In this document: piece after piece, positions 1-64,000 of the stretch
Layout: each line of letters begins with the position of its first letter
How positions within the stretch are numbered: position 1 is the first letter of the stretch
Translations under genes and position numbers: made by a program
Notes under the pieces: model-generated
Told to the model about the DNA's origin: nothing
Seen by the model: only the letters and a program-made list of their open reading frames with translations
The model's database searches: none
Assembly: GCA_041393965.1 (NCBI GenBank)
Contig: JAWKJB010000002.1
Span: 339 to 64,338, forward strand
Source: Acidimicrobiia bacterium
Lineage (GTDB): Bacteria > Actinomycetota > Acidimicrobiia > Spongiisociales > UBA5794
Length of the DNA: 64,000 nt
Reading direction: 5' to 3'

Positions 1-228
1 GCTGCGTTCGTGCTGTTCCGTGACTACAACTACGCGGTTCGTCGGGCGGTTCTTGTCCCGGTGGAAGTGGTCAGAGCCCAGTCCAACTATCGCAGCCACG
101 TGAACGGCTCAGTCGTGATGATGCGCGGCGCCCTGCTCGACCATGAGGATGCCGAAGACATCACGGATCGGCTCCGGGCGGCTGCCAGTGACGGTTAGCG
201 TCGGGGGACGGGCCGGACGGGTGGCTCC

Positions 229-969
229 GTGTCGCCGTTCCGGCCACAGGCCAACCGCATCCGCGATGCTGCCTACAGCCGCGACGATCTCAAGAAGTTC
301 CTCATCGAAGCGGACTTCCAGGTCGGAACCGCACACAGCTTCCAAGGCGACGAACGGGATCTCATGATCTTCTCTCCGGTCGTCACAGATGGGATCGCCT
401 ACGGCTCGGTACGATTCTTGAACGCGAACTCGAACCTGTTCAACGTCGCAGTCACACGCGCACGTGCTGCACTCGTCGTCGTCGGTGACGCCAACTCTGA
501 GGCGATCAAGGGGGTGACATATCTCGCAGCGTTCCGCGACTACGCAATGGATGTGAAGGATGAGCCAGCGCTTCTTGACGGACTCGTCAAAGTCGATCAT
601 GGCCCTACCTACCCGGACGTTGTGAATCCTGACCAGGTCTCGACATGGGAACGCCTCTTCTATCGGGAGTTGTACGCGGCCGGAATTGTCACATCACCAC
701 AAGTGCCAATTGAGAACTACCGCCTCGACTTGGCTGTCATCGATGGCGTCCGACGTCTCGACATCGAAGTTGACGGCGAGCACTACCACCGCGCATGGAG
801 CGGGGAGCTCGCCAGACGCGATCAGCTGCGCAACCAGCGGTTGATCGAACTCGGCTGGGACATCCAACGGTTCTGGGTTTATCAGATCCGCGACGATATG
901 AAGCGCTCGGTTGCTCGTGTCCGCTGGTGGCTCGAGAACGAGGGGCCGACGACTCGTAGCCGAGGCTGA
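229..969 (+). pseudogene. Superfamily-I helicase C-terminal domain (AAA_12-like; SFQGDERD, NVAVTRAR motifs) fused to a DUF559/Vsr-like endonuclease domain. The N-terminal helicase core is missing; upstream same-frame ORF 10-198 ends at an in-frame TAG at 196-198.
   Basis: Translation shows helicase motifs V/VI followed by the DUF559-like segment DLAVIDGVRRLDIEVDGEHYH. Same frame as ORF 10-198 but separated by a stop; no upstream helicase motifs I-IV in the window. Confidence 0.55.
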
Positions 970-1267
970 CAGTCGACGGCGCCGGTTGCCGAGGGCGACA
1001 TTCAACCCGTTCAGGTGAACGGAGCCGTGACTCTGGGGTTCCAGCGGCCGGTGCCGACCCATCGGACGGCTTGCGTGGTGTCGAATCCTCCGGTCCCACT
1101 CGTGAGGCATCGTGTCGCGGTATTCGGGAAGCCGGTTCCGTTGATGACGAGGCGACCGCACTCCGGTCGGGTCGCGCACCGAGCGGAGTCAGTAATGTTG
1201 AATCAAACAGCGGTCAAGGATCCACAGCTGCTCCATACGATCATCTGGTGGTAGCCCACCATTACTT

Positions 1268-2391
1268 ATGGCAGTAAAGGTCCCTTACACTGGTTTAGTG
1301 CTAACGGAACGGGAACAACAGATCGTCGACTTGCTCCGACGCGATCCGCTGATGGGAACCGACGCTTTGGCCGCGACACTGGGAACTAGCCGGGCCTCAA
1401 TCAATGTGCACATTTCCAATCTTGGCAAGAAGGGCGTGATCCTTGGCCGTAGCTATGTCCTGGACGAGCGGCCCGGCGCTGTCGTTATCGGTGGGGCCAA
1501 CCTAGACCTCAAGGCTCGCAGCAAGGCTCGGGCGTCTGGCCAGACCAGCAACCCCGGCCACGGCTCGATGGCGCCGGGAGGCGTAGCACGCAACATCGCT
1601 GAGAACCTCGCGCGGCTCGGCGACCGCGTGCACCTGATCAGCATTGTGGGGCGCGACCCCATGGGCGATAATCTGCTCGACCACACCGCGGCGGCGGGTG
1701 TACGGATCGAGCACGTAGTACGGACCGATCGGCCGACTGGCACGTATACCGCGGCGTTGGACGTCGACGGTGAATTGATTGTCGCGATTGCTGATATGGA
1801 GGCGACCTCCGAGCTCGGACCGGAGCAGCTCCACAACGCACGCGACCTGATCGCAACTGCCGGGGTGCTGGTCCTCGACGGGAACCTGCGCCGCGACACC
1901 CTCGACTACGCACTCGATCTGGCCCCGGGCGTGCGCACAGTCTTCGAGCCGGTCAGTGTGCCCAAGGCGGTCGGTCTCAAGGAAGCAATCGACGCCCGGG
2001 TCTACGCCGTCACCCCCAATCGCGACGAACTTGCTGCGCTCACCGATTCGCCGACGCGCACGGACCGGCAGGTGCGCGCGGCAGCGCGTGCCCTGCATGC
2101 CCGCGGCATAGAATTGGTCTGGATCAGACTGGGCGAGCGTGGCTCGCTGCTCAGCACGACCGACCACGCCATCGAAATCCCTGCCATTCCGACCGTCGTG
2201 CAGGATGTCACAGGCGCCGGCGACTCGATGCTGGGCGCTTTCTGTCATGTGTTGCTCAAGGGCGGCTCGCCGGAGGAAGCCGCCCGATTCGGCCATGCTG
2301 CCGCCGCTCTGACCATTGCCAGTTCGCACACAGTGAGACCCGATCTGACCCCGCGCCTGGTTCAAGCTGCCCTCGACCAGAAGGAACAAGA

Positions 2392-2395
<4 letters not shown>
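1268..2395 (+). CDS. psuK: PfkB-family kinase with an N-terminal winged-helix HTH extension; putative pseudouridine kinase
   Basis: N-terminal ~60 aa HTH (EREQQIVDLLRRDPLMGTDALAATLGTSRASINVHISNLGKKG) followed by a ribokinase/PfkB fold with the GAGD motif (VTGAGDSMLGAF). Overlaps psuG by 4 nt. Confidence 0.7.
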
Positions 2396-3312
<917 letters not shown>

Positions 3313-3351
3313 GCACCAGCGGAACTGTCAAAGCGGTGGTCGGCCGGTCCT

Positions 3352-3388
3352 GGCGCGAAGGCCGCGGGTTCGAATCCCGCCCGCGCTA
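3352..3388. other. GC-rich hairpin containing an exact tRNA T-loop-like 11-mer (GGTTCGAATCC). Either a bidirectional terminator between convergent genes or a remnant tRNA 3' fragment (att-like).
   Basis: Sequence GCGCGaagGCCGCGGGttcgaatCCCGCccGCGC. No D-arm, anticodon arm or 5' acceptor strand upstream, so it is not a complete tRNA. Confidence 0.3.
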
Positions 3389-3413
3389 CGAAGGGGAACC
3401 TTGGAACACCTAA

Positions 3414-3926
3414 TCAATCGATCTGATGGCTGTCTGTTTCGCTGAGGGTTTTGCGTAGGAGGGGCAGGGAGGCGCGGTCCTTGTCCCTGCCGGCTGCTTG
3501 TTTGCTGCGAATCACATCAGCCAAGGATGCCACCATGACGAAAAGTGCTGGCGATGTGCGGATTTGGGTGGAGTCGGCGGATCGTACGAGGTCTTTGTAG
3601 CCGGTTGTGCCGTCTGGCATGAAGACGAGATCAAGGTCGCCGTGGATCGTGGTCAATGTCCAGGAGTCCACGGATTGCAAGAAGCCCGGCTCTATCGGGA
3701 AGGCAAGCCCTTCGGGAGCTTCTGCGGTGCGTAGCTTGGCTTCAAGAGCCGTGAGCGCATCTGCGAGCTGGGTGAGGTTTTGGGCGTCGTTGGCTGGGGT
3801 GATGTCGATGTCCTGTGTGAGGAGCGGTGCGCCTCGGAGCCTTGCGGCGATGCCACCGATCACAATGAACTGCACATCGTGGTCGATGAGCACCTCGAGG
3901 AGGGCAACAGGATCGAACTCACGCAT
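3414..3926 (-). CDS. Minimal nucleotidyltransferase-fold protein (possible toxin/partner of the upstream XRE regulator)
   Basis: N-terminal hG[GS]...DhD NTase signature (FIVIGGIAARLRGAPLLTQDIDI). 8-nt overlap with the upstream XRE gene. Confidence 0.6.
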   Translation of the reverse strand: MREFDPVALLEVLIDHDVQFIVIGGIAARLRGAPLLTQDIDITPANDAQNLTQLADALTALEAKLRTAEAPEGLAFPIEPGFLQSVDSWTLTTIHGDLDLVFMPDGTTGYKDLVRSADSTQIRTSPALFVMVASLADVIRSKQAAGRDKDRASLPLLRKTLSETDSHQID

Positions 3927-4236
3927 GTGCAGCGTCCTGCATAGCCGTTAGGGCATTGACGGCTCGTGCCATGGACCCGAGTCGTTGTTCGGGGGTGACG
4001 GCAAGCTCTCGTCTGATGAGGGCGATGTCGTGATCGTCTCGTGGGGTGATGCTGATCGTCAGGTCGAAACCGGCTGCTCGCACGGCCTGCTCGACCGTCT
4101 CCAGCGAAGGCGAGGTGCGACCCCTCTCCCATCGGGCAACCACAGGCTGGTGAGTTCCCAGACGGCGGGCGAATTCTGCTTGGGTCAATCCAGCCCGTTT
4201 CCGAGCTTCGGCGATGATCCTTGCACTAGACGACAT
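3919..4236 (-). CDS. XRE-family helix-turn-helix transcriptional regulator
   Basis: Classic XRE HTH (AGLTQAEFARRLGTHQPVVARWERGRTSPSLETVEQ); first gene of a two-gene module. Confidence 0.75.
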   Translation of the reverse strand: MSSSARIIAEARKRAGLTQAEFARRLGTHQPVVARWERGRTSPSLETVEQAVRAAGFDLTISITPRDDHDIALIRRELAVTPEQRLGSMARAVNALTAMQDAAHA

Positions 4237-4249
4237 GCCTCATATCATA

Positions 4250-4261
4250 AACGATATCGTT
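4250..4261. promoter_or_regulatory. Perfect 12-bp palindrome AACGATATCGTT, with a second ACGATAT half-site 17 bp downstream, in the AT-rich region just upstream of the XRE gene. Candidate autoregulatory operator.
   Basis: Seen directly; local AT-richness contrasts with the ~68% GC genome. Confidence 0.4.
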
Positions 4262-4395
4262 GTCATACCAGATACGATATTTATCGAGGGTTCCATCGCG
4301 ATGGTCGTGGGAGTCGAGCGAGCCTCGGCGTCGTCGACCAGCGCCCAGCCGCTCAACCCGAGACGAATGCCTGCCGGGGGCGGGCCAATGGTTGC

Positions 4396-4869
4396 CTAAT
4401 CCGGCTCGGCCTCGTAGAACTCGGCCATGCGCTGCTCCATCTCCGATTGCGACAGGTCTTCGATGTGCTGCGCGAGACCCCAAGTGTGGCCGAAGGGATC
4501 GGCCAGCCGACCTCCCTTGTCGCCGTAGAACTGCATCTCCAAGGGGTAGACAACCTCACACCCGGCTGCGACTGCCCGCTCCGAGAGTGCGTCGACATCG
4601 TCGGTGTAGATGAACAGGGCTGCTGACGACCCGCCCAGGTTCTTGGGCGATGTGGTTGGACCGTCTGGCCACTCGTCACCCAACATCACCACGGAGTTGC
4701 CGATCCGGATCTCTGCGTGGGCAACCATCCTGTCGGGTCCTTCCATGCGGGGTTCAATCTCGGTCGCTCCGAATGCGTTGATGTAAAAGTCGATTGCCTC
4801 TGAACATGGGCTGACGGTGATCGCGGGTGTCACCGTTCCGAGGCGATCCGGAATCCCCGAGGCTGTCAT
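4396..4869 (-). CDS. VOC-family (glyoxalase/bleomycin-resistance fold, PhnB-like) protein
   Basis: ~157 aa from the internal ATG (MTASGIPDRLGTV...); the longer ORF N-terminus is Arg-rich junk. Confidence 0.65.
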   Translation of the reverse strand: MTASGIPDRLGTVTPAITVSPCSEAIDFYINAFGATEIEPRMEGPDRMVAHAEIRIGNSVVMLGDEWPDGPTTSPKNLGGSSAALFIYTDDVDALSERAVAAGCEVVYPLEMQFYGDKGGRLADPFGHTWGLAQHIEDLSQSEMEQRMAEFYEAEPD

Positions 4870-4919
4870 GGCTTCTCCCTGTGCCGGTCGTTTGATGTCG
4901 AATCTAGGCGATGGTGCCT

Positions 4920-5315
4920 TCAGGTCGTCGAGTCCGGGTCTTCGATTTCGGCCATGGATCGGAGAATGCAGAACTCGTTGCCCTCTGGATCGGCCATCAC
5001 GACCCACGAGACATCCGCGCTCTGTCCCACGGACACTCGCCTGGCGCCGAGTGATTCAGCGCGGGCGACTTCGGCGGATTGGTCGTCGGGTCGTAGGTCG
5101 AAATGAAGCCGATTCTTGGTCGACTTGCTCTCCGGAACTCGAAGGAACAAGATGTCCGGCGACACACCATTTTCGGGGGAACCTGCCGGTGGTTCGAGCA
5201 CGACCTCTTCGTTGTCTTCATGGGTTATGCGCCATCCGAGCAACTCGGCCCACCACCGAGCAATGGCTGCCGGTTCGTTCGAGTCCACGGAGATGGATTG
5301 CCAACGCATGACCAT
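4920..5315 (-). CDS. Glyoxalase-like domain (VOC superfamily) protein
   Basis: 131-aa C-terminal part of the long ORF (MVMRWQSISVDSNEPAAIARWWAELLGW...) has protein-like composition. The upstream 265 codons of the 396-aa ORF are low-complexity. Confidence 0.6.
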   Translation of the reverse strand: MVMRWQSISVDSNEPAAIARWWAELLGWRITHEDNEEVVLEPPAGSPENGVSPDILFLRVPESKSTKNRLHFDLRPDDQSAEVARAESLGARRVSVGQSADVSWVVMADPEGNEFCILRSMAEIEDPDSTT

Positions 5316-5529
5316 CGTCCCAGTATCGCAGATCGTTTCATTGAATTGTTTCCATCGTTCTTGTGGCGGCTCCGTCCCCTTCGGATTGCGAAGCCGATGC
5401 TTGCGCAGGCCAACGGCAGCGACTGTCGCAGCCGTACCGCGATTGAGGATTCGCTCGGCGGTAGCAGCGGGCTGTCGGTGGAGATCGCTTTCACGGCTCA
5501 AGCCGGGCGACGCGGCTTGAACCAGCCGG

Positions 5530-6159
5530 TCACTTGACGCGTTCGAACAGGTCGGCGAACGGTGAGTTGGTGTAGCCGATCCCTCTGCCGAGTTTGTGGA
5601 GCCGTTCAACGGTGACGGGTTGCGGCTTCTTCGGGACGAAGTAGGAGTCCAGCTGTTGATCGTCGATGCGGTAGCCACGGGTGCCGCCTGACTTGACCAC
5701 CGCACCAAGCCGGTACCGATCGTCGATCGAAGCCATTGCTGCATCACCGTGGCTCGGGTTGACCAGCAGCTGCCCACCGACTCGCAGGTAGCGGGTGCAG
5801 TGTTCCGACACGAAACCCGCATACAGCGACACCAGCAGGTCGTAGGACTCGTCGGCGAGACCCAAGTCCTCTCGGTAATCCCCCGCAATGAACTCGAGCG
5901 TTCGCTTTCCGACGCTGGTTTGGCATGCCGAAACGATCTCACCAACACCTTCGACATCGTCGAAGAAGGTCGCCGCCCTGTGATCGGAATCGATGTAGGT
6001 GACGGCGGGGAAGACGAATGAGGCCGCAACATCGACGAACGACCCCGGATAGAGCACTCGTGACGCTTCGATGTGTGTCGCCACCGCGGCGAACAAACGC
6101 CGCCGGTCACCGTGGTGTCGATCCTGACTCGACCACAGCGTCTCAGTTGACGACCTCAT
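5530..6159 (-). CDS. Putative class I SAM-dependent methyltransferase-like protein
   Basis: Motif-I-like VLYPGSFVDVAASFVFPAVTYIDSD and post-motif YDLLVSLYAGFV...GGQLLV. Start placed at the internal ATG; the longer ORF reaches 6279. Confidence 0.45.
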   Translation of the reverse strand: MRSSTETLWSSQDRHHGDRRRLFAAVATHIEASRVLYPGSFVDVAASFVFPAVTYIDSDHRAATFFDDVEGVGEIVSACQTSVGKRTLEFIAGDYREDLGLADESYDLLVSLYAGFVSEHCTRYLRVGGQLLVNPSHGDAAMASIDDRYRLGAVVKSGGTRGYRIDDQQLDSYFVPKKPQPVTVERLHKLGRGIGYTNSPFADLFERVK

Positions 6160-6277
6160 CCGGTCACGATAGGAGCCGAGGCGTTCGCTGACAGCTGCGG
6201 GTACAGCCGACCGCGAGGGAATGGCGGAATGGCGGGGGAAACGGCGAGACTGGGGCTCATGATGCGAGCGGGTACCC

Positions 6278-7780
6278 ATGGGCCTTCCTGACAGCGATCT
6301 TCCTGACGCCGATGTGCACGAACGACACTCGCGGTTTCGATCCGGCCGTCTTCAGCCCGGACCTTGGGTTTGGGCGCTCGTTTCCGCTGTGCTCCTAATG
6401 GCAGTGTCGGGAAGGCATGGCTTTCATCGGGATGAGCTCTACTTTGTGGTTGCTGGTCGGAATCTCGCGTGGGGTTTCATCGATCAGCCACCCTTCACAC
6501 CCTTGGTCGCCCGAATCTCGGAGCTTGTCGGCGGCACATCTCCGGTGGTGCTCCGTGTCCTTCCTGCCTTGGCGGTTGCGTCCGTCTCGCTGATGGCCGC
6601 CGCCATGGCCAGCCGCCTTGGAGGGGGTCGAGTCGCGCAGACATTTGCCGCGGCCACCGTCGGTCTTGCGGGGGTGCTCCTGGGCGAGGGCCATCTCCTG
6701 AGCACCGCAGTGTTCGACTTCGCCCTGTGGAGCGCCGCTCTCCTCATCCTGATCGTGCTCCTTGATGGAGGGTCACCGAAACTGTGGGTTGCACTGGGGC
6801 TCGTGATCGGTGTGGGGCTCCAAAACAAGCACACCATTGCTTTCCTGGCAGCCGCGATGCTTGTGGCGATCCTCCTGACGCCGCAACGCCGGATCCTGAG
6901 TGGCCGCTGGCCGTGGCTCGGCGCTCTCGTCGCAGGGGTCATCGCCTTCCCCAACCTGATGTGGCAGTGGGATCATGGCTTTCCCCAGTTCGAAATGGCT
7001 CGGGCCATCTCCAGCCGCAGCGACGGGCCGCTCGCATTCGTCTTCTATCAACCGCTTCTGCTGTCGGTCACGCTCGCAATCCCGGCCGCAATCGGCCTGT
7101 GGCGCCTCGCAAGGTCACCTACCTTGAAGACTTGGCGGTCCATCGCCATCGGCTATGGGCTCTTGTTCTCGGTGTTTCTTGTGACCGGTGCCAAGGCCTA
7201 CTACATCGCCCCGATGTACCCGGCTCTCCTCGCTGCCGGTGCAGTGTGGTTCGAAGGGCTGTCGAGCGCACGGAGGCGCCTCGTGGCAGCGCTGGCGGGT
7301 GCCGGCATCGTGATCGGAGTCCTCATTGCTCTCCCTGTGACTCCGGTTCGTTATACATCGACGCTCGATGCAACAGGCGAGGTTGCCGAGACCGTAGGCT
7401 GGCCCGCTCTGGTCGAGCAGGTCGCTGCCGTCTACGAGACGATCCCTGAAGCCGATCGGGACCGCGTTGCCATATTCACCGCTTCGTATGGGGAAGCTGG
7501 CGCGATCGATGTGTTGGGTCAACCGGCTGGCCTCCCGGCGGCCAGTAGCGGTCACAACAACTATTGGCTATGGGGGCCGCCAGCACACCACGGGCCCATC
7601 GTCGGGGTGGGGAGGGTCGAGGAGGCATTGGCGCTCGTCTGTCCCGGATTCCGTCAGGTCGGCGCGATTTCCAACCCGTATGGTGTCAACAACGAAGAGG
7701 CCGGACTTCCCATCTATCTCTGCACCGAACCGCAGAAGCAGCTTTCCGACATCTGGGACCAGGTGAGGCACTACAACTGA
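6278..7780 (+). CDS. Glycosyltransferase family 39 (ArnT/PMT-like) polytopic membrane protein
   Basis: 500 aa, ~12 TM segments, N-terminal DE/DDxxY-like loop (FHRDELYFVVAG). Confidence 0.75.
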   Translation: MGLPDSDLPDADVHERHSRFRSGRLQPGPWVWALVSAVLLMAVSGRHGFHRDELYFVVAGRNLAWGFIDQPPFTPLVARISELVGGTSPVVLRVLPALAVASVSLMAAAMASRLGGGRVAQTFAAATVGLAGVLLGEGHLLSTAVFDFALWSAALLILIVLLDGGSPKLWVALGLVIGVGLQNKHTIAFLAAAMLVAILLTPQRRILSGRWPWLGALVAGVIAFPNLMWQWDHGFPQFEMARAISSRSDGPLAFVFYQPLLLSVTLAIPAAIGLWRLARSPTLKTWRSIAIGYGLLFSVFLVTGAKAYYIAPMYPALLAAGAVWFEGLSSARRRLVAALAGAGIVIGVLIALPVTPVRYTSTLDATGEVAETVGWPALVEQVAAVYETIPEADRDRVAIFTASYGEAGAIDVLGQPAGLPAASSGHNNYWLWGPPAHHGPIVGVGRVEEALALVCPGFRQVGAISNPYGVNNEEAGLPIYLCTEPQKQLSDIWDQVRHYN

Positions 7781-7784
7781 CCCC

Positions 7785-8561
7785 ATGAGATACATCCTCT
7801 TGATTGTCGGTACCTTCATTGTGTTGCTCACGGTGCTCTGGCTCGGGCAGCGGCGGCTCATCTACTTCCCGGACCGAACGCAACCGCGTCTCAACGCCGA
7901 GGGTTGGGAAGAGATCACCTTCGAGACCGACGACGGCCTCATCCTCTCGGCCTGGTTCGCCCCGCCGCCGGAGGATGCGCCGATCGTGTTGGTCCTTCCG
8001 GGGAACGCGGGGAACCGTCGCGACCGCATCTCGCTTGGCTCCGCCTTGGTTGAGAAGGGGAGGGGTGTGCTCTTGGTGGACTACCGGGGATACGGCGGAA
8101 ACCCCGGCTCTCCCAATGAAGACGGCCTGGCTCGCGACGCCCGCGCCGCGGCGCATTGGGTGGCGTCGGCGGCTCCGAACAACCCCGTGATCTACTTCGG
8201 TGAGTCGCTGGGCGCGGCGGTCGCCGTGGAACTCGCGACCGACCTCCCGCCAGCAGCCCTCGTGCTGCGCTCGCCGTTCACCTCCCTGGGAGATGTCGCC
8301 TCTGCCCACTATCCGTACATCCCGGCACGCTGGCTCCTGCGCGACCACTACCCGTCGATGGACCGCATGGGCGACATCGATACTCCGGTCACCGTCATCC
8401 TGGGAACGGACGACTCAGTCATCCCGCCTGAGCAGAGCCGTCGCCTCTCCGAAGCGGCGTTGAATCAGCATCAACTCGTGGTCGTCGAGGGCTCCGATCA
8501 CAACGATCCCGAACTGTCCTACGGCCCGCAGGTCATCGCTGCAGTCCTCTCGGCCTTCTAG
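7785..8561 (+). CDS. Alpha/beta hydrolase (S9/S33-like; GESLG nucleophile elbow)
   Basis: N-terminal TM anchor; GESLGAA serine motif; D/H downstream. Confidence 0.75.
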   Translation: MRYILLIVGTFIVLLTVLWLGQRRLIYFPDRTQPRLNAEGWEEITFETDDGLILSAWFAPPPEDAPIVLVLPGNAGNRRDRISLGSALVEKGRGVLLVDYRGYGGNPGSPNEDGLARDARAAAHWVASAAPNNPVIYFGESLGAAVAVELATDLPPAALVLRSPFTSLGDVASAHYPYIPARWLLRDHYPSMDRMGDIDTPVTVILGTDDSVIPPEQSRRLSEAALNQHQLVVVEGSDHNDPELSYGPQVIAAVLSAF

Positions 8562-8918
8562 TGCCCCGACCGGCAATGTTTGCCGCGTTGACGGCGGCCA
8601 GATGACATCGCTGGCGGCGTCCTCGTCTTCGACGCATCCCCTGATGCGCCTTCGTCTTGCGTCCTGGCCAGCCATGCCCCTGGCTCGACTTCAACATCGC
8701 CAACGAAACCGGACAGGCACGAGCGATAGCGCCGCGCTGACGAGTCCGATCGCACTGAGATGCTCGACAGATGGCAAGCGACACGGCGAACCATTCCGGT
8801 GCTCGTTCGTCGCCGGATTCGGACCGGGGCGACTGACCGCGGGGACTCCAGATTCTGCCAGTGGATCGCACAATCGGGCGACTACCCTTTGGGGTAGGGA
8901 GACGATGGGAGAGGGCCG

Positions 8919-9182
8919 ATGACCGACGAACAGCGACAGTGGGCAATCAAACGGATCAAGGAGAAGCGAGCCTTCTGGACCCACCTCGTGGTCTACGTCG
9001 CCGTCAACGCCTTCCTCGTCGCGATTTGGGCGATCACCGACCGCAGCTATTTCTGGCCGGCGTGGGTCATGCTCGGTTGGGGCATCGGTCTCGTTGCCCA
9101 CGGATTGACTGTGTGGTTCGGTCCCTCCGACATCACCGAGGAGAGGATTCAGAAGGAGCTGCGAAGGCGTCGCAGCGGGTGA
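8919..9182 (+). CDS. 2TM domain-containing protein
   Basis: 87 aa with two TM helices and a conserved W/F-rich segment typical of the pfam 2TM family. Confidence 0.6.
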   Translation: MTDEQRQWAIKRIKEKRAFWTHLVVYVAVNAFLVAIWAITDRSYFWPAWVMLGWGIGLVAHGLTVWFGPSDITEERIQKELRRRRSG

Positions 9183-9283
9183 GGTACCGAAACCGTTTGC
9201 GATGACAGACTCCTCCGATCAGCAGACCTCGCGAAATCTCTGCCTCCTCGGGGGGCAGCGGTGTGCTACGGTGATGGTGAAAG

Positions 9284-9394
9284 CCCGAGGGGCTCTGGAG
9301 AGTCGGGTTGTCCCGGCTGAGACCTCGTAAACCAGCGAGGATATCCATCGAACCTGAACCGGATCATGCCGGCGCAGGGATCGAGTTCCTCGGG
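9284..9394 (+). ncRNA. TPP (THI-box) riboswitch
   Basis: P1 CCGAGG...CCTCGG; P3 CGGGttgtCCCG followed by GCTGAGA; then GAACCTGAACCGGATCATGCCGGCGCAGGGA, matching the conserved ACCUGAUCYGGAUAAUGCCAGCGUAGGGA core. Confidence 0.85.
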
Positions 9395-9503
9395 CTTTCT
9401 TGATGAATCCGCCGCCACCGCGGCCGCTTCCCTACTTTCTCTCCCGTCCGTGGTCGCGCCTTGCTCGAGAGCCCGCTTGGTGTACGGCTTGCGATCGGAG
9501 TAG

Positions 9504-9519
9504 TTATCACATATGATAA
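9504..9519. promoter_or_regulatory. AT-rich inverted repeat TTATCA-N4-TGATAA immediately before/overlapping the start codon of the AbiEii-like gene
   Basis: Seen directly; sits in a ~40-bp AT-rich island (agtagttatcacatatgataagtatatggtccatatg). Confidence 0.4.
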
Positions 9520-9523
9520 GTAT

Positions 9524-10213
9524 ATGGTCCATATGAGTGCAACACTGAGAACGGTCTTGGCGTCGGCTGCACTGCTGCAGGAGGTCGTGCCTGACGCCGT
9601 GTTGGTGGGTGGAGCAGCTGCGGCGCTGCATGCCGGTCACCGAGACTCGTTTGATCACGACCATGTCCTTGCCGATTTGGTGGAGCGGTACGAAGCCGTA
9701 CTGGAGGCAGTCGAGGCGACAGACGGGTGGGCAACCTCAGTGCGGGCTTCGAAACCGCCGTTCACGATCATGGGCAGCTTGTGGGGTGTTGAGGCAGGCC
9801 TTCGCCAGATGCGCCGCACCCGACCGCTCGAGACCTGTGAGATTGACCTGGATGAGGGGGCGGTTGTGGTGGCTCCAACGGCACCAGAGACACTCCGTGT
9901 GAAGGCGTTTCTGGTCGTGCAACGCAATGTGGTTCGTGACTATCTGGATGTGGTGGCACTCACTGAACACCTCGGATTCGGCAACGCCGTCGAGATCCTC
10001 TCCCGGATCGACGACTACTACACGGATCGATCAAACGAGCACGGCTCAGTCCTGACCTCGCTCGTGATCGCCCTTGCTGATCCCGCACCTCGGGACAGCG
10101 AGGTGATCGGCGAGCTTCCCCGCTACAAGGGACTCAAGGAGCGATACCACCGCTGGGAAGATGTGGTCGAGCTGTGCCAAGCCCTGGCGCTTCGACTCGG
10201 TGGTGCTCTTTAA
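9524..10213 (+). CDS. AbiEii/AbiGii-family (DUF1814-like) nucleotidyltransferase-like protein
   Basis: N-terminal LVGGAAAALHAGHRDSFDHDHVL matches the AbiEii GG...HR.S.DID signature, with DHDH in place of DID; C-terminal K..F...QR...RDYLDVVAL. Stop overlaps the next start (TAATG). Confidence 0.6.
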   Translation: MVHMSATLRTVLASAALLQEVVPDAVLVGGAAAALHAGHRDSFDHDHVLADLVERYEAVLEAVEATDGWATSVRASKPPFTIMGSLWGVEAGLRQMRRTRPLETCEIDLDEGAVVVAPTAPETLRVKAFLVVQRNVVRDYLDVVALTEHLGFGNAVEILSRIDDYYTDRSNEHGSVLTSLVIALADPAPRDSEVIGELPRYKGLKERYHRWEDVVELCQALALRLGGAL

Positions 10214-10662
10214 TGCCGATCACCTTCCGCAATGTCGACGCATCACCAACCGACGATGTCCGAACACTGCCGTATGAGGCACTGGTCACCCTGGTTGATC
10301 GCGGGCTTGTTGCCGACTGGAAGCCGCTGTTTCGCGAGATGCGCCGTTCGCCGTGGGGGAAGGTGGCCCGGCGCGTCGAACACTATCTCTCATACCGCGA
10401 ACCCGATGGTGTGAGCACCCTATTTGCCCTCGCGATCGAGCATGCCCGCAGCGATGCCGAGGCCGCTGATCGAGTCGAGGTGGCCGCCCGGATTCGAAGA
10501 GCCGCTGACGACTCGGGAATCACCAACGCCGAATTCGCTCGGCTTGTCGGAACGAGTGCCTCCCGGTTGAGCACATATCTGAGAGGCACGGTCATCCCAT
10601 CGGCCTCCATGTTGGTGCGAATCGAGCGTTGCGGCGAATACGGTGACGGTGGCGACGGCTGA
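10213..10662 (+). CDS. Hypothetical protein with a C-terminal XRE-type HTH (putative cognate regulator/antitoxin)
   Basis: C-terminal ITNAEFARLVGTSASRLSTYLRGTVIPSASMLVRIE; 1-nt overlap coupling with the upstream gene. Confidence 0.55.
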   Translation: MPITFRNVDASPTDDVRTLPYEALVTLVDRGLVADWKPLFREMRRSPWGKVARRVEHYLSYREPDGVSTLFALAIEHARSDAEAADRVEVAARIRRAADDSGITNAEFARLVGTSASRLSTYLRGTVIPSASMLVRIERCGEYGDGGDG

Positions 10663-10837
10663 TGGTGCTCCCTGACGAAGTCGCCGAGCCCCGGGTCCCC
10701 GCAGCGCCCTCCGATTCCCTTCTGTGGGTGGCTCCGGTCGAACACCAACCCTCGGCAGGCGTGAGATCGAGCCGATCATCGCGAACGCCGGCGAGATGCC
10801 CCTATCCCGCCGGGTCGAGATCGAGGGATCGCATCCG

Positions 10838-11539
10838 TCAGAGCAACCACACGGCCAGCTCGGAGTCGTCGTCCGTACGGGCGCGTTGGTGTCTTGAGGC
10901 TTGGTCGATACCTTCGATGATGAGATCGAGCCCGAACTCGAAGGAGTCACCGAAGTCGTAGCCCGGTTGGAGGACATGCTCGATAGCCAGCTCTGCCAAG
11001 TGGGGATACTCGTCGAACGGCATCGAGGCTGCGATCTCCGCAGCGGCCTTTGGCAAGTCTTCACCGGCGCCAGCGCCGGGGAGCGTTGCCTCCTCGAATG
11101 CGAAGCCGTAGATGAAGCTGTCGAGAACTGCGTATGCGTGCGCGGTCAACGCGATCGATAGGCCACCTCGTCGCAGACACCCGATGACGGCGTCGTGATG
11201 CCGAAGGTTCGCCGGACCGGGGGAGGGCCCGGACTCCATCAACGGGGCGGCCCATGGGTGGCGGTTGAGGACCGCGCGTGCCGACACGCACCGCCTGCGG
11301 ATGGCCGTCTTCCAGTCCAGGTCCTCAGGCGGCAGCTCGATCTCGGCAAAGACCAGCTCGACGATCCCGTCGATGATCGCCTCCTTCGAAGGAATGTGGT
11401 GGTAGAGCGTCATCGGTGCGGTCCCGAGCACATCGGCAAGCTTCCGCATCGTGAACGCCTCAAGCCCGTGCTCGTCGGCGAGACCAACCGCCGCTTCGAG
11501 AATGAGGGTTTGGGTGAGACGCTCCTTGCTCGTGGCCAT
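10838..11539 (-). CDS. TetR/AcrR-family transcriptional regulator
   Basis: N-terminal TetR HTH (RLTQTLILEAAVGLADEHGLEAFTMRKLADVLGTAPMTLYHHIPSKEAI). Confidence 0.8.
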   Translation of the reverse strand: MATSKERLTQTLILEAAVGLADEHGLEAFTMRKLADVLGTAPMTLYHHIPSKEAIIDGIVELVFAEIELPPEDLDWKTAIRRRCVSARAVLNRHPWAAPLMESGPSPGPANLRHHDAVIGCLRRGGLSIALTAHAYAVLDSFIYGFAFEEATLPGAGAGEDLPKAAAEIAASMPFDEYPHLAELAIEHVLQPGYDFGDSFEFGLDLIIEGIDQASRHQRARTDDDSELAVWLL

Positions 11540-11570
11540 GTACCGCATCTCCGGATTGCACATTGACGAT

Positions 11571-11615
11571 CGTACTAAGTACGAGTAGCATCATAGTCTA
11601 GCCGTACTAAGTACG
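11571..11615. promoter_or_regulatory. Two copies of the 13-bp palindrome CGTACTAAGTACG (11571-11583 and 11603-11615) in the TetR / MDR-oxidoreductase divergent intergenic region; candidate tandem TetR operators
   Basis: Exact duplicated palindromes 32 bp apart, between divergent genes. Confidence 0.55.
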
Positions 11616-11637
11616 GTAATCAAGTCTTGGAGGAAGC

Positions 11638-12681
11638 ATGGGACGGCAACATACGACCAGCGACGCAGCAGGCGCTACATCAGCCCCCCGAATGAAGGCC
11701 GTCGTCCAGCGGGCGTACGGGTCCGCCGACACGCTCGAACTCGTGGAGGTCGATAGTCCCGAGATCGGGCCAACCGAAGTGCTGGTCGAGGTCTGGGCCG
11801 CAGGGGTCGATCGAGGCGTGTGGCACATCATGACCGGACTGCCGTACCTGGTTCGCATCATGGGCTATGGCCTCAGACGACCAAAGACGGCCGTTCTCGG
11901 GTTCGATCTGTCAGGGCGCGTCGTCGCCGTCGGCGCCGAGGTTGAACGGTTCGAGGTCGGGGACGAGGTCTTCGGCATCGGCCGGGGCTCATTTGCCGAG
12001 TACGCGGTCGCAGACGAATCGAAACTGGTTGCCAAGCCAACAGGGATCACCCACGCGGAAGCGGCCGTTGCTGCGATCTCAGGCACCACAGCAGTCCAAG
12101 CGGTGACTGATGTCGGAAGGCTCGAACCCGGTCAGACCGTGCTGGTGATCGGCGCCTCGGGTGGCGTCGGGAGCTACGCCGTTCAGCTTGCCAAGGCCCT
12201 TGGTGGAACCGTCACGGGCGTCGCACGAGGCGCCAAGGCCGGATTCGTGCAGGACCTCGGCGCCGACTATGTCATCGACTACACCAAGACTGACTACTTG
12301 GACGGCGCCAGCCGGTACGACCTCATCGTCGACGCCGGCGGCGGAAACCCGGTGAGAAAGCTGCGTCGGGCGCTCACCCGGCATGGGACACTGGTCATCG
12401 TCGGTGCCGAAGGCGGTGGGCGCTGGACGGGCGGCGTTGGTCGATCGCTCCGAGCGTTCATCCTGTCGCCGATGGTTCCCCAGCGACTCACCTCGTTCAT
12501 CGCCAAGGAAGGGCACGAACACATCGCGCGGGTCGCGGAGTACCTCAGAACCGGTGAGATGGTGGCAGCCGTTGGGGAGCGGTTCGAGCTCGCCGATGCC
12601 GCAGAGGCGCTTCGCAGACTCGAAGCTGGCACGACCAGCGGCAAGTCCGTCATCATCGTGAAAGCGGACCATGAATCGTGA
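11638..12681 (+). CDS. Zinc-independent MDR-family NAD(P)H:quinone oxidoreductase / alcohol dehydrogenase-like protein
   Basis: GxGxxG (VIGASGGVGSYAVQLA); ADH_N/ADH_zinc_N-like architecture; good SD GGAGGA upstream. Confidence 0.75.
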   Translation: MGRQHTTSDAAGATSAPRMKAVVQRAYGSADTLELVEVDSPEIGPTEVLVEVWAAGVDRGVWHIMTGLPYLVRIMGYGLRRPKTAVLGFDLSGRVVAVGAEVERFEVGDEVFGIGRGSFAEYAVADESKLVAKPTGITHAEAAVAAISGTTAVQAVTDVGRLEPGQTVLVIGASGGVGSYAVQLAKALGGTVTGVARGAKAGFVQDLGADYVIDYTKTDYLDGASRYDLIVDAGGGNPVRKLRRALTRHGTLVIVGAEGGGRWTGGVGRSLRAFILSPMVPQRLTSFIAKEGHEHIARVAEYLRTGEMVAAVGERFELADAAEALRRLEAGTTSGKSVIIVKADHES

Positions 12682-12768
12682 ACACCTGATGGGAATCGGT
12701 CCGTGGTCCGTCTCGGGGCGGGGATCCGATACGGTGTGGCTACGGTTGGACACCGCGGAGGCAGCAAC

Positions 12769-13692
12769 ATGGCGGTGATCGTCGTCGACGAGTTGACCAA
12801 GAGCTACGACGACAGGGTCGTTGTCGACGATGTGTCATTCACGGTGGAGGAGGGCGAGATCTTCGCCATCCTCGGGCCAAACGGGGCGGGCAAGACGACG
12901 ACGGTGGAATCGATAGCGGGGCTGCGCACGCCCGATTCCGGGCACATCGAGGTGTTCGGCTTCGATCCGCTTGCCGATCGGGTCCAGGTCCGGAGCCGAC
13001 TCGGCGTGCAACTCCAAGAGAGCCGTTTCCAGGACCGCATCAAGGTGCGGGAGGTCATCGAGACATTCGCCTCGTTCTAGCCCGAACCCCTCGGTGTCAG
13101 TCAGCTCCTTGACCGTCTCCGACTCGACGACAAGGCCGATACGAGGTACGCGAGACTGTCCGGGGGCCAACAGCAGCGCGTCTCGATCGCGGTTGCCCTC
13201 GTTGGTCGACCTCGCGTCGTCATCCTCGACGAGTTGACGACCGGTCTGGATCCGCAAGCCCGACGAGAAACATGGGGCTTGGTCGAAGAGCTTCGCGATG
13301 GCGGTGTGACGATCGTCCTTGTCACCCATTTCATGGAGGAGGCAGAGCGGCTTGCGGACCGCCTTGCGCTGATCGACGAGGGGCGACTCGTGGCGCTCGA
13401 CACCCCCCGCGGGCTTGTCGAGCGTGTAGGTCTGGAGCAGCGACTTCGGTTCGTCACCGCAGAGATCGTCGAGGACGCGTGGCTCGAAGCCCTCCCGGAG
13501 GTCACCGGGGTGACCCGGGCCGGAAGCGAGATCGTGGTAACCGGCAACGACAAGATGCTGTTTGCCGTTGTGTCCCTCCTTGCCGGTCGTGAGATCGTCC
13601 CCGACCGGCTCCAAGTCGACCAGCCCACCCTCGACGACGCGTTCGTCGCCATCACCGGGCGCCGCCTCGACACGGCTGAGGAGCTGTCATGA
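12769..13692 (+). pseudogene. ABC transporter ATP-binding protein interrupted by a single in-frame TAG at 13078-13080
   Basis: Walker A (GPNGAGKTT) before the stop. LSGGQQQRVSIA signature, Walker B (VVILDELTTGLDP) and H-loop (VTHFMEE) follow in the same frame. The only disruption is ...ETFASF*PEPLGV... Confidence 0.7.
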
Positions 13693-14432
13693 AGGCACTC
13701 ACCGCGCTCACCAAGTCCCAGTCGAAGGTCTTCTTGCGGGAGCCGCTGTCCGTCTTCTTCGGTCTGGTGTTCCCGGCGCTGCTCCTCGTCATCATCGGAA
13801 CGGTCTATCCGGGTGCCACGGATCCGGACCCGGGGTTGGGAGGTCGCAGTCTCGTCGAGGTCTATGCCCCCGTGAGCATCGCCCTTGGACTGGCTACGGT
13901 TGCGCTCTCCCTCCTTCCCGCGACGCTCGGTGGCGATCGGGAGCGGGGCATCCTGCGACGACTATCGACAACTCCCGTTCACCCCAGGACGCTTGTGGCT
14001 GCTCACCTGATTGTGCAGTTTGTCGTGGTGACCATCGCTGCGGTTGCGGCCGTCTTGCTCGGGATGCTGGTCTTCGACATCCCGTTTCCCGAACTTCCCT
14101 GGTGGTTCGCCGTCTCCTACGCGTTGGGGGCGGTCTGCCTGCTGACGGTCGGATCGTTGATCGGGGCCGCGGTGTCAACGGCGAGCTCGGGTCAGGCGCT
14201 CGGGATGCTGTTCTACTTCCCATTGCTCTTCTTCGCAGGGGTCTACATCCCGCTCGAGGTGATGCCAGAAGGGATTCGGACCGTGAGCAGCTATACCCCG
14301 AGCGGGGCAGCCGTGCAGGCCCTTTCGGCGAGTTGGGCGGGGACTGTGCCCGCAGCGTCGAGCGTCGTAATGATGGTGGTGTATGTGGTGGTGCTCGGTT
14401 CAGTGGCCATATGGATCTTCCGCTGGGACTGA
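13689..14432 (+). CDS. ABC-2 family transporter permease
   Basis: 6 TM segments; 4-nt overlap with the ATPase gene. Confidence 0.7.
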   Translation: MKALTALTKSQSKVFLREPLSVFFGLVFPALLLVIIGTVYPGATDPDPGLGGRSLVEVYAPVSIALGLATVALSLLPATLGGDRERGILRRLSTTPVHPRTLVAAHLIVQFVVVTIAAVAAVLLGMLVFDIPFPELPWWFAVSYALGAVCLLTVGSLIGAAVSTASSGQALGMLFYFPLLFFAGVYIPLEVMPEGIRTVSSYTPSGAAVQALSASWAGTVPAASSVVMMVVYVVVLGSVAIWIFRWD

Positions 14433-14436
14433 TCAC

Positions 14437-15066
14437 CTACACGGTGGCGGTGTCACCCCAGTCGAGATCGAGGACCTCGATGTCGGCGTCGGCGAGCGCC
14501 CCACTCACCAACTGACGGATCCAAGCCCGTCCGCGTGCGCTCAGATAGAAGTCGTGGATGGGCACGACCTGGGCCGGTCGAAGCCGCTTGGCGAACTCGA
14601 CGGCACCCGTGGCCGAATCCCACGGGACAAGGATCGGGAGAGCGAGGACGGGTGCAGTGCTCGTTGGGTCACGACTGTCCCCTGGGTGGGTGAACACATC
14701 GTCAACTGTGAAGGCCCGATTGGGAGGTTGTGACCCGTTCGGGATCTTGCCGTGGAGGACATCCTCGACGCTGAATCCCGCCGGGACTTCCGTCGACACA
14801 TCGATGTCGTGCGCGGCCAGCAGGTCCGCAACTGCCTGGTTCGAATGCACCGCTACATCGTCGCCACGGCCGATCAGCCACTTCACGAAATCGGGATGGA
14901 CATGATCCCCGTGTTCGTGGGTGATCGCGACGGTGGTGATGTCACCCAACGAATCGAGATCGACCTCGCCGGATAGGAAACTGTGGAAGCCCGGATCGAA
15001 CAGGGTCGCAGTGATATCAGTGACGATGCTGACACAGGAATCCGTGAGTCGTGTGATCGTTGCCAT
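14437..15066 (-). CDS. MBL-fold metallo-hydrolase
   Basis: HEHGDH motif; start at the internal ATG (MATITRL...). Confidence 0.65.
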   Translation of the reverse strand: MATITRLTDSCVSIVTDITATLFDPGFHSFLSGEVDLDSLGDITTVAITHEHGDHVHPDFVKWLIGRGDDVAVHSNQAVADLLAAHDIDVSTEVPAGFSVEDVLHGKIPNGSQPPNRAFTVDDVFTHPGDSRDPTSTAPVLALPILVPWDSATGAVEFAKRLRPAQVVPIHDFYLSARGRAWIRQLVSGALADADIEVLDLDWGDTATV

Positions 15067-15229
15067 GCCACCAAACATAGTTGCCGAGACCGACCGTGAT
15101 GACGCTCGGCTCGCTCGCTGCGCGGCGTGAGGTGAGCGACCTGCATCGGTTGCCTTTCGGGCGGGCTCGCTCGTCGACATCTCGTGTGCGGACCGGCATG
15201 CCCATTCGGCATCCGACCGATCGCCGAAC

Positions 15230-15596
15230 CTACGATGTCACCGTTGGCTCGCTGTCACATATCCGAAGCGGCGTTTCAACAGGAAGCTCGCTTGCCATCT
15301 GCATGTGCTGTTTGGCGAAATCGATCGCCCAGTCCACATCAGCCGGTCCCCGGATCCAGCCGCCCTGCGTCAAGGTATCCAGGAACAGCTCGATGTACTC
15401 CGACGGCGACATGTCGAGGTCTCGGACGACGAAAGTTGTCGTGGCCTTATGACTCACGAACCCACCAACGGAACGGTCGCATCCACAGTCGGGACAGTCA
15501 CACGTCAGCGGTGGTAAATGAACCAGCTCACCGGGGATGGTGAAGGAGAAGTCGCTTTCAAGTTCCGAGGTCTGCTCAGCAACGAATACTCTCACG
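15230..15596 (-). CDS. Small cysteine-cluster protein (CDCPDCGCD), hypothetical
   Basis: GTG start with AAGGA SD 7 nt upstream; the C-terminal 121 aa of the longer ORF are protein-like. Confidence 0.4.
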
Positions 15597-15710
15597 GGGG
15601 CATCCTTTCGGTCGTGGCTCGATCGTATCTCACGGCTGTGACAGGATCGAACAGCTCGGAACAACGAAGGGCCCCCTTGCCGGGCGCCGCCCTCGCCACC
15701 GAGACCTGCC

Positions 15711-16349
15711 TCAGCGACGCGGCGATGCGGGTGACGGCAAGTGGTGCGACAGCTCGGCCAGATCGGCGACCGTTGCCGTTGCGGATGGGAACTCGGAGGG
15801 TCGATGGTTCGTGATTCCGATGAATCCGGTACCCGCGGCGCGAGCGGCTTCCATGTCCCATGTGGAGTCGCCAACCATCGTTGCGTCCGAACGAGATACG
15901 CCCAAGAGCCGGCACGCTTCGATGAGCTGGTCGGGGGCAGGTTTGGGGCGCAGGTCATGGCGTCGGCCAACGACCGTCGTGAACGGAACCGCGTGTGTCT
16001 CCAGCGCGCGCCGCGCCGCGTCGGGCCCCACAAGGGTGACGACCGCGACCGGTGTGTCCGCGACGGCATCGATCAGGTCTCCGAGTCCCGTCATCGGTCG
16101 GGACCGGGGAACTGCTGCGAGTTCGTGGTGCTCGATGCTGTCCGAAAGGGCCTGCCAGCGGGCATCCCCGGCCAGGGCCACGAGAGCTTCCATGCAGATC
16201 CTTGCCGGTGCATCCCAACTCGTGTCCGGAGCGCCCGGTTCTGACCACTGCCCGACCAGGGTCCTTGCATCTTCGAGCGCAGCGCCGTAATCGGTGTGGC
16301 CCTGAATATCGATCAGTGTCCAGTCGAGATCCAACAACAGCGCTTGCAT
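15711..16349 (-). CDS. HAD-family hydrolase
   Basis: LLLDLDWTLID (motif I DxD); later motifs GDSTWD. Confidence 0.7.
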   Translation of the reverse strand: MQALLLDLDWTLIDIQGHTDYGAALEDARTLVGQWSEPGAPDTSWDAPARICMEALVALAGDARWQALSDSIEHHELAAVPRSRPMTGLGDLIDAVADTPVAVVTLVGPDAARRALETHAVPFTTVVGRRHDLRPKPAPDQLIEACRLLGVSRSDATMVGDSTWDMEAARAAGTGFIGITNHRPSEFPSATATVADLAELSHHLPSPASPRR

Positions 16350-16547
16350 GCCGATGCACTGTAGACAGCGGGTGGGTTCCCCGCAGGCATCGACCGAGGG
16401 TGACCGCGACGCCTCCGCGGTGTTTGTCAGCAGGCGATTCCGAGGCATGGAGTCGAATCACGCGCCCTGTGTGTGTCGATCACAGATAGAATCGACTTCA
16501 GAGCGGCGGCCGGGGGCGTCAACCTGCATGCTCACAACGGAGGCCTG

Positions 16548-16943
16548 ATGAAGGCGTATGGACTGAAGACAACGACCGCCCTATCGATGGAAGACGCAGA
16601 GGCTGCGGCACGCCAGGCACTGGCTTCGGAGGGGTTCGGGGTGCTCACCGAGATCGATGTTGCCGCCACCCTTCGGGAGAAGCTCGGTGTAGACAGGTCC
16701 CCATACCGGATTCTCGGTGCGTGCAATCCACGACTCGCCGAGCAGGCGCTCGAGTCGGAATCCGATGTGGGGCTGCTGTTGCCGTGCAATGTGGTGGTCT
16801 ACGAGGATGGCGAATCGACGGTCGTGGCAGCCCTCGACCCGGGCATCATGGTGGATCTGACCGCCAACCCGGAGCTCGAAGCCATCGCTTCCGAAGCAAG
16901 GGAGCGCCTTGGCAGGGTCATCGCTGCGGTGCCGTCCGGGTAA
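16548..16943 (+). CDS. DUF302 domain protein
   Basis: MKAYGLKTT...GFGVLTEIDVAATLREKLGVD pattern typical of DUF302. Confidence 0.6.
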   Translation: MKAYGLKTTTALSMEDAEAAARQALASEGFGVLTEIDVAATLREKLGVDRSPYRILGACNPRLAEQALESESDVGLLLPCNVVVYEDGESTVVAALDPGIMVDLTANPELEAIASEARERLGRVIAAVPSG

Positions 16944-16959
16944 TTGTCGAGACGCCATC

Positions 16960-17448
16960 GTGAGCACGGATGTCGTTGCGGTCGTTGAGATACCGAAGGG
17001 GAGCCGCAACAAATACGAGATGGATGCCGCGACCGGCCGGATCTTCCTGGATCGGATGCTGTTCACCGCGACACGCTATCCGGCCGACTATGGCTTCGTG
17101 GAAGGCACTGCAGCCGAAGACGGTGATCCGCTCGATGTGCTGATCCTGGTGGGAGAGCCGACCTTCCCGGGATGTCGGATCGAGGTTCGGCCGATCGGCG
17201 TCTTCTTGATGGAAGACTCGGGCCTTCGCGATCACAAGGTGATTTCCGTTCCGGCAGGGGACCCCCGGTGGGCCGATATCGTCGATATCGAAGATCTCGA
17301 TGTGCACCTGCGCCGCGAATTGGAGCACTTCTTCGAGGTATACAAGGCGTTGGAGGACAAGAAGACCGCAGCATTGGGGTGGCAAGGAGTCGCAGAGGCC
17401 CGCGACATCATCGACGCCGCACGAGAGGCATTCCGCGAAGCCGAGTGA
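16960..17448 (+). CDS. ppa: Inorganic pyrophosphatase
   Basis: EIPKGSRNKYEMD, DYGF, DGDPLDVL motifs; GTG start. Confidence 0.85.
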   Translation: MSTDVVAVVEIPKGSRNKYEMDAATGRIFLDRMLFTATRYPADYGFVEGTAAEDGDPLDVLILVGEPTFPGCRIEVRPIGVFLMEDSGLRDHKVISVPAGDPRWADIVDIEDLDVHLRRELEHFFEVYKALEDKKTAALGWQGVAEARDIIDAAREAFREAE

Positions 17449-17490
17449 TGCGGGAGGGCTCCCTCCTCGCCAGACAGCTTCTATTATTCC

Positions 17491-17545
17491 GCCGCGGCGA
17501 TGGAGCTCGCCGAAAGCGCCCGACGGGCTGATGGCTCCTATTGAG
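17491..17545 (+). ncRNA. Fluoride riboswitch (crcB RNA motif)
   Basis: GCGGCGAUGGAGCUCGCC GAAAGCGCC CGACGGG CUGAUGGCUCC UAUUG aligns with the T. petrophila fluoride riboswitch (GGCGAUGGnnnnCGCC...AAnCnGCC...CUGAUGnnnCCU). Confidence 0.9.
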
Positions 17546-17640
17546 ACCACCCATCGAGGAGCCTCGTGTTTGAGCGGACCCGCGAACGACGACGATCTTG
17601 TACGGACCTGATCCGGCGGCTCGCGGCGCCCGGAGCGGTG

Positions 17641-17991
17641 ATGGCCGGTGGCCTCCTGGGATCGGGTCTGCGGGTGGCAGTCGTTGACCTGCTCCCGACA
17701 ACTCCGGGCCGTTTCCCGACGACCACGCTTGCGGTGAACCTCGCAGGTTCGCTCCTCGTCGGTTTCTACCTCGCTCGGCGGCAACGCGCCGTCATCGCCG
17801 AGTGGTCGCTACGGTTCTGGGCGATCGGGGTGCTCGGCTCGTTCACCACCTTCTCGATGTTCAGCGTCGAGGTGTTCGGGCTTCTCGACATGGACGCGAC
17901 TGTGGTTGCCGTCGGCTATGTCGGGGCATCGCTGCTCGGGGGCGTCGCGGCGGCGCTTGTCGGTAGACGGCTCGGAACGGTGGGCTGGTGA
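17641..17991 (+). CDS. crcB: Fluoride ion channel CrcB/FluC (subunit 1)
   Basis: 4-TM small protein with the GSFTTFSMF motif; directly downstream of the fluoride riboswitch. Confidence 0.8.
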   Translation: MAGGLLGSGLRVAVVDLLPTTPGRFPTTTLAVNLAGSLLVGFYLARRQRAVIAEWSLRFWAIGVLGSFTTFSMFSVEVFGLLDMDATVVAVGYVGASLLGGVAAALVGRRLGTVGW

Positions 17992-18338
17992 CGATCGTTG
18001 TGGCCGTCGTGGCAGGATCGGTCGGAGCTGTGGTGCGCTACGGGCTATCGGGCGCCGTTCAGCGTCGCAGCAGCTCCCTGCTGCCGCTCGGCACCGCCGC
18101 TGTGAACCTCGTCGGAGCGTTCCTGTTGGGGGTCGTCGTCGGGATCGGCGCCAGTACGCTGTGGTCGGTTGCGACGATGGGCCTCACGGGCGGCCTGTCG
18201 ACCTTCTCAACATGGATGGTCGAGACCGTCGAGCTCGGTGTCAATCCGAGGCCGACACGACGGGCCATCGTGAACCTCACGCTGATGACCGTGCTGGGGG
18301 TCGTACTGGCGGCTGCCGGTTACTACCTCGGGAATTGA
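17988..18338 (+). CDS. crcB: Fluoride ion channel CrcB/FluC (subunit 2)
   Basis: Paralogous 4-TM protein, GGLSTFSTW motif; 4-nt overlap. Confidence 0.8.
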   Translation: MTIVVAVVAGSVGAVVRYGLSGAVQRRSSSLLPLGTAAVNLVGAFLLGVVVGIGASTLWSVATMGLTGGLSTFSTWMVETVELGVNPRPTRRAIVNLTLMTVLGVVLAAAGYYLGN

Positions 18339-18350
18339 CAGGAGCACATC

Positions 18351-18695
18351 GTGGACCACGAAACTGACAATCGACTGCTCCGGATCTACATCGGAGAATC
18401 CGACACCTACGAAGGGCAGCCCCTGTATCAGGCCATTGTCGGGGCCATCCGTACGGCGGGACTCGCCGGCGCGACGGTGCTGCGCGGTATCGAGGGTTTC
18501 GGCAAGTCCAGCCACCTCCACACCGCACACATCCTGCGGCTGTCCGAGGACCTTCCGATCGTGATCGAATGCGTCGATACCGCAGACCACATCGAGGCCA
18601 TCTTCCCCGTGCTGGACGAGATGATCGGCGACGGATTGGTCACCATGGAACGAATCGAAGTCCGGACCTACCGCGCCGAACCCACCGAACCCTGA
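18351..18695 (+). CDS. DUF190 domain protein (PII-like, fluoride-regulon associated)
   Basis: LLRIYIGESDTYEGQPLYQAIV...GATVLRGIEGFG pattern. Confidence 0.7.
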   Translation: MDHETDNRLLRIYIGESDTYEGQPLYQAIVGAIRTAGLAGATVLRGIEGFGKSSHLHTAHILRLSEDLPIVIECVDTADHIEAIFPVLDEMIGDGLVTMERIEVRTYRAEPTEP

Positions 18696-19306
18696 CAGTT
18701 GCGGGCGGCGTAAGTCTTGGCGGTGTCGATCCGTGACCGATCGAAGCGTCGCCTTCGCGTCCACCCCAGGAACACGCTTGCCCCGACCGCGGCTACGGCT
18801 GCAGCCGTGTTGAACACGATATCAACGGGATCGAAGACACGGTTCGGTACGACGACCTGAATCAACTCGTCGACGAAACCGAGGAGCGTGGTGGCTCCGA
18901 TGGCGAGCCATGCCGGTCTCGGCACGGGACGCCCATTCCGGCGTCGCTCCAGCAGAGCTTGGTAGATCAGGACGGCGACCACGGCGTACTCCATCAGGTG
19001 ACTGCGCTCGACGGGGCTTGCAAGGCGAGTGACCACGAGGACGAGAGTGGCCCCGATACCGAGCCACACGAAGATCTCGGCGACGCCGACAGACCGCTTG
19101 ATGCCCTGGGTGGCGATCGTGGCAAGCACCAAAAGGGCACCGACGACGAAGGTCGTTGCGTTGAGCGCACGATCACCGATGAGTTCCGCGAGCGCCCCCG
19201 CAAGCCCGAGGGTGAGATAGATCAAGGCCACCACAGCGAATGCGAAGAACCACAACATCCGCTCTCGTTGTGAAGTGAACCATGAGTGCCGGGGACTGTC
19301 CGTCAT
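18668..19306 (-). CDS. VanZ-like family membrane protein
   Basis: HLMEYAVVAVL...FVDELIQVVVPNRVFDPVDIVFNTAAAVAAVG conserved VanZ core. Confidence 0.6.
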   Translation of the reverse strand: MTDSPRHSWFTSQRERMLWFFAFAVVALIYLTLGLAGALAELIGDRALNATTFVVGALLVLATIATQGIKRSVGVAEIFVWLGIGATLVLVVTRLASPVERSHLMEYAVVAVLIYQALLERRRNGRPVPRPAWLAIGATTLLGFVDELIQVVVPNRVFDPVDIVFNTAAAVAAVGASVFLGWTRRRRFDRSRIDTAKTYAARNCQGSVGSAR

Positions 19307-19587
19307 CGATCGGATTGGTTCATGGTGATCCGTTTCCAATTGTCTGCCCGAGGACGGGCCGAGTCTACGCGGGTACCCACCGGGCAAGCCTGAACGACGG
19401 GCTGGCCCGGTTCGGTATCGTGTGAGTCCGAAGCCTTGCACCACGAGCGGCGAGGGCACGGCCGTCGACCCCAGAGAGGAGCATTCGTGATCGGAACCCC
19501 CGCTGCGCCGACGACTCGGCCTTCTCTCTTTGCCGGATCGACGGACGGACTTCGCTGTTTCGTCGACGACCGAAACCCGAGGCAGCG

Positions 19588-20079
19588 ATGATCGACGGTC
19601 GCGATGGCGGAGCCAACTTTGTTGGCGCCGTATTCGCCCCGACGCCGTTTTCGGCTGACGAGATCAGGGACGGTTGTCCGCGCGGGCGCGAGGTGACCGT
19701 TCGGGTCGAAACGGCAGACGAGGATCCGTACCTGCGTCGGATCTGTTTCGTTGCAGTGGATGCGATCGGTGCAACCCAGACGCTGTCGCAATTCACCCTC
19801 GACGGGGACCCGATCGGCGAGACGAAGACGGTCTACGCGACATGGAAAGACCTCCAGGCCCACGCCTCGTTCCCGCGAGACAGGACAACGATCGACCGTG
19901 AGACGATCGAGACTCCGATGGGATCGCTCGAGTGCCTGCGCTACACAGTTGATGAAGACGGCCGACTCCGGGTCTTCTGGTTCGCTGTTGCGATCCCGGG
20001 TATGCCGGTGCGCTTCACCGTCACGGAAGACGGAACCGTCACCGACACCAGCACGATGGTCGCCAACACCGCTCCGTAG
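19588..20079 (+). CDS. Hypothetical protein
   Basis: 163-aa ORF with protein-like (acidic, non-repetitive) composition; GAGG SD. Confidence 0.4.
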   Translation: MIDGRDGGANFVGAVFAPTPFSADEIRDGCPRGREVTVRVETADEDPYLRRICFVAVDAIGATQTLSQFTLDGDPIGETKTVYATWKDLQAHASFPRDRTTIDRETIETPMGSLECLRYTVDEDGRLRVFWFAVAIPGMPVRFTVTEDGTVTDTSTMVANTAP

Positions 20080-20182
20080 GACTCCTTTGGCCCTCGGCTT
20101 CGCTCGCGGGCGAAGCTTGCGATGACGATGGTCGAAGATCGGCCGGTGGCATACTTGACGGGTCGATCGAAAGGCACTCGGA

Positions 20183-20656
20183 ATGTCAATGAAGCCCACA
20201 TTTGCGCGCCGCGACCTCAGCCGCCTGCACGGAACCTTCGGCTCGGATGCCTTCGGCAAGAAGGCGGAGTCATTCGCGAGGTTCTTCGGCACGCCGACCT
20301 TCCTCATCGTTCAGACGGCGGTTGTCGTGCTGTGGATCGTGATCAATGTGGCGGCTGTGTCCCTGCAATGGGATCCCTACCCCTTCATTCTCCTCAACCT
20401 CGCCTTCTCGCTCCAGGCCGCCTACGCGGCGCCGCTGATTCTGCTTGCGCAGACCCGCCAGGCAGATCGGGACAAAGCAATGAGCGAGACCGACGCCGAG
20501 CATCGAGAAGCGCTCGCGGCGGCGAACGAAGAGCGTCAGACGCTGGCGATGGACCTCTGGCAGAACATGAGCCGGATCCTCGAGGAGAACATGCGCCTCA
20601 CCGAGGAAGTGAACGCGTTGACAGCCGAGATCCACTCCCGCCTGATCCCGGCATAG
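20183..20656 (+). CDS. DUF1003 domain membrane protein
   Basis: TFLIVQTAVVVLWIVINV...PYPFILLNLAFSLQAAYAAPLILLAQ signature. Confidence 0.7.
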   Translation: MSMKPTFARRDLSRLHGTFGSDAFGKKAESFARFFGTPTFLIVQTAVVVLWIVINVAAVSLQWDPYPFILLNLAFSLQAAYAAPLILLAQTRQADRDKAMSETDAEHREALAAANEERQTLAMDLWQNMSRILEENMRLTEEVNALTAEIHSRLIPA

Positions 20657-20823
20657 GAGACCCAACGGAGCCGGCTTGGGGATCGGGTTGCTCGGGACCT
20701 CGGCGCAAGCAGCACAACAACGCTACGGCCGTAATCGAACAAGCTTGAACGCAGGGATCGGCAACTACCCGCACAGGGGGCGCCAACCGTCGACCCTTCG
20801 AGATTCCTAAGGACCGTACTTGA

Positions 20824-22209
<1,386 letters not shown>

Positions 22210-22388
22210 GGACCTCCGCGGTTTCACCGGCACAACTCACGAAGCCAGGGTTCCGGGTGGAGACGGTCGACGGGTCCCCGGCATCGGATCGCCGTCCGAG
22301 ACCAATGCTTGACACCGTTGCGCTCGCCACCGGTGGTTCACAGGTCGCGGCCTCCTCAGGACACCGCACCTGACGATCCATCGTGTGA

Positions 22389-23255
22389 TCAGGTCTTACG
22401 ACCATCCCCGAATCGACCGTCGCCGCCACCGAACAGGGGTCGATACAGAAGCGCGGCGCCGACGGTGAAGATGACCGCCGCAACGCTGAACAGGACCGTG
22501 GCGCCGGTCGTGGCGTTCGGATCATCATTGACTTGCATGGTGATGGCCATTGCTGCCACCGAAGCGGGAACAAGGGCGAACCATCCGGTGACGGCGTAGG
22601 CGGCTGTTCGTGCCCAGCTTGCGTTTCGTCGCAGACCGATCCCTGCCACGACCGCGGCGGGCACGACGACGCCGAGATCGAGGACACCGATCAACAGGTA
22701 GGCGGTTGGGTTCTCCAGATAGTCCGCGCCGGATGGGTCGCCATCGACGAGGTCGACGATTCCGGGCAGCCACCGACCCAGCAGGATGAAAGCGGCAACG
22801 CCGAACATCACCCAGCTTCGTCGTCGATCAGCCGGTCCGGATGCTGGCACAAGCCGGTCTCGATCCACGCAGCCCCATGCACCAAACAGCAGCACGACGG
22901 CAAGGACGAACAGCGCCAAATGGAAGACGAAGTACTGCTCGTTGTTGCCGGGAAGCTCCAGGTACTCAGGTCCGACAACATACTGGGGAGCCATGTACGC
23001 CGCGAATGTTGTCGGTATGAATGCCAGGATGGGTCCGGCCATGTGGCCCCGCAATATCAAGACTCCCGCAGCAACGGCGATTGGGACCGCGCCGAAGAGG
23101 ACAACGGCATCCAGCCCGATCCCTTGGTTGATCAGTGACTCCGAGTAGTGGTAGCGGATCGTCTCAAGGAAGAGTGGACCGAGCACGGAGTTGGCTGCAA
23201 GCCCGAGTGCCAACGCGAAGAGCCCGAAACCGAGCCAACGGCATCTCCTGACCAT
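22389..23255 (-). CDS. Polytopic membrane protein, hypothetical
   Basis: ~8 TM helices; start at the internal ATG. Confidence 0.45.
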   Translation of the reverse strand: MVRRCRWLGFGLFALALGLAANSVLGPLFLETIRYHYSESLINQGIGLDAVVLFGAVPIAVAAGVLILRGHMAGPILAFIPTTFAAYMAPQYVVGPEYLELPGNNEQYFVFHLALFVLAVVLLFGAWGCVDRDRLVPASGPADRRRSWVMFGVAAFILLGRWLPGIVDLVDGDPSGADYLENPTAYLLIGVLDLGVVVPAAVVAGIGLRRNASWARTAAYAVTGWFALVPASVAAMAITMQVNDDPNATTGATVLFSVAAVIFTVGAALLYRPLFGGGDGRFGDGRKT

Positions 23256-23529
23256 GTGTGTCGCCACCTCCCCACCGTCATGTGAATTCGTTGCCGCGCC
23301 TGTGTTGGCACCGGAGGGAACCTTACACAAGGAGGTTTCGTCGAAGCTCTGAATCAAACGGCGAACCTGTCGATGGGTTGGGAGTCGTCGGCAAGTACGA
23401 CCTCAAGCGGGTGTGTGCCGCCATCGACTACGCACTCGGTGGCTGATCGTCTCGTGCCCAGAATGGGGGTTGCGCCGGCACGCGGTCTCCGAAGTGGCTT
23501 TGCGAAGAGCACCGTGTCAGGATCAGGAC

Positions 23530-24546
23530 ATGTTGACGGTGGTGACTGGTGCATCCGGATTCCTGGGAGCCGTATTGGTGCGGGAGTTGCTTGCCAAGGG
23601 GCGACAGGTTCGGGCTGTTGATCTCGAACGGGGATCCGCACTTGGGGGCTTGGATGTCGAGTGGAGGTCGGCCGATGTACTTGACCCGTCGAGTCTCGAT
23701 ACCGCATTCGACGGTGCCGGTGTCGTGTATCACCTCGCGGCGGTGATCTCCGTGACCGGTGACCCGACCGGTCGAGTGTGGGCCACCAATGTCGGGGGCG
23801 TCCGAAATGTTGCGCGAGCAGCATTGAAGGCGAATGTGCGCCGACTGATCCATTGCAGCTCGGTGCACGCCTTCGACCTCGAGTCGGCAGCGTCGGTGGA
23901 CGAAAACAGTTCCCGTGCAACGGCGGCTCACCTCCCCGTGTACGACCGCTCGAAAGCTGCGGGCGAAGCTGAGCTTCGCAGTGTCATCGAATCGGGTCTC
24001 GACGCCGTGATCGTCAACCCCACGGGCGTTATCGGACCATACGACTTCGGACCTTCCCGGATGGGGCGAGTGTTTCTCGCGATGTTCCGTCGTCGGCTAC
24101 CCGCCGTCATCGACGGTTCCTTCGACTGGGTCGATGTGCGCGACGCGGCATCGAGCATGCTTGCCGCAGAGGTGAAGGGACGCTCCGGCGAGAACTATCT
24201 CCTGCCGGGCCATCACTTGTCTCTCGCAGATCTCGCAGCGATCGCGGCCGATGTGACCGGCCACCGCCGGCGCCTAATCACGCTCCCCATGTGGTTCGCA
24301 AGGATCTGGGGACCGCTCGCCGATGTCGTGAGCAGGCGAAGCGGTGACCCCTTGTGGTACACCCGTGAGTCGATCCACGCGCTCCGGTTCAGCCCGACGG
24401 TGAACGGCGCAAAAGCCGCTGCGGAACTGGATCACGATCCGAGACCGATGCACGAGACCGTCTCGGACATGTACGAGTGGTTCAAACAGCGTGGCCTGCT
24501 TGGCGAGGAGAACGGCCACGCGTACCCAGGGTTCCCGTTCAACTAA
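23530..24546 (+). CDS. NAD-dependent epimerase/dehydratase (extended SDR) family protein
   Basis: TGASGFLG Rossmann motif; YxxxK (YDRSKAAGE). Confidence 0.75.
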   Translation: MLTVVTGASGFLGAVLVRELLAKGRQVRAVDLERGSALGGLDVEWRSADVLDPSSLDTAFDGAGVVYHLAAVISVTGDPTGRVWATNVGGVRNVARAALKANVRRLIHCSSVHAFDLESAASVDENSSRATAAHLPVYDRSKAAGEAELRSVIESGLDAVIVNPTGVIGPYDFGPSRMGRVFLAMFRRRLPAVIDGSFDWVDVRDAASSMLAAEVKGRSGENYLLPGHHLSLADLAAIAADVTGHRRRLITLPMWFARIWGPLADVVSRRSGDPLWYTRESIHALRFSPTVNGAKAAAELDHDPRPMHETVSDMYEWFKQRGLLGEENGHAYPGFPFN

Positions 24547-24653
24547 AAGGTCAACTTCAGCCCACGGAACACCAGGGTTCATCTGTGGGCCAGAATGTAC
24601 CTTTCATCTGTGGGCCAGAGTGTACCTTTTCGTGCAACGCGAACCCGGGGTAC
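24522..24653. repeat. MITE-like element copy 1 (~132 bp). It has 29-bp imperfect terminal inverted repeats (GTACCCAGGGTTCCCGTTCAACTAAAAGG ... CCTTTTCGTGCAACGCGAACCCGGGGTAC) and an internal 24-bp tandem duplication (TCATCTGTGGGCCAGAATGTACCTT x2).
   Basis: Seen directly. Its left TIR is identical to the left TIR of copy 2 at 46609 and encodes the last 8 codons and stop of the epimerase gene. Confidence 0.6.
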
Positions 24654-24673
24654 GCGTCTATCGATCGGCGTCT

Positions 24674-25282
24674 TCAGTCGCGGAGGCCCTTGCCCTCGAG
24701 GATCCTGTCAACGCAGCGGTCCACGCGCGTTTCGCGGGTCTTGGCTTGCTTCGCGCTCGAGATGTGCAGGTTGTATTCGCGTTGCCGGCCGGGCGTGAGC
24801 CCTTCGAACGCCGCCTTGAGCGCCGGGTCGCGGTCGAGCCGGTCTTGGAGTTCGTCGACCAGGACGAGCTCGGGGGCGGGACCAACATCGAGACCGGCTT
24901 CCTCCACCTCGATCGCCTCTTCAACGAGGACTCTGACGGTGTCCTCCAACCGGTTGGTGTCATCCACCGAAGTGAACCGCATGCGTCGCGCCGCACGGGA
25001 ATTCGGCCCGACCGCCTCGAGAACCCCTGCGGGATCGTCCAGCAAGGCACCCTTGAAGAACATGAGGGCGAGAAACTCGTTCATCTCCTGGAGGATGGCG
25101 ATGTTCTTGCCACCATGCGTGTAGCACGGTTTGCCCCACTTGATCTCCTCGGTGAGCCCACAGCCCAGCAGGAGTGGCCGCACGGCAGCCATCTCCTCTG
25201 GCCACTTGTCCGACCTTTCGATGTAGGCATCGACTCGTGGATTCGTCAACTCGTCTGCCTTGTCTCGACAATCGCTCCGCAA
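24674..25282 (-). CDS. YdeI/OmpD-associated (DUF1801-type) family protein
   Basis: NPRVDAYIE...LTPGRQREYNLHISSAKQAKTRETRVDRCVDRILEGKGL C-terminal signature. Confidence 0.6.
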   Translation of the reverse strand: MRSDCRDKADELTNPRVDAYIERSDKWPEEMAAVRPLLLGCGLTEEIKWGKPCYTHGGKNIAILQEMNEFLALMFFKGALLDDPAGVLEAVGPNSRAARRMRFTSVDDTNRLEDTVRVLVEEAIEVEEAGLDVGPAPELVLVDELQDRLDRDPALKAAFEGLTPGRQREYNLHISSAKQAKTRETRVDRCVDRILEGKGLRD

Positions 25283-25323
25283 CGATACTGTGATCGTGTG
25301 ACGCCAACCACGGGGCGGGCCGA

Positions 25324-27399
25324 TTGCAGCAACATCACGAGAGCCACCCGGAAGAGATGAGCGTAACTATCCGGGATTCTGACCACGCCCCGCACGATCC
25401 AACAAGCGGCGACGATGGTCATCACGGCCATGACAAGCATGAGGGTCACAGTGTCGCCATGTTCCGGGATCGTTTCTGGCTCTCTCTCGCCCTCACGGTC
25501 CCGGTTGTCTTGTTCAGTGACACCGTCCAGGGCTGGTTCGGGTACACGGCACCGACATTTCCTGGCTCCGATTGGGTTTCTCCCGTTCTCGGTACGCTGA
25601 TCTTCTTCTATGGGGGGATGCCCTTCCTGAAGGGCGCGGTGCGCGAGACGAGGGAGCGTCAACCGGGGATGATGCTGCTGATCGGTATGGCCATCACGGT
25701 CGCATTCGGCGCATCGGTGGCGACCACCGCAGGTTGGTTCGACCTCGAATTCTGGTGGGAGCTGGCCGCCCTGATCACGGTCATGCTGCTCGGCCATTGG
25801 ATGGAGATGCGCTCCATCGGCCAGGCGCGCGGGGCACTGGCCGCCCTTGCCGAGCTACTCCCCGATGAAGCCGAACGCGTTACCGACGAGGGTGTCCAGA
25901 CGGTGCACTTGTCCGACTTGGCGGTCGGCGATGTCGTACTGGTCCGGCCGGGAGGGCGTGTCCCTGCCGACGGCGTGATCACTGAGGGTTCGGCGGAGTT
26001 CGATGAGTCGATGGTGACTGGCGAGTCCAAGCCCGTGGCCAAAGAGCCTGGCGATCGGGTGGTCGCAGGGACCGTCGCGACCGACACCTCCGTGCGTATC
26101 GAGATAGAGGCAGTCGGCGACGACACCACGCTCGCTGGAATCCAGCGTCTTGTGGCGGAAGCCCAGGAGTCGCAATCGCGCGCCCAGGTCTTGGCCGATC
26201 GAGCCGCGGCGCTGTTGTTCTATGTTGCGGTGGGTGCCGCCGTTATCACCGCGACGGTGTGGGCCATCGTCGGCCAACCGGACCAGGCCGTGGTCAGGAC
26301 CGTGGCCGTCCTCGTCATTGCGTGCCCGCACGCGTTGGGCCTTGCCATCCCTCTCGTCGTGTCGATCTCAACAGGTATGGCGGCACGCAACGGGATCCTT
26401 GTCACCGACCGACTGTCGCTTGAACGAATGCGCACGGTGGACTTCGTGCTGTTCGACAAGACCGGAACCCTCACGAAGGGTGAACACCGGCTCTACGGGG
26501 CGATCGCGGTGGACGGGGACACACATGGGATGCTGGCCCTTGCGGCCGCCGTCGAATCCGATTCCGAACACCCCTTGGCGCGGGCCATCGTGGGAGCAGC
26601 GGAAGAACATGGAGATATCCCCGTTGCTTCCGGCTTTCGATCGATGAGTGGCAGAGGCGTGGAGGCGTCGGTGGGGAACGACACGATCGCCGTCGGTGGC
26701 CCCACGATGATCAGCGAACGGGGTGTTCGAGTTCCCGACTCGATCAAGGACACCGTTTCGGCATGGGAGGGTCGCGGCGCCTCGATCCTCTTCGTCCTGA
26801 AAGACGACCGCATAATCGGTGCGCTCTCGGTCGAGGACGAGGTACGAGAGGAGTCGCGAGCGGCCATCGATGAACTTCATGGGCTCGGTGTGAAGGTGGC
26901 GATGATCACCGGCGACGCCATCCAGGTGGCTGAAGCCGTTGCTGCGGAACTCGACATCGACGAGGTGATGGCTGAGGTCCTGCCCGAGGACAAGCACTCG
27001 AAAGTTCGCGAGCTTCAGGATCGCGGCCATGTCGTGGCGATGGTGGGTGACGGCGTCAACGATGCCCCGGCGTTGGCTCAGGCCGATGTGGGCATCGCGA
27101 TTGGAGCAGGCACCGATGTCGCGATCGAGTCCGCAGGAGTGGTCCTCGCCTCGGACGATCCGCGGGCTGTGGTCGCGGTTCGTCGGCTCTCCGATGCGGG
27201 ATACACCAAGATGCTGCAGAACCTCGGTTGGGCCGCTGGCTACAACATCTTCGCGATACCGCTCGCTGCCGGGGCGTTTGCCTGGGCCGGAATCGTCCTC
27301 GGGCCAGCCGTGGCTGCCCTGCTGATGAGCGCTTCGACGGTGATCGTTGCGGTCAACGCCCAATTCCTGCGTCGTCTCGATCTGAGCGCGACGGTGTGA
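25324..27399 (+). CDS. Heavy-metal-translocating P1B-type ATPase, CopB-like (His-rich N-terminus, CPH transmembrane motif)
   Basis: DKTGTLT phosphorylation site, TGDN/GDGxNDxP hinge, VIACPHALGLAIPL (CPH). N-terminus is rich in H/D (HHESHPEE...DDGHHGHDKHEGH) and has no CxxC HMA domain. Confidence 0.85.
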   Translation: MQQHHESHPEEMSVTIRDSDHAPHDPTSGDDGHHGHDKHEGHSVAMFRDRFWLSLALTVPVVLFSDTVQGWFGYTAPTFPGSDWVSPVLGTLIFFYGGMPFLKGAVRETRERQPGMMLLIGMAITVAFGASVATTAGWFDLEFWWELAALITVMLLGHWMEMRSIGQARGALAALAELLPDEAERVTDEGVQTVHLSDLAVGDVVLVRPGGRVPADGVITEGSAEFDESMVTGESKPVAKEPGDRVVAGTVATDTSVRIEIEAVGDDTTLAGIQRLVAEAQESQSRAQVLADRAAALLFYVAVGAAVITATVWAIVGQPDQAVVRTVAVLVIACPHALGLAIPLVVSISTGMAARNGILVTDRLSLERMRTVDFVLFDKTGTLTKGEHRLYGAIAVDGDTHGMLALAAAVESDSEHPLARAIVGAAEEHGDIPVASGFRSMSGRGVEASVGNDTIAVGGPTMISERGVRVPDSIKDTVSAWEGRGASILFVLKDDRIIGALSVEDEVREESRAAIDELHGLGVKVAMITGDAIQVAEAVAAELDIDEVMAEVLPEDKHSKVRELQDRGHVVAMVGDGVNDAPALAQADVGIAIGAGTDVAIESAGVVLASDDPRAVVAVRRLSDAGYTKMLQNLGWAAGYNIFAIPLAAGAFAWAGIVLGPAVAALLMSASTVIVAVNAQFLRRLDLSATV

Positions 27400-27463
27400 A
27401 CTCTCGTCGACTGGCCAGTCACCCGCCGACCGACCACGAGAACCATCTCGCAGGGGTCGTGGG

Positions 27464-27814
27464 TCAGCTTTCGACCCATGTCCATGCCTTGTCGGCGTCG
27501 TGGAACCACTCGATCTTGTGGGCGTAGAACGGGGCAGCAATCTTCGCAAGGTACTTACCCCACGCCTGATCTCCGACAAGCGCCATCCGCTCGATCTTGT
27601 CGTGCAGGGCGCGGCCGAAGCGGAGGTCGGATCCCCACGCCTCCACGCGCTCCCACTTGAACTCGGTCATGTCAAGGAGCAGCCGGACCGCCCCATGCTC
27701 CTCGACTGCCTTTTCGACGGCGGGCGTGAGGACTTCGTAGTCAGCCTTGGTGATGTCCCCGACCATCCGGAACGCGAGGACCTCCGTGTCCGGCCTCTTG
27801 ATGGCTTCGATCAT
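27464..27814 (-). CDS. STAS/SEC14-like (SpoIIAA-like) domain protein
   Basis: 116 aa from the internal ATG, with a GGAGGA SD. Confidence 0.5.
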   Translation of the reverse strand: MIEAIKRPDTEVLAFRMVGDITKADYEVLTPAVEKAVEEHGAVRLLLDMTEFKWERVEAWGSDLRFGRALHDKIERMALVGDQAWGKYLAKIAAPFYAHKIEWFHDADKAWTWVES

Positions 27815-28019
27815 GGCTCCTCCAGTCTTCAATGATCGCGTCGACGCGTCAGCGTAGACGGGCGGGACGGGATCCCAGCGACAGCGCACGGGGCCTGTGT
27901 ACTGGGGGCCTGTGCACAGGCGGCGTCGCCACGGGCGGGCAGGGTTGCCGTCAGCTCCGTCACCGCATCGCCCTGCCACCGATACCCTTGCTGCGAGTCA
28001 AGAGATGGGAGAACGAGTC

Positions 28020-28520
28020 ATGAAGATGGCAGACGAGCTTGTCGCGGCATACAACGAACAGGTCACTCTCGAACTAGCCTCGTCCGTTGCATACCTGCAG
28101 ATGGCGGCCCACTTCGAAAGCAGCAACCTCGTGGGCATGGCGGGCTGGATGCGTGCCCAAGCAGCCGAGGAAGCCGCACATGCCGACCGATTCATCGCGT
28201 TCATCCTCGACCGGGGAGCCGATGTGAAGATCGGCAACATACCCGCACCGACCACAGACTTTGGTGCCCCTGAGGCCGTGTTCGAGGCATCCCTCAACCA
28301 GGAACGAGCGGTTACCAAGTCGATCCACGACCTCTTCCGGCTTGCCCGCAAGAACGACGACCTTGCTTCCGAGCCCTTTCTCTCGTCGTTCATCGACGAA
28401 CAGATCGAAGAGGAATCAACCGTCGAATCCATTCTTGAGCGTGTCCGGCTCGCCGGCGGTGAGTCGAGCGCACTGTTGCTACTCGACAGCGAACTCGGAG
28501 CGCGAACAGCCCCGGCGTGA
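28020..28520 (+). CDS. Ferritin (non-haem bacterial Ftn)
   Basis: Ferroxidase-centre residues in E..Y...E..H..R context (ELASSVAYLQMAAHFE...EEAAHADRF). Confidence 0.8.
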   Translation: MKMADELVAAYNEQVTLELASSVAYLQMAAHFESSNLVGMAGWMRAQAAEEAAHADRFIAFILDRGADVKIGNIPAPTTDFGAPEAVFEASLNQERAVTKSIHDLFRLARKNDDLASEPFLSSFIDEQIEEESTVESILERVRLAGGESSALLLLDSELGARTAPA

Positions 28521-28568
28521 TCCACCACGAGCGAACCGGGGCAGTGTAGACCCGCTCCGCGGGCGGCA

Positions 28569-31124
28569 TCAGGGGATCGTGACCTGTACGAAGCCGCCGT
28601 GGCAGGTGGAGAGATCCGTGAGCTGACAGTTCGCGTTTCCGACCGCATCGACGGCTCGTACGCGCACCTCGTACACCCCCAACGAACTGAAGGGGCCGAA
28701 CTTGTTCGTGTAGATCCCAGTTCGGTCTCGCAGCATCAGGCCCCAGAACACGAATGGGTTCTTTCCCGATCGGAAGAACACCGAGACGGTTCCGATCCCA
28801 CTCGGGTCGGTCACTGAGGCCGTGAGCATCGATACATCCGGGGGGTTCCCGTTCGTGAAGATGGTGGCCGGATCGGCCTGAAACCCGGACACCTTCGGGC
28901 CGGTCGTGTCAGGAGCGACCGAGGTGGTTGGTGCTGGCGCAGTGGTTGTCGTGGTCGGCGCGGCCGATGAGGTGGTCGTGGTGGATGGCTCGGGCGCCGT
29001 GGTCGGCGTCGCGGCGCTCGATGTGGTGGCGTAGGACCCCGTGGCGTCCCCGGGGTCCACTGTCGCATCGCCGGGGGGTTCGTCGCCGGGTGGGTCGGCT
29101 TCGGGGTCGAATCCGATCGAGTCCTGTCGCTCGAACAGCACCGGGCCCCCGACGGCGGGGGAGGGCTCGCTCATCGCTTCCTGCAACGCTTCAGATGCCG
29201 CGGTCGTCGGGACTCGGACTGTGGTCCACACGAAGAGCCCGGCCGAGGTGAGAGCGGCAATGGCGAGGAAGGATGCTCCCACTCTCGCATAGGCGGTTTG
29301 GGTCCAAAAGAGCCCGACCGCCGCAAGGCCCGCGAGGGCCGTTGCGCTCAAGAAGACCCATGGAGGCAGGAGCGGCTGGCAATCGAGGCAACCCGGTGGT
29401 TCGACACCGACGGCGAATCGGACGAGCCTGAACCGCACAGAGGGCTCGCCGCCACCGGTTGGTTCACCGTCGGATGCGACGATGCTGTGGTGTGTCGCCG
29501 TGTAGGTGCCAGGCTCGAGGCAGGACGACTCCGCGACCAGCCCCGCGGTTCGCACCTCGAGCGGGATACACATCTCGCCGGGGGCCTCCACCGCGACCGC
29601 TCGTGTCGGCACGGGCAGCGTGCGGAAACCTGAGGCCTCGACGAGGGACTGACCGGCAACATCGAGGGGCCACCAACCCAGCTCCCATCCGATCGCGGCC
29701 GTCAGCCCTTCGTAGCCGATCAGATAGGCGCCCCATGACACATCGAGGGTCTCGTGGCGCTCGAGGTCGAAGGAGTACTCGATCGCCACATTCCCGTTCA
29801 CCCCGGTCGATGTGATGATCTCTCCCGGCCGGGCATGGCAACGATCGGGATTGCCGAGAAACGCGACATAGTCGCCTCCGGACCGCCAGCCGACCGTGTC
29901 GAGATGCTGGTGAGGGTTGTACAACGAAAGATCCGAATCCTCTTCACCGACATAGAAGTAGCCCTGGGGAAGGCAGTCGGCCCATAGGTACTCCTCGATC
30001 GGGGCCGACGGGAGCAAGAACGCTGTCGTGGACATGGGCGGCGAGAAGGTGACGGATTCGTTGTTGCCGATGTGCCACACATCTTCCCGAGGGCAGGGAA
30101 TGTCGAAGACGGGCTGGCCCCCTGGCCCGGACGCGCCAAGGTTCTGAGGAGCGACGCGGATCGGGGCATCGATCCCATCGGCTGGCCAGCAGAACACCCC
30201 AAGACCAGACGAATCGCCGAGAAGCCACGGTCGCGCCATGATGAAGATGTCGCCGGGACCGATCGCGTCACCGTCGTGGAAGACCGTGATGCGATGGACT
30301 TTGAGGGTCCACAGATTGTTCCATCCCCCGCTTTGTGATACGAGATCAGCGTCATCGAGGGCATCCCCAAGACCGGACGGTCTGAAGCCGGAACTGGGAT
30401 CGATAAGGCGGTTGGACGGGTCGGCCTCGACATAGGTGATCTCAAGCGCTGCGGGAGCCCCTCCGTCCGATGCGGCGATCTCGAGCCCCGCGCCGTCGAA
30501 GTGGCCAGCCGGATCCCGGATCGTGAACGCGATGTCCAACCCGTTCTGCCAGCTGACACCACTTCGAACCGCCGTCAGGAGCTCCGTGACATCGATCGGA
30601 TAGACCTGGCCTTCAACCCAATCGGCGGGCACGGCAACCGCCCAGCCAACATCGTCGCCGAGATCCGTTCCCGAACACGCTGGCGCATTGCCGGAGTTGA
30701 TTTCGCCGGCTGGGGCCCTCGGCCCTGCGTACACGGTGAGCCAGCGGGTCGAACCGTAGGTAGTGACGGGCGCCGCTGCGGTGGCGTTCAGCGTGGCGTG
30801 ACTGATCGCCAGCTCTTCGGGGAACGCAACATTGCGAAACAGGAGGGAGGCCATCGCCTCGTCACCGCCGTTGGCCCCGATCGCAAGGTCGCTGGCTGTG
30901 GTGTTGAAAGCGGTGTTGCACGGGTAAGCCTCCCCAGACGCGGGACGGGTGACGGTGATGTCGTCGGCCGGGTGCGACACGTGATGTGTCGTTGTGAACC
31001 CGTCGCTCGTTGCACCCGCGGATGCCGACACGATCACCATCAAGACGACGAAGATCGTCCCGATGATGGCGGCCGTGACGAGTTGTCGGCCAGGGATGCA
31101 GATTGTGCGGTCCTGCAAGAACAT
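28569..31124 (-). CDS. Large membrane-anchored surface protein: N-terminal TM, ~600-aa extracellular region, two TM helices, Pro/Thr/Ser-rich linker, ~110-aa C-terminal domain shared with the 35965-36846 protein
   Basis: Start at the internal ATG 31124 (MFLQDRTICIPGRQLVTAAIIGTIFVVLMVIV). The C-terminal TGPKVS...ASVTDPSGIGTVSVFF...GIYTNKFGPF...VRAVDAVGN is paralogous to the C-terminus of the 35965-36846 protein. Confidence 0.6.
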   Translation of the reverse strand: MFLQDRTICIPGRQLVTAAIIGTIFVVLMVIVSASAGATSDGFTTTHHVSHPADDITVTRPASGEAYPCNTAFNTTASDLAIGANGGDEAMASLLFRNVAFPEELAISHATLNATAAAPVTTYGSTRWLTVYAGPRAPAGEINSGNAPACSGTDLGDDVGWAVAVPADWVEGQVYPIDVTELLTAVRSGVSWQNGLDIAFTIRDPAGHFDGAGLEIAASDGGAPAALEITYVEADPSNRLIDPSSGFRPSGLGDALDDADLVSQSGGWNNLWTLKVHRITVFHDGDAIGPGDIFIMARPWLLGDSSGLGVFCWPADGIDAPIRVAPQNLGASGPGGQPVFDIPCPREDVWHIGNNESVTFSPPMSTTAFLLPSAPIEEYLWADCLPQGYFYVGEEDSDLSLYNPHQHLDTVGWRSGGDYVAFLGNPDRCHARPGEIITSTGVNGNVAIEYSFDLERHETLDVSWGAYLIGYEGLTAAIGWELGWWPLDVAGQSLVEASGFRTLPVPTRAVAVEAPGEMCIPLEVRTAGLVAESSCLEPGTYTATHHSIVASDGEPTGGGEPSVRFRLVRFAVGVEPPGCLDCQPLLPPWVFLSATALAGLAAVGLFWTQTAYARVGASFLAIAALTSAGLFVWTTVRVPTTAASEALQEAMSEPSPAVGGPVLFERQDSIGFDPEADPPGDEPPGDATVDPGDATGSYATTSSAATPTTAPEPSTTTTSSAAPTTTTTAPAPTTSVAPDTTGPKVSGFQADPATIFTNGNPPDVSMLTASVTDPSGIGTVSVFFRSGKNPFVFWGLMLRDRTGIYTNKFGPFSSLGVYEVRVRAVDAVGNANCQLTDLSTCHGGFVQVTIP

Positions 31125-31257
31125 GGCAACATCCTGCCGGACGGGGGTTGCGAAAAGGTTACCGATCGTCCTCGGCCGGTGCGGTGCCAACGACGACGAC
31201 GGCGGGATGCTCGCTGCTCCAGCTGGGTAGATTGAGCCGGGAGACGGAAAGGACCGC

Positions 31258-32385
31258 ATGCGCCCACAAACAGTGGACGAGAACCTGTTCGATGGACTTG
31301 CCGCCCGCCGAGGGACTTCTTTGGTTTCTATCGTTATCCCAACCCACGAGCGGGGTCGCGAGGTCACCCAGGACCCGATCAGGTTCAAGAACCAGGTGTC
31401 GCGTATCGACGAAGAACTGGAATCCCTTGGATGGAGACGGCGCAAACGAGCCGCGCATCTCCAAGGCGCCAAGGACCTCGTCGACGACCGTGAGTTCTGG
31501 GAACACCAAGGGCCGGGTCTCGCGTTCTACCTTGCCGACGACGGTGCTTCGTGGGCGATCGCGCTGGGCCATCGGCCCGAGCCTGCATTCTGGATCATGC
31601 CGACATTCGCCGTTCGGCCGCTGCTGATGGAGCTCACCGCTGTCGAGTTGGATGCTCTCGCCTTGAGCCGCGGCTTGGTCGGCCTCTACACGGTTTCGGC
31701 CCGGTCGGTGCGCCGTGTCGATGCCGACCTACCGGCCTCGTTCGATGATGTGAACTGGTTCGTGGATCGCGAGACCCAGCGGCAACAGCACCCCGACCGT
31801 GTCGGATCCGATCGGAATCGCCACGGTCACGATCCCAGATCCCAGGAGCACGAGGATCTCGCCCGATTCCTCCGCGAGGTGGACCGCGCCTTGCCTCCCG
31901 GCCCGCGAGAGCTGCCCCTCGTCGTCCTCGGTGACGACGACCTCGTCGCTCGATTCGCGAACATCACGGATCGTGATACGACAAGTCCGAACCGCAGCGG
32001 GTTTCCGACCTCGGTGTCTGATGAGCAGATTCGCGACATGGCGAAACCGATCGTCGAGGACGCCGAACAGGAACGCACGAACCGGTTCATCACCAAGGCA
32101 GTGGATCGAGCGGGCAGCGGGCAGGGAACCAGCCAGATCACCGAAGCCATCCGGGCCGCCCTGTCAGGTCGGGTCGAGCTGCTGATCACCGACATCGGCG
32201 CCGACCCGATCTGGGGGCGCATCGATGAGGCAACGCACCGTGTCACCGTGACCGAGGACCGGGGCGCCGACGATGTGGATCTCCTCGATCGACTGGTTGT
32301 GCTCACCACAAGCAACGGAGGCGATGTGTACGGTGTCATGGATGCCGTCGACGGACACCCGTTCATCGCGACCTACCGCTACTGA
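31258..32385 (+). CDS. Conserved hypothetical protein (possible eRF1/Dom34-like fold; speculative)
   Basis: 375-aa ORF with good protein-like composition; no diagnostic motif recognised. Confidence 0.45.
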   Translation: MRPQTVDENLFDGLAARRGTSLVSIVIPTHERGREVTQDPIRFKNQVSRIDEELESLGWRRRKRAAHLQGAKDLVDDREFWEHQGPGLAFYLADDGASWAIALGHRPEPAFWIMPTFAVRPLLMELTAVELDALALSRGLVGLYTVSARSVRRVDADLPASFDDVNWFVDRETQRQQHPDRVGSDRNRHGHDPRSQEHEDLARFLREVDRALPPGPRELPLVVLGDDDLVARFANITDRDTTSPNRSGFPTSVSDEQIRDMAKPIVEDAEQERTNRFITKAVDRAGSGQGTSQITEAIRAALSGRVELLITDIGADPIWGRIDEATHRVTVTEDRGADDVDLLDRLVVLTTSNGGDVYGVMDAVDGHPFIATYRY

Positions 32386-32416
32386 ACACCATTGAGAACA
32401 GGACGCGCAGCACCGT

Positions 32417-33679
32417 TTGGCACTGGACCCGATGTTGTCGCCTGAAGTGCTCCCCGGGGCCTCGCTCGTGTTGGCGGTTGTGCTTGCCGTCTTCCTTGCG
32501 GCCGCAGAGGCGTCCCTGCTGCGAATCACGCCCGTGCGGGCTCGAACCATCGCCGAAACGGGGGACAAGAGGGCTGTCCGTCTCGTCGATCTCGTCGAGC
32601 GACTCCCGGAAGTACTCAACCTGATCCTGCTCCTCGCACTCTTGTCCCAAATCGGGGCTGCCACCATTGCCGGGGTGCTCGGCCAGAGGATGTTCGGCAG
32701 TGTGGGGGTCACGGTTGCGTCGGTTGTCCTCACCGTCTTCCTCTTCATCTACGGGGAGGCGATCCCGAAGACCTACGCCATTCGCCATGTGGAGCGGACC
32801 GCATTGTTTGTAGCCCGACCCGTTGCCATCGCCGAGCGTCTTTTCCGCCCATTGGTGCGGCTGCTGGTTTGGATCGCCGACATCCAGCTCCCCGGCAAAG
32901 GGATCACCACAACGGCAACCGTGACCGAGGACGAACTGAGGCTTCTGGCCATCGAAGCCGCAGAAGAGGGAGAGATCACATCGACCGACAGGGACTTGAT
33001 CGATCGGGTGTTCCGTTTCGGCGACCGCCGCGTCGACGACATCATGATCCCACGACCCGACATCGTGGCCGTGAGCGTGGAAGCATCCCTCGATGATGCT
33101 CTCGACATTGCCCTTCGAGCAGGACATCGTCGCCTTCCCGTCTATGAAACCGACCTCGATGAGATCACTGGCGTGGTGCGCATGCGCGATTTGGTGTCGG
33201 CGCGCGACCGCGGCGAGACGAACCTTCGGTCCGTTACGCGTCCACCCCTGATCGTTCCGGAATCCAAGCGGGTCAGCCGCCTGCTCACCGAGATGCAGGA
33301 ACTCAACAACCATATGGCGATGGTCATCGACGAATACGGGGTGACCGTCGGGCTCGTCACCGTCGAAGATGCCGTCGAGAGCCTCGTCGGCAGCATCACC
33401 GACACGACCGAAGCATCCGACATCATCGAAGAGAGCCACGGCCGTTGGCATGCGTCTGGCTCCGCGCCGGTGGAGGATCTCGCCGAGGCGTTGGAGGCCG
33501 AACTCCCGGAGGGGGACTGGAACACGGTGGCTGGCCTCATGCTCGGCGTGGCAGGCAAACTCCTCGAGCCGGGTGACCATGTCGAGATCGCAGGGTTCGA
33601 CTTTCGGGTGCGCTCGGTCCGGGGCCGGAGGATCACCAGCATCGACATCCGGGCGCCGTCGCTTCCGACCGAACGGTGA
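32417..33679 (+). CDS. HlyC/CorC-family transporter (DUF21/CNNM TM domain + CBS pair + CorC_HlyC)
   Basis: 4-TM N-terminus, tandem CBS region, C-terminal transporter-associated domain. Confidence 0.75.
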   Translation: MALDPMLSPEVLPGASLVLAVVLAVFLAAAEASLLRITPVRARTIAETGDKRAVRLVDLVERLPEVLNLILLLALLSQIGAATIAGVLGQRMFGSVGVTVASVVLTVFLFIYGEAIPKTYAIRHVERTALFVARPVAIAERLFRPLVRLLVWIADIQLPGKGITTTATVTEDELRLLAIEAAEEGEITSTDRDLIDRVFRFGDRRVDDIMIPRPDIVAVSVEASLDDALDIALRAGHRRLPVYETDLDEITGVVRMRDLVSARDRGETNLRSVTRPPLIVPESKRVSRLLTEMQELNNHMAMVIDEYGVTVGLVTVEDAVESLVGSITDTTEASDIIEESHGRWHASGSAPVEDLAEALEAELPEGDWNTVAGLMLGVAGKLLEPGDHVEIAGFDFRVRSVRGRRITSIDIRAPSLPTER

Positions 33680-33716
33680 GATGGGCCCGGATCCCGCCCG
33701 GGCGTACACTCTCGCC

Positions 33717-34154
33717 ATGACCTCGACCTCCACGAGCAGTGTTTGGCCGCATCTCGCGTATCGTGATGTCACAGCCGCGGTTGCGTTCCTCCACGACGCG
33801 TTCGGCTTCGTGAACACCGCGATGCACACCGCCGATGGAGACGATGCCGTGGTCAAACACGCGGAGATGCGCCTGCCCGAAGGAGGCGGCATCATGATCG
33901 CGACCGTTGGGAGGGACGACTCGGCATTTGGTCGCCGGGTTCCCGGCAACGACTCCGTCTATGTCGCATGCGACGATCCCGATGCCGTCTTCGAGCGCGC
34001 CGTGGCTGCGGGAGCGGTCGTCGTGCAAGAACCGATCGATGAGAAGCACGGTTGGCGAGGATTCACCGTTCGTGATCCTGAGGGGACCCTGTGGAGTTTC
34101 GGAACGCACCAGGGAGCGCGGGATGACGATTTCGGTGTCGAGCACCCAGCCTGA
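33717..34154 (+). CDS. VOC-family (glyoxalase/bleomycin-resistance) protein
   Basis: WPHLAYRDVTAAVAFLHDAFGF...EMRLPEGG...GFTVRDPEGTLWSF pattern; start at the internal ATG. Confidence 0.6.
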   Translation: MTSTSTSSVWPHLAYRDVTAAVAFLHDAFGFVNTAMHTADGDDAVVKHAEMRLPEGGGIMIATVGRDDSAFGRRVPGNDSVYVACDDPDAVFERAVAAGAVVVQEPIDEKHGWRGFTVRDPEGTLWSFGTHQGARDDDFGVEHPA

Positions 34155-34914
34155 CCATTCGAACGGTGGACCGCCGCTCGTGTTCGTTCACGGTGCATGG
34201 CACGCGGGCTGGTGCTGGGATCCCTTCGTCGGGTTCTTCACCGAGCTCGGCTACCACACGCACGCGCTGGATCTTCAGGGCCATGGGGATTCGCCTGGCA
34301 ACCTTCGTTGGTCACGCATTTCGGACTATGTCGGCAATGTGGCGGAGGTGGTCGCGTCGCTCGACACCGCACCGGTTCTCGTCGGGCACTCGATGGGCGG
34401 GCTCATCGTCCAGCACTACCTCGCTGCCAACGGTGTGAGAGCCGGAGTGCTCGTCGCCCCGGTCCCCACGAGGGGAGCGATCGGTGCGACTTGGCGGGCC
34501 GCTCGCCGACATCCGCTGGCGTTCCTGCGCTCGAACCTGACCTTCTCACTCGGCCCTATGGTCGACGATCCCGACCGTGCCGCCGGTCTCCTGTTCGGCC
34601 CCAACGCCGATCCGGGGGTCGTCGCGGCGACCGTTGAGCGTCTCGGTTCCGAGTCGTACCCGGCGTATCTCGACATGATCTTCCGCCGCCCGAAACCCCA
34701 ACTGGTCACCGATCCCGTCCTCGTGCTCGGCGCCACCGAGGATGCTCTGTTTTCGGTAGCGGAGATCCGAGCGACCGCGAAACGCTACGGGACCGAAGCG
34801 GTCTTGTTCGACGGCATGGGACACGACATGATGCTCGATGCCGGCTGGCAGGAACCGGCCCAGGTGGTTGCCGACTGGCTTGCGGGCCTTCCGGACGCGG
34901 ACCCAGGACGGTGA
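34123..34914 (+). CDS. Alpha/beta hydrolase
   Basis: LVFVHGAWHAGWCW, GHSMGG nucleophile elbow; start at the internal ATG with a GGGAG SD. Confidence 0.7.
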   Translation: MTISVSSTQPDHSNGGPPLVFVHGAWHAGWCWDPFVGFFTELGYHTHALDLQGHGDSPGNLRWSRISDYVGNVAEVVASLDTAPVLVGHSMGGLIVQHYLAANGVRAGVLVAPVPTRGAIGATWRAARRHPLAFLRSNLTFSLGPMVDDPDRAAGLLFGPNADPGVVAATVERLGSESYPAYLDMIFRRPKPQLVTDPVLVLGATEDALFSVAEIRATAKRYGTEAVLFDGMGHDMMLDAGWQEPAQVVADWLAGLPDADPGR

Positions 34915-34979
34915 GGCCGCCGTCCGAGCATCGAGGTCGACGCCGTATCCTCAGGCATCGGCGATCATGAGGAAGGGCC

Positions 34980-35288
34980 ATGGGCGAGAGCGGCTCCGGT
35001 GGAGCAATCCAGGTGAGCTATATCGAGACCGACATCGACTGCCACAGCTGCTTCGACGAGGTGCGGCACGGGTTGGCCGCCATCCCCGAGGTCGAAGGCG
35101 TCGAAGCCGACATGGCAGCTGGGTGCTTCGTGGTCACGCACCGGACCGATGCCGAACACCTGCTTCCGGTCGTCACCGAACTCGGGCACCGTATCGCTGT
35201 CGGGGACAACGGTGAGCTCGTGATGAGCCGTGCCACGGCGGTGACAGCACCCGGGTGCACCCGCCACCACGCAAACCCGGACCACTGA
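34980..35288 (+). CDS. Small CxxC protein (HMA-like metal-binding candidate)
   Basis: CHSC motif near the N-terminus plus ferredoxin-like beta-alpha-beta spacing. Confidence 0.35.
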   Translation: MGESGSGGAIQVSYIETDIDCHSCFDEVRHGLAAIPEVEGVEADMAAGCFVVTHRTDAEHLLPVVTELGHRIAVGDNGELVMSRATAVTAPGCTRHHANPDH

Positions 35289-35298
35289 ACCCGATCCG

Positions 35299-35931
35299 AT
35301 GCTGTCGCCGAGGCTCGCCCGCATCATTGCCCTTGCGCTGCTCGGGACCTCGTTTGCCTGCGTGTTCCTCGCTCCGCTGGCAATGCCAAGCGGCTACTCG
35401 GTGCTTGAGCACTCGATCAGCGAGTCGGCAGCACAGGGCCTCACGAATGCATGGATTGCCCGGGTCGGGTTCGTCAGCTTCGGACTCTCGGTGATCCTGC
35501 TTGCGGCCACCCAAGCAGTGCGGTGGTCGAGGTGGGGACAGGTCGCCCACGGCATTTTCGGCGTGTCGATGCTCGCGGTGGCGGTGTTCTCGCACAAGCC
35601 CTTCGCTAATGGCCCCTTCGACGCGTTTGAAGACTCGCTGCACTCGATCGGGGCGTCGGTGGTGGGTGTCGCCTTCATCGTTGGCGTCCTTCTGGTGATC
35701 GTCGCAGGTGGGCCCGTGAGCCGGTCGCGTCGCGTCTTCGACTGGTTTGCGGTAGCGGTGGCTCTCGTCGCCCCGCCTCTGATGCTCGTCGCCCCGAGCT
35801 TGGCCGGGGCGTTCCAGCGAGCCATGTTCGGTGTCGCCTACCTGTGGTACGCGGTTGAAGCGATGACGGTCACCGACCGGGGTGTCCGGGAGGCGCGTCC
35901 GGGAGACGCGGGATCACTGCGGCACTTGTGA
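35299..35931 (+). CDS. DUF998-family membrane protein
   Basis: 6 TM helices with conserved HS.SE...NAW..R pattern. Confidence 0.55.
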   Translation: MLSPRLARIIALALLGTSFACVFLAPLAMPSGYSVLEHSISESAAQGLTNAWIARVGFVSFGLSVILLAATQAVRWSRWGQVAHGIFGVSMLAVAVFSHKPFANGPFDAFEDSLHSIGASVVGVAFIVGVLLVIVAGGPVSRSRRVFDWFAVAVALVAPPLMLVAPSLAGAFQRAMFGVAYLWYAVEAMTVTDRGVREARPGDAGSLRHL

Positions 35932-35964
35932 CCGCCATGATTTGGTAAGTACACTATTGAGGTC

Positions 35965-36846
35965 ATGATGTCCGTGAAGGCGGCGCTGTTCGTTGGCGCA
36001 GCTGTCATCGTTGGTGGGGCTGCTGTGGGGGTCGCCGCCGACCAAACCGGCGCCCTCTCTCCGCTTCCCGAACCGAGTGTCTCGGCTCACCTCGACGAGG
36101 TTCCCTACCTGGAGTGCCCTGACGGGGATCGACTCGGCGAACTGCACCGGGGAGATCGGGTGTTCGCAACGGGACGAACCGACGACCTCGCGTGGTTGGA
36201 GGTCCGCGCCCCGTACGATGTGGCAACCGGCGTGTGGGTGGAGGCGGCCTGGCTGACACCCGACGCCGACCTCGACGCCCTCCCGGTGGTGTCCTGCCAA
36301 ACGGATACCGCGCCTGCGCCGACCACGACGACTACGACGAGACCCCTCGCTCCTTCGACCACCCTTGCTGGGGCGACCACCTCAACCACGATCGGGCCGA
36401 CCTCGACCACGAACGCTCCGACCTCGACCACGAACGCTCCGACCACCACCAGTACCACCGCCACGACGACCACGACAACCACCGTGCCCGACACCACCGG
36501 ACCGACGATTTCGAACCTTGCATCCGAAGAAGCCCAGATCTGGGAGGAAGCCAATTACGGGGGATGCCCGACCCAAGTTCACACGACGATCATCAGCGCG
36601 TCGGTGAGCGACCCGTCCGGTGTCGGCACCGTGATCCTCGGATGGGAGGTTGGCTCGGCGAGTGGGAGCACACCGATGGGACATGTGGGAAGTATCTACA
36701 CGGCTGAACTCGGGCCGTTCGACGACACCACCGTGAGTGCCGATGAACCGATCTACCTATCGGTGACTGCCCATGACACCGTCGGCAACCCGACCATGGT
36801 CGACTCGATCGACCTTGTCGTCTTGAGAAACTGCACGATCGCATGA
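35965..36846 (+). CDS. Secreted protein with signal peptide, Thr-rich linker and the same C-terminal ~110-aa domain as the 28569-31124 protein
   Basis: PDTTGPTIS...ASVSDPSGVGTV...SIYTAELGPF...VTAHDTVGN aligns to the large protein's C-terminus. Confidence 0.6.
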   Translation: MMSVKAALFVGAAVIVGGAAVGVAADQTGALSPLPEPSVSAHLDEVPYLECPDGDRLGELHRGDRVFATGRTDDLAWLEVRAPYDVATGVWVEAAWLTPDADLDALPVVSCQTDTAPAPTTTTTTRPLAPSTTLAGATTSTTIGPTSTTNAPTSTTNAPTTTSTTATTTTTTTVPDTTGPTISNLASEEAQIWEEANYGGCPTQVHTTIISASVSDPSGVGTVILGWEVGSASGSTPMGHVGSIYTAELGPFDDTTVSADEPIYLSVTAHDTVGNPTMVDSIDLVVLRNCTIA

Positions 36847-38732
36847 CGATGTCCTTGCGATCGATCGCTCTGTTCGGACTGCTCGCCATTTCAGGTTTCG
36901 CAGCGGGCCTGCTGATTTCGGACGCTCTCATGGACGATCCCGTGGTCACGCTCCCCGAACCGGCGCAGTACTACCCGATTCCTCAGATCGCCGTTGCCGC
37001 TGAGCCGGTGGCCGACGGGGATCCCGGCGGTGTGATCGGGCCGGTGGAGGTTCCCGCCCCCGCCCCGCTGTTCGAAGAATCGATCCCGGTCTACCCGACG
37101 ATCTACGAAGAGGACGGAACGCCCGTTCCCGATCTCCCGCCAAGCTTGCCGGGCGGCGCCTCATCGACAAGCACCACGACAACAGAGCCTGCCACCACGA
37201 CGACAACGGGGGCCGCCACCACGACGACGCTCACCCAAACGGGGCCTTCACCACCGGCGGCAGGACCCGCAGGAGCGACCGTCACCATCGCTCGGTTCAC
37301 CGACCTATGCGCAAGCAGCCTGACGCCTGCCTGTCCTCCCGGCGTCGGCGCCCTCGTGCTATACGGTGCGGACGGGCCAAAGCCGCCGCCATTGGCGATC
37401 GAGATCGTTCCTGACGCCGATGCCAGCGTGCTGGTGGGGCTGCGATGCGACCCCGGGTGGCCGTCGGGCACCGAGATCCCGGTGGTGCTGTTCAGCAACC
37501 GTCCCTTCAGCCTCCTGCATGTCAGGCTCAAGGCCGCGGACGGCTCCGAACTCGACGCCGTCGTCAACACCAAGTCGGAACCCTCCGAGCACGCGGCATA
37601 CGACACCCGAGTCAAGATGGGAAAGCCGCTCCACCCGACGCTTGCCGAAGGGGCACACACCTGTGTCACGCTTCGAACGGACAAGAAAGGGAAGCCTCCG
37701 GACCGGAATGGCCCGTTCGAAGTCTCCGTCCTTGGATACACGAACGACGACACCGAGTCAAAGTCGGTGCGCTTCACCGGCCACTACACGGCACAGCGGC
37801 CACCCGTGCGAATCTTCCCCCTCGACGCACACCGTGCCTATGTCGTTGTGCCTCAGCGAGCCAACGACACCGTCAATGTGTGGGCATACGATCAGCGCGA
37901 AGCCGAGTCGGTTGGCCGGTACGACGCGGGATGCAGCCTGCCGCCGGCGGACACGACCGGTGCTCTTGCACTGCGTCGCTCCCCGCTCAAGGGTCCGACA
38001 CCGGTTGCGACCGGCACAGCCGGCTATCCGTGGGACCGCGACTACAACCGTCAGACGATATGGGATCTCGAACTGCGAGACGCCACCCGGTACACGCTGT
38101 GTGTCAATCACCTCCCTGACGACGAAACCGAAGAGTGGGTGATCGAGACGGCGAACGACCTCGAACTCGATGTGTACGGCGGAGCCCTCCGCCACACGAA
38201 GACTGCGGTCGCCGGCACGCTGCTCGTCCACCTCCTCGGGGTTCCTCATTGCTTTGTCGCAAGCCCCGATGTGCGCCAAGGTGATGGCCGCACCCCGTTC
38301 CCGGATGTGACGGTCTACGGCGACGGAACCTATCCGTGGGGAAGGGGTGCCGACATGTGCCACAGCGCTGGCTGGAGGATCGGGCCGACGATCGAGCTCC
38401 GGGCGTTGTTCCCCGACGGCACAAACAAGGTGTATGGCACGATCGCCGTCCCAACCGCGACGCTCAAGGCGCACTGTCTCCGGGACCTGTCACAGCAACC
38501 ACCGACCGGTCAGCCATGCGAGCAGCATCTCGAGTGGCGCAACCAGAACATCCTCTGTGGGGGAGGGTTCGGCACGCCGAGCTGCAAAGGTGATCTGTTC
38601 TTCAGCCTCGAAGTCTCGATGTGGATGTCCGACGGGCGAACCAACAACCGTACCAACCCGACGGATTGGGGCATCTCATACATCGCGCACGCCGCCGACC
38701 CGCCCGACACGGTGCCGTTGCCATCGGGTTGA
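36843..38732 (+). CDS. Secreted/anchored cysteine-rich protein with N-terminal signal anchor and Thr-rich linker; translationally coupled (ATGA) to the upstream gene
   Basis: 629 aa; ~14 Cys in the globular part; no recognisable catalytic motif. Confidence 0.55.
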   Translation: MTMSLRSIALFGLLAISGFAAGLLISDALMDDPVVTLPEPAQYYPIPQIAVAAEPVADGDPGGVIGPVEVPAPAPLFEESIPVYPTIYEEDGTPVPDLPPSLPGGASSTSTTTTEPATTTTTGAATTTTLTQTGPSPPAAGPAGATVTIARFTDLCASSLTPACPPGVGALVLYGADGPKPPPLAIEIVPDADASVLVGLRCDPGWPSGTEIPVVLFSNRPFSLLHVRLKAADGSELDAVVNTKSEPSEHAAYDTRVKMGKPLHPTLAEGAHTCVTLRTDKKGKPPDRNGPFEVSVLGYTNDDTESKSVRFTGHYTAQRPPVRIFPLDAHRAYVVVPQRANDTVNVWAYDQREAESVGRYDAGCSLPPADTTGALALRRSPLKGPTPVATGTAGYPWDRDYNRQTIWDLELRDATRYTLCVNHLPDDETEEWVIETANDLELDVYGGALRHTKTAVAGTLLVHLLGVPHCFVASPDVRQGDGRTPFPDVTVYGDGTYPWGRGADMCHSAGWRIGPTIELRALFPDGTNKVYGTIAVPTATLKAHCLRDLSQQPPTGQPCEQHLEWRNQNILCGGGFGTPSCKGDLFFSLEVSMWMSDGRTNNRTNPTDWGISYIAHAADPPDTVPLPSG

Positions 38733-38833
38733 CCGACGGGTGGTTTGGTCCCGCCGGGTTGGCTGCCCGCCGATAGGATGGGTCGCGGATGAAGCGGTGG
38801 CATGTCCCGGCGCACCATGGGAGGGCCCTGATC

Positions 38834-39763
38834 GTGACCGATGAGCTTGAGCGTTGGGTTGGCGCGGGTCTCCTCGACGAGGAAACCGCCGACCGGATCA
38901 GACACTATGAAGCGACGAGGCAGCAAGCCCCAGCTTCCGGTCCGTCCGACATCGGGCGAGGCGTCGAAGCCGCCGCGTACGCGGGAGCGGCGTTGGTGCT
39001 CGTTGCAGCGGTGATCTTCACCGTCGAGTTCTGGGACCGCATCAACTCGTGGGCACAGTTCGGGATGATCGCGGCTGCCGCACTCGTTCTCCTCGGAGTC
39101 GGAATCGTCTTCGGCCGCAGTGAGCTTCCGTCGCTTCAGCGGGCGCAGATGTTCGCGTGGCTGCTCACCGTGGTCGCTGTCTTCTTCGCGGCCATGGATG
39201 GCTTGCGCGACATTGCCGACATCGATGGGCAGGCAGCGTTCCTGTGGTCGTCCTTTGCCGCGTTCGGTGTCGCTGCCGCACTGTGGGGGCTGCGCCGCTC
39301 GTCGCTCCAGATGGTGGCGATGGGGGTCGCTACTGCTGTGGCAACCATGGCGGTGATTGCCCAGATTCCGGACGAGCCAGAGTGGTTCTACGGCGTTGCA
39401 CTGTTCGTGCTCGGGCTGTTGTGGTTCGTGCTCGGGCTCGGGGGCCGGTTCACGCCCCGTCGGACGAGCCTCGTTCTCGGTGGCCTCGGCATGGTGCTGA
39501 TCGCCTTTCCCGAAGCAGATCAGTTGCCGTGGCCGCTGCTCGGGCTCGGCGTCAGCATCGGCCTGATGGTGCTATCGGCCTTCGCCGATGAGGGGATCCT
39601 GCTCGGAGTCGGTGTGGCGGGACTGTTCGTCTATGTGCCGATCGCCGCCGTTGAGGTCTTCGGCGACGGTGTGGGTGTGCCGCTTGCGATCCTCATGACG
39701 GGCCTGGTGCTCCTCGGCACGGTCGTTGTCGTGGTGCGGAGGCAGCGGGCACAGGAGCCCTGA
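38834..39763 (+). CDS. DUF2157-family membrane protein
   Basis: GTG start with GGGAGG SD; N-terminal soluble DELERWVGAGLLDEETADRI followed by ~8 TM helices. Confidence 0.6.
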   Translation: MTDELERWVGAGLLDEETADRIRHYEATRQQAPASGPSDIGRGVEAAAYAGAALVLVAAVIFTVEFWDRINSWAQFGMIAAAALVLLGVGIVFGRSELPSLQRAQMFAWLLTVVAVFFAAMDGLRDIADIDGQAAFLWSSFAAFGVAAALWGLRRSSLQMVAMGVATAVATMAVIAQIPDEPEWFYGVALFVLGLLWFVLGLGGRFTPRRTSLVLGGLGMVLIAFPEADQLPWPLLGLGVSIGLMVLSAFADEGILLGVGVAGLFVYVPIAAVEVFGDGVGVPLAILMTGLVLLGTVVVVVRRQRAQEP

Positions 39764-39795
39764 ACGACCCCTTCGAACCGTGTCCGGCAGGGCGA

Positions 39796-40344
39796 CTACG
39801 GCGCTTCGACCGGTACCCGCCGGTAGTGGGCGTAGGGATCGAAATCGCGCCGGGTCGGTGGCGCGACGAGCAGCGCGACGATGGCCCAGTTCACAAGGCC
39901 GGTCAGGATCCCGAACCACGCAGCCGGTGCGGGTGGGCTCGCGGCGAAACCGGCAAGCGCCGCGGAGACCGAGAAGATGCCGAGCATCCCAAAGACGAAC
40001 ATCGCCCCCTCCCGCGCCCAGATCTGGCGAAACGCGAGGCCAACGGTCAAAACCGCCGTGGTGACCACCGTCGCGCCGAACACGACCGTGATGATCGCCG
40101 TGGTGTTCTGTGCTATCTCCCCAGGGTTGTTTCCGCCTCCTCCGAAACCGAGCGACCCCCGGGCGAAACTGTTGTCGATCCGGCTCGGATCGATCCAACT
40201 CAGGAGGGAACCGAGGGTGATCCAGCCGAACACGGCCGTCAGTCCCGCCGCAACCACGACGGCCGCTGCGGTCGTTCCATGGTCGTGCATCCACCGTTTC
40301 ACGGCGTCAAGCGTACCCCGCCGTTCACGAACCGGGCCTGACAA
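39796..40344 (-). CDS. Membrane protein, hypothetical
   Basis: 4 TM helices. Confidence 0.4.
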   Translation of the reverse strand: MSGPVRERRGTLDAVKRWMHDHGTTAAAVVVAAGLTAVFGWITLGSLLSWIDPSRIDNSFARGSLGFGGGGNNPGEIAQNTTAIITVVFGATVVTTAVLTVGLAFRQIWAREGAMFVFGMLGIFSVSAALAGFAASPPAPAAWFGILTGLVNWAIVALLVAPPTRRDFDPYAHYRRVPVEAP

Positions 40345-40390
40345 AGGATGCTGTGCAGGGGAGGGGGATGGTTCGCGCTATTGGTTCGAC

Positions 40391-42091
40391 CTATTGGGCG
40401 AAGACCCGGATCTCGTGCAGGATCACCCACCCGTCCATGTCGGTCGTATCGACCCGGACATGGCGGATTCCCGGTTGTGGTGTGAAGGTCACCGTGAGCA
40501 CATCTCCTTGGGCGGCGTCGGCCGTGACCTCGCCAACGGGTGATCCCCGACCCGATTCACCCTCGGCTCGCACATACACCCGGTGGGTCTGGGGACCCGG
40601 CGGTGAGACATGGCCGATCAGGATCTCGACCCGTGCGACGGTCTGGGGGCTCCCGAGGTCGATCTCCGCCCACTGTGGAGGTCCGGCGGCGGCGCTCCAC
40701 CAGGTTGCGTCGGACCCATCGACGAGTTTGGCTCCTCCGTACTCGGTGCTCTCCTCCGCTGAGACGGTGACGGAGCGATCGAGCGCAAGGTTGTTGCTTG
40801 CGAACGGCCCGACATCACACGGATCAGGTCGGACCGAGGGAGATATAGCCCGTGCGATCGTGGCGTCATCGACCTCGACGGGAATCACCTCGTCGTCCTT
40901 GTCCGCCCCCCAGAACCACAAGAGCCATCCGTCGAACCCATACACACACGACGCGGCCTGCCACCGAGCCATCACCGCCGCACCCTCGGACGCGACCGGA
41001 TACGCCGATTCGAACGCTCCGAATTCCCCAAGGAGCATCGGCGTTGCGGGCTCGTCGTCAACAATGCCGTACGACGAGGCGATCGCGTCCCAGACACCGC
41101 CGAGTCCCGGGTACGCGTGCAGGTCAACGAAATCGAGCGTCGACTCGTCGATGATGGCGGCCGGGACGACCCAACGATTGTCAAGCCCAACCCGTCCCGA
41201 TTCTGGATCCTCAGCCGAAAAGAAACCCATCGTGATCAGCGCGCCGTCGTCGGCTGCGCGGATGGCGTCTCCGACATTGGTGATGTAGCTGCGCAGATTG
41301 TTCACGACCATGGCCGCGACCGCTTCGTCATCCGACAGGTCGTAGGTTGCACCGTCAGCGGTGGTCACGGACCCCGTTGTGATCGAAATGGGTGGGACAT
41401 CGCGCAGGTAGAACTGTTCGTTTGCGAGCTGCCAGCCGAGGATGTGGTGCGTCGGGGCGCCGCGCGCGTGGAGCCCTTCGATGAGCTCCGTCCAATACTC
41501 GATCGCTATCTGCTGCCCCTCCGGTGCGAGATAGAGGGAGTTGCGATACCCACCGAACGGTTCACAGCACGGGAGACGGTTCGAGAAGCCAGGGTCGGGG
41601 ACATCGTTGCTGGTGGGAAGGGCGACGAGGCCGTGCGCCTCGAGGCGAGTCAGGAGATCCGCAAGATGGTCGAGATACTCCGCACGAATCCCGGTGTCCG
41701 TGGTGGTGCACTGCATACACATGTCGAGGAAGAACCGCACGGTGTTCAGGCCGAGCGCCGCAATGGCGTCGAGTTGGGATTCCACCCATTCCTCGTCGTA
41801 GAGCGCGAAGAGCCGATCACCTCCTCCTCCGCCGATCTTGAGCAGGAGGTTGACACCGATCGGGACGAAGGTCGTGTCGGTGCGCCGGTCGACGAAACGG
41901 TCGCCGTCGATCTCGATCCAGCGAGATGGCGGGGCTGGGGTGGTGGTCGTTGTTTCGGGGGGAGGTGTTGACGAGGTCGACGGGGTGGTGGTTGGCGGTG
42001 GAGGGGCGGTCGTTGGTGGCGACGAAGCGGTACACGCTGCGATGAGCGCGGCACCGACGATCGCAACCGCAAGGGACCGTTTGGACATCAT
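40391..42091 (-). CDS. Glycoside hydrolase family 5 lipoprotein with a C-terminal F5/8 type C (discoidin/CBM32-like) domain
   Basis: Lipobox LIAAC; Thr/Pro linker; GH5 NE catalytic motif (GWQLANEQ); C-terminal LVDGSDATWWSA...WAEIDLG discoidin signature. Confidence 0.7.
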   Translation of the reverse strand: MMSKRSLAVAIVGAALIAACTASSPPTTAPPPPTTTPSTSSTPPPETTTTTPAPPSRWIEIDGDRFVDRRTDTTFVPIGVNLLLKIGGGGGDRLFALYDEEWVESQLDAIAALGLNTVRFFLDMCMQCTTTDTGIRAEYLDHLADLLTRLEAHGLVALPTSNDVPDPGFSNRLPCCEPFGGYRNSLYLAPEGQQIAIEYWTELIEGLHARGAPTHHILGWQLANEQFYLRDVPPISITTGSVTTADGATYDLSDDEAVAAMVVNNLRSYITNVGDAIRAADDGALITMGFFSAEDPESGRVGLDNRWVVPAAIIDESTLDFVDLHAYPGLGGVWDAIASSYGIVDDEPATPMLLGEFGAFESAYPVASEGAAVMARWQAASCVYGFDGWLLWFWGADKDDEVIPVEVDDATIARAISPSVRPDPCDVGPFASNNLALDRSVTVSAEESTEYGGAKLVDGSDATWWSAAAGPPQWAEIDLGSPQTVARVEILIGHVSPPGPQTHRVYVRAEGESGRGSPVGEVTADAAQGDVLTVTFTPQPGIRHVRVDTTDMDGWVILHEIRVFAQ

Positions 42092-42168
42092 GGTACGGTA
42101 GTCGTTCGGAGTCGGAGAAAACCGCCTCAGAATTGTATGGAGCCACACCAGTCAGGTAGGTTTCGGGG

Positions 42169-42720
42169 ATGAGCCAGGAACAGACACCAACCACCATCTT
42201 GCGCGAAGACCATCAGCTGATCCTGAAGGTTGCCGGACGGCTCGACGAGATGCTCACCGACGAAGAGCAGGGGCTTGCACTCCGTTTCGATGTGCTCGAA
42301 TCGTGTGTCACCTTCTTCAGGCTGTTCACCGACGCGTTCCACCACGGCATGGAGGAGGACCACCTCTTCCCCGGTCTCGAGGAGGAAGGGCTCCCTTCCG
42401 ACTCCGGCCCGATCGCCCAGATGCTCGAGGATCACGCGCAGGGGCGTGCGTATGTCGCGGTGATGGTCGCCAACCTCGATGCGGCACGAGAAGGAGACAC
42501 ACAGGCAGGGGCGGCGGTGCGGGACGCAGCCCGTGGCTATGTGGATCTGATCGTGGACCACATCACCCGCGAAGACGGCATCCTCTTCGACATGGCCGAC
42601 AACATGATCACCGGGTCCGCGTGTTCGGCACTGTGCGCCAAGTACGACGATGTGTGCGCAAGCAAGTTCGAAGGCAAGACGAAGGAAGACCTCGAGCGGC
42701 TCGCGGCTGAGATCCTCTAG
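42169..42720 (+). CDS. Hemerythrin-domain protein
   Basis: H..E...H(H)...H...D iron-ligand spacing (LREDHQLI, FHHGMEEDHLFP, LEDHAQG, DHITRED). Confidence 0.65.
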   Translation: MSQEQTPTTILREDHQLILKVAGRLDEMLTDEEQGLALRFDVLESCVTFFRLFTDAFHHGMEEDHLFPGLEEEGLPSDSGPIAQMLEDHAQGRAYVAVMVANLDAAREGDTQAGAAVRDAARGYVDLIVDHITREDGILFDMADNMITGSACSALCAKYDDVCASKFEGKTKEDLERLAAEIL

Positions 42721-42739
42721 CGAGGGCTATCGCCTGCGC

Positions 42740-43150
42740 TCACTCCGGAGTTGACCCCGAGTGCGGAACGATGCGGAAGATCGGGTGGTCCGCCGGATCG
42801 GGCAATGCTTCCCACTGACGCCTTGTCGGGCGGTCCCACTTCTGCCGGTACGCGGTGATGAGGTCAGGCTTGTCGGCCGTGTCGAGCTCGACGAGCATGA
42901 TGGGTTCGACCGAGCGACGCCTCTTCAGCTGCGCCCTCCCAGCAGCCCGGACATTGCGAACCCAATCGGTTTCCCCTCGGGGCGCGACGAGGTATCGCTC
43001 ACCTTTGTGGTGAAGGACATTGATCGGGATCTCCTGGGGGTTGCCACTCGTGCGGCCCTCGACCACGAGCACCGGATTCCCGAAGAGCCGTGTGAGTCGG
43101 TTGCCGACCTCCCTGAGAATCCAGGGTGGCGGGATGTACGCGCGGGCCAT
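42740..43150 (-). CDS. Nitroreductase-family deazaflavin(F420)-dependent oxidoreductase (DUF385)
   Basis: GRTSGNPQEIPINV...GERYLVAPRGETDWVRN pattern of the DUF385/FDR-A family. Confidence 0.7.
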   Translation of the reverse strand: MARAYIPPPWILREVGNRLTRLFGNPVLVVEGRTSGNPQEIPINVLHHKGERYLVAPRGETDWVRNVRAAGRAQLKRRRSVEPIMLVELDTADKPDLITAYRQKWDRPTRRQWEALPDPADHPIFRIVPHSGSTPE

Positions 43151-43217
43151 GCTCGGAGCGTAGTGCCTCGCGCTGCGCGCCTGAAGGTCGAATCCGCCCC
43201 CGGGGAGATGGAGCCGC

Positions 43218-43886
43218 CTACGAGCGGCGCAGCGCGTACGCGACCGCTTCGGCTCTTGAGTGCACGCCGAGCTTGTTCAGGATGTGCTGGATGTGGTTCC
43301 GCACGGTTGCCTGGGAGAGAAACAGCCTCTCCGCGATCGTCGGCCCGTCGAGGCCTTCGGTGAGCAGCTCGAGGACTTCTCGTTCGCGGGGGGTCAGGAC
43401 ATCGAGTCGTTCATCCGTCTTCTCGGTTCCCAGGGTCCATCCATCGAGGCGGTCGACGATGAGACGCTCGAGCTCGGGGGGAAGCGAGATCTCACGGATC
43501 AGATGCACCATCCGGCACTCATCGCGCATCTCGATCGGCGGAATGATCGTCGATGCGCTCAGCCACAGGGTCCGGTCCTTCGACGATCGGCCGAGCACCT
43601 CCCGAGGTCCCATGATCTCGTCGGGATCCCCGAGCTCGGCGGCGGGGCAGTTGGGACCGCAGACGGCGTCGCCGCATCGGTCTCGCCAACAGAGGATCTC
43701 CGCGCACGGTCGTCCGAGCGCTTCTTCCGCGGTGTAGCCGAGGAGGGAGCTCGCGGCGTCGTTCCACGCGATGATCTCGAGGGAGCCGTCCATGGCGACC
43801 ATCGCGTCACCGGTTCGACCGAGGACATCGAGCATTCCGGCGAGGTCTTCACTCACCGTGCTGTCGATGGAAGTCGTTGAAGCCAT
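43218..43886 (-). CDS. PAS-domain LuxR-family transcriptional regulator
   Basis: N-terminal PAS; C-terminal LuxR HTH (LTPREREVLELLTEGLDGPTIAERLFLSQATVRNHI). Confidence 0.8.
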   Translation of the reverse strand: MASTTSIDSTVSEDLAGMLDVLGRTGDAMVAMDGSLEIIAWNDAASSLLGYTAEEALGRPCAEILCWRDRCGDAVCGPNCPAAELGDPDEIMGPREVLGRSSKDRTLWLSASTIIPPIEMRDECRMVHLIREISLPPELERLIVDRLDGWTLGTEKTDERLDVLTPREREVLELLTEGLDGPTIAERLFLSQATVRNHIQHILNKLGVHSRAEAVAYALRRS

Positions 43887-43923
43887 GGTGCTCGCAAACT
43901 GTATGAAACCCGTGTGGTGTCCG

Positions 43924-44442
43924 TCAAGCGTACCGGGGGTCGTTCACCCCCGACGACGAACGCAGCACCTGGAGAATCCCGCCTGCCGCGAGGATCTCGC
44001 GCATCTCGTCCGGGAGCCGGTCCCCGGTGAGGGTCTCCCCACTCGTCGTGTTGGCGACCGCACCATCGGCGAGGTCGACGGTGATGCGGTCGCCGTCGTC
44101 GAAGGTGTCGTGGACACCCCTGCAGACAACAACCGGGAGCCCGAGGGCGATGGCGTTGCGCATGAAGATGCGTGCGAACGACTCGGCGACGACGCATGAG
44201 ACCCCGAGTGCTTTGAGGTTCTCGGCAGCGGTCTCCCGGCTCGAGCCGCATCCGAAGTTCGTTCCGGCGACAACGACATCGCCGGGCTCGACACCCGATG
44301 CGAATGCCGGGTTGACCGATTCGAGGACATGAAGCTTGCGGACCTCGACCGGGTCGACGGCGTACTGACCCGGTGAAAGAACATCCGTGCTGATGTCGCT
44401 TCCGAACTTCCAGACCCGACCGGAGATTGGAGCGTCAGCCAT
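43924..44442 (-). CDS. LeuD-like small subunit of an aconitase-family (3-isopropylmalate dehydratase-type) hydro-lyase
   Basis: GRVWKFGSDISTDVLSPGQY...FGCGSSRE motifs; overlaps the large-subunit gene by 8 nt. Confidence 0.75.
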   Translation of the reverse strand: MADAPISGRVWKFGSDISTDVLSPGQYAVDPVEVRKLHVLESVNPAFASGVEPGDVVVAGTNFGCGSSRETAAENLKALGVSCVVAESFARIFMRNAIALGLPVVVCRGVHDTFDDGDRITVDLADGAVANTTSGETLTGDRLPDEMREILAAGGILQVLRSSSGVNDPRYA

Positions 44443-45706
44443 CGTTGACCTCCATGTCGCGAGGGTCGACGATGTGGCCCGCAACGGCGGCTGCTGCGAC
44501 GGTGACCGGTGAGGCGAGGAAGATCTCGGCCTGCGCACTGCCCATCCTTCCAGGGAAGTTGCGGTTGTGGGTTCCGATGCATCGTTCGCCGGGTCCGAGG
44601 AGGCCGCCGTGGCCGCCGAAGCACGGCCCACAACCGGGCGCGAGCACCGTGGCTCCTGCCGCCATCAGCTTGCTCATGGCCCCCGACTCCATGGCTTTGG
44701 AGACAACCATCCGTGAGGCGGGGGAGACGATCAACCGCACACCGTTCGCGACCTGTTTTCCTTCGAGGAACTCCGCGGCGGCTTCGAGGTCTTCGATCCT
44801 GCCGTTGGTGCACGACCCGATGAATGCCTGGTGGATCTCGATCCCGGCTGCCTCGGTGATGTCGGTGACATGATCGACCTCGTTCGGAAGGGCGACCTGT
44901 GGGGGGAGATCCGTGAGGTTGATCTCGTGGATCGCCTCATAGTTCGCGTCGAGATCGGCGGAGAAGGGATCACAGCCGGTTCCGTTCGCCTCGATGAGGT
45001 ACTTGTCCGTGATGTCGTCAGCGGCGAAGAGACCGAACTTTGCTCCCACCTCGACAGCCATGTTCGCCACAGTGAGGCGGGAAGCCATGTCGGCGTCCTT
45101 GACGGCCGGCCCGCCGAACTCCATCGCCTTGTACTGGGCGACATCGGATCCGAACCGTCCAGCGATGTGGAGGATGACATCTTTCCAGGTGACGCATCGC
45201 TGGAGGTCACCGAACATCTCGAACCGAATCGTCTCTGGCACCCGGAACCACAGCCGGCCGGTTGCGAGCGTGTACACCATCTCGGAGGTTCCGATCCCGG
45301 TCCCGCCGGCGCCGAGCGCGCCGTAGGTCGTCGAGTGCGAGTCGGTTCCCACCACGAGCATGCCGGGGCGAATGTGACCGTTTTCGGGGAGAAGCTGATG
45401 ACAGATGCCGGAGCCCGAGTCGTAGAAGGTCTCGATGCCGAGGCGTTTCACATGGGCCCGGATGCGCTGATGCAGTTCGGCCGCTTCCGCGGTCGGGGCA
45501 GGAACCAGGTGGTCTACCACGACAGCGACCTTGCTCGGGTCGAAGGCACCTTCCGGGTGGACATCGTCCAAGATGTCGAACACTCGGGCGGCGAAGATGT
45601 CGTGGAGCAGTGCAAGGTCGATGTCCCCCACGACGAACTCGCCGGCGGACACCGAATCGGCGCCTGAGGCTCGTGCGAGGATCTTCTCTGCGAGGGTCAT
45701 ACCCAT
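44435..45706 (-). CDS. LeuC-like large subunit of an aconitase-family hydro-lyase
   Basis: MTLAEKIL start; Fe-S cysteines in GSCTNGR and PGCGPCFG contexts. Confidence 0.8.
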   Translation of the reverse strand: MGMTLAEKILARASGADSVSAGEFVVGDIDLALLHDIFAARVFDILDDVHPEGAFDPSKVAVVVDHLVPAPTAEAAELHQRIRAHVKRLGIETFYDSGSGICHQLLPENGHIRPGMLVVGTDSHSTTYGALGAGGTGIGTSEMVYTLATGRLWFRVPETIRFEMFGDLQRCVTWKDVILHIAGRFGSDVAQYKAMEFGGPAVKDADMASRLTVANMAVEVGAKFGLFAADDITDKYLIEANGTGCDPFSADLDANYEAIHEINLTDLPPQVALPNEVDHVTDITEAAGIEIHQAFIGSCTNGRIEDLEAAAEFLEGKQVANGVRLIVSPASRMVVSKAMESGAMSKLMAAGATVLAPGCGPCFGGHGGLLGPGERCIGTHNRNFPGRMGSAQAEIFLASPVTVAAAAVAGHIVDPRDMEVNDG

Positions 45707-45829
45707 GGCATCACTCCTGTCATCGTGCTCCTGTCTGCCTGCGTTCGTCAACCCGATTCGATCAATCCGATTACCCGGTTTGCTCCCGTCAACCGGATTC
45801 GGTCGATCTGACGGACCCGGTCGGTTCGG

Positions 45830-46576
45830 TCATCCTGCTCCGAGACTACGCCCTCCACATACATAGAGGATCTGGCCGGTGACATACGACGACTCGTCTG
45901 CGGCGAGGAACAGCGCCGCGTTACCGATGTCGGCCGGTGTCCCGATCCGGCGTGCGGGGATCGTCTTGATGAGTCGCTCCTGGACATCGTCCTTCAGGCT
46001 CCGGAACAGGGGAGTGTCGACGAGGGCGGGTGCGATCACATTCGCGGTGATGCCGTACCTGGCCATCTCAAGGGCGAGGGTGCGTGTCAGGGAGATCACG
46101 GCCCCTTTGGAAGCGGCGTAGTTGGCCTGTCCAGGACCGCCGAGCCATGCGCGGGACGAGATGTTGATGATCCTGCCGTGGTTGCGGTCCATCATGTGGG
46201 GCGCGACCGCCCGACACATGAGGAATTGGGACTTGAGGTTGACCTCGATGACGGTGTCCCAGTCCTCGTCGGACATCTTCGCCAGCCATCCGTCTCGTGC
46301 CATGCCCACATTGTTGACGAGGATGTCGACGCCACCGAAGGCGTCGATGGCGGAGGCGACGAGTCCCTCGGCGCCCTCCCGCGATGCCACATTCGCCGCG
46401 TGACCGGTGGCTGTGTAGCCAGCGTTCTTGAACTCGTCGACCACTTCGTCGACCCGTTCTGATACGAGATCGTTGACGACCACCTTCGCTCCCGCCGCGG
46501 CGAGCGCCTCAGCGATCCCTTTGCCGATCCCCTGACCCGAGCCGGTGACGATCGCAACTCTGTCCTTCACATTCAC
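45830..46576 (-). CDS. SDR-family oxidoreductase (FabG-like)
   Basis: TGSGQGIG, NNVG, YAASK motifs. Confidence 0.8.
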   Translation of the reverse strand: MNVKDRVAIVTGSGQGIGKGIAEALAAAGAKVVVNDLVSERVDEVVDEFKNAGYTATGHAANVASREGAEGLVASAIDAFGGVDILVNNVGMARDGWLAKMSDEDWDTVIEVNLKSQFLMCRAVAPHMMDRNHGRIINISSRAWLGGPGQANYAASKGAVISLTRTLALEMARYGITANVIAPALVDTPLFRSLKDDVQERLIKTIPARRIGTPADIGNAALFLAADESSYVTGQILYVCGGRSLGAG

Positions 46577-46608
46577 ATTGCTTCCTTTCGTTCGACCCGT
46601 ACCCAGGG

Positions 46609-46729
46609 TTCCCGTTCAACTAAAAGGTGCGCCCTCACCCACAGAACCAGCATCAGGACCTCAGCCGTCGAACCGTCGAGTTTCTGTGGGCCACAGGTGA
46701 CATTTCAGTTGAACGGGAACCCTGGGTAC
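46609..46729. repeat. MITE-like element copy 2 (~121 bp) with near-perfect terminal inverted repeats (GTACCCAGGGTTCCCGTTCAACT...AGTTGAACGGGAACCCTGGGTAC) and an internal CCCACAGAA/TTCTGTGGG inverted pair
   Basis: Seen directly; same TIR as copy 1 at 24522; lies inside the operon between the hydratase stop and the SDR start. Confidence 0.6.
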
Positions 46730-46744
46730 GGGGAGACGCGATGG

Positions 46745-47572
46745 TTATCGGCCTTTGAATTCTGGGGATCGCTTCTCGACGAATGCTTGGATGCCTTCGT
46801 CGCGGTCTTCACTCGCTCGGAGCACGGCGTGGCTCGTCGATTCGAGCTCGAGCCCGGTTTCGAGGTCGGTTTCGGTGGCTCGGTTGATCAGTTCCTTCAC
46901 CCGGTCGTGTGAAAGCGGTGCCCGGCTCGCGATGCGCTCGGCGAGTTCCATCGTTTCGTCCATCAGGTCGTCGTCGGGGACGACCCGGTTGACGAGCCCC
47001 ATCCGGAAGGCGTCCGCAGCAGAGATGTGGTCTGCGGTGAACATGAGCTCCTTTGCGTAGCCCGGGCCGATGAGTCGCGTTGCGCGCTGGGTTCCGCCTG
47101 CACCGGGGAGGCTTCCGACCTTGGCTTCCGGGAAGCCGAGGCGTGCGCTCTCGGTTGCGATGCGGAGGTCGCAGGCGAGTGCCATCTCGAGCCCTCCGCC
47201 GAGTGCATAGCCACGGATCGCCGCGATCACCGGCACATGCAGCGATTCGAATCTGCCGAATACGCTGCGGACCAGCAGCCCGAGCGGATCATGGATCAGA
47301 CCGGCCTCGAACTTGGTTCCGCGGCTCTTGAGGTCTGCTCCGACGCAGAACGCCTTGTCTCCGGCCCCGGTGAGGACCAACGCGCGGGTGTCCGGGTCCT
47401 CTTCGATCTGGTCGAGCAGGTCGCCAATGGTTTCGAGCATCGCGACCGTCATCGCGTTGAGGGCCTTGGGTCGGTTGAGCGTCAGCACACCAACCGAACC
47501 CACGCGTTTGTAGAGCACAAGGTCCTCTTCGACCTCCTCGGTCGAGGTGTCTGCCTTTTCTTCAACGGCCAC
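46745..47572 (-). CDS. Enoyl-CoA hydratase/isomerase (crotonase) family protein
   Basis: [31 protein letters not shown] motifs. Confidence 0.85.
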
Positions 47573-48794
47573 GATTGCCTCCTACGGTCGCTTCCTTGTC
47601 TGATCCGACGACCACACCGTCTTCGATCAGTCGTGTGATCTCGGCTTCGGTGAATCCGTGACTCCCGAGCACCCTCTCGGTGTCTTCGCCCGGCACCGCA
47701 GGGGCAGGTCCGGTCCCGTCGCGAGGCGTCGCCGAGAACCGGCCCGGCAGGACCGGTGAGCGGACCTCGCCGAGCAGCGGATGGGTTGCGGTGACGATCG
47801 AACCGGACCGCTCGACATGCTCGGTGCGGGTGAGCTGGTCGTAGTCGAGGATGGGGCCGCACAGCACATCGGCCTCGTCGAGGATCTCGATCCACTCTGC
47901 GGTGGTCTTGTGCGCAAACAGCGGGCCGAGGAGGTCGTGGAGCGTTGCGCGGTCGCGGACCCGCTTGTCGTTGGTGTCGAGCCGGGGATCGTCTGCGAGT
48001 TCCGGTGCGCCGAGCGCCGTGCACAGCGCGGGCCAGCGCTTCTGGGTGTACCCGGCAACCATCACATAGCCGTCCTTGGTGGGGAATGCCTCGTTTGGGG
48101 CGGCGTAGGGGGCGGCGCTTCCGAGCCGCTTCGGCGACACACCGCTCGCGAGATACATCGACAGGGGCACAACCTGGAACGCGAGCAGCGCATCAAGGAG
48201 CGACACATCGACCCGTTGACCGGTTCCCGTGCGCTCACGCGCAAGGAGGGCAGCGAGGATTGCTTGGGAGGCAAACACGCCGCCCGCCATGTCGGCCGCG
48301 GGAACCCCAACCTTGACAGGCGGGCCGTCCTCGGTCCCGGTGACGCTCATGATGCCTCCCATGGCCTGGGCGACACCGTCGACGCCGGGACGGTCACGCC
48401 ACGGGCCCGTCTGCCCGAACGCGGAGATCGCGGCATACACGATCCGGGGGTTCGCTGCCCGCATCGCTTCGTAGCCGACACCGAGACGGTCCGCAACACC
48501 GGGACGGAAGCTCTCGAGTGCGACATCGCATTGCTGTGCGAGGCGCAGCACGATTTCGGCACCTTCGGGGTGTTTGAGGTCGACGACGATGCCCTGCTTG
48601 TTCCGGTTCATGCCGAGGTACGCAGCGGCGACACCTTCGACGAACGGTGGTCCGAGTCGGCGACCCCACTCACCCCCTGGGGGTTCGACCTTGATGACCG
48701 TTGCGCCCATGTCGCCGAGGTGCATTGCACAGGTCGGCCCTGCCGCACCCTGTGACAGATCGAGGACCGTGAAGCCTTCGAGCGCTCCGGTCAT
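47562..48794 (-). CDS. Family III CoA-transferase (CaiB/BaiF/Frc-type)
   Basis: [23 protein letters not shown]-terminal signature; 410 aa. Confidence 0.85.
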
Positions 48795-49390
48795 CGTGCG
48801 ACAGCGGCAGGTTCGGGAACCGATGCGCCACGCACCGCGAATCGGGCAAAGTCCTCAGCGATCTCGTGTGCCGTCTTGGCGCCGTCCGGCCGGTACCAGC
48901 GGATCACCGAGTTGCACATCCCGAGGATGGCCTTGACAGCGACACCAAAATCCTGGGCGACGAATTCCCCTGCCTCATAGCCCTCCTCGAGCAGCCGGCG
49001 GAAGACGGCTTCGTAGGCGTCGCGCCGGGCGAGATGTGCTGCCATGTACTCGGTGTCGAGGTAGCGGCCCTCGTCGGTGAAACAGGCAACGGCGTCGCGG
49101 TCCTCGATCGCTCCGACCGTGTGGAGGATGACCGCGAGACGGAGCCGTTCGGCGGCAGGGACATGCATGTCGGCCACATCTTCGACAAGTGGTGTCACCC
49201 GGCGAACCGTGCGTTCGATGATCTCGGACAGCAACGCCTGCTTGGAAGGGAAATGGTGATAGAGGCTGGATTTGGTGATCCCAACCGCCTCGGCGAGTTC
49301 GGACATCGAGGTACCGTTGAAGCCCTTGCGTCGGAATAGTGCGGCGCCTTCGAGGCGAATGCGGTCCCGCGTGTCGGTTCCGTGAATCAC
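48791..49390 (-). CDS. TetR/AcrR-family transcriptional regulator embedded within the catabolic operon (4-nt overlaps on both sides)
   Basis: TetR HTH (GFNGTSMSELAEAVGITKSSLYHHFPSKQAL). Confidence 0.8.
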   Translation of the reverse strand: MIHGTDTRDRIRLEGAALFRRKGFNGTSMSELAEAVGITKSSLYHHFPSKQALLSEIIERTVRRVTPLVEDVADMHVPAAERLRLAVILHTVGAIEDRDAVACFTDEGRYLDTEYMAAHLARRDAYEAVFRRLLEEGYEAGEFVAQDFGVAVKAILGMCNSVIRWYRPDGAKTAHEIAEDFARFAVRGASVPEPAAVAR

Positions 49391-49923
49391 GCCGCGGCGC
49401 CCTGCGCAAGTCGCATGCCTGCAGCGAGCGCCTCGAGGTTCTTCTTTCGGTGCTGGGGCGGAACCCGCGCAGCCACCGCCCGTTCGAGCGCCGCACCGTC
49501 GACAAGGCCGGTATGGGCCTGGAGGACACCGAGCGCAACGACGCCTGTGGCGAGTTCGCCACCGGTGACCGCCCGCGCTGTGTCGACGACGGGGAAGAAC
49601 ACGGCGGTGTCGTCCGGCTCCTCGAGGACGCAGCGGGAGTCGATGATCAGCGTGCTTCCGACCGCCAAATCCGGCTTGTACTTGTCGAGAGCCTTCTGCG
49701 ACAGCGCAACAAGCGTATCGATGCTGTCGGCGAGCGGAAACCCAACCGTGTCGGTCGCGATCACCACATCGGAACGGCTCGAACCGCCCCTTGATTGGGG
49801 TCCGTACAGCTGGCTGTGCGTCGCCCGCTTCCCGGAAAGGATCGCGGCTTCCGCAAGGATCCTGCCTGCGGTCACCACACCTTGCCCGCCCGCGCCAGCG
49901 ATCCTGATCTCATTGCGAGCCAC
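49387..49923 (-). CDS. 2-oxoacid:ferredoxin oxidoreductase gamma subunit
   Basis: GTG start with AGGAGG SD; IRIAGAGGQGVVTAG (POR gamma motif). Confidence 0.75.
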   Translation of the reverse strand: MARNEIRIAGAGGQGVVTAGRILAEAAILSGKRATHSQLYGPQSRGGSSRSDVVIATDTVGFPLADSIDTLVALSQKALDKYKPDLAVGSTLIIDSRCVLEEPDDTAVFFPVVDTARAVTGGELATGVVALGVLQAHTGLVDGAALERAVAARVPPQHRKKNLEALAAGMRLAQGAAA

Positions 49924-50785
49924 GGCCACCTCCTGCGCCTGCCCCCTGGAACACGGGACGGATCTCCTTCTTGAGCACACCGGTCTTGAGGGCGGGTGCA
50001 GGCAGATCGACCGGCACATGCTCGACGAAACGCTTGTCCGACAGCGGTCCGGCAACCCCTTCATCGCGCATGGCGATCCAGTTGAGCATCTCGGGCCCGC
50101 CCCCGATCTTGTTGTAGCGCCCGAAGTACTCGGGGCAGTCGCTCACCAACTCGATGAACGCGAACCCGGGATGGGAGAGGCCTTCCGCCATCACCTTGGT
50201 CATGGCGATCGGGTTGGCTGCGAAGACCCTCGCAACGAAGGACGCCCCTGCACCCTTGAGCAGCTCACAGGCGTCAAATCCCGGCTCGGCGTTGCCTTGG
50301 GGCGTTGTCGAAGCGATCGCCCCTTCGGGTGTGGTTGGGGCTGCCTGGCCCCCGGTCATGCCGTAGATCGAGTTGTTGAGCAGCAGCACGGTCATGTCGA
50401 TGTTGCGCCTGGCGGCATGGATGAGGTGATTGCCGCCAATCGCGAGCCCGTCACCATCGCCGGTGACGACCACCACATTGAGATCGGGACGAGCGAGCTT
50501 CAAGCCGGTCGCAAAGGCCGGGGCGCGTCCGTGTGTGCCGTGGAGCGTGCAGAAATCCACATAGCCGGCAAGCCGTGAACTGCAGCCGATCCCAGCAACC
50601 ATCGCGATCTTGTTCTGGTCGAGTTGGAGTTGGTCGACGGCTTCGAGGAATGATCGAAGCACGATGCCGTGGGCGCACCCGGGACACAGGACATGGGGCA
50701 TCGCCCACTCTCGCAAGTAGGCCTTCACATCGGTCTTCGATGCGGCCGTTGTTTCGGTTTCGGGGTGGATCCTGACATCGGTCAT
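49910..50785 (-). CDS. 2-oxoacid:ferredoxin oxidoreductase beta subunit (TPP-binding)
   Basis: CPGCAHG, GIGCSS, TGDGDGLAIGGNH motifs. Confidence 0.85.
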   Translation of the reverse strand: MTDVRIHPETETTAASKTDVKAYLREWAMPHVLCPGCAHGIVLRSFLEAVDQLQLDQNKIAMVAGIGCSSRLAGYVDFCTLHGTHGRAPAFATGLKLARPDLNVVVVTGDGDGLAIGGNHLIHAARRNIDMTVLLLNNSIYGMTGGQAAPTTPEGAIASTTPQGNAEPGFDACELLKGAGASFVARVFAANPIAMTKVMAEGLSHPGFAFIELVSDCPEYFGRYNKIGGGPEMLNWIAMRDEGVAGPLSDKRFVEHVPVDLPAPALKTGVLKKEIRPVFQGAGAGGGRGSQ

Positions 50786-51927
50786 GCGCGTCCTCCGTGG
50801 ATCTTGGTGAGCACTTCCTCGATCGCGATCGGGGTGACCGGCTCGCCTCCCGAGCGCAGGTGCGGGACGATCTCGGCCTTGCCCATCGCGGAGCGTTCGA
50901 CTTCCCCGACCAGCTGCCCGAGGTTCATCTCGGCAACGACGATCGTGTCGACTCGTTCGGCCACAGCCCTCACCTGTTCGGTTGGGAACGGCCACACGGT
51001 CAGCGGTCTGATCATGCCTGCCTTGATCCCGCGCTCGCGTGCCCGTTCGACCGCGAGCTTGGCGGAGCGTCCAACGATGCCGTAGGCGAACACGGCGATG
51101 TCGGCATCATCGAGGAGGTACTCGTCGACTTCGACGACCTCATCGAGGTGGGCATCGATCTTGTTGTGGAGCCGGCTGATGAGCGCCTCGGCAACGGCGG
51201 TGTCGTTGGTGGGGAACCCCCGGTGGTCGTGGGCGAGGCCGGTCACATGGAACCGATAGCCGTCCCCGAACGGCGACATCGCGGGGACACCATCGGGATC
51301 GGCGTCCTTGGGCCAGAACTCGTCGAGGGCCGTACCTGGTGTCACGCGGTCGACCACGGTCACCGAATCCGGGAGCTCGACGCTTTCACGGGTGTGCCCG
51401 ATGATCTCGTCGTAGAGGAGAATGACCGGTGTGCGGAAGCGCTCCGCGAGGTTGAAGGCCTTGACGGTGAGGTCGAAGACCTCCCCGACCGACGAGGGGG
51501 CAAGCACGATGGCGGGATGGTCGCCGTGGGTCCCCCACCGTGCCTGCATCACATCTCCCTGCGATGGCGAGGTTGGCATGCCCGTGCTGGGACCTCCCCG
51601 CATCACATTGACGATCACACAAGGGACCTCGGCGATCGTCGCAAACCCGACATGCTCTTGCATGAGGGAGAAGCCCGGCCCGCTCGTCGCGGTCATCGCT
51701 TTGGCACCGGCGATCGACGCACCGATGACCGCCGCGAGGGACGAGATCTCGTCCTCCATCTGCACCGAGACTCCACCGACCTCGGGCATGCGCCGCACCA
51801 TGTGCTCGGCGATCTCCGACGATGGGGTGATGGGATACCCCCCGTAGAAGGTGCAACCGGCGGCGAGGGCGCCCTTGACGCAGGCCTCGTTGCCCTGGAT
51901 GAGCTTTGCGGTTGTCGCGGTTGTCAT
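50782..51927 (-). CDS. 2-oxoacid:ferredoxin oxidoreductase alpha subunit
   Basis: LIQGNEACVKGALAAGCTFYGGYPITPSSEI N-terminus; GGGAGGA SD. Confidence 0.85.
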   Translation of the reverse strand: MTTATTAKLIQGNEACVKGALAAGCTFYGGYPITPSSEIAEHMVRRMPEVGGVSVQMEDEISSLAAVIGASIAGAKAMTATSGPGFSLMQEHVGFATIAEVPCVIVNVMRGGPSTGMPTSPSQGDVMQARWGTHGDHPAIVLAPSSVGEVFDLTVKAFNLAERFRTPVILLYDEIIGHTRESVELPDSVTVVDRVTPGTALDEFWPKDADPDGVPAMSPFGDGYRFHVTGLAHDHRGFPTNDTAVAEALISRLHNKIDAHLDEVVEVDEYLLDDADIAVFAYGIVGRSAKLAVERARERGIKAGMIRPLTVWPFPTEQVRAVAERVDTIVVAEMNLGQLVGEVERSAMGKAEIVPHLRSGGEPVTPIAIEEVLTKIHGGRA

Positions 51928-52802
51928 CGGGTGGTCCTCCCTGATGCTGCCGGCACCGGATCGGCTGTCTCCGCCGGTGGGTGGATGGTGATTGCAAAGT
52001 CGGGGCACAACATCTCGCACAGACGACACCCGGTGCAGGCATCGGCATCGACGATCAGCAGCGTGCCGTCGGTATCGAGCTTCAGGCAGTACTCGGGACA
52101 GACCCTCGGGCAGATGTCGCAGCTCTTGCACCAGTCCTGGCGGATCTCGATGAGGTGGGGTCCCGGGGCAACCTCGGGATCCGGCCCCGGGAGCGGGATC
52201 TCCGCCGACGGTGCCTGCCGCCCTGCACGGAACGCCGCAAGGTTGACCTCTTCGGTTCCTTTCGGCACGAGGCTGGTGATTGCCGCTTCCCAGTGTTCGG
52301 TGTCGATGTCGACGAAGGCAGCCACCGATCCGAGGATGACGCTGTTCGCGGCCCGCACATTGCCGAGTGCGGCGGCGTTTGCCGTTGCGTCAACGAAGCG
52401 GGATTCGAGTCTCCGGTTCTTGAACAGGTCGCCGTCGAATCGGGGATAGGCCCTCGACCAGGCCCTTGTATCGTTGCACGCTCCCGGCGGGACGATCGTC
52501 TTGAGGTCGGTGACGACGGCACCGCCGTCGCGGACATACTCGACCCATCGGATGGCTTCCGCCCATTCGAAAGCGGCAAGGACCTCGGCGCTTCCCTTCT
52601 CGACGAGCGGGCTGTCGACCTTGTCGCGTTTCCAACGGATGTGGCTCACGACGGAGCCGCCCCGTTGGGCCATGCCGTGCACCTCGCTCTGTTTGACATC
52701 GAACCCTGCTCGCATAAGCGCATCGGCGACGATCATGCTCGCGAGGATGACGCCCTGGCCCCCGACGCCTGCCAGCAAGAGGCCCTTCGCACCGTCAGCC
52801 AT
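51924..52802 (-). CDS. iorB: Indolepyruvate/2-oxoacid ferredoxin oxidoreductase beta (gamma-type) subunit fused to a C-terminal 2x[4Fe-4S] ferredoxin domain
   Basis: LLAGVGGQGVILAS (POR_C); C-terminal CKSCDICPRVCP...CTGCRLCEMLCP. Confidence 0.6.
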   Translation of the reverse strand: MADGAKGLLLAGVGGQGVILASMIVADALMRAGFDVKQSEVHGMAQRGGSVVSHIRWKRDKVDSPLVEKGSAEVLAAFEWAEAIRWVEYVRDGGAVVTDLKTIVPPGACNDTRAWSRAYPRFDGDLFKNRRLESRFVDATANAAALGNVRAANSVILGSVAAFVDIDTEHWEAAITSLVPKGTEEVNLAAFRAGRQAPSAEIPLPGPDPEVAPGPHLIEIRQDWCKSCDICPRVCPEYCLKLDTDGTLLIVDADACTGCRLCEMLCPDFAITIHPPAETADPVPAASGRTTR

Positions 52803-54606
52803 CGCCGTTCCTCCCGTTCATGTCAACCGGCACGATTGCGAGCGGTGGGCAGAGCTGTGCACACAGGGTGCAGCCCGTGCAGGTCACCGTATCGATGACC
52901 ACCTTGCGCCGTCCTTCGAACATCTCGTCGGACCACACGATCGATGGGCAACCGGCGGTCATGCACGCTTGGCACGCCGTGCAGTCCTCTGCGATCACCC
53001 GGAATGGTGTATCCCTGACTTTGATCGGGGCTTCGACACACGGGCGGTTGGTGATGACCACCGACGGGCCGACATGGGCGATCGCCCCTTCGATGGCGCC
53101 ATAGGTTGCTGCCATGTCGTAGGGGTCGATGACGCGGACATCCCGGACACCGAGGGACTTGCATAGCCCTACCAGATCGACAGGAGTCGCCTCCTGCCCT
53201 TGCAATGTGGTCCCGGTGCCCGGATGCTCCTGCCCGCCGGTCATCGCTGTTGTTCCGTTGTCCAAGATGATGACGGTGATGTTTGCATCGGCGTAGACCG
53301 CGTCGGCGAGACCCGCGATACCGCCGTGGAGGAAGGTCGAGTCACCGATGGTGGCGACGACGGGGCCTGCGGCGCCTCCCGATGCCGCGAGTCCGACCGC
53401 CATGCCGATGCTCGAGCCCATCGCGACACAGGTGTCCATTGACGACAGCGGCTCGAGCGCGGCAAGCGTGTAACACCCGATGTCGCCGGTGACGACGGCG
53501 CCGAGGCGCTTGAGGGCAAGGTACGGAGGGGTGTGCGGACAGCCGGGGCACATGAGCGGTGGCCGCGCAACCGTGCCGGGAGCTGGCTCGATCGCGAGGT
53601 ACTCGGGAAGGACTCCGGCTGCGGCAAATCCTCGCCTGACGGCATCGGGGCTGAGCTCGCCAGCCTGGGGAAAGAACTCCTTGCCTTCGACGGCGAGCCC
53701 AGCGGCGCGCAGATCGTTCTCGACGAGGGGATCGAGCTCCTCGATCACGAAGAGCCGATCGACGGTCTTTGCGAACGCTTTGATCCGTTCCATCGGGAGG
53801 GGATAGCTCATGCCGAGCTTGAGGGCCTTGGCGTCCGGGAGCACCTCACGGAGGTAGTGGTGGGCGATACCGGAGGTGACCACGCCGATCGAGGTATCCG
53901 TCCCGGATTCCTCGATCAGGGGGCTCTGGTCTGCGAATTCTTTCAGGTCCTGCAACCGCCGCAGGAGTGCCGGTCGTCGCCCTCGGGCGTGCCCAGGAAT
54001 CATGACGTACTTCTGGGGGTTACGCTCGAAGCCGGCGACCGGCCTTTCCTGGCGGTCCCTGAGTTCTACGACCCCTCGGTTGTGCGAAACCCGTGTCGTC
54101 GTGCGAACGAGAACCGGGGTGTCGTATTGCTCGGAGATCTCAAATGCGAGCGCCGTGAACCGCTTGGCTTCGGCGCTGTTTGCGGGTTCGAGGAGCGGTA
54201 CGGAGCCCATCCGGGCGTAGGCCCTCGTGTCCTGCTCGTTCTGGGAACTGTGCATGCCGGGATCGTCCGCGACGAGGATGACGAGGCCCGCCCCGACCCC
54301 CGTGTAGGCCATCGTCATGAAGGTGTCTGCGGCAACATTGAGCCCGACATGCTTCATCGTGCACAGGGTGCGGATGCCGCCGAGTGACGCGCCGAGGGCA
54401 ACATCGAGGGCGACCTTCTCGTTGGGGGACCAGCGGACCTGCATGTCGGTGCGGTTCGCGATCGATTCGAGTGTCTCGGTGCTCGGCGTTCCCGGATAGC
54501 CGACGGCCATGAGGGCCCCCGCTTCCACCGCCCCGCGGGCGATGGCCTCGTTGCCGGACAGGAGGACGGTCGTGCCCTCGTCGACACGCGTTTCGAGGGT
54601 CGTCAT
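52795..54606 (-). CDS. iorA: Indolepyruvate:ferredoxin oxidoreductase alpha subunit (fused TPP/pyrimidine-binding domains with a C-terminal 4Fe-4S)
   Basis: 603 aa; LLSGNEAIARGAVEAG N-terminus, GDIGCYT, C-terminal CTACQAC...CTGCTLCAQLCP. Confidence 0.75.
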   Translation of the reverse strand: MTTLETRVDEGTTVLLSGNEAIARGAVEAGALMAVGYPGTPSTETLESIANRTDMQVRWSPNEKVALDVALGASLGGIRTLCTMKHVGLNVAADTFMTMAYTGVGAGLVILVADDPGMHSSQNEQDTRAYARMGSVPLLEPANSAEAKRFTALAFEISEQYDTPVLVRTTTRVSHNRGVVELRDRQERPVAGFERNPQKYVMIPGHARGRRPALLRRLQDLKEFADQSPLIEESGTDTSIGVVTSGIAHHYLREVLPDAKALKLGMSYPLPMERIKAFAKTVDRLFVIEELDPLVENDLRAAGLAVEGKEFFPQAGELSPDAVRRGFAAAGVLPEYLAIEPAPGTVARPPLMCPGCPHTPPYLALKRLGAVVTGDIGCYTLAALEPLSSMDTCVAMGSSIGMAVGLAASGGAAGPVVATIGDSTFLHGGIAGLADAVYADANITVIILDNGTTAMTGGQEHPGTGTTLQGQEATPVDLVGLCKSLGVRDVRVIDPYDMAATYGAIEGAIAHVGPSVVITNRPCVEAPIKVRDTPFRVIAEDCTACQACMTAGCPSIVWSDEMFEGRRKVVIDTVTCTGCTLCAQLCPPLAIVPVDMNGRNGDG

Positions 54607-55862
54607 TGCGTGCTCCCGGCGGCGATCAGGTCAAGGATCTCGTCCTCGGCGAGGACATGGTCCGATGTCTTTGCGGCCGCGAGGATCTTGTCGACCGTCG
54701 CGTCGTCGGTCTCACGGCCCCGTTTCGTGAGCCATGCGACCGCATTGGCCCTTCCGCTCATGGGGCCGACGGTGATCTCTTGTTCCCTCCCGAGGAGGTC
54801 TGCGGGTACGCCGCTGTAGATGCGGTTGGCGAGCCATTCGTCGCCCGTACGAATGGCCTTGAGGACGGCTGCGGCGTGCACACCGGTGCTCGTCTCGAAT
54901 GCGTCACTCCCGATCGCTGGCCAGTTCTTGGGAATCGGTGTGCTGGTCGCCTTGGAGACCGCCTCACAGTAGGCGGGGAGGGTCGTGAGGTCGAGGTCGA
55001 GCCAGCCCATCAGCTTGAGGTTGACGAGCAGCATCTCCATGGGCGTGTTGCCTGCCCGTTCCCCGATGCCGATCCCGCACCCATGCACACGGTGGGCTCC
55101 CGAGGCGAGAGCCTGAATCGAGTTGATGACGGACAGGTTGCGGTCCCGGTGGCCGTGATAGTCGATCTTGATGTCTTCGCCGGTTTCGGCGACGATGTCG
55201 ACGGCGAGTTCGACGAGCGCCCGTACCCCCCATGGGGTTGCGTGGCCGACGGTGTCGGAGAGGCAGATGCGCCGTGCGCCCGCTTCGATCGCCGCGGTGT
55301 ACAGCGTGCGGAGGATCTCTGGCCTTGCCCGGGTCGTGTCCTCGGTCACATACATGACCTCGAGACCTTCCTTGCGGGCGAGATTGATGGCGTCGACGGT
55401 TGTCTTTGCGAGGAAGTCGACATCCCAGCCCTCGACGAATTGGCGGATGGGGCTCGTGCCGAGGAACAGGGAAGCTTCGATCGCGACGCCGGAGCGTTGC
55501 TGGGCCTCGGCGATGGGGAGGATGTCTGCTGGGTGGGTCCGGCCTGCACAGTTGGGCTCGATCGAGAAGCCTTCCTTGTCGATCTCTTCGGCAAGGGCGG
55601 TGACATGGTCAAGTACGGTCGCGTCGGCGCCCGGGTAGCCGAGATCGACGGCCTGGATGCCGAGGCCAGCCATGCGGTGGAGGATCTCGAGTTTCTCATC
55701 GAGGTTCGGTTGACGGACCGACGGGCTCTGGAGGCCGTCACGCAGCGTCTCGTCGTCGAGCTCCACCGTTGCAGGTGCCGGCGTGCCCTCCATGCCGACG
55801 ACATTCCAGTCGTAGAGCAGCTCCTGTTCCCGAGCGCTGGTGTCTTGCCCCATGCCCTCGCC
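54603..55862 (-). CDS. DRE-TIM metallolyase (LeuA/HMGL-like; 2-isopropylmalate/homocitrate/citramalate synthase family)
   Basis: LDDETLRDGLQ motif; HxH metal site (IDYHGHRD). Start chosen at the internal ATG 55862 preceded by a perfect AAGGAGG SD; the longer ORF N-terminus lacks an SD. Confidence 0.75.
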   Translation of the reverse strand, partial: GEGMGQDTSAREQELLYDWNVVGMEGTPAPATVELDDETLRDGLQSPSVRQPNLDEKLEILHRMAGLGIQAVDLGYPGADATVLDHVTALAEEIDKEGFSIEPNCAGRTHPADILPIAEAQQRSGVAIEASLFLGTSPIRQFVEGWDVDFLAKTTVDAINLARKEGLEVMYVTEDTTRARPEILRTLYTAAIEAGARRICLSDTVGHATPWGVRALVELAVDIVAETGEDIKIDYHGHRDRNLSVINSIQALASGAHRVHGCGIGIGERAGNTPMEMLLVNLKLMGWLDLDLTTLPAYCEAVSKATSTPIPKNWPAIGSDAFETSTGVHAAAVLKAIRTGDEWLANRIYSGVPADLLGREQEITVGPMSGRANAVAWLTKRGRETDDATVDKILAAAKTSDHVLAEDEILDLIAAGSTQ

Positions 55863-56207
55863 TCCTTTGCGTTGGATCGATCCCTCGCAGCCGTCCGGCC
55901 GGTCGGTTGACAAGGTAGTCATAGAATCCCAAGGACGGGGGCGACCGGCAATCCGCCTTTTGTATCATTTATCTGATGCATTCGCATCACGACAGTGATC
56001 GTGGTGCACAAATCACGATCCGGCAAGAGGATCCCGACGATTCGTCAGGCGACGGCCCGGACCGCAGGTAGGCTGAATGCATCACAGAAATGGGGTCGGT
56101 GGCTCATTGACGCAGCGAGGTCACGGGGAGACACTCGGGTCTGGACGACCGACCGGCCGGAAGGCAGATGCGGTTCGGCGTGCCCACGGCCACACGAAGG
56201 AGGAGCA

Positions 56208-56627
56208 TTGACGACAGCTGTGATGGGGGCATCATTCCGACCGGGGGAGCTCGAGATCCACGACGACGGCACCGGCAACCTGCTCGGCAGCCGATGCACC
56301 AACTGCGGGGCGTGCTTCTTCCCGATCCGGGAGGCCTGTGCGGGATGCCTGAGCCAGGAACTGGACACGATCCGGTTCTCGACCGAGGGGACGCTGTACA
56401 CCTATTCGATCGTACGCCAGTCGATCCCCGCGTTCGAGGTTCCGTACGCGCTCGGGTATGTGGACTTCCCTGAGGGTGTCCGCATCATGGGCCAGATCTC
56501 AGGGATAGACTTCGATGACATCGAGATCGGCATGCCGATGTCGCTCTCGCTTGAACCGTTCGGTGAGGATGCCGATGGCAACCCACTCACGGGCTACCGA
56601 TTTCGTCCCTCGGAGGTGTCTGAATGA
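56208..56627 (+). CDS. Zn-ribbon OB-fold (DUF35) protein, thiolase partner
   Basis: CTNCGACFFPIREACAGC zinc ribbon; TTG start 5 nt after the AAGGAGG SD; 4-nt overlap with the thiolase gene. Confidence 0.65.
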   Translation: MTTAVMGASFRPGELEIHDDGTGNLLGSRCTNCGACFFPIREACAGCLSQELDTIRFSTEGTLYTYSIVRQSIPAFEVPYALGYVDFPEGVRIMGQISGIDFDDIEIGMPMSLSLEPFGEDADGNPLTGYRFRPSEVSE

Positions 56628-57766
56628 CCGATGTCCACATCGTCGGGGTCGGCATGACCCGCTTCGGCAAGCATCCGGACAGCGATGCCACCGACCTCGG
56701 CTCGGCCGCGCTGCTCGAGGCAGTCGCCGACGCCGGCATCGACGCACGCCTCATCGAGTCGGCCTATGTCGGCCATGTGTTCCAGGGCATGGTGACGGGC
56801 CAGCGGATCCTCGCCCAGGTCGGCCTTGCAGGCCTTCCGCTCGTCAATGTCGAGAACGCCTGCAGCTCCGGTGCCACCGCGATCCGCGAGGCATCCCTTG
56901 CGATCCGTGCCGGTGAGAACGATGTTGTGGTGGCGGTCGGCACCGAGCACCTCACCTCGAAGTTCGGGGGAGCCCTCACCCCGGATCCAAGCGATCCGGA
57001 AGCGGCCATCGGGGCGACGATGCCGGGGATCTACGCCATGCGCGCCACCCGGTACATGGCCGATCATGGCATGACCCGCGAACAGCTCGCCCTGATCCCT
57101 GTCAAGAACAAGGCGAACGCGGCGCAGAATCCGCTCGCCCATTTCCGTACGCCGATCACGGTGGAAGATGTGCTCGAGTCGCGTCCCGTCGCCGATCCGC
57201 TCCACCTCCACGACTGCTCGCCGGTGACCGACGGCGCTGCTGCGGTGATCATGATGAGTGATGCCGCAGCAGCGAGGTACGCCAATGGGCGAGGTGTCAG
57301 GCTCGCCGCCTCGGCGCTTCGTTCCGGCTCGGTCGAGACTGAGCCAACGACGATGACCTTCGAACCGCTCACCTGGGCGACGGCGCAAGATGCCTACGAG
57401 AAGGCAGGTGTTGGCCCAGACGAGGTCGACTTCGCCGAGGTCCATGACTGCTTCTCGATCGCTGAGGTGCTGCGCGTTGAAGGCCTCGGCCTCTTCGAGC
57501 AGGGCAGCTATCCCCGAGCGGTCGAGCGTGGCGAAGCCAACATCAACGGCCGTCTGCCGGTGAACCCGAGTGGCGGCCTCATCGGCAAAGGGCACCCGCT
57601 CGGCGGCACGGGAGTGGCCCAGGTCGTCGAGCTGGTGCGTCAGCTCCGCGGGGAGGCGGGAGATCGCCAGATCGAGGGAGCCAAGGTGGGCCTCGCCCAC
57701 TGTCGGGGCGGAAAGGCAGTCGGGATCGAGGGAGCTGCGTGCACCGTTCAGATCTTGACTCGCTGA
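56624..57766 (+). CDS. SCP-x-type thiolase (thiolase-domain protein that pairs with DUF35)
   Basis: HIVGVGMTRFGKH, NVENACSSGATAI (active Cys), GGLIGKGHPLGGTG. Confidence 0.8.
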   Translation: MTDVHIVGVGMTRFGKHPDSDATDLGSAALLEAVADAGIDARLIESAYVGHVFQGMVTGQRILAQVGLAGLPLVNVENACSSGATAIREASLAIRAGENDVVVAVGTEHLTSKFGGALTPDPSDPEAAIGATMPGIYAMRATRYMADHGMTREQLALIPVKNKANAAQNPLAHFRTPITVEDVLESRPVADPLHLHDCSPVTDGAAAVIMMSDAAAARYANGRGVRLAASALRSGSVETEPTTMTFEPLTWATAQDAYEKAGVGPDEVDFAEVHDCFSIAEVLRVEGLGLFEQGSYPRAVERGEANINGRLPVNPSGGLIGKGHPLGGTGVAQVVELVRQLRGEAGDRQIEGAKVGLAHCRGGKAVGIEGAACTVQILTR

Positions 57767-58914
57767 AAGCGTCTGGCACCGAGCAACGGTCGGTGCCGTT
57801 CGTGCTGATGCGCGGCGGCACCAGCAAAGCCGTCTTCCTCAGATCCGAGCATGTCCCCGAAGGTGCCGCCGCAGCCGACGCCATGATCTTGGCGCTGTTC
57901 GGCAGTCCGGACCCGCGTCAGATCGACGGACTCGGAGGCGCCGACCTCCTCACCTCCAAGCTTGCCATCATCGGGCCAACGACCCGACCCGACGCCGACA
58001 TCGACTACACCTTTGCGCAGGTGAGCATCACCGAGGCGGTCGTCGACTACGACATCAACTGCGGGAACATCTCTGCGGCGGTGGGGGCTTACGCCGTCGA
58101 CGAGGGCCTCGTGCCGGTGGTTGTGCCGGTGACGACGGTCGCGATCCACAATACGAACACCGGACGGGTGCTGCGCGCAGGTGTTCCGATCGTCGACGGA
58201 AGGGCCGCCGTCGAGGGCTCGTACCGTGTCCACGGGGTGCCGGGCACCGGAGCCCCCATCTCCCTCGACTTTGCGCAGACCGCGGGGGGAATCACCGGGT
58301 CGCTGCTGCCCACCGGCAATGTGTCGGATGTCCTCGACACCGAGATCGGCCCCGTTGAGGTCACGATCGTTGACCTTGCCAACCTGACGGTCTTCATGCG
58401 GGCCGAAGCGGTTGGCATGCGCGGGAACGAGACGCCGGGGGAGTTCACCGAGGGGAACCTCGAAGCGATTTCGGCCGTGAAAGCGAGCGCCGCTACCCTC
58501 CTTGGCATGCCAACCGACGGCCTCACCCCCGTGCCAGCGATCGTGTCGGAACCCGCGGCGTATGTGGCCTATGGCTCCGAGGACAAGGTCGAGGCCTCCG
58601 AGATCGACCTCGTCGCGCGGGTGGTCGGCGGCCGCCCGCCGGTCGTGCACAAGGCGTATCCGGGAACGGTCGCCGCCTGCACCGGTGTTGCCGCTTCCAT
58701 TGAAGGGACCACCGTGCATGCCGTCACGAGCCCCGATCGTGTGGATGCGACCAGGTTCGCGATCGGGCACCCTGCGGGCGTCATGCCGGTGACTGCGCGG
58801 GTGGCACGCAGCGCCGGGAATTGGGAAGCCGAGGAAGCCACCTATCTGCGGACCGCGCGCCGGATCGCGCAGGGTGAGGCCTTCATCCGCAACGATGGGG
58901 TGCTGCCGGGATGA
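57739..58914 (+). CDS. PrpF/AcnD-accessory-family isomerase (methylaconitate/methylitaconate isomerase-like)
   Basis: VPFVLMRGGTSKAVF signature; start uncertain (the ORF overlaps the thiolase stop by 28 nt; a later GTG is possible). Confidence 0.7.
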   Translation: MHRSDLDSLKASGTEQRSVPFVLMRGGTSKAVFLRSEHVPEGAAAADAMILALFGSPDPRQIDGLGGADLLTSKLAIIGPTTRPDADIDYTFAQVSITEAVVDYDINCGNISAAVGAYAVDEGLVPVVVPVTTVAIHNTNTGRVLRAGVPIVDGRAAVEGSYRVHGVPGTGAPISLDFAQTAGGITGSLLPTGNVSDVLDTEIGPVEVTIVDLANLTVFMRAEAVGMRGNETPGEFTEGNLEAISAVKASAATLLGMPTDGLTPVPAIVSEPAAYVAYGSEDKVEASEIDLVARVVGGRPPVVHKAYPGTVAACTGVAASIEGTTVHAVTSPDRVDATRFAIGHPAGVMPVTARVARSAGNWEAEEATYLRTARRIAQGEAFIRNDGVLPG

Positions 58915-59393
58915 CCGACGGGGTGCTCACGCTCGAGATCAACGGGGAGCAGCGCTCCGCGATCATCGACACCAACCGGACCCTGCTGGAGTTCCTCCGT
59001 GAGGATCTGTCCATGACCGGCACCAAGCACGGCTGCGACCTCGGAGAGTGCGGGACCTGCACCGTTCTCGTCGACGGCAAGCCGGTGCTGTCGTGCATCA
59101 CCCTTGCGTGGCAGGTTGCCGGAAGCACGATCACCACGATCGAGGGCCTCTCCGACGGGCGGTTCCCTGATGAGCTCCAGACCGCATTCGCAGAGCTGAA
59201 CGCCGCGCAATGCGGATACTGCACACCGGGCATGATCCTGTCGGCGCGCTCGCTCCTCGATCGGAACCCTGACCCTTCGACCGACGAGATCAACGAAGCC
59301 CTCGCGGGCAACCTGTGCCGGTGCACCGGCTATGTGAAGATCATCAGCGCCGTCCACCTTGCGGCGACCCGTAGCGCACCGGAGTCCGGCTGA
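58911..59393 (+). CDS. (2Fe-2S)-binding small subunit of a xanthine-dehydrogenase-family molybdoenzyme
   Basis: CDLGECGTCTV and CGYCTPG...CRCTGY motifs. Confidence 0.85.
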   Translation: MTDGVLTLEINGEQRSAIIDTNRTLLEFLREDLSMTGTKHGCDLGECGTCTVLVDGKPVLSCITLAWQVAGSTITTIEGLSDGRFPDELQTAFAELNAAQCGYCTPGMILSARSLLDRNPDPSTDEINEALAGNLCRCTGYVKIISAVHLAATRSAPESG

Positions 59394-61777
59394 TGGGAGC
59401 CGTCGGGATACCGGCAGCCCGTGTCGACGGGATGGAACAGACGACCGGGCGGACCGCCTATGTCGATGACATGAAGCTCCCCGGCATGCTGATCGGTCGC
59501 CAGCTCAGAAGCACCGCCGTGCACGCGAGGATCGTCAGCATCGACACCTCGAAGGCCGAAGCGCTCGAGGGTGTGAAGGCAGTCATCACGGGCGCCGACC
59601 TCCCGATCACCTACGGCATTCTTCCGGTGAGCCAGGATGAACCGGCCCTCGCCATCGACCGTGTGCGTCACGCAGGGGAAGCAGTCGCCGCGGTTGCCGC
59701 GGTCGATGCCAAGACCGCTGAACGGGCACTGGACCTCATCGAAGTCGTGTATGAGCCGCTCGACACGATCGCAACCTATGAGGACGCCTTCGACGACAAC
59801 CTCGACCTGCTCCACGGTGACGGGAAGGGCAGGAACACCCACCGAGCGGCGGCCCTCGAGTTCGGCGATGTCGATGAGGGTTTCGCCGCAGCGGACCACA
59901 TCAGGGAGGATGTGTTCTACTTCGAGGGCAACACCCACGCTGCCCTCGAGATGCACGCCGCCCTCGCGTCGTGGGAGCCGTCGGGGAAGGTAACGCTGTG
60001 GTCCTCGACCCAGGTTCCCCACTATGTCCACCGGACCCTCGCCAAGGTGCTCGAGATGCCCGCGGGGCAGATCAGGGTGATTGCTGCACCGGTCGGCGGC
60101 GGTTTCGGGGGCAAGACCGACCCGTTCTCACATGAGATCGTTGCGGCGAAGCTGTCGATGATGACCGGGCGCCCTGTCAAGATCACCTTGACCCGTGAGG
60201 AGGTGTTCTACTGTCACCGCGGTCGCCACCCAGTGCTCATGTGGGTGAGGACCGGCTTCGATTCCGAGGGCCGCATCACGGCGAGCCACTTCAAGACCTA
60301 CCTCGACGGTGGCGCCTACGGCAGCTACGGCATCGCCACCCTGTACTACACCGGCGCACTCCAGACCACCACCTATTCGATCCCCAACTATCGGTTCGAG
60401 GGTGTGAGGGTCTATACGAACAAGCCGGTGTGTGGCCCGAAGCGGGGCCACGGAACGCCGCAGCCCCGGTTCGCACTCGAGTGTCAGCTCGACAAGGCCG
60501 CGGAGGATCTCGGCATCGATCCCGTGTCGATCCGGCTCGTGAATGCCGTGCCGGAGCATTCGATGACGGTCAACCATCTTCGGATCACGAGCTGTGGGCT
60601 CACCGAATGCATCGAACGCGTCGCTGAGGCTTCCGGCTTTGCCGAAAAACACGGCAAGCTCCCGGAGGGACGCGGTATCGGGCTCGCGGTTGGGGCCTAC
60701 ATGTCGGGGGCAGGGCTCCCCATCTACTTCAACGACATGCCCCAATCAGAGGTCCAGATCAAGGTCGATCGTGGCGGGGGAGTCACCGTGTATTCGATGG
60801 CGACCGACATCGGCCAGGGTTCCACCTCGATGCTTGCGACGATCGTCGCAGAGACGCTCGGGCTCGATCCGACCGACATTGCGATGGTGACCGCCGACAC
60901 GGACCTCACCCCCGTCGATCTGGGGAGCTACTCGTCGAGGGTCACCTTCATGGGCGGCAACGCGGCCCTCGCAGCGGGGGTCAACCTCCGTGATCGAATC
61001 GTCACCGCGGTCGCAGACAAACTCGGGGTGGCCCCCGGGGATCTTGTCGCCCGCAACGGACGCATCGAGGTGGACGGGGATCCTGACACCGGCGTTCCGT
61101 GGCTGGAGGCGGTCACGATCACGATCGCCGCCACGGGATCCCTCGTCGTGTCCGGCAGCTACAAGGCGCCGGAACTCGCCGGATCCCACAAAGGTGCCGG
61201 TGTGGGCATCTCGCCCGCCTACAGCTATTCGGCCGCCGTCGTGGAGCTCGACTGTGACTCGACGACCGGGTTGGTGAAAGTTCACAAGGTCTGGCTCGCC
61301 CACGATATCGGGACCTCGATCAATCCGCTCCTCGTCGAGGGCCAGATCGAAGGTGGGGTTTATATGGGTCTCGGTGAGGCGTTGTATGAGGAACAGAGCT
61401 TCCGTGGAGCGCTGCTCCGGGGGCCGTCGCTGTTGGATTACAAGATGCCGACGAGCCTCGACATGCCGCCGGTCGAGTCGATCATCGTCGATACGGATGA
61501 CCCGGAGGGCCCGTTCGGTGCCAAGGAGGTGGGCCAGGGGCCGCTTCTTCCGGTGATCCCGGCCGTGGCGAACGCCATCTACGATGCGATCGGTATCCGC
61601 ATGGATGCCACCCCGTTCACCCCTGACCGGATCGTTTCCGCGCTCCGCGATCGGGCACGGGGGCGGGAGGGCAGGTACGGCCCTGACTCGGTTCCCGACT
61701 TCGAGTTCCCGCCGCTCGTCAAGGTGGAGCCACCCGAGGCGTTCGCACCGATGGCGACGAAGGTCGGTGCACCATGA
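59393..61777 (+). CDS. Molybdopterin-binding large subunit of a xanthine-dehydrogenase-family enzyme
   Basis: 794 aa with the Ald_Xan_dh_C/C2 domain layout; 1-nt overlap with the small-subunit gene. Confidence 0.85.
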   Translation: MGAVGIPAARVDGMEQTTGRTAYVDDMKLPGMLIGRQLRSTAVHARIVSIDTSKAEALEGVKAVITGADLPITYGILPVSQDEPALAIDRVRHAGEAVAAVAAVDAKTAERALDLIEVVYEPLDTIATYEDAFDDNLDLLHGDGKGRNTHRAAALEFGDVDEGFAAADHIREDVFYFEGNTHAALEMHAALASWEPSGKVTLWSSTQVPHYVHRTLAKVLEMPAGQIRVIAAPVGGGFGGKTDPFSHEIVAAKLSMMTGRPVKITLTREEVFYCHRGRHPVLMWVRTGFDSEGRITASHFKTYLDGGAYGSYGIATLYYTGALQTTTYSIPNYRFEGVRVYTNKPVCGPKRGHGTPQPRFALECQLDKAAEDLGIDPVSIRLVNAVPEHSMTVNHLRITSCGLTECIERVAEASGFAEKHGKLPEGRGIGLAVGAYMSGAGLPIYFNDMPQSEVQIKVDRGGGVTVYSMATDIGQGSTSMLATIVAETLGLDPTDIAMVTADTDLTPVDLGSYSSRVTFMGGNAALAAGVNLRDRIVTAVADKLGVAPGDLVARNGRIEVDGDPDTGVPWLEAVTITIAATGSLVVSGSYKAPELAGSHKGAGVGISPAYSYSAAVVELDCDSTTGLVKVHKVWLAHDIGTSINPLLVEGQIEGGVYMGLGEALYEEQSFRGALLRGPSLLDYKMPTSLDMPPVESIIVDTDDPEGPFGAKEVGQGPLLPVIPAVANAIYDAIGIRMDATPFTPDRIVSALRDRARGREGRYGPDSVPDFEFPPLVKVEPPEAFAPMATKVGAP

Positions 61778-62769
61778 CGATCCAGGTCCCGCCGGTCGGA
61801 TATGTCACACCCGCAACGCTCGACGAGGCGGTCGAGCTGCTCGCCGATCCGACCGTTTCCGTGATCGGTGGTGGGACCGATCTCGTCCCGAAGATGAAGC
61901 GGCGACAGGCCACACCGGTCACGCTCGTGTCGCTTGCCCACATCGACGACATGGCAGGGATCAGGGTCGACGACACCGGCAACTGCATCATCGGGGCATC
62001 GACGACCCTCGTTGAGATCGTCACCTCCCCAACGGTCCCCAGGGTCGTTGCCGTGGCCGCCGAATCGGTTGCTTCACCGCAGATCCGGAACACGGGCACG
62101 ATCGGCGGGAACCTGTGCATCGATACACGCTGCAACTACATCGACATGCCGCTCGACTGGCGGCGGACCCGCGGGCACTGCCTCAAGGACGGCGGTGACA
62201 CCTGTTGGGTTGCGCCGAAGAGCAACAAGTGCTGGGCGATCAGCTCGACGGATCTCGCCCCGGTGATGATCGCCCTCGACGCGACGGTGCGGCTCGTCAG
62301 CGGAAGGGGAGAACGCTCGATCCCCGTGGAGGCGCTCTACCACAACGACGGCATGGACTACCTCACGAAGGCGCCAGACGAGATCCTCATCGATGTGACC
62401 ATCCCACCGTTCGACGGACGCGCGAGCTACCAGAAGCTGCGCAGGCGGGGCTCGATCGATTTCGGTCTGCTCGGGGTGGCTGCTGCCGTGAGTTTTGATG
62501 CGGGAGGCGTCTGTACGACCGCACGGATCGCCGTCGGCGGTATCGCATCGGCGCCGTTGCGAGCGACCGACGCTGAGGAATACCTCGTGGGCAAGGTGCT
62601 GACCGACGAAACGATCGACGAAGCTTCGGAGCTCGTCTCGAAGGCATTCCGGAGCCAGGACAACACCGACACGGGGTCTCGCTACCGCAAGTGGATGATC
62701 CCGGTCCATGCAGCCAAGGCGCTCCACGAGGTCGCGGGCGGCGACGGTGAGGCGGAAGGGAACCGATGA
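61774..62769 (+). CDS. FAD-binding medium subunit carrying a cysteine-rich insertion (C-x4-C-x15-C-x7-C-x8-C), HcrB-like
   Basis: FAD_binding_5/CO_deh_flav_C; insertion GNLCIDTRCNYIDMPLDWRRTRGHCLKDGGDTCWVAPKSNKCW. Confidence 0.8.
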   Translation: MTIQVPPVGYVTPATLDEAVELLADPTVSVIGGGTDLVPKMKRRQATPVTLVSLAHIDDMAGIRVDDTGNCIIGASTTLVEIVTSPTVPRVVAVAAESVASPQIRNTGTIGGNLCIDTRCNYIDMPLDWRRTRGHCLKDGGDTCWVAPKSNKCWAISSTDLAPVMIALDATVRLVSGRGERSIPVEALYHNDGMDYLTKAPDEILIDVTIPPFDGRASYQKLRRRGSIDFGLLGVAAAVSFDAGGVCTTARIAVGGIASAPLRATDAEEYLVGKVLTDETIDEASELVSKAFRSQDNTDTGSRYRKWMIPVHAAKALHEVAGGDGEAEGNR

Positions 62770-63824
62770 CGGAGAGCAGATACGCCTGGCGGTTCGTTGC
62801 CGTCGGTGAACCCCTCGAGAAGGTCGAAGCTGCCGGTCGCGAGCCACAAGACCACGAAGTCGTGGTGCAGGTGGCGGGCTGCGGCATCTGTCACACCGAC
62901 CTCGGATTCCTCGACGGGAGCGTCTCGACGAAGGCAGGGCTGCCACTCGTCCTCGGACACGAGATCGCGGGTACCGTCGTCGAGGCCGGCGCCGGCGCTG
63001 AGGAGTGGCCTGGTCGTGATGTGCTCGTACCCGCAGTGATCCCGTGTGGGGACTGTGATCTGTGCAACAAGGGCAAGGGCAATGCCTGCACACGCCAGCT
63101 GATGCCTGGAAACGATCTTGATGGAGGCTGGGCAACCCATGTGACGATTCCCACGCGGGGGCTCTCGGTGATCGAAGACCTGCCCGAACGGTACGAACTC
63201 GCCGACTTGTCGGTGATCGCTGACGCGGTCACAACACCGCTCCAGGCTGTGCGTCGCGCCGGCGTCACCGACGGTGACCTCGCCGTGGTGATCGGCGTCG
63301 GCGGTGTCGGTTCGTACGCGGTGCAGATCGCTGCTGCGAGCGGGGCCAAGGTGGTCGCGATCGACATCGACGACGACCGGCTCGCCGTCCTTGAGGATCA
63401 TGGGGCGGCAGCGACCGTGAACTCGAGGGGGATGGATCCGAGGGAGGTGCGCGACGCCGTGCGGTTCCACGCCAAGCAGCTCGGCGCGCCGTCGATTGGC
63501 TGGAAGATCTTCGAATGCTCCGGCACCGCTCCGGGTCAGGAAACCGCGTACGGTCTCCTCGGTCCGCAGGCCACCCTCGCGGTGGTGGGGTTCACGATGG
63601 ACAAGATCTCGGTACGGCTCTCGAACCTGATGGCGTTCGATGCGACCGCATTCGGGACCTGGGGATGTCCGCCAGAGCGGTATCCCGAGGCGGTCGAACT
63701 CGTGATCTCCGGGAAGGTCGATCTCGCCCCGTTCATCCGCAAAGTCCCGATGGCCGAGATCGCTCGGGCCATCGACGATGCCCACAACCATGTCGATCCA
63801 CGACGAACCATTCTCATCCCATAG
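62766..63824 (+). CDS. Zinc-binding MDR alcohol dehydrogenase family protein
   Basis: GCGICHTD, GHEIAG, catalytic/structural Zn Cys cluster CGDCDLCNKGKGNAC, GVGGVGS Rossmann. Confidence 0.8.
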   Translation: MTESRYAWRFVAVGEPLEKVEAAGREPQDHEVVVQVAGCGICHTDLGFLDGSVSTKAGLPLVLGHEIAGTVVEAGAGAEEWPGRDVLVPAVIPCGDCDLCNKGKGNACTRQLMPGNDLDGGWATHVTIPTRGLSVIEDLPERYELADLSVIADAVTTPLQAVRRAGVTDGDLAVVIGVGGVGSYAVQIAAASGAKVVAIDIDDDRLAVLEDHGAAATVNSRGMDPREVRDAVRFHAKQLGAPSIGWKIFECSGTAPGQETAYGLLGPQATLAVVGFTMDKISVRLSNLMAFDATAFGTWGCPPERYPEAVELVISGKVDLAPFIRKVPMAEIARAIDDAHNHVDPRRTILIP

Positions 63825-63839
63825 GAAAGGTGGCACCAG

Positions 63840-64000
63840 GTGACACTCATCAACCATGAATTGGCTCCCGACCATGTGTACTCCGAGATCCTCTACGAGG
63901 AGCGTCCGATCCACGACCAGGACGGGAACGAGGTCGACGGCTTGCACGCTGTGTGGATCACGCTGAACAACCCGAAGCAACTGAACTCATATACGACCGC
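63840..64000 (+). CDS. Enoyl-CoA hydratase/isomerase family protein (5' part; continues past the window end)
   Basis: GTG start; ITLNNPKQLNS crotonase-fold N-terminus. Confidence 0.6.
   Translation, partial: MTLINHELAPDHVYSEILYEERPIHDQDGNEVDGLHAVWITLNNPKQLNSYTT

Follow-up and report, generated by a model that had tools for sequence, protein, structure and literature searches.

A TPP aptamer upstream of two overlapping genes

The DNA analysed here, referred to as the window, is a stretch of 64,000 nucleotides from a metagenome-assembled genome (MAG) of an Acidimicrobiia bacterium (contig JAWKJB010000002.1). Within it, a TPP aptamer is followed on the same strand by a pair of small genes, which we call gene A and gene B. 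The features of the locus are as follows.

9265–9273, plus strand: possible extended −10 element, TGCTACGGT (TGn + TAnnnT), a low-confidence reading of the sequence only
9279–9399, plus strand: TPP (THI-box) aptamer including an extended P1, from the RF00059 match and the minimum free energy (MFE) fold
9279–9295, plus strand: P1 5′ arm, GAAAGCCCGAGGGGCUC, a 17-nt inverted repeat with 9383–9399 (pair probabilities 0.85–1.0)
9383–9399, plus strand: P1 3′ arm, GAGUUCCUCGGGCUUUC, which together with 9400–9401 ends in UUUCUU (9396–9401), so that stem and U-rich tail resemble a terminator
9400–9499, plus strand: spacer unique to the locus, with no homology to cassette copies or other loci
9489–9517, plus strand: promoter-like site TTGCGA-17-TATGAT, the sole sigma-70-like site in 8800–11000, with its −10-like box inside the palindrome
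9504–9519, no strand assigned: putative palindromic operator TTATCA-CATA-TGATAA, one per locus, directly 5′ of gene A in an AT-rich island
9524–10213, plus strand: gene A, AbiEii/MenT-family nucleotidyltransferase (putative toxin) of 229 aa, assigned from PF08843 in relatives, its motif and RefSeq naming
10213–10662, plus strand: gene B, protein of 149 aa with a C-terminal Xre-type HTH (putative antitoxin or repressor), assigned from HTH matches; its start overlaps the gene A stop (TAATG)

A THI-box at 9284–9394 on the plus strand had been proposed from the letters of the sequence, and a covariance model search (cmscan, Rfam 15) confirms both the element and its strand. RF00059 (TPP) matches at 9286–9399 over the full model (1–105) with 54.8 bits (E = 5.5e-8), only 0.5 bits over the gathering score of 54.3 bits. 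This score is low among 21 comparator aptamers (52.9–77.6 bits, median about 66), yet it falls inside the range of those that precede genuine thiamine genes. The core elements are complete (CUGAGA in J3/2, ACCUGA and GCGCAGGGA), P2, P3, P4 and P5 are well formed in the cmscan alignment, and the MFE fold of 9270–9535 recovers P1–P5 (−112.3 kcal/mol, z = −3.1). The metagenome collection contains no exact match to a 31-mer taken from P4/P5. Set against the TPP riboswitch family RF00059, the window aptamer shares the CUGAGA, ACCUGA and GCG-AGGGA cores, the P1–P5 architecture and a score over the gathering threshold, but it differs in having no thiamine gene downstream, a P1 of 17 bp and no recognisable expression platform.

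Gene A and gene B resemble a toxin–antitoxin pair

The sequence-only reading had named the two genes as an AbiEii-like nucleotidyltransferase and a protein with a C-terminal HTH, and profile searches agree on both. The gene A product itself has no direct match in Pfam (E ≤ 0.01), NCBIfam or PADLOC, and a profile search of PDB sequences returned nothing meaningful. PF08843 (AbiEii) is matched by 33 of 52 diverse relatives (34–60% identity; best E = 4.4e-11), and plasmid homologues with 34–52% identity are named AbiEii/AbiGii toxin family in RefSeq. The protein carries the nucleotidyltransferase motif VGG[A/S]-x12-DHDHV, in the window VGGA-AAALHAGHRDSF-DHDHV, which follows the Pol-beta-type pattern hG[GS] ... 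[DE]h[DE]h; across the diverse family R40 and S42 are invariant, and G29, G30, D44 and D46 nearly so. An AF2 model (pLDDT 75, pTM 0.80, residues 45–96 of low confidence) placed nucleotidyltransferase entries at the top of a Foldseek search (5uvd, Rv1045 at TM 0.48, and MenT1), none of them significant (best E = 0.034). The gene A product is predicted to be toxic. The protein search returned more than 2,600 matches in 1,087 clusters at 50% identity, so that the cassette of nucleotidyltransferase and Xre-HTH genes is widespread, and it is very highly conserved in Acidimicrobiia. We know of no experimental characterisation of such a cassette.

In gene B, residues 90–139 match HTH_31 (1.1e-7) and HTH_3 (5.7e-7) in Pfam, and the N-terminal 85 or so residues form an unassigned domain. 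NCBIfam reports a faint similarity to MqsA-family antitoxins (E = 0.0097), and phmmer against the PDB gave marginal HTH matches only. Gene B follows gene A in every copy examined, and we propose that the TAATG overlap couples its translation to that of gene A. As genes alone, the two have the generic layout of a toxin–antitoxin (TA) system: small, overlapping and co-oriented, with a palindrome at the promoter and a mobile, patchy distribution.

The pair departs from characterised TA systems in its combination of parts. Like AbiE (AbiEi/AbiEii, type IV TA) and MenAT (MenA3–MenT3, Rv1044–Rv1045), it is compact, with two genes and variable surroundings, and gene A is assigned to the DUF1814/AbiEii superfamily, with weak fold similarity, short of significance, to Rv1045 (MenT3/TglT) and MenT1. 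Unlike those systems, the partner is a C-terminal Xre-type HTH protein rather than AbiEi/COG5340, the order is reversed with the nucleotidyltransferase first, and the window protein lies under the Pfam threshold. A cognate AbiEi (COG5340, N-terminal winged HTH) is absent upstream of gene A, and PADLOC reports no AbiE match. In having the putative toxin gene first, an overlapping gene for a C-terminal Xre HTH protein and a palindrome over the promoter, the pair is like toxin-first type II systems of the HigBA/MqsRA type; it differs from them in that the toxin candidate is a nucleotidyltransferase rather than an RNase, gene B lacks significant HigA or MqsA membership, and DNA binding by its product is putative.

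Operator and promoter signals of the cassette

Directly 5′ of gene A, an AT-rich island (9490–9530, GC 0.39) holds the palindrome TTATCA-N4-TGATAA, which was found in seven of the eight loci searched (the window and six of seven MAG loci). At the eighth locus (L086) the alignment shows TTATCAGATACGATAA, which differs at one base. Conservation extends across two actinobacterial classes: the 21-nt stretch GTAGTTATCACATATGATAAG is identical in the Pseudonocardia plasmid pBCI1-2 despite only 52% protein identity. Every aligned MAG copy has an ATG or GTG start codon at the position of 9524, 6–8 nt past TATGAT and with no Shine–Dalgarno sequence (SD), suggesting that the gene A mRNA is probably leaderless. 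The gene B protein would most likely bind the palindrome TTATCACATATGATAA and autoregulate the pair. On sequence grounds, these signals demonstrate that the cassette carries its own predicted operator and promoter and would be expressed independently of upstream DNA.

Cassette copies and junctions

The cassette spans about 1.16 kb (≈9500–10662) and recurs in entirely different surroundings. We found the A+B pair in seven Acidimicrobiia MAG loci with wholly different neighbours (about 80% identity for A, 72–76% for B) and a further copy on the Pseudonocardia megaplasmid (pBCI1-2), making eight other copies in all. DNA homology between copies opens about 5 nt 5′ of the palindrome (about 9500) and tails off where gene B ends. 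Composition marks the same segment: GC3 is 0.67 in gene A and 0.68 in gene B, about 4 s.d. below host genes (0.78 ± 0.025), and host-like in the flanking 2TM (0.81), hydrolase (0.82) and TetR (0.79) genes. A decayed gene A fragment at locus L003 shows that the cassette turns over. These comparisons establish the cassette as a mobile, compositionally foreign and self-contained insert, as far as homology and composition can define one. A search for a phage origin found no relatives on viral contigs.

A multi-copy element of this kind could mislead an assembler, and the arrangement might be a chimera joined at the boundary of aptamer and cassette through short identical stretches in the cassettes of different community members. 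The cassette is indeed multi-copy across Acidimicrobiia, with a 21-nt operator stretch identical in distant taxa, and the left junction is without confirmation from an independent assembly. Against this, the stretches of identity between copies fall short of the k-mer lengths that assemblers usually end on, and the right junction, which runs from the 3′ end of gene A through gene B to TetR, recurs at 100% in an independent 1.5-kb Logan contig. Both flanks are also host-like in GC3 with the cassette alone deviating, so that two misjoins cancelling each other out would be required to produce a chimera. We regard an assembly artefact as very improbable. Exact-protein look-ups of the gene A product and the 2TM protein returned no record. 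For the upstream α/β-hydrolase, GTDB species representatives offered relatives of at most 58% identity, with no conserved PMT2/2TM/aptamer arrangement and no empty-site allele.

Aptamer and cassette occur apart

Gene A lies on the strand of the aptamer and 124 nt downstream of it, with only the weak U-tract of the aptamer itself as a terminator between. The sequence-only reading had raised the prospect that the riboswitch controls the module. Stated in full, a local co-option confined to this genome would place a promoter 5′ of the aptamer and let transcripts read through, so that TPP tunes toxin and antitoxin and the pair becomes a riboswitch-gated TA or defence module. In favour of such a co-option, the aptamer is intact, no strong independent terminator separates it from gene A, and the distance from AGGGA to the start of the open reading frame (ORF), 143 nt, is barely past the 90th percentile of genuine riboswitch–gene pairs (136 nt).

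The distribution of both elements speaks against it. None of the eight other cassette copies is accompanied by a TPP aptamer (Rfam searches to E = 0.1–1 at the seven MAG loci, a scan with the TPP-core pattern at the plasmid), and no relative of gene A or gene B lies near any of 120 related aptamers of the same P4/P5 type (725 kb). These aptamers instead precede genes for ThiC (26), TonB receptors (16), binding proteins (10), ThiD (8), ThiE (5) and ThiM (4), as well as ThiG, ThiO-like, ThiT, YkoE, CytX, ThiL and Thi4; among 100 comparator downstream ORFs, the great majority are thiamine genes or transporters. The single similar orphan, at locus L014 before a Dps gene, scores below threshold, has lost its P5 loop and looks like a product of decay. 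As an internal control, a fluoride riboswitch elsewhere in the window sits 19 nt 5′ of crcB.

The local sequence offers the co-option little more. Folding of 9400–9499 revealed no recognisable expression platform, anti-terminator or SD-sequestering structure; the cassette has a conserved operator and promoter of its own; and, because gene A lacks an SD, translation would be poor from an AUG placed internally behind a long leader. The 17-bp P1 described below should form whatever the ligand state. Regulation of the cassette by the riboswitch is thus not supported, because copies elsewhere lack the aptamer and homology between them starts only at about 9500, and we consider the co-option improbable. 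We found no riboswitch-controlled AbiEii or TA module described in the literature searched. An ORF of 37 codons at 9403–9516 was discarded as a candidate regulated gene: it has no family match, its hand-counted GC3 is about 0.57, and it overlaps the cassette operator.

The absence of a nearby thiamine gene, noted from the sequence at the outset, extends to the whole 64 kb (Pfam searches of genes in 1.3–18.7 kb; 100 TPP-linked proteins compared with the full window by tblastn). The tblastn search returned generic ABC-ATPase similarity only. No thiamine-gene remnant was found in the spacer 9400–9499 (blastx, E > 0.6), and the two gaps flanking the cassette likewise yielded no trace of a thiamine pseudogene. 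Beyond the cassette lie a TetR gene, encoded on the opposite strand, and genes for a zinc-type dehydrogenase and an ABC-2 exporter. The downstream ABC operon was rejected as a lost target: it encodes an ABC-2 exporter beside TetR, and TPP-linked ABC systems of the comparators are of the ThiXYZ type (BPD permease, NMT1 binding protein). The alternative that the module had inserted between the riboswitch and its original target holds in part. The cassette is a foreign mobile insert and the riboswitch is orphaned, but no thiamine gene or remnant lies beyond. If a target existed, it would have been lost or replaced and not displaced, because TetR, the dehydrogenase and the ABC-2 exporter follow the cassette and the gaps hold no remnant.

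An extended P1 helix

The P1 pairs first read as CCGAGG/CCTCGG exist, but they are merely part of a longer helix: 9279–9295 and 9383–9399 form 17 uninterrupted base pairs (15 Watson–Crick and 2 G–U), compared with a P1 of 7.7 ± 1.2 bp (range 5–12, n = 109) in comparator aptamers. In thermodynamic folding, which leaves out co-transcriptional kinetics and ligand effects, P1 accounts for about −25 kcal/mol against −0.3 for its canonical inner 5 bp, and the only competitor is a weak 5-bp helix. Because of this length and stability and the weakness of the competitor, P1 should close with or without TPP and looks ligand-independent, or 'locked'. Ligand-dependent switching needs a P1 of marginal stability that competes with an expression platform, and by computation the window aptamer has no such P1. 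A terminator scan flags the inner 3′ part of P1 (9381–9393 and GCTTTCTTGA), with the UUUCUU tract weak and partly within the stem. The hairpin arms were also considered as terminal repeats of a MITE-like repeated element, which was rejected as they are unique in the window and flanking direct repeats were not found.

A helix of this kind raises the prospect of a stand-alone element under selection independently of the cassette. Such an element could, in response to TPP, terminate or insulate the transcripts of the upstream 2TM/hydrolase genes, act in trans as a short riboswitch-derived sRNA, or serve as a TPP-binding RNA. Riboswitch-derived stand-alone RNAs have precedents in Listeria SreA/SreB and in EutX/Rli55, which are controlled by B12 (AdoCbl) riboswitches. 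The window aptamer is like these in having no cognate coding gene after it, and unlike them in being known from sequence alone and in a P1 that looks ligand-independent. Retention of all ligand-contacting motifs and a perfect 17-bp helix are not expected from drift, and the possible extended −10 element at 9265–9273 might, with low confidence, set a transcription start at about 9279–9281, the first P1 base; a sigma-70 consensus scan did not report this element. Weighing against a stand-alone function, searches for a second copy or an orthologue that would show conservation came back empty (no exact 31-mer in the metagenome collection, neither arm repeated within the window), the U-tract is weak and partly in the stem, the bit score ranks among the lowest of the comparators, and L014, the sole similar orphan, looks decayed. 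On balance we view this possibility as unlikely.

Discussion

The analysis establishes the identities of both elements, the independence and mobility of the cassette, the lack of thiamine genes in the window and the anomaly of P1. Our favoured explanation, which we consider probable, is the chance adjacency of two unrelated elements: a mobile TA-like cassette, and a locked orphan aptamer or hairpin of terminator-like form. The cassette would have been acquired horizontally, expressing itself without upstream DNA. The aptamer is probably left over from a thiamine locus that has lost its coding part. Its RNA would fold to a long closed hairpin, TPP bound or not, and if active at all it would most probably be a constitutive terminator-like structure.

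Two observations run counter to parts of this account. Every conserved nucleotide and helix of the aptamer is kept, unlike the outcome of long neutral decay, and the perfect 17-bp P1 suggests selection. Aptamer and gene A also share a strand at a distance of 124 nt, so that read-through into gene A is physically possible. A broader reading, in which the aptamer is a working TPP sensor that sits in the loop of a 17-bp hairpin shaped like a terminator and either gates the TA cassette or serves as a stand-alone RNA or terminator, seems to us doubtful.

If true, riboswitch control of a TA or defence module would form a new link from cofactor metabolism to growth arrest or immunity; the evidence argues against it. 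Under chance adjacency, the locus shows instead how such a false association may originate, with a mobile cassette landing beside a riboswitch, and it urges caution in regulon inference from aptamer matches in MAGs. An orphan TPP aptamer with a locked 17-bp P1 bears on how riboswitches die or are reused as terminators, and the cassette of AbiEii/MenT-type nucleotidyltransferase and Xre-HTH genes emerges as a widespread element with an exceptionally conserved operator.

TPP aptamer with an extended P1 helix

Scanning all 64 kb against Rfam 15 returned two riboswitches, one for TPP and one for fluoride. The TPP match (RF00059, window 9286-9399, + strand, full model) scores 54.8 bits (E 5.5e-8) against a gathering score of 54.3 bits, confirming the TPP riboswitch that the sequence-only reading had proposed on this strand. 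CUGAGA, ACCUGA and GCGCAGGGA are all present in the alignment, and P2-P5 are correctly paired. As the scores of 21 comparators (aptamers of the same P4/P5 type from metagenomic loci) run from 52.9 to 77.6 bits (median ~66), the window aptamer lies at the low end of their range, yet overlaps aptamers ahead of genuine thiamine genes.

P1 consists of 17 unbroken pairs between 9279-9295 and 9383-9399, of which 15 are Watson-Crick and 2 G-U, and its 3′ arm leads into UUUCUU. The longest contiguous outer helix in 109 comparators has a mean length of 7.7 ± 1.2 bp and never exceeds 12. In ViennaRNA, 9279-9410 folds at -68.5 kcal/mol, or -43.9 with the 3′ arm blocked; pair probabilities across P1 are 0.85-1.0, and all that competes for the 5′ arm is a weak hairpin of 5 bp. 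By themselves, the canonical inner 5 bp of P1 amount to about -0.3 kcal/mol, and no anti-terminator or Shine-Dalgarno-sequestering structure is evident within 9400-9499. On thermodynamic grounds, which leave co-transcriptional kinetics out of account, the RNA is predicted to close with or without TPP, and would thus resemble a constitutive terminator-shaped hairpin with the aptamer in its loop. Such a hairpin may act as a terminator; a selected stand-alone role, as terminator, insulator or sRNA, fits the intact aptamer and perfect 17-bp helix, and we consider it unlikely. The pentamers CGAGG/CCUCG are common to P1 and P3 (9286-9290, 9323-9327, 9336-9340 and 9388-9392), making it conceivable that the P1 and P3 5′ strands pair with each other, as do the P3 and P1 3′ strands; in the energy model this swap involves too few pairs to rival the 17-bp P1.

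No thiamine gene near the aptamer

Pfam annotation of genes across window 1.3-18.7 kb identified no thiamine gene. The region encodes a PfkB kinase and IndA-like protein, a glyoxalase, a 249-aa protein with no family assigned, a PMT_2 glycosyltransferase, an α/β-hydrolase, a 2TM protein, a minus-strand TetR, a zinc-type dehydrogenase, an ABC ATPase with ABC-2 permease, an MBL-fold protein, a HAD hydrolase, DUF302, and two CrcB proteins with DUF190. A tblastn search of all 64 kb with 100 TPP-linked proteins matched the ABC ATPase alone, at a generic 27-34 % identity, and blastx of the gaps 9395-9530 and 10655-10845 gave no match better than E = 0.69. The absence of nearby thiamine genes, noted earlier by eye, is thus borne out by Pfam and tblastn, and because neither gene nor remnant was found, the original target, if one existed, has been lost outright, not just moved. 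In other respects riboswitch placement in this genome follows the norm, as the fluoride riboswitch stands 19 nt upstream of crcB:

17487-17547: canonical fluoride riboswitch (RF01734, 48 bits)
17566-17991 and 17988-18338: two tandem crcB genes
18351-18695: DUF190 gene

Two candidate thiamine links were rejected. The window ABC genes form an ABC-2 exporter, in contrast to the comparators' ThiXYZ-type importers (BPD permease plus NMT1 binding protein), and the weak Phos_pyr_kin match of the PfkB kinase reflects general PfkB-fold similarity. The ABC ATPase gene (12769-13692), part of a TetR/dehydrogenase/ABC-2 exporter cluster, carries a single in-frame TAG at 13078-13080 (…FASF*PEPLG…) and is otherwise intact, with Walker A, LSGGQ and Walker B in one frame; the stop reflects either recent pseudogene formation or an error of sequencing. 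The kinase, HTH-fused, and the indigoidine-synthase-A-like gene that follows it (pseudouridine-5′-phosphate glycosidase type; 1268-3312 together) probably form a pair for pseudouridine catabolism.

To define what related aptamers control, 120 metagenomic loci were retrieved by a degenerate P4/P5 pattern and 100 first downstream ORFs annotated with Pfam. These encode ThiC (26), TonB-dependent receptors (16), solute-binding proteins (10), ThiD (8), ThiE (5), ThiM (4), ThiG, DAO (ThiO-like), ThiT and ABC ATPases (3 each), YkoE-type, CytX-type and ThiL proteins (2 each) and Thi4 (1), with no AbiEii among the 25 families listed of 37 matched. ThiC, ThiT and ThiE follow the three aptamers that most resemble that of the window. 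The AGGGA-to-ORF distance is 143 nt in the window; comparators have a median of 41.5 nt and a 90th percentile of 136 nt.

Another Acidimicrobiia MAG (JBBDWN010000021.1, locus L014, 676-783) also has a TPP-like aptamer with no thiamine gene. It scores 51.1 bits, under the gathering score, and has a deleted P5 loop; a ferritin/Dps-like gene (818-1297) starts 35 nt downstream of it, and a homologue of the window α/β-hydrolase follows at 1376-2188. TPP aptamers that are orphaned or decaying may recur in Acidimicrobiia. An Actinomycetota MAG locus fetched for synteny (L049) has an SAH-riboswitch-like match at 8970-9047 (36.3 bits; threshold 37).

A nucleotidyltransferase-HTH gene pair

Both + strand genes lie where first placed:

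9524-10213, + strand: gene A, nucleotidyltransferase, 229 aa
10213-10662, + strand: gene B, C-terminal HTH protein, 149 aa, overlapping gene A in TAATG

Gene A has no direct match in Pfam, NCBIfam or PADLOC. A protein search found >2,600 homologues; the top 120 share 79-86 % identity, come mostly from Acidimicrobiia MAGs and are all unnamed. An exhaustive HMMER search gave 1,087 clusters when grouped at 50 % identity. PF08843 AbiEii is matched by 33 of 52 diverse relatives (34-60 % identity; best E 4.4e-11), and RefSeq labels plasmid homologues (34-52 % identity) "nucleotidyl transferase AbiEii/AbiGii toxin family protein". Gene A encodes VGG[A/S]-x12-DHDHV, the minimal nucleotidyltransferase signature, whose glycines and aspartates are nearly invariant across the family. 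Foldseek with the AlphaFold model (pLDDT 75, pTM 0.80; residues 45-96 low confidence) gave weak matches only; nucleotidyltransferases, among them M. tuberculosis Rv1045 (MenT3/TglT, TM 0.48) and MenT1, rank at the top and make up nearly all those of appreciable probability. Gene B combines an N-terminal domain of ~85 aa, no family assigned, with a C-terminal Xre-type HTH (residues 90-139; HTH_31 1.1e-7, HTH_3 5.7e-7). The earlier label, AbiEii-like nucleotidyltransferase plus C-terminal-HTH protein, is therefore correct at the superfamily level. Gene A may encode a toxin. As it lacks an AbiEi partner and its gene order is reversed, the pair does not form a canonical AbiE system.

A palindrome, TTATCA-N4-TGATAA (9504-9519), occurs once per locus directly ahead of gene A in 7 of the 8 loci searched, the window and seven MAG loci; in the remaining one, L086, a single base differs. 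The 21-mer GTAGTTATCACATATGATAAG (9500-9520) is identical in Pseudonocardia plasmid pBCI1-2 (L209, 2427-2447), where the nucleotidyltransferase shares only 52 % identity. Across these two sources, one an Acidimicrobiia MAG and the other a megaplasmid from Actinomycetes, the putative operator is more conserved than the genes behind it. TTGCGA-17-TATGAT (9489-9517), the sole sigma-70-like promoter match in 8800-11000, has its -10 box within the palindrome. In every MAG copy aligned, the start codon corresponding to 9524 is ATG or GTG; it lies 6-8 nt past TATGAT, and no Shine-Dalgarno sequence precedes it. From this arrangement we infer that gene A mRNA would be leaderless and repressed by the HTH protein.

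Independence of cassette and aptamer

In all seven other copies compared (L002-L005 and L086-L088), on long MAG contigs, the two genes are adjacent and overlapping amid wholly different neighbours, and the Pseudonocardia megaplasmid has the same pair. No TPP aptamer was detected in any of the seven, whether the gathering score or E-value limits of 0.1-1 were applied, nor on the megaplasmid when it was scanned for the TPP core pattern. The 120 comparator loci (725 kb) contain no gene A or gene B relative. The pair is not tied to the aptamer, which speaks against the earlier suggestion that the riboswitch controls the module; local co-option, with the aptamer gating read-through into this one cassette, is quite improbable.

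DNA similarity among copies starts ~5 nt before the palindrome (≈9500) and fades at the gene B 3′ end; the aptamer and 100-nt spacer (9400-9499) fall outside this unit and match nothing else. No direct repeats flanking the cassette and no second occurrence of the P1 arms in the window were found, and viral contigs yielded no relatives. GC3 of the cassette genes is 0.67 and 0.68, ~4 SD under 26 host genes (0.78 ± 0.025, minimum 0.737). Both flanks are host-like, and an independent contig covers the right junction; both observations count against an assembly chimera, which we regard as very improbable. The alternative first raised, insertion leaving an orphan riboswitch, holds for a compositionally foreign cassette and an aptamer without a thiamine gene, but not for a target displaced beyond the module.

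A decayed 40-codon fragment from a second gene A copy (L003 14658-14777; 67 % identity to the C-terminal part) shows that copies are gained and lost. It lies directly upstream of a 2TM-domain gene, a small membrane protein family that also adjoins the window aptamer, perhaps by coincidence. tRNA-like fragments, in which ARAGORN finds no complete gene, directly follow gene B in L003 (11442-11504; Rfam tRNA 30 bits), L087 and L088, and a full tRNA-Gly lies 166 nt downstream of it in L086 (7464-7538); the window has no tRNA. These positions hint that the cassette often sits at the edge of tRNA-targeting islands.

The juxtaposition is probably coincidental: an AbiEii/MenT-type TA-like cassette would have been acquired horizontally, landing beside a stranded TPP aptamer that has ceased to switch, and would regulate itself through its HTH protein. 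Both elements are of known kinds, and a riboswitch-to-TA regulatory system is not supported. What retains interest is the locked, orphan aptamer and a very widespread, uncharacterised nucleotidyltransferase and Xre-HTH cassette with a highly conserved putative operator.

Follow-up and report, generated by a model that had tools for sequence, protein, structure and literature searches.

The DUF1814 nucleotidyltransferase (NTase) toxins, MenT and AbiEii, are a present focus of toxin-antitoxin (TA) and phage-defence biology. They are represented by the MenAT pairs of Mycobacterium tuberculosis (MenA1-MenT1, MenA3-MenT3, and MenA4-MenT4) and by AbiEi-AbiEii of Streptococcus agalactiae, belonging to the type IV/VII TA systems. 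Three families of antitoxin are known, namely, the MazE-like MenA1, the COG4861 protein MenA2, and the COG5340/AbiEi winged helix-turn-helix (HTH) proteins MenA3/4. AbiEi is reported to autoregulate as a DNA-binding antitoxin (PMC7450476). The register of catalytic motif I is R37-x-T39-x-D41-x-D43 in MenT1 (PMC11375011) and R63/T65 in AbiEii (bioRxiv 10.64898/2026.01.19.700257).

The window, i.e., the whole stretch of 64,000 nucleotides analysed here, harbours a two-gene cassette, the features of which are listed in Table 1. A sequence-only reading had placed the start of gene 1 at 9461, which is just the first TTG of the maximal ORF; the true, conserved start is ATG 9524, in agreement with the 229-aa call of NCBI (P0001, 100% identity), and the alternative in-frame ATG at 9533 is CTG in locus L009. 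The TAATG overlap described in that reading was found as claimed, the TAA stop codon of gene 1 (10211-10213) and the ATG of gene 2 (10213-10215) sharing 1 nt, and this junction suggests that translation of gene 2 is coupled to that of gene 1. Over the 40 bp from 9499, GC content is 0.30, the joint lowest of the window (mean 0.64, sd 0.064); the window was measured at 64% GC, not the 68% given earlier for the genome. The first start codon had also been assigned to an AT-rich island with a palindrome, and ATG 9524 does lie inside the island, but 4 nt past the palindrome rather than in it. No convincing direct or inverted repeats that might be insertion scars were seen flanking the cassette, and no tRNA gene was found in the 64-kb window. 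A second NTase-like gene is present in the window at 3417-3926, with no detectable relatedness to gene 1.

Table 1. Coordinates of the cassette and its control elements in the window
Feature	Position	Strand	Remarks
Gene 1	9524..10213	+	229-aa DUF1814/AbiEii/MenT-type nucleotidyltransferase, predicted toxin
Gene 2	10213..10662	+	149 aa, predicted antitoxin and autorepressor
TAATG stop/start overlap, gene 1/gene 2 junction	10211..10215	+	genes 1 and 2 abut directly in 80/80 loci
Catalytic motif I codons (G29 G30 ... R40 D S42 F D44 H D46 H47)	9608..9664	+	alignment A1
Gene 2 N-terminal domain, residues 1-85	10213..10467	+	FRNVD...RG..DW...PWG motif, helical, without Pfam family
Gene 2 C-terminal XRE-type helix-turn-helix, residues 90-139	10480..10629	+	HTH_31, HTH_3 matches
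Operator TTATCA-CATA-TGATAA, 16 bp, predicted target of the gene 2 HTH dimer	9504..9519	+	conservation
-35-like hexamer TTGCGA	9489..9494	+	17 nt 5' of the -10 box
-10 hexamer TATGAT, within the right half of the operator	9512..9517	+	promoter scan and alignment

Gene 1 is a divergent DUF1814/AbiEii/MenT-type nucleotidyltransferase. Its motif reads VLVGGAAAALHAGHRDSFDHDHV and corresponds to the Pol-beta motif hG[GS]-x9-13-D-h-[DE]-h, the window protein having V28-G29-G30 followed by D44-H45-D46-H47; among 48 diverse relatives, G29, G30, D44, and D46 hardly vary. The usual acidic pair DID had been thought to be replaced by DHDH, which is not so: since D44-x-D46 is intact within "DHDH", both carboxylates are retained and only the middle residue deviates. 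Against PF08843, the window protein scored 13.4 bits (E 0.074) vs the 22.5-bit gathering score, whereas homologues related to it at E 1e-30 to 1e-78 passed (P0232, 43.6; P0247, 32.1; P0221, 30.8; P0132, 24.5; and P0263, 23.2 bits), the match of P0221 spanning profile positions 6-231 of 238. Hence, membership of gene 1 in this family is transitive, not direct. Pfam AbiEii was matched at E<=0.01 by 29 of the 48 aligned family members (best 4.4e-11), and plasmid relatives bear the PGAP label 'AbiEii/AbiGii toxin family'. Gene 1 had no match in NCBIfam or PADLOC, and a profile search of PDB sequences returned chance matches only. The AF2 model (pLDDT 97, pTM 0.93) showed a DUF1814-type fold, and its best Foldseek matches were JHP933, MenT1, Pb27, and MenT4 at E 4e-5 to 7e-4, with moderate TM values of about 0.5-0.6. 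The motif, the Pfam matches of the relatives, and the structural matches bear out the AbiEii-like NTase signature proposed earlier.

In the wide family (alignment A1), the invariant or near-invariant residues of gene 1 were G29, G30, R40, S42, D44, D46, K127, R134, R138, D139, and D142, the last five falling in the region aligned to PF08843 positions 126-191. These five are candidates for the C-terminal motifs III/IV of the superfamily, for which a conserved Lys and an R..RD..D-type cluster are expected. R40 is invariant in A1, and S42 is at least 90% conserved there and kept in 81/81 close loci. The arrangement R40-x-S42-x-D44-x-D46 agrees with the MenT1 and AbiEii registers given above, and by this alignment S42 is in register with the phospho-acceptors T39 of MenT1 and T65 of AbiEii.

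Gene 2 was found to carry an XRE-type HTH at its C-terminus, as had been proposed, with matches to HTH_31 (1.1e-7, 32.5 bits; cut-off 27) and HTH_3 (5.7e-7, 29.9 bits; cut-off 23). In the AF2 model, this HTH has a pLDDT of about 94, and Foldseek matched it to C.AhdI, ClgR, and P22 c2; the search with the gene 2 model returned generic XRE HTH domains only and no match for the N-domain. A match to TIGR03830/MqsA was weak (E 0.0097) and limited to the HTH. The N-terminal 85-aa domain is highly conserved among relatives and was modelled as helical with moderate confidence (pLDDT 65-78); Pfam assigned no family to it, and a search of four N-domain proteins at E<=5 gave nothing meaningful. Where the HTH is absent, an N-domain homologue survives as a stand-alone protein of 83-105 aa beside the NTase, and in NTase relatives as distant as 34-39% identity, a homologous HTH-less partner of 83-97 aa is retained, either downstream or upstream of the NTase. 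The N-domain is predicted to bind and neutralise the NTase, and gene 2 is predicted to be an antitoxin of a previously undescribed family.

The palindrome TTATCACATATGATAA is the sole match in the window at up to one mismatch (0.00 expected from shuffles). It occurs once, directly before gene 1, in 73/80 related loci, and none of the 80 control loci scanned carries it. Across the 73 aligned loci, the information content is 1-2 bits per position over exactly 16 bp and about 0 bits in the flanks. The site is the only conserved non-coding sequence among the related loci, despite saturation of synonymous sites (dS about 1.5), and its left arm is conserved too, though located in normally unconstrained promoter spacer. 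TTGCGA-17-TATGAT was the only sigma-70-like promoter match in the 2.2 kb scanned (8800-11000), and a weak cTgGAC-like signal was present at the -35 distance in the 73 aligned loci. The palindrome overlaps the -10 box, the last T of which is 7 nt upstream of A9524, the first base of the start codon, a spacing that would imply a leaderless mRNA; with only 4 nt from palindrome to ATG, there is no space for a Shine-Dalgarno sequence.

The 16-bp site is missing in L029, L032, L074, L058, and L070, whose truncated gene 2 stops ahead of the HTH, and in L016, in which the HTH is frameshifted. This co-loss of operator and HTH (Fisher p = 1.7e-7, uncorrected for phylogeny) represents about 4-5 independent events. 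The catalytic motif is intact in the HTH-less copies L029, L032, and L074, and autoregulation is therefore not essential for carriage. An identical site is found on the Pseudonocardia plasmid pBCI1-2, and the operator is kept in plasmid copies of Pseudonocardia and Pseudarthrobacter, whose proteins share 52-54% identity. Gene 2 thus combines an above-threshold HTH with a palindrome at its own promoter, as an XRE HTH autorepressor does, and the earlier proposal of autoregulation through the palindrome gains comparative support from a sharply bounded, conserved operator over the -10 box that is lost with the HTH, binding being predicted.

Gene 2 adjoins gene 1 in all 80 related loci, and the flanking genes were unrelated in every genome compared. 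The GC3 of the cassette is below that of the neighbouring genes, and copies are present on Pseudonocardia, Pseudarthrobacter, and Pseudomonas plasmids; these differing flanks, lower GC3, and plasmid copies are in agreement with the horizontal acquisition suggested before. Most copies have ordinary chromosomal genes around them and lack a nearby integrase, and distant relatives adjoin HipA and Fic genes. The family is abundant in Acidimicrobiia and extends to Actinomycetes and Pseudomonas plasmids, taxonomy labels of MAGs outside Actinomycetota being possibly unreliable. Close relatives of the window protein form >3,700 clusters at 90% identity; the wider family comprises 1,087 at 50%. A PADLOC scan for defence systems and a tblastn search against phage genomes gave no match for the cassette.

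Radical substitutions were observed in 17/81 loci, solely at G29, G30, R40, D44, or D46 of gene 1, while twelve other conserved positions were unaltered in 81/81. Since the substituted loci have wild-type nearest relatives, about 15 independent events are implied, and the probability of all 17 substitutions falling in the six motif I positions by chance is 5.6e-7 (14 positions compared, equal likelihood assumed). Recurrence confined to the catalytic motif would be a signature of gene 1 toxicity, with active sites repeatedly knocked out. Both genes are under purifying selection (dN/dS = 0.10 for gene 1 and 0.15 for gene 2), and protein identity of 75-85% across orders is unusually high for a TA pair. 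Such conservation, along with ordinary chromosomal neighbours, would also fit a housekeeping role.

These observations are best explained by an autonomous two-gene TA cassette of the MenAT/AbiE kind with toxin-first order, to which we assign a probability of about 0.7. The uncharacterised TA variant in non-canonical order that the sequence-only reading had envisaged is supported by the NTase family and fold, the HTH partner, and the conserved operator, with toxicity predicted. By analogy with MenT1, MenT3, and AbiEii, the most likely activity of gene 1 is nucleotide addition at tRNA 3' ends, which would stop translation. The N-domain of gene 2 is predicted to bind the NTase and may neutralise it by sequestration or by induced auto-phosphorylation of S42, the latter option being modelled on the action of MenA1, MenA3, and AbiEi. 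The XRE HTH dimer of gene 2 is predicted to sit on the 16-bp palindrome over the -10 box, repressing a putatively leaderless bicistronic mRNA, and if the antitoxin were lost or titrated away, the toxin would be released and the operon de-repressed as well. A role of the cassette in phage defence is conceivable; the abortive-infection role raised by the sequence-only reading was put too strongly.

It is unlikely that gene 1 is instead a small-molecule nucleotidyltransferase that modifies antibiotics or metabolites, like ANT(2'')-Ia or LnuA, with gene 2 as a dedicated repressor having a ligand-sensing N-domain. ANT(2'')-Ia and LnuA were among the Foldseek matches (TM 0.44-0.48 by query length and 0.59-0.60 by target length), yet the top structural matches were JHP933 and the MenT toxins. 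ANT(2'')-Ia is counted in the DUF1814 superfamily, and strong purifying selection and ordinary chromosomal neighbours would suit such an enzyme; recurrent substitutions at catalytic positions only, with the rest conserved, are unexpected for a beneficial one. Moreover, the N-domain partner stays linked and overlapping without a DNA-binding domain, on either side of the NTase, and relatives lie beside HipA and Fic genes.

Control of the cassette by thiamine in this genome, through read-through of TPP-riboswitch transcripts into gene 1, is very improbable. A putative TPP riboswitch (RF00059) is located at 9286-9399, 125 nt 5' of gene 1, with an extended 17-bp P1 stem and an Rfam match (model positions 1-105, E 5.5e-8) of 54.8 bits, just above the gathering score of 54.3. 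In the 2.2 kb downstream of it, no coding sequence other than the cassette runs in its direction, and no thiamine biosynthesis or transport gene was found within several kb, both of which would favour such control. However, a TPP element upstream of the module is absent from all 80 other loci, the cassette owns a conserved promoter and a predicted leaderless start, and in a read-through transcript no Shine-Dalgarno sequence would stand at the proper distance from the ATG. The riboswitch is specific to this genome and lies outside the cassette; the simplest view of it is that of a relic, its former target gene having been lost or displaced. In the search for this ancestral target, metagenome contigs scanned with an exact pattern gave 0 matches, and no TPP element was found in 80 loci around homologues of the upstream 2TM gene.

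In MntA-HepT pairs, the NTase gene comes first and the genes overlap. Despite this resemblance, reversed roles as in MNT-HEPN systems (type VII), with the NTase as an antitoxin modifying a toxic gene 2 protein, are scarcely credible: a HEPN-like gene 2 was rejected because the Rx4-6H motif is not conserved (the candidate His57 is H, Q, R, N, G, or K) and no Pfam or PADLOC HEPN match was obtained, a fused autorepressor HTH is a hallmark of antitoxins, active-site knock-outs would be lethal were the NTase the antidote, and the fold of gene 1 is DUF1814 and not minimal MNT.

For the TA cassette itself, a joint reading can be put forward that goes further and is rather doubtful. In it, the N-domain would constitute a fourth, structurally new class of MenA-type antitoxin that induces S42 auto-phosphorylation (type VII logic); the dead NTase variants, strictly conserved otherwise and present in about one fifth of genomes, would be kept for a second, non-catalytic role of the complex, e.g., as co-repressor at the operator; and in this genome the cassette could also receive thiamine-dependent read-through from the orphan TPP riboswitch.

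The cassette would define a large uncharacterised branch of DUF1814 in which the partner domain is new and the gene order varies; in one clade, an XRE HTH was fused onto the partner, with a matching operator. Present defence and TA finders overlook it. The natural co-loss of HTH and operator and the repeated knock-out of the motif make the hypotheses on regulation and toxicity directly testable, and cultured hosts include Pseudonocardia sp. EC080619-01 and Pseudarthrobacter sp. BIM B-2242.

MqsA binds the toxin with its N-terminal part and, with a C-terminal XRE-type HTH, a palindrome in its own promoter. The cassette resembles the type II systems MqsR-MqsA and HigB-HigA in having the toxin gene before the antitoxin, but the likeness is one of architecture only, as the cassette toxin is an NTase and not an RNase, and the N-domain of gene 2 is not homologous to MqsA and has no zinc-binding CxxC motifs. 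The best structural matches of gene 1, JHP933 of H. pylori (4o8s, E 4.4e-5) and Pb27 of Paracoccidioides (5uvd, E 1.2e-4), are stand-alone DUF1814 NTases with about 15% sequence identity to it, and no cognate overlapping partner or operator is described for them. With MenAT and AbiEi-AbiEii, the cassette has in common the toxin superfamily and fold, a motif I with the R-x-S/T-x-D-x-D phospho-acceptor register, the two-gene operon, and, as predicted, autoregulation by a DNA-binding antitoxin. Membership in AbiE proper or MenAT3-4 was rejected, as the partner lies downstream, its HTH is XRE-type and C-terminal, and no AbiEi match was obtained with Pfam or PADLOC; no COG5340/AbiEi antitoxin with a winged HTH at its N-terminus lies upstream. 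Gene 2 belongs to none of the three known partner families, and unlike them it joins a new 85-aa helical domain to a C-terminal XRE HTH. The toxin gene comes first in this clade, the predicted operator overlaps the -10 box of a putatively leaderless promoter, and the window protein falls under the Pfam threshold and is unseen by the PADLOC AbiE models. Hence, the cassette is an extension of a known principle and not a new principle, whereas its partner, gene order, and control site are previously undescribed.

The cassette consists of two genes, gene 1 for a predicted nucleotidyltransferase (NTase) and gene 2 for its partner. The gene features described in the sequence-only reading were borne out overall, with small corrections. 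The longest ORF of gene 1 opens at TTG 9461; ATG 9524 is nevertheless the conserved start, as indicated by the MAG's own NCBI annotation (R2823_04820, record P0001; 229 aa, identical to 9524–10210), by the first ATG or GTG lying 4–5 nt 3′ of the palindrome in related loci, and by the related locus L009, which has CTG in place of the second in-frame ATG (9533). The proposed TAATG overlap was seen, with the gene 1 TAA (10211–10213) and the gene 2 ATG (10213–10215) sharing one base (10213). The GC content, put at 68% for the genome, averages 0.64 in the window.

Coordinates of the cassette and of other features in the window
Feature	Position	Strand	Remarks
Cassette ORFs	9461–10662		two, co-directional; ORF calling
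Gene 2	10213–10662		149 aa
Palindrome TTATCACATATGATAA	9504–9519		predicted operator
TPP riboswitch aptamer RF00059, full-length	9286–9399	+	Rfam 54.8 bits vs gathering score 54.3, E 5.5e-8
Second HTH/NTase-like pair	3417–4236	-	opposite, i.e., canonical, order
Fluoride riboswitch RF01734	17487–17547	+	48 bits vs gathering score 34
13-bp palindrome CGTACTAAGTACG, two identical copies	11571–11583, 11603–11615		32 bp apart

The gene 1 protein scored 13.4 bits against PF08843 (cut-off 22.5) and had no match in NCBIfam or PADLOC. More than 3,700 clusters (90% identity) match it; among the best 120, none falls below 79% identity and none carries a name. An exhaustive search (E ≤ 1e-3) gave 1,087 clusters at 50% identity. 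Across 48 diverse aligned members, R40, G84, P118, E122, R134, R138, D139, and D142 were invariant and G29, G30, S42, D44, D46, and K127 nearly so. PF08843 was matched by 29 of these 48 (best 4.4e-11), several scoring above the gathering score across most of the profile; judged from these alignments, membership of gene 1 in the family is transitive, via its relatives. The top PDB matches of its AF2 model (pLDDT 97, pTM 0.93) were JHP933, MenT1, Pb27, and MenT4, exactly the DUF1814 superfamily as given by a 2026 AbiEii preprint (bioRxiv 10.64898/2026.01.19.700257). R40-D-S42-F-D44-H-D46 of gene 1 falls in the register of MenT1 (R37-x-T39-R-D41-x-D43; PMC11375011) and of AbiEii R63/T65 (bioRxiv 10.64898/2026.01.19.700257), and hence gene 1 possesses the gamma-phosphate-binding Arg, the Ser/Thr phospho-acceptor, and both carboxylates. 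The earlier suggestion of an AbiEii-like NTase is upheld by the relatives and the model, which place gene 1 among the DUF1814/AbiEii/MenT-type NTases. The DHDH, previously thought to replace the acidic pair, is instead a clade-typical form of DxD with both carboxylates kept.

The XRE-type HTH reported at the C-terminus of gene 2 was recovered at residues 90–139 of 149 (Pfam HTH_31, 1.1e-7; HTH_3, 5.7e-7), with an AF2 pLDDT of ∼94 and Foldseek matches to C.AhdI, ClgR, and P22 c2. The N-domain (residues 1–85) is very highly conserved (FRNVDA..DDV..WPYEAL...DRGLV.DW...PWG..ARR...Y..YR), is helical in the model with moderate confidence, and matched no Pfam family. Pairing was obligate in the comparison set of 80 species-level genomes, gene 2 being immediately 3′ of gene 1 in 80/80 loci. 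NTase relatives at 34–39% identity have a small overlapping partner of 83–97 aa, without HTH, that aligns with the N-domain (R-N/H-V ... G...DW ... P.G; pairwise E 1e-4). This partner is located downstream of the NTase in L081, L083, L084, and L168 and upstream in L169, L171, and Pseudomonas putida plasmid pKF715A; the upstream regions of L081 and L083 showed no palindrome and an ordinary Shine-Dalgarno sequence. The NTase/partner relative adjoins HipA_C and Fic in L081 (283–2548) and Fic in L169 (300–1193), which suggests TA or defence islands. Since distant relatives keep the partner without HTH, the core system is deduced to be the NTase with a small helical partner, and in one successful clade the partner appears to have become fused with an XRE HTH, alongside the gain of a matching operator and a leaderless promoter. 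The HTH-fused version is present on megaplasmids of cultured hosts: pBCI1-2 of Pseudonocardia sp. EC080619-01 encodes an NTase at 52% identity, named 'AbiEii/AbiGii toxin family protein' by PGAP, with the HTH protein downstream and the identical palindrome TTATCACATATGATAA, and that of Pseudarthrobacter sp. BIM B-2242 carries a copy at 54% identity with the site variant TTATCGGAAGTGATAT.

The AT-rich palindromic site noticed earlier at the gene 1 start was confirmed, the surrounding 40 bp having a GC of 0.30, the joint lowest in the window. The palindrome is unique in 64 kb with one mismatch permitted (shuffles expect 0.00). With ≤2 mismatches over 12 arm positions, it was found in 73/80 loci, once per locus and always directly before gene 1; the exact pattern occurred at 39 module loci, in each case where the module begins, and at 0/80 unrelated control loci. 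The palindrome-anchored information profile showed a sharp 16-bp island of 1–2 bits per position, with flanks at ∼0 bits. As synonymous sites are saturated (median dS between modules ∼1.5), conservation of the operator must be selected. The single sigma-70-like match in 8800–11000, TTGCGA (9489–9494)-17 nt-TATGAT (9512–9517), overlaps the site; conservation extends to a G at −14 and to a weak −35-like signal. The promoter spacer is normally unconstrained, yet the left arm TTATCA within it is conserved, which favors a protein-binding site over promoter sequence alone. The final T of the −10 box lies 7 nt before A9524 and the palindrome–ATG gap is 4 nt, a spacing that predicts a leaderless mRNA and a −10 box occluded by the bound repressor.

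Seven loci lack the palindrome. Gene 2 is shortened to 89–123 aa, without HTH, in L058, in L070, and in a single sponge-symbiont lineage comprising L029, L032, and L074; L016 has a frameshift in the HTH part, and the entire module is degraded in L063. L057 is the only locus without HTH yet keeping the site (one mismatch). This co-loss (Fisher p = 1.7e-7, uncorrected for phylogeny) corresponds to roughly 4–5 independent events, and the HTH-less L029 group has gained a GGAGG Shine-Dalgarno-like sequence upstream. The co-loss is the strongest available evidence indicating that the HTH recognizes the palindrome, and retention of the N-domain in HTH-less loci indicates that, of the two modules, it is probably the one relevant to the NTase. 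The autoregulation suggested earlier is in agreement with a conserved operator placed over the −10 box and lost together with the HTH.

Radical substitutions were found in 17/81 close copies, in motif I only: G29R, G30D/E (7), R40S/L/P (3), D44V/A (2), and D46A/G/P/R (6). S42, H39, H45, H47, G84, P118, E122, K127, R134, R138, D139, and D142 were unchanged in 81/81. The restriction of all 17 to six motif I positions has p = 5.6e-7, assuming an even spread over the 14 positions compared. Almost all mutants have a wild-type nearest relative, which points to ∼15 independent knock-out events. With dN/dS of 0.10 (gene 1) and 0.15 (gene 2), repeated inactivation of the catalytic center under purifying selection is expected of a toxin, not of a beneficial enzyme, and the pattern reads as a signature of toxicity. 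The catalytic motif is intact in the window's copy. The mutant copies (gene 1 codons 29–46) are L006, L011, L018, L024, L030, L033, L043, L049, L052, L058, L062, L064, L065, L070, L076, L077, and L079. About one fifth of copies are thus mutant, otherwise well conserved and with no accompanying frameshifts or stop codons, which raises the possibility that toxins with a dead catalytic center are retained for a second role.

Upstream flanks differ, without relation, between genomes, and the cassette neighbors in three long contigs are ordinary chromosomal genes, different in each. Long contigs labeled Myxococcota, Thermoanaerobaculia, Acidobacteria, and proteobacteria (MAG taxonomy as given) also carry copies. 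GC3 of the cassette is 0.67–0.68 vs 0.71–0.82 for its neighbors. The horizontal acquisition proposed earlier is moderately supported by these unrelated contexts, the plasmid copies, and the lower GC3; the saturated dS makes the spread ancient, not recent. No insertion scars at the cassette, integrase, or tRNA were found in the window. In at least two loci, L011 (1–60) and L021 (∼3880–3910), the cassette is directly 3′ of an apparent tRNA gene 3′ end and a terminator-like hairpin; the tRNA 3′ end is a typical island insertion point.

Control of the cassette by read-through from the TPP riboswitch, located 125 nt upstream of gene 1 on the same strand with a P1 stem extended to 17 bp (9279–9295/9383–9399), is possible but unlikely; no TPP element was found at other module loci. 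No thiamine-related gene lies within several kb, the neighbors being a PMT_2 glycosyltransferase, alpha/beta hydrolase, 2TM protein, TetR regulator, zinc-dependent dehydrogenase, and ABC-2 transporter, and attempts to recover an ancestral arrangement were without success. Most simply, the riboswitch is an orphan whose target was displaced or lost. The second pair comprises a 105-aa XRE HTH protein (4236→3922; HTH_3 5.6e-15) and a 170-aa protein (3926→3417; 8-nt gene overlap) with a weak DUF6036 nucleotidyltransferase match (E 5e-4) and no detectable similarity to gene 1; AT-rich 4237–4290, just upstream, holds the window's only other 40-bp stretch of GC 0.30. The CGTACTAAGTACG copies, in the divergent intergenic region between a TetR gene (10838–11563, -) and a zinc-dehydrogenase gene (11638–12681, +), are probably TetR operators. 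Upstream of the ABC-2 permease (13689–14432), an ABC-transporter ATPase is apparently split into ORFs 12703–13080, carrying the N-terminal part of ABC_tran, and 13234–13692 (both +), which may be a frameshift, pseudogene, or assembly error.

In the proposed autoregulated toxin-antitoxin (TA) module, gene 1 would act as a toxin targeting the tRNA 3′ end, by analogy with MenT1, MenT3, and AbiEii. The N-domain may neutralize it by sequestration or by induced S42 auto-phosphorylation; gene 2 protein would physically bind the operator DNA and repress an mRNA that probably starts leaderless. A role in abortive infection is conceivable. The earlier suggestion of an uncharacterized TA variant is supported, and the cassette is clearly classifiable as one. 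Its interest lies in a putative new antitoxin family, natural 'experiments' favoring its regulation and toxicity, and abundance in poorly studied Actinomycetota. In all characterized DUF1814 TA systems the antitoxin is upstream: MenA1 is a MazE-like peptide, MenA2 belongs to COG4861, and MenA3, MenA4, and AbiEi are winged-HTH proteins of the COG5340/AbiEi type. The non-canonical order and HTH position pointed out earlier therefore stand: the AbiE-type antitoxin is an upstream winged-HTH protein, whereas gene 2 is downstream with a C-terminal XRE HTH. The cassette shares its toxin superfamily with AbiE but not the defining partner feature, and may work similarly to MenAT. Its architecture resembles that of MqsRA/HigBA, with the toxin first and an antitoxin of N-terminal neutralizing part and C-terminal XRE HTH.

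Follow-up and report, generated by a model that had tools for sequence, protein, structure and literature searches.

What is a palindromic, non-coding repeat of about 130 bases that occurs at two unrelated places (n = 2) in the genome of an uncultured marine-type actinobacterium, in one of them forming the last codons and the stop of a housekeeping gene? The question was examined in a stretch of 64,000 nucleotides (64 kb, 64% G+C; hereafter the window, to which all positions refer), in which the annotatable genes are all ordinary metabolic or transport genes. An initial annotation of this DNA had described an element with terminal inverted repeats (TIRs) in two copies. The observation is real, and the parts of the element are as follows.

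24522 to 24653 (unstranded): copy 1 of the element, 132 nt with GTAC at either end, inside a palindrome that spans 24518–24657.
46599 to 46729 (unstranded): copy 2 of the element, 131 nt with GTAC at either end, inside a palindrome that spans 46596–46732.
24522 to 24551 (+ strand): left TIR of copy 1, with the same sequence as the left arm of copy 2.
24624 to 24653 (− strand): right TIR of copy 1, which has diverged more than any of the other three arms.
24578 to 24629 (+ strand): tandem duplication within copy 1 (unit 25 nt, 2.1 copies) that repeats the inner part of its right arm.

The two copies lie 22 kb apart. Their four arms can be aligned over about 47 nt, the outer 30 nt being nearly identical in three of the four, and the arm consensus consists of GTACCCAGGGTTCCCGTTCAACTAAAAGGT, about nine variable bases and CCCACAGAA. 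The outer 29 nt arms of copy 1 match at 24 of 29 positions, exactly as had been claimed; relative to the family consensus the left arm shows no differences (0/29) and the right arm five (5/29), and the right arm likewise has 5/29 mismatches to the other three arms. When extended, the inverted repeat of copy 1 has arms of 51 nt (24518–24568 and 24607–24657) with 78% complementarity. The arms of copy 2 are also 51 nt long, with 82% complementarity, and their outer 26 nt pair perfectly. A repeat family that spans the left arms (D9, 34 nt) is 97% identical between the copies. The inner stem is conserved far less than the outer 30 nt and is not kept between the copies, and the central cores are unrelated. 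The tandem duplication reported for copy 1 is present (96% match, 2.1 copies), with a period of 25 nt rather than 24. Copy 2, which had been placed at 46609–46729, carries the same TIR but starts ten bases further out, at 46599.

Either strand of either copy is predicted to fold as one long RNA hairpin (−74 to −89 kcal/mol; z −7 to −10), the individual values being −73.7 kcal/mol (z −7.3) for copy 1 and −83.6 to −89 kcal/mol (z −9.4 to −10.3) for copy 2. The element contains no intact long ORF, and its six-frame translations are short or fortuitous only. With 131–132 nt of non-coding DNA it lies within the size expected of miniature inverted-repeat elements (MITEs; under about 300 bp), and the copies have terminal inverted repeats in common, as MITEs do (four arms, about 47 nt).

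The structure was compared with what the window would yield by chance. The 21-mer TACCCAGGGTTCCCGTTCAAC occurs three times in the 64 kb, against 0.00 expected from 100 shuffles, and the two longest inverted repeats of the window are copies 1 and 2; a chance palindrome was rejected on these grounds. A window-wide nhmmer search with a profile of the four arms matched the four arms and the duplicated half-arm only. Segmental duplication was rejected as well, the flanks of the two copies being unrelated.

The surroundings of copy 1 comprise three features.

23530 to 24546 (+ strand): gene of the NAD-dependent epimerase/dehydratase family, 338 aa; the last seven codons and the stop are element-derived.
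24544 to 24546 (+ strand): TAA stop codon of the epimerase gene, within the left arm of copy 1.
24674 to 25282 (− strand): convergent YdeI/OmdA-DUF1801 gene, with 20 nt between its stop and the right end of copy 1.

Copy 1 is thus situated between the convergent epimerase and YdeI/OmdA-DUF1801 genes, with its left arm in frame with the epimerase and supplying the stop, as the initial annotation had it. That annotation had assigned eight codons (AYPGFPFN) to the element; the GTAC-bounded copy includes seven of these in full (YPGFPFN) and, of the Ala codon, the third base. The matching stretch of copy 2 is identical to the part that encodes YPGFPFN, but is non-coding there. The NCBI protein of the source MAG (P0001; labelled Acidimicrobiia bacterium, contig of 775,741 bp) is 100% identical over the 338 aa and has the same C-terminal end. 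The comparison of epimerase C-termini, which had been proposed as a test, covered 120 homologues. The YPGFPFN tail was present in the MAG's own protein and in none of the other 119, whose tails are unrelated and run for 0–30 residues past a conserved ...GLL motif. Such tails indicate that the element was appended to a poorly constrained end of the protein; the conserved domain of the epimerase is intact. The last seven residues should be treated by annotators as element-derived.

Copy 1 was then removed in silico together with one TA, which gave the junction ...CAC GCG TAC GCG TCT ATC... The frame after removal stays open to 25124, that is, for about 150 extra codons that run antisense through the neighbouring gene, and the nearest stop to the right of copy 1 in any + frame is at 24796. 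Without the element the epimerase would thus lack its stop, and since simple excision does not restore one, a clean insertion is not the whole history at this site. Judged from the sequence, the original 3' end of the gene must have been lost in an additional event, for which a deletion in the flank or the recombination of two copies into a hybrid element would suffice. The asymmetry of the copy 1 arms (0/29 versus 5/29) fits a hybrid element, without proving one. Downstream synteny with the loci of four epimerase relatives (L002–L005) is not conserved, so that none of them offers an empty copy 1 site for comparison; for copy 1, the evidence from relatives consists of the unique protein tail.

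Copy 2 lies on a junction between two genes of a minus-strand operon.

46745 to 47572 (− strand): enoyl-CoA hydratase (ECH) gene, directly upstream of copy 2.
45830 to 46576 (− strand): short-chain dehydrogenase (SDR) gene, directly downstream of copy 2.

The order in the operon is TetR, CoA-transferase, ECH, element, SDR and aconitase-like subunits. Copy 2 is placed between the ECH stop (46745–46747) and the SDR start (46576), and the SDR ribosome-binding site, AAAGGAAG, is kept between the element and the start codon. Orthologous junctions were obtained by querying metagenome contigs with the ECH protein (70–90% identity, ECH and SDR adjacent, n = 14). In 13 of the 14 loci (70–83% amino-acid identity) the SDR start follows the last ECH codon after 13–25 nt, room for just the stop codon, the Shine-Dalgarno sequence and a spacer. 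In the window this interval is 171 nt, and the 131 nt element explains the excess. The element is missing from all 14 orthologous ECH-SDR junctions, and no arm was found in the 80 loci compared. Because 13 of the 14 junctions measure 13–25 nt against 171 nt here, copy 2 is, by this comparison of loci, clearly an insertion, and it constitutes the strongest evidence for mobility. With the common arms and the unrelated flanks, this insertion supports the earlier proposal of a small non-autonomous mobile or REP-like element.

The fourteenth locus (L019), from the closest relative (90% identity), has a spacer of 97 nt. What occupies the junction there is an unrelated sequence, a tandem repeat with a unit of 18 nt (AAGGAAGATGAAGTCTTC, 4.4 copies; positions 400–478 of that locus). 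The ECH-SDR junction seems to be prone to gaining extra DNA in this lineage.

The same ECH gene with copy 2 was recovered in an independent assembly, as a Logan contig (L006, run SRR28338160) that differs from copy 2 by one SNP in the core (A to T). At its end (position 1116, corresponding to 46601 of the window) this contig lacks the outermost 2 nt of the far arm. The break may hint at a repeat, since de Bruijn assemblers break contigs at sequence present in multiple copies; the contigs of that assembly are, however, generally short. Breaks at the arms are to be expected by assemblers.

The ends of the element were inspected for a target-site duplication, as had been suggested. TA or GTAC is indeed found at both copies, yet within the palindromic ends: CG-TA-CG borders both copies, and the TA or GTAC at each junction also belongs to the palindrome. 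Three descriptions fit the ends, namely a 2 bp duplication of TA, a 4 bp duplication of GTAC, or no duplication, with GTAC forming part of the repeat. The duplication readings are inseparable because GTAC is its own reverse complement; a 6 bp target duplication is excluded by copy 2. The palindrome runs 4–5 nt past GTAC, as ACGCG|TA...TA|CGCGT in copy 1 versus CCCG|TA...TA|CGGG in copy 2, and at position −3 a G:C pair in copy 1 corresponds to a C:G pair in copy 2, a compensated difference. The corresponding junctions without the element would read CACGCGTA|CGCGTCT and CCCCGTA|CGGGTCG. The occupied sites have half-palindromes of 6 and 5 bases, and only 2 of the 15 unoccupied CGTACG sites in the window reach at least 5, so that the occupied sites are mildly unexpected (p ~0.02). 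The extended palindrome could reflect a symmetric target preference, such as TA-inserting transposases are known to have. It is also conceivable that the arms reach beyond the sequence common to the copies and are kept matched within each copy.

Relatives of the element were sought in several collections. The exact 21-mer and a degenerate arm pattern (22 specified bases), built to fit all four arms, had no match in 185,579 species-representative genomes, and arm patterns had none in JGI metagenome contigs or IMG/VR viral contigs. An 18-mer search gave one match, in a viral contig with non-matching flanks, at the estimated chance rate. Searches of copies 1 and 2 by blastn against plasmids and phages returned nothing, plasmid-borne IS ends included. 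No Rfam family was found at gathering or permissive thresholds, the single hit being CRISPR-DR24 at noise level (E = 7.7). Concatenated six-frame peptides of the element, intended to find ORFs running into other copies, had no match at E ≤ 10 among 5.8 billion proteins. The element family is thus restricted to its lineage as far as public collections show, and the earlier impression that it has no obvious kinship to described families holds, with no match in Rfam or among plasmids and phages. A full-text literature search for MITEs and Acidimicrobiia together found no paper. The initial annotation had also named two findings that would jointly argue for coincidental structure: a TIR confined to the two loci and a C-terminus common to epimerase orthologues. 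The former agrees with the searches of these collections, which found no further copy of the TIR; the latter is contradicted by the homologues.

No transposase, integrase or Y1 (HUH) enzyme is encoded among the genes of the 64 kb window, and any enzyme that mobilises the element must therefore act in trans.

Several other features of the window were recorded. Upstream of a 250 aa ORF (9461–10213), which has no Pfam match and may encode an unannotated thiamine-related transporter, there is a TPP riboswitch (Rfam RF00059) at 9286–9399 (+) that scores 54.8 bits, slightly over the gathering threshold. At 17487–17547 (+), a fluoride riboswitch (RF01734, 48 bits) directly precedes the CrcB gene (17566–17991), which is followed by a second small ORF (17988–18338), the arrangement being that of a typical fluoride-export operon. 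Tandem repeats of 21 nt (ACCTCGACCACGAACGCTCCG-like, at least 3 copies) at 36379–36484 fall inside a 293 aa ORF (35965–36846), also without a Pfam match, and probably encode a repetitive peptide. Two large ORFs, at 28569–31472 (−, 967 aa) and 36843–38732 (+, 629 aa), have coding-like GC3 and no Pfam match at E ≤ 1e-5. At the window edge, an ORF at 229–969 (+) joins the end of an AAA_12 helicase domain to a restriction-endonuclease-like domain (MTES_1575/DUF559) and probably represents the C-terminal portion of a longer helicase-nuclease gene that the start of the window truncates.

The reading that is favoured here, with a probability of roughly 0.7, is that of a lineage-restricted, non-autonomous inverted-repeat transposon (a MITE) that is moved in trans. 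The element would consist of 107–131 nt of non-coding DNA with strongly conserved terminal inverted repeats of about 30 nt, within a recognisable arm of about 47 nt. A transposase encoded elsewhere in the genome would bind the repeats and mobilise the element in trans, and insertion would take place at TA (or GTAC) within a short CG-TA-CG palindrome, possibly with duplication of the TA. What we infer here is that the element transposes at all, that TA is duplicated and that a cut-and-paste enzyme of the DDE type is involved. An IS630/Tc1-mariner-like enzyme is the leading guess, although somewhat short of even odds if the element is a MITE. Effects on the host would be incidental: a seven-residue tail on the variable, dispensable C-terminus of the epimerase, and a predicted hairpin of about 50 bp, transcribed inside the ECH-SDR operon, that could serve as an RNase III or mRNA-stability site. 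Support for the MITE reading comes from the small size, the absence of coding capacity, the two unrelated sites, the one demonstrable insertion and the conserved outer ends; the better conservation of the outer 30 nt than of the inner stem fits an end recognised by a protein better than it fits a mere hairpin. Against it stand the two copies known, the lack of matches to the arms and to element-derived peptides in the collections searched, the want of a known autonomous partner, a duplication that is inseparable from the palindromic ends and the epimerase stop that removal of copy 1 does not restore. The extension of the palindrome with a compensated change between the copies is, moreover, not predicted by a simple DDE model.

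A reading in which the palindrome as a whole is the unit, of the REP/REPIN or IS200/IS605-derived (PATE) type, and in which a Y1 (HUH) transposase such as RAYT copies it in single-stranded form, without target duplication, is unlikely. The folding of the entire element as one long hairpin would suit it, as would the palindrome past the common ends with its compensated G:C to C:G difference, the lack of an unambiguous direct duplication and the location of both copies outside genes or at a gene end. However, the single arms are not self-palindromic, unlike REP units, which places the element outside the REP/REPIN class; conservation is much stronger in the outer 30 nt than along the inner stem, the window has no RAYT or TnpA(Y1) gene, and the extended palindromes are only modestly unexpected given the unoccupied CGTACG sites (2/15, p ~0.02). 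REPs, short palindromes of 20–40 nt in inverted pairs with an associated RAYT gene, usually number hundreds of copies. A hairpin-propagated element, copied as a folded single strand with its arms kept matched, would be an undescribed mobile-element system of uncultured Acidimicrobiia and not a classical DDE-type MITE. This proposal, which derives from the compensated palindrome extension and from the epimerase stop that excision does not restore, is decidedly unlikely.

If the element did not move at all, it could be a functional structure of the host, for instance a hairpin with a regulatory or processing role, a palindrome bound by a protein, or a bidirectional terminator, present twice by coincidence. 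The predicted structure is very stable on both strands (z −7 to −10), copy 1 lies between convergent genes, in the position of a terminator, and copy 2 is transcribed within an operon. This reading is nevertheless very unlikely, since the element is missing from 14 of 14 orthologous ECH-SDR junctions, its ends have no U-tract or terminator-like site, no Rfam family matches, and the copies have unrelated cores and an inner stem that is not conserved. An intrinsic terminator as such was rejected, none being present at the ends of either copy and the one internal stem being weak (5 bp) and of chance frequency; a promoter was rejected as well, consensus scans of the element having found no promoter-like site. 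A site for site-specific recombination, attC-like or a remnant, is extremely improbable. The arms do contain GTTCAAC ... GTTGAAC, which fits the integron core consensus RYYYAAC / GTTRRRY, and the element is an imperfect palindrome of attC-like length. The core-like heptamers, however, are located 16 nt inside the palindrome and not at its ends, where attC sites have their R''/R' cores, a degenerate match of 7 nt in a 50 nt arm has an estimated chance of about 5%, and the neighbours are conserved housekeeping operon genes. The window holds no integron integrase, other tyrosine recombinase or cassette array. With internal cores and no integrase, membership in the attC class was rejected.

Taken as a MITE, the element represents a new sequence family from uncultured Acidimicrobiia of a familiar kind, MITEs that overlap the 3' end of a gene having been documented already. 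It is a clean example of a small repeat that rewrites the 3' end of a gene and splits a tightly packed operon junction; it offers no new mechanism and no answer to an open question unless propagation as a hairpin is the true reading. In Coxiella burnetii, some copies of QMITE1 and QMITE2 reach into functional genes at the 3' end, the overlap ranging from a few to about 50 bp, and in the Dugway strain a QMITE supplies the C-terminal residues of an extended EnhC (enhC gene); processing of the transcribed stem by RNase III has been discussed as a possibility (PMC5896051). The present element resembles QMITE1 and QMITE2 in being small, non-coding and bounded by inverted repeats, in its stable stem and in the overlap with a gene 3' end. 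It differs in that the host phylum and the sequence are unrelated, and in that Coxiella carries many copies per genome versus the two documented here.

Near-palindromic intergenic repeats of 100–155 nt with terminal inverted repeats of roughly 26 nt are represented by the Correia elements of Neisseria and the enterobacterial ERIC/IRU sequences. They are found in Proteobacteria in hundreds of copies and are co-transcribed with their neighbours, their RNA hairpins affecting the processing and stability of the mRNA; Correia elements duplicate TA. The present element is not known to share sequence similarity with either group, and consensus scans detected no promoter-like site in it. With the MITEs derived from IS630/Tc1-mariner elements (Stowaway-like) it has in common a putative insertion at TA within a symmetric target, long inverted repeats and a length of about 100–150 nt. 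Unlike in those MITEs, the TA is inseparable from the palindromic ends, and neither an IS630-type transposase in the window nor a match to plasmid-borne IS ends was found, so that membership is a guess. Lastly, the Rickettsia palindromic elements (RPEs) are inserted in frame inside ORFs and are translated throughout. As in RPEs, a palindromic repeat here joins protein-coding sequence without destroying the gene, whereas only seven codons are used and the ORF is terminated by the element.

Follow-up and report, generated by a model that had tools for sequence, protein, structure and literature searches.

A translationally coupled gene pair among unrelated envelope genes in an Acidimicrobiia bacterium

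Several genes for envelope proteins lie close together in the window, that is, the whole 64,000-nucleotide stretch of DNA analysed here, and the question is whether they work as one system. The initial annotation took five of them, called A, B, C, D and F in this report, for a cell-surface island built around a novel domain, and for a candidate adhesion or polysaccharide-processing system.

Gene content and composition of the region

All five open reading frames were confirmed, at the coordinates given below for each gene. Along their full length the GC3 value is 0.75-0.80 (0.72-0.80 when gene A is taken by itself), like that of housekeeping genes. The GC content across 28-42 kb is 0.64-0.66, similar to that of the flanks and of the rest of the window, and the composition is flat. 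Gene A lies 4.8 kb from gene B and on the opposite strand, and the two are separated by seven unrelated plus-strand genes, among them those named baeRF3, CNNM/CBS, VOC, alpha/beta hydrolase, HMA-like and DUF998. Inspection of the ORFs in the window showed no mobility genes. Thus the five genes do not form a genomic island, if by this is meant an uninterrupted block that deviates in composition or carries mobility genes, and housekeeping-type genes are interspersed among them. A scan of 34.8-42.4 kb for promoters and terminators gave matches no more numerous than expected by chance.

The description of the proteins as exported or membrane-anchored, Thr-rich and unannotated was upheld. When all ORFs of the window were compared, Thr-rich runs were confined to A, B, C and F, and we therefore rejected, for this window, the idea that such linkers are a genome-wide habit. 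The four Thr-rich proteins all fall inside one span of 13.6 kb.

Gene A (28569..31124, minus strand; 851 aa, MEZ5175534.1, R2823_04940) was analysed from its open reading frame and hydropathy. From the N to the C terminus, its product consists of a hydrophobic segment, an orphan ectodomain of about 550 residues (aa 38-585; 29370..31013, minus strand), a putative TM hairpin, an acidic/Pro- and Thr-rich linker and an Ig-like domain. The hairpin, two adjoining hydrophobic segments found by a Kyte-Doolittle scan (aa 587-636; 29217..29366, minus strand), would leave both of its flanks outside. The ectodomain is without a detectable homologue. A word-based homology search with residues 1-699 of A returned A itself as the sole match; the ectodomain had no match in Pfam even at E<=10 and none in the PDB by phmmer, and its comparison with the C family by hhalign gave a probability of 0.4%. 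A suspected resemblance of residues 60-240 to a DNRLRE/CBM96-type module was dropped, since no HMM supported it. We conclude that A is a lineage-specific orphan which re-uses the Ig-like module and has no conservation link to B and C.

On the other side of the region, gene D (38789..39763, plus strand) encodes a polytopic DUF2157 membrane protein, as had been proposed; its Pfam match (1.5e-12, 47.9 bits) is above the gathering cutoff of 32.4. Gene E (39796..40344, minus strand) encodes a protein with four TM segments that belongs to no family. Gene F (40391..42091, minus strand) encodes a putative lipoprotein with a Thr/Pro linker and the lipobox LIAAC, whose IAAC occupies aa 36-39 of the ORF. 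Its C-terminal F5/8 type C / CBM32 domain (40418-40771, minus strand) matched Pfam F5_F8_type_C at 3.6e-10 (40.5 bits, cutoff 28.2) and, in the PDB, the CBM32 of a Paenibacillus glucanase/chitosanase (4zxe) at 2e-8. The GH5-like clan GH-A catalytic domain (40814-41926, minus strand) matched the GH5 mannanases 3ziz (8.5e-4) and 3vup (0.024). In these alignments, WQLANE (aa 239-244) is opposite WELANE of 3ziz, DLHAYPG, which includes HAYPG, is opposite FHMYPG of the same enzyme, and LLGEFG, which includes LGEFG, is opposite VVGEFW of 3vup. That is, the acid/base N-E, the H-x-Y and the nucleophile E in G-E-F, motifs that F has in common with GH5 beta-mannanases carrying CBM32, stand in GH5 order. 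Unlike those enzymes, F scores under the cutoff of Pfam Cellulase (PF00150; 13.2 bits, cutoff 23.5, E 0.063) and is predicted to be lipid-anchored on a Thr/Pro stalk. From the alignments, F is predicted to be a GH5-like (mannanase-type) and CBM32 lipoprotein. This agrees with the GH5 and discoidin assignment made for it initially; the accompanying statement that none of the large extracellular domains carries a recognisable catalytic motif is not true of F, in which NE, HxY and GEF are intact.

The domain shared by A and B

The C-terminal domains of A (aa 738-851; 28572..28913, minus strand) and B (aa 175-293; 36487..36843, plus strand), about 110 residues long, had been regarded as common to the two proteins and as novel. 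The first point proved correct. BLASTP aligned them with 36% identity over 107 aa at an E value of 8e-6, and an HMM built from B-family domains, with A left out, matched A residues 738-837 with an i-E of 1.2e-14. Both domains come after Thr-rich runs and the pairwise E value is modest, so that compositional bias beside the linkers might produce such a similarity; but the HMM match covers 100 non-repetitive residues, the motifs PDTTGP, DPSG, GPF and A-x-D-x-x-GN are in register between the two domains, and the domain folds with a pLDDT above 90. These results refute a low-complexity origin, to which we give practically no chance. The copy in A is divergent: the first conserved Cys is missing and two Cys residues are found near the end instead.

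The second point, novelty, did not hold. The AlphaFold model of the B domain is all beta, with pLDDT values of 84-98 over aa 175-290, and is an Ig-like beta-sandwich and not a new fold. The top 50 PDB matches of this model by Foldseek were Ig-like sandwiches, with a probability of about 1.0 and E values from 5e-4 to 3e-2. The best of them were the PPAD IgSF domain (5e-4), CRIg, Calx-beta, BhCBM56, the HPI S-layer and the Big domains of ice adhesin. For BhCBM56 (5t7a) the E value was 7e-3, with a TMt of 0.56 and an rmsd of 3.5 A, and the link to Pfam CBM_56 is indirect, through common matches. With full-length proteins, Pfam gave no match for the Ig-like domain at E<=0.1. When 18 domain members were compared with Pfam, sub-threshold matches appeared to Big_7 in 8 and to Big_9 in 6, with best E values of 4.2e-4 and 3.2e-5, and also to PKD, cadherin and HYR; all were under the gathering threshold (for B against Big_7, 18.4 bits with a cutoff of 24.1). 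PKD and PKD_4 matched two to three of the 18 (E about 0.01-0.04), and one B-family member (MBK7611280.1) is labelled "PKD domain-containing protein" at NCBI.

A search with the domain profile returned 4,121 representatives, with giant cadherin/Big_9/CBM_56 repeat proteins on top. The repeats matched in these proteins, which have 10-40 of them, are Pfam Cadherin, Big_9, CBM_56 or Big_13. Among seven repeat proteins scanned, P0029 carries 22 Cadherin stretches together with Big_9, and in P0037 CBM_56 at 881-943 coincides with the best profile stretch at 880-956. The layout of B, an SH3-like domain followed by the C-terminal domain in 260-400 aa, recurs in about 40 of the 150 top-scoring representatives. 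The shared domain thus resembles Big_7 (PF17957), Big_9 (PF17963) and Cadherin (PF00028), and perhaps PKD and CBM_56 (PF22184), in its beta-sandwich fold of about 100-120 aa, its terminal A-x-D-x-x-G-N strand motif and its reciprocal profile matches. It differs from them in several respects. All of its members score under the Pfam gathering thresholds, and it occurs once, at the C terminus of a stalk anchored in the membrane, instead of in a tandem array. It also begins with a PDTTGP of its own and has a pair of conserved Cys residues, which in B are Cys201/Cys290; the Cys arrangement of A is different. We conclude that the shared domain is a divergent bacterial Ig-like domain of the Big_7/Big_9/PKD/cadherin type. 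The initial annotation had named two findings that would speak against it, namely that the domain is a common, already named fold and that the proteins have well-annotated orthologues; the fold is indeed a common one, but well-annotated orthologues are absent.

Genes B and C and their relatives

Gene B (35965..36846, plus strand; 293 aa) encodes an N-terminal TM anchor, an SH3b-like domain, a Thr-rich linker and the C-terminal Ig-like domain described above. The anchor (aa 6-24), placed by hydropathy, has about five residues ahead of it; this segment could be a cleaved signal peptide, with cleavage between VAA and D, and not an anchor. The SH3b-like domain (aa 44-111; 36094..36297, plus strand) is modelled by AlphaFold as a five-stranded barrel with pLDDT values of 79-97. 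It has the invariant G-D-R of an HRGDRV motif. SH3_3 (PF08239) was its top Pfam family, below threshold, in 9 of 16 members (best 2.8e-5), and for B itself the score was 16.5 bits with a cutoff of 27. The domain is like SH3_3 in the barrel of the model and in the pattern L-x-R-G-D-x-V ... W-x-E-V ... V-W-V, and differs from it in the score under the cutoff and in the flanking conserved Cys pair, Cys51/Cys111. The RGD within HRGDRV was dismissed as an integrin-type motif, because it falls in the standard SH3b strand L-x-[KR]-G-[DT]-x-V. The Thr-rich linker (aa 115-173; 36307..36483, plus strand), read from the sequence, has pLDDT values below 60.

Gene C (36843..38732, plus strand; 629 aa, MEZ5175542.1, R2823_04980) overlaps gene B by the ATGA of the B stop and C start (36843..36846, plus strand), which confirms the overlap noted earlier and indicates translational coupling; NCBI places the start of C two codons later, which gives a 627-aa protein. 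The product has a TM anchor (aa 7-25), a conserved Pro-rich segment with a Thr-rich stalk (aa 30-145) and an ectodomain of about 480 residues (aa 148-629) which is Cys-rich, mostly beta and belongs to an unannotated family. Its description as Cys-rich is borne out by 12 Cys residues, 10 of them invariant in 8 orthologues. In the same orthologues, of 33-48% identity, the invariant polar residues include D154, R201, D203, S218, N219, E249, R256, H272, D328, D398, R399, D408, E518, E564 and R566. C matched nothing in Pfam, NCBIfam or the PDB, even when profiles were used, and these searches gave no relatives outside its own family; hhalign found nothing between C and the Ig-like domain. A structure model made from four sequences had a pLDDT of 35, and its Foldseek matches (tandem FN3/Ig proteins, Factor XIII barrels) were discarded as unreliable, with TM about 0.1 and rmsd 14-28 A. 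The predicted secondary structure consists nearly entirely of beta strands in sandwich-like runs, and the ectodomain probably consists of beta-sandwich modules one after another. In distant C relatives (840-1064 aa) only the N-terminal third is retained.

In all of the roughly 15 metagenomic loci that allowed a check, the gene directly after a B-family gene is one of the C family (L001, L003, L004, L007, L008, L009, L010 twice, L011, L012, L013, L015, L018, L021, L022 and L023). The gap is -4 to +12 nt in the loci with genes called, and the flanking genes differ in every locus. The bearers of the pair are uncultured Acidimicrobiia (Ilumatobacteraceae, Acidimicrobiaceae, Microthrixaceae) and a few other MAGs, from Dermatophilaceae and, in one case, with the label Chloroflexota. 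A GTDB scan with four close B proteins gave 8 loci; the scan with C-family patterns gave no confirmed locus. The conservation of the proposed cluster thus extends to B and C and not to A, D, E or F; in the other loci the pair does not have D, E or F as a neighbour. In L001 a lipoprotein adjoins C, but it has only the discoidin domain in common with F (41% identity); the pair may therefore still have some connection with lipoproteins that, like F, bind glycans.

Regulatory genes accompany the pair in some of its relatives. In L012 and L015 an ECF sigma gene overlaps the start of the B-like gene, and the C-like gene comes next. Five representative proteins (P0090, P0104, P0108, P0110 and P0156), all from Actinomycetota and distant relatives of B, are fusions of an ECF sigma factor and the same Ig-like domain, with a TM segment and a linker in between; P0110 has a zf-HC2 (ZAS) match, and HxxxCxxC was readable in the two sequences inspected. 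LAL regulators stand beside the pair in L009, L013, L014 and L023. ECF52 sigma factors, such as SCO4117 of Streptomyces coelicolor, are laid out as sigma, ZAS, TM, Pro-rich linker and carbohydrate-binding module (PMC5826349), and the relatives of the B Ig-like domain end similar proteins of ECF sigma, zf-HC2, TM and Pro/Ser/Thr-rich linker. Unlike ECF52, B of the window has no sigma or ZAS part; the ECF52 module is of the NPCBM type and not a B-type Ig-like domain, and no C-like partner is described for ECF52.

Possible functions of the pair

The reading of A, B, C, D and F as one surface island can draw on the Thr-rich proteins gathered in a single short span, on the glycoside hydrolase-like nature of F with its CBM32, and on the discoidin lipoprotein adjoining C in L001. 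It is largely refuted by synteny, since D, E and F are not beside the pair in any other locus and the flanks differ everywhere. The seven genes between A and B, the lack of a compositional shift, the absence of homologues of A and the Ig-like nature of the supposedly new domain also speak against it, and we consider it improbable. Across loci only B and C are conserved as a unit. We therefore lean, with modest confidence, to the view that the region consists of several unrelated envelope genes and one real functional unit, the translationally coupled B-C pair, which would serve envelope binding or sensing.

What the pair does can be read in more than one way. B-type proteins might be anti-sigma factors or transducers that use their SH3b and Ig-like ectodomains to monitor C or a glycan of the envelope; the copy in the window would then be a derived form that still senses but signals through another partner. 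The overlapping ECF sigma genes, the sigma/Ig-like fusions with their zf-HC2 match, the neighbouring LAL genes and the parallel with ECF52 point in this direction, but B of the window has hardly any cytoplasmic part and adjoins no sigma, ZAS or LAL gene, no regulators stand beside the pair in the close orthologous loci L001, L003, L004, L007 and L010 either, and no anti-sigma domain was recognised in the short N-terminal stretch, about 30 aa, of the B proteins linked to sigma genes. This signalling role is an unlikely, though not negligible, explanation. Slightly less likely still, C would be an extracytoplasmic enzyme that has escaped recognition, with the wall or a polysaccharide as a conceivable substrate, and B would be its targeting or anchoring subunit. 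The many invariant polar residues of C, His, Asp, Glu and Arg among them, would suit an enzyme, and the SH3b- and CBM56-like modules of B are typical companions of wall- and glycan-active enzymes; however, C matches no known family, its secondary structure is sandwich-like, and the putative active-site residues are not all kept in its distant relatives.

We return to the binding or sensing pair, which is probably the function of B and C. B would be a single-pass membrane protein, probably N-in, with a disulfide-clamped SH3b-like domain, a Thr-rich and probably O-glycosylated stalk and a terminal Ig-like sandwich of the Big_7/Big_9/cadherin/CBM56 kind outside. C would likewise be anchored at its N terminus and be carried on a Pro/Thr stalk. 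We speculate that the two are co-produced and cooperate on the outer side of the cell wall, that the SH3b and Ig-like modules of B hold either C or a glycan, of the wall or extracellular, and that C may supply a large exposed surface. Since B in the window has only about five cytoplasmic residues, the pair here may be a regulator-less, structural or adhesive version. A wider proposal, which we put forward only tentatively, is that B and C form the core of an undescribed actinobacterial envelope sensing system, in which B monitors C or a C-bound glycan and is wired, according to lineage, to an ECF sigma factor (as an overlapping gene or a sigma/ZAS fusion) or to a LAL regulator. If this were true, the locus of the window would be a regulator-free ancestral or derived form, and the C family would represent envelope co-receptors of a new fold or family.

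The gains for annotation are modest: the B family becomes "SH3b and Ig-like domain membrane protein" and F a GH5-like/CBM32 lipoprotein, and the label of C and of the A ectodomain stays "hypothetical". The pair occurs in groups that abound in water, soil and activated sludge and whose cell surfaces have hardly been studied. If B and C work as one unit, they would define an envelope module of two proteins that so far lacks annotation. Their association with ECF sigma factors in relatives offers a testable handle, as it may point to a new sensory ectodomain for ECF52-like sigma factors.

Genes of the span and the predicted lipoprotein F

All ORFs named in the initial annotation are present at 28569-42148 of the window. 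Gene A (28569-31124, minus strand) encodes 851 aa, B (35965-36846, plus strand) 293 aa, and C (36843-38732, plus strand) 629 aa. They are accompanied by D (38789-39763, plus strand, 324 aa), which was confirmed as a DUF2157 protein by its Pfam match, by E (39796-40344, minus strand), a small four-TM protein without a family, and by F (40391-42148, minus strand), the likely start of which is MMSKRS at 42091. B and C are indeed coupled, that is, the B stop and the C start share ATGA. The GC3 along A and C was 0.72-0.81, equal to that of leuC and the P-type ATPase of the window, and we therefore regard A and C as real genes. Both are identical to proteins of an NCBI 'Acidimicrobiia bacterium' MAG (R2823_04940 and R2823_04980), which are named 'hypothetical protein'.

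Hydropathy analysis showed one N-terminal hydrophobic segment in B and likewise in C. In A, an N-terminal segment is followed by two adjacent segments at aa 587-636. Thr-rich runs (at least 10 Thr per 25 aa) were confined to A, B, C, and F among all ORFs of the 64-kb window.

F is a predicted lipoprotein (lipobox LIAAC) with a Thr/Pro stalk, and it combines a domain of clan GH-A with a genuine F5/8 type C (CBM32) domain. The NE, HxY, and GEF motifs of its GH-A domain align with those of the GH5 beta-mannanases 3ziz (8.5e-4) and 3vup, and the score against the Pfam Cellulase model was below the threshold. F accordingly carries a recognisable catalytic motif, and the earlier statement that such motifs are absent from the large extracellular domains fails for it.

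Folds of the domains of B

The relationship between the C-terminal domains of A and B was verified by BLASTP (A 739-830 against B 176-275; 36% identity, E 8e-6), and an HMM of 17 B-family domains, A not among them, matched A 738-837 with an i-E of 1.2e-14. The AlphaFold model of B, which rests on a 23-sequence alignment, shows two clearly defined domains: aa 45-110 form a small five-strand barrel (pLDDT 79-97), and aa 175-290 an all-beta sandwich (pLDDT 84-98). In a Foldseek search of the PDB, the sandwich matched Ig-like sandwiches only: the IgSF domain of P. gingivalis PPAD (5e-4), CRIg, PILR, Calx-beta, the HPI S-layer, Big domains of an ice-binding adhesin, and BhCBM56 (TMt 0.56). In single-sequence Pfam scans of 18 family members, Big_7 was matched by 8 and Big_9 by 6, and PKD, cadherin-like, HYR, and He_PIG also appeared, all below the gathering score. 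The domain profile found 4,121 representatives in a full HMMER search at E<=1e-3. The best-ranked were giant proteins with 10-40 matched stretches each, and in the seven of these that were scanned, Pfam assigned Cadherin, Big_9, CBM_56, Big_13, and Big_7. One B-family member is named 'PKD domain-containing protein' by NCBI. Taken together, the model, the sub-threshold Pfam matches, the profile matches, and this naming place the shared domain in the bacterial Ig-like superfamily, as a divergent subfamily. The domain is therefore of a common, known fold and is not novel as had been proposed; such an outcome had been stated in the initial annotation as one that would refute the novelty.

The family signature begins with PDTTGP and continues with DPSG, GPF, and A-x-D-x-x-G-N. 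It also includes a Cys pair (C201/C290 in B); in the A copy, the first of these is missing, and two Cys stand close to the end instead. At the N-terminal domain of B, 9 of 16 members had SH3_3 as their highest-ranking Pfam family (best 2.8e-5; 0.0095 for B), and this domain is probably a divergent SH3b.

The B-C pair in other genomes

Conservation in relatives was found for the B-C pair only. The B family gave 23 matches by word search and many more representatives by profile, and C orthologues showed 39-51% identity. At every metagenomic locus with downstream DNA (L001, L003, L004/5, L007-L012, L013, which is cut, L015/16, L018, and L021-L023), the C-family gene comes next after the B-family gene, with a spacing, where genes were called, between a 4-nt overlap and a 12-nt gap. 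The sources are uncultured Acidimicrobiaceae, Ilumatobacteraceae/Ilumatobacter, Microthrixaceae, Dermatophilaceae including 'Ca. Phosphoribacter baldrii', and one Chloroflexota-labelled MAG. The pair of the last (L008/L020) lies on a 134-kb contig, JBBISJ010000004.1, and reflects either horizontal transfer or mis-binning. The module is tandemly duplicated, together with short 'TM + linker + Ig-like' proteins of one or two domain copies, in L010 (8001-15241: B, two short proteins, one with two Ig copies, C, B, C) and L003 (137-5703: short Ig protein, C, B, C).

The Cys-rich character of C was confirmed: ten Cys are invariant in eight orthologues, as are about 60 other positions. The C model, made from four sequences, had a low mean pLDDT of 35 and predicts beta strands almost exclusively. 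The Foldseek likeness of this model to tandem FN3/Ig proteins was geometrically poor, and we gave it no weight. We read C, from its strand periodicity and FN3-like sequence patterns, as a probable chain of beta-sandwich modules stabilised by disulfides. Distant relatives of 840-1064 aa keep the TM segment, a spacer, the R-F-x-D-x-C-A...C-P-x-G motif, and the region following it, and diverge further on.

The flanking genes of the pair vary from locus to locus without exception. D, E, and F were not found beside the pair at other loci, with one partial exception: an L001 lipoprotein (3336-4841, minus strand) lies 3' of C. Its discoidin/CBM32 domain (41% identity over 111 aa) is all that it has in common with F, and its N-terminal ~370 aa are without a family. 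Nothing else hints at a discoidin lipoprotein as a recurring neighbour. In the window, A and B are separated by seven plus-strand genes, including, by Pfam and sequence reading, baeRF_family3, a CNNM/CBS/CorC transporter, VOC/glyoxalase, an alpha/beta hydrolase, an HMA-like protein, and DUF998. The baeRF_family3 protein (bacterial archaeo-eukaryotic release-factor-like; 31258-32385, plus strand; Pfam 4.9e-21) adjoins A on the opposite strand. At 43218-43886 (minus strand), 4.5 kb downstream of C, the translation shows a 222-aa protein with a putative LuxR/GerE-type HTH at its C-terminus. The GC content is flat over the span.

Residues 1-699 of A had no homologue among 5.8 billion clusters in a word-based search, and its ectodomain matched nothing in Pfam or the PDB. 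The order of its parts is TM, ectodomain, TM hairpin, linker, and Ig-like domain. By analogy only, this is the topology that a fused C-type and B-type protein would require; sequence homology between the A ectodomain and C was not found.

Regulators and the possible role of the pair

L012 (198-4913) and L015 (2400-5310) each carry an operon of ECF sigma, B-like, and C-like genes, in this order, and the sigma gene runs 8 nt into the B-like gene. The B-like proteins there have about 30 extra cytoplasmic residues, which, with the overlap, suggests a putative anti-sigma role in this clade. In the representative proteins P0090, P0104, P0108, P0110, and P0156, an ECF sigma factor is joined to the B-type Ig-like domain via a TM segment and a Ser/Thr-rich linker; P0110 has a zf-HC2 match, and HxxxCxxC could be made out in both fusion sequences read. 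The actinobacterial ECF52 group has the same layout with a carbohydrate-binding module at the terminal position (PMC5826349), whereas the sensory module of our fusions is the Ig-like domain. This position supports, by analogy only, a possible ligand-binding role of the B-type ectodomain. LAL-type regulators adjoin the pair in L009 (5293-7899) and L013 (2474-5110), both with Pfam AAA_16 and GerE, in L014 (1197-3959; 59% identity to L009), and in L023 (10120-12561, minus strand; C-terminal LuxR-type HTH). In L013, a 74-aa ORF, sigma-region-4-like in appearance, lies between the regulator and B.

We think it somewhat more probable than its opposite that B and C act jointly as an envelope binding pair; our confidence in any specific ligand is much lower. 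The two proteins would be co-translated and each tethered by its N-terminal helix, and Pro/Thr stalks of wall-crossing length would push the folded parts outward. B would supply two small binding modules, SH3b and the CBM56/Big-like Ig domain, and the large, exposed surface rich in beta strands would come from C.

Window B has only about 5 residues ahead of its TM segment and no adjacent sigma or LAL gene, and therefore the signalling route of the regulator-linked relatives is closed to the window copy. That the pair is a sensing system with some other output partner in this genome seems to us unlikely. C, with its many invariant positions, had no match in Pfam, NCBIfam, or PDB sequences, profiles included; that it is an unrecognised enzyme and B its targeting subunit is slightly more doubtful still. 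Least probable, and in our view very unlikely, is the single island originally proposed: the Thr-rich runs are shared by A, B, C, and F, but A and B are seven genes apart, the GC content is flat, and D, E, and F are not kept beside the pair.

In conclusion, the initial observation was largely correct and its interpretation partly so. Once the island is dropped, there remain the orphan surface protein A and a conserved, unannotated two-gene envelope module, the larger partner of which, C, is without known relatives. We consider this module useful for annotation and a modest lead, and not a surprise.
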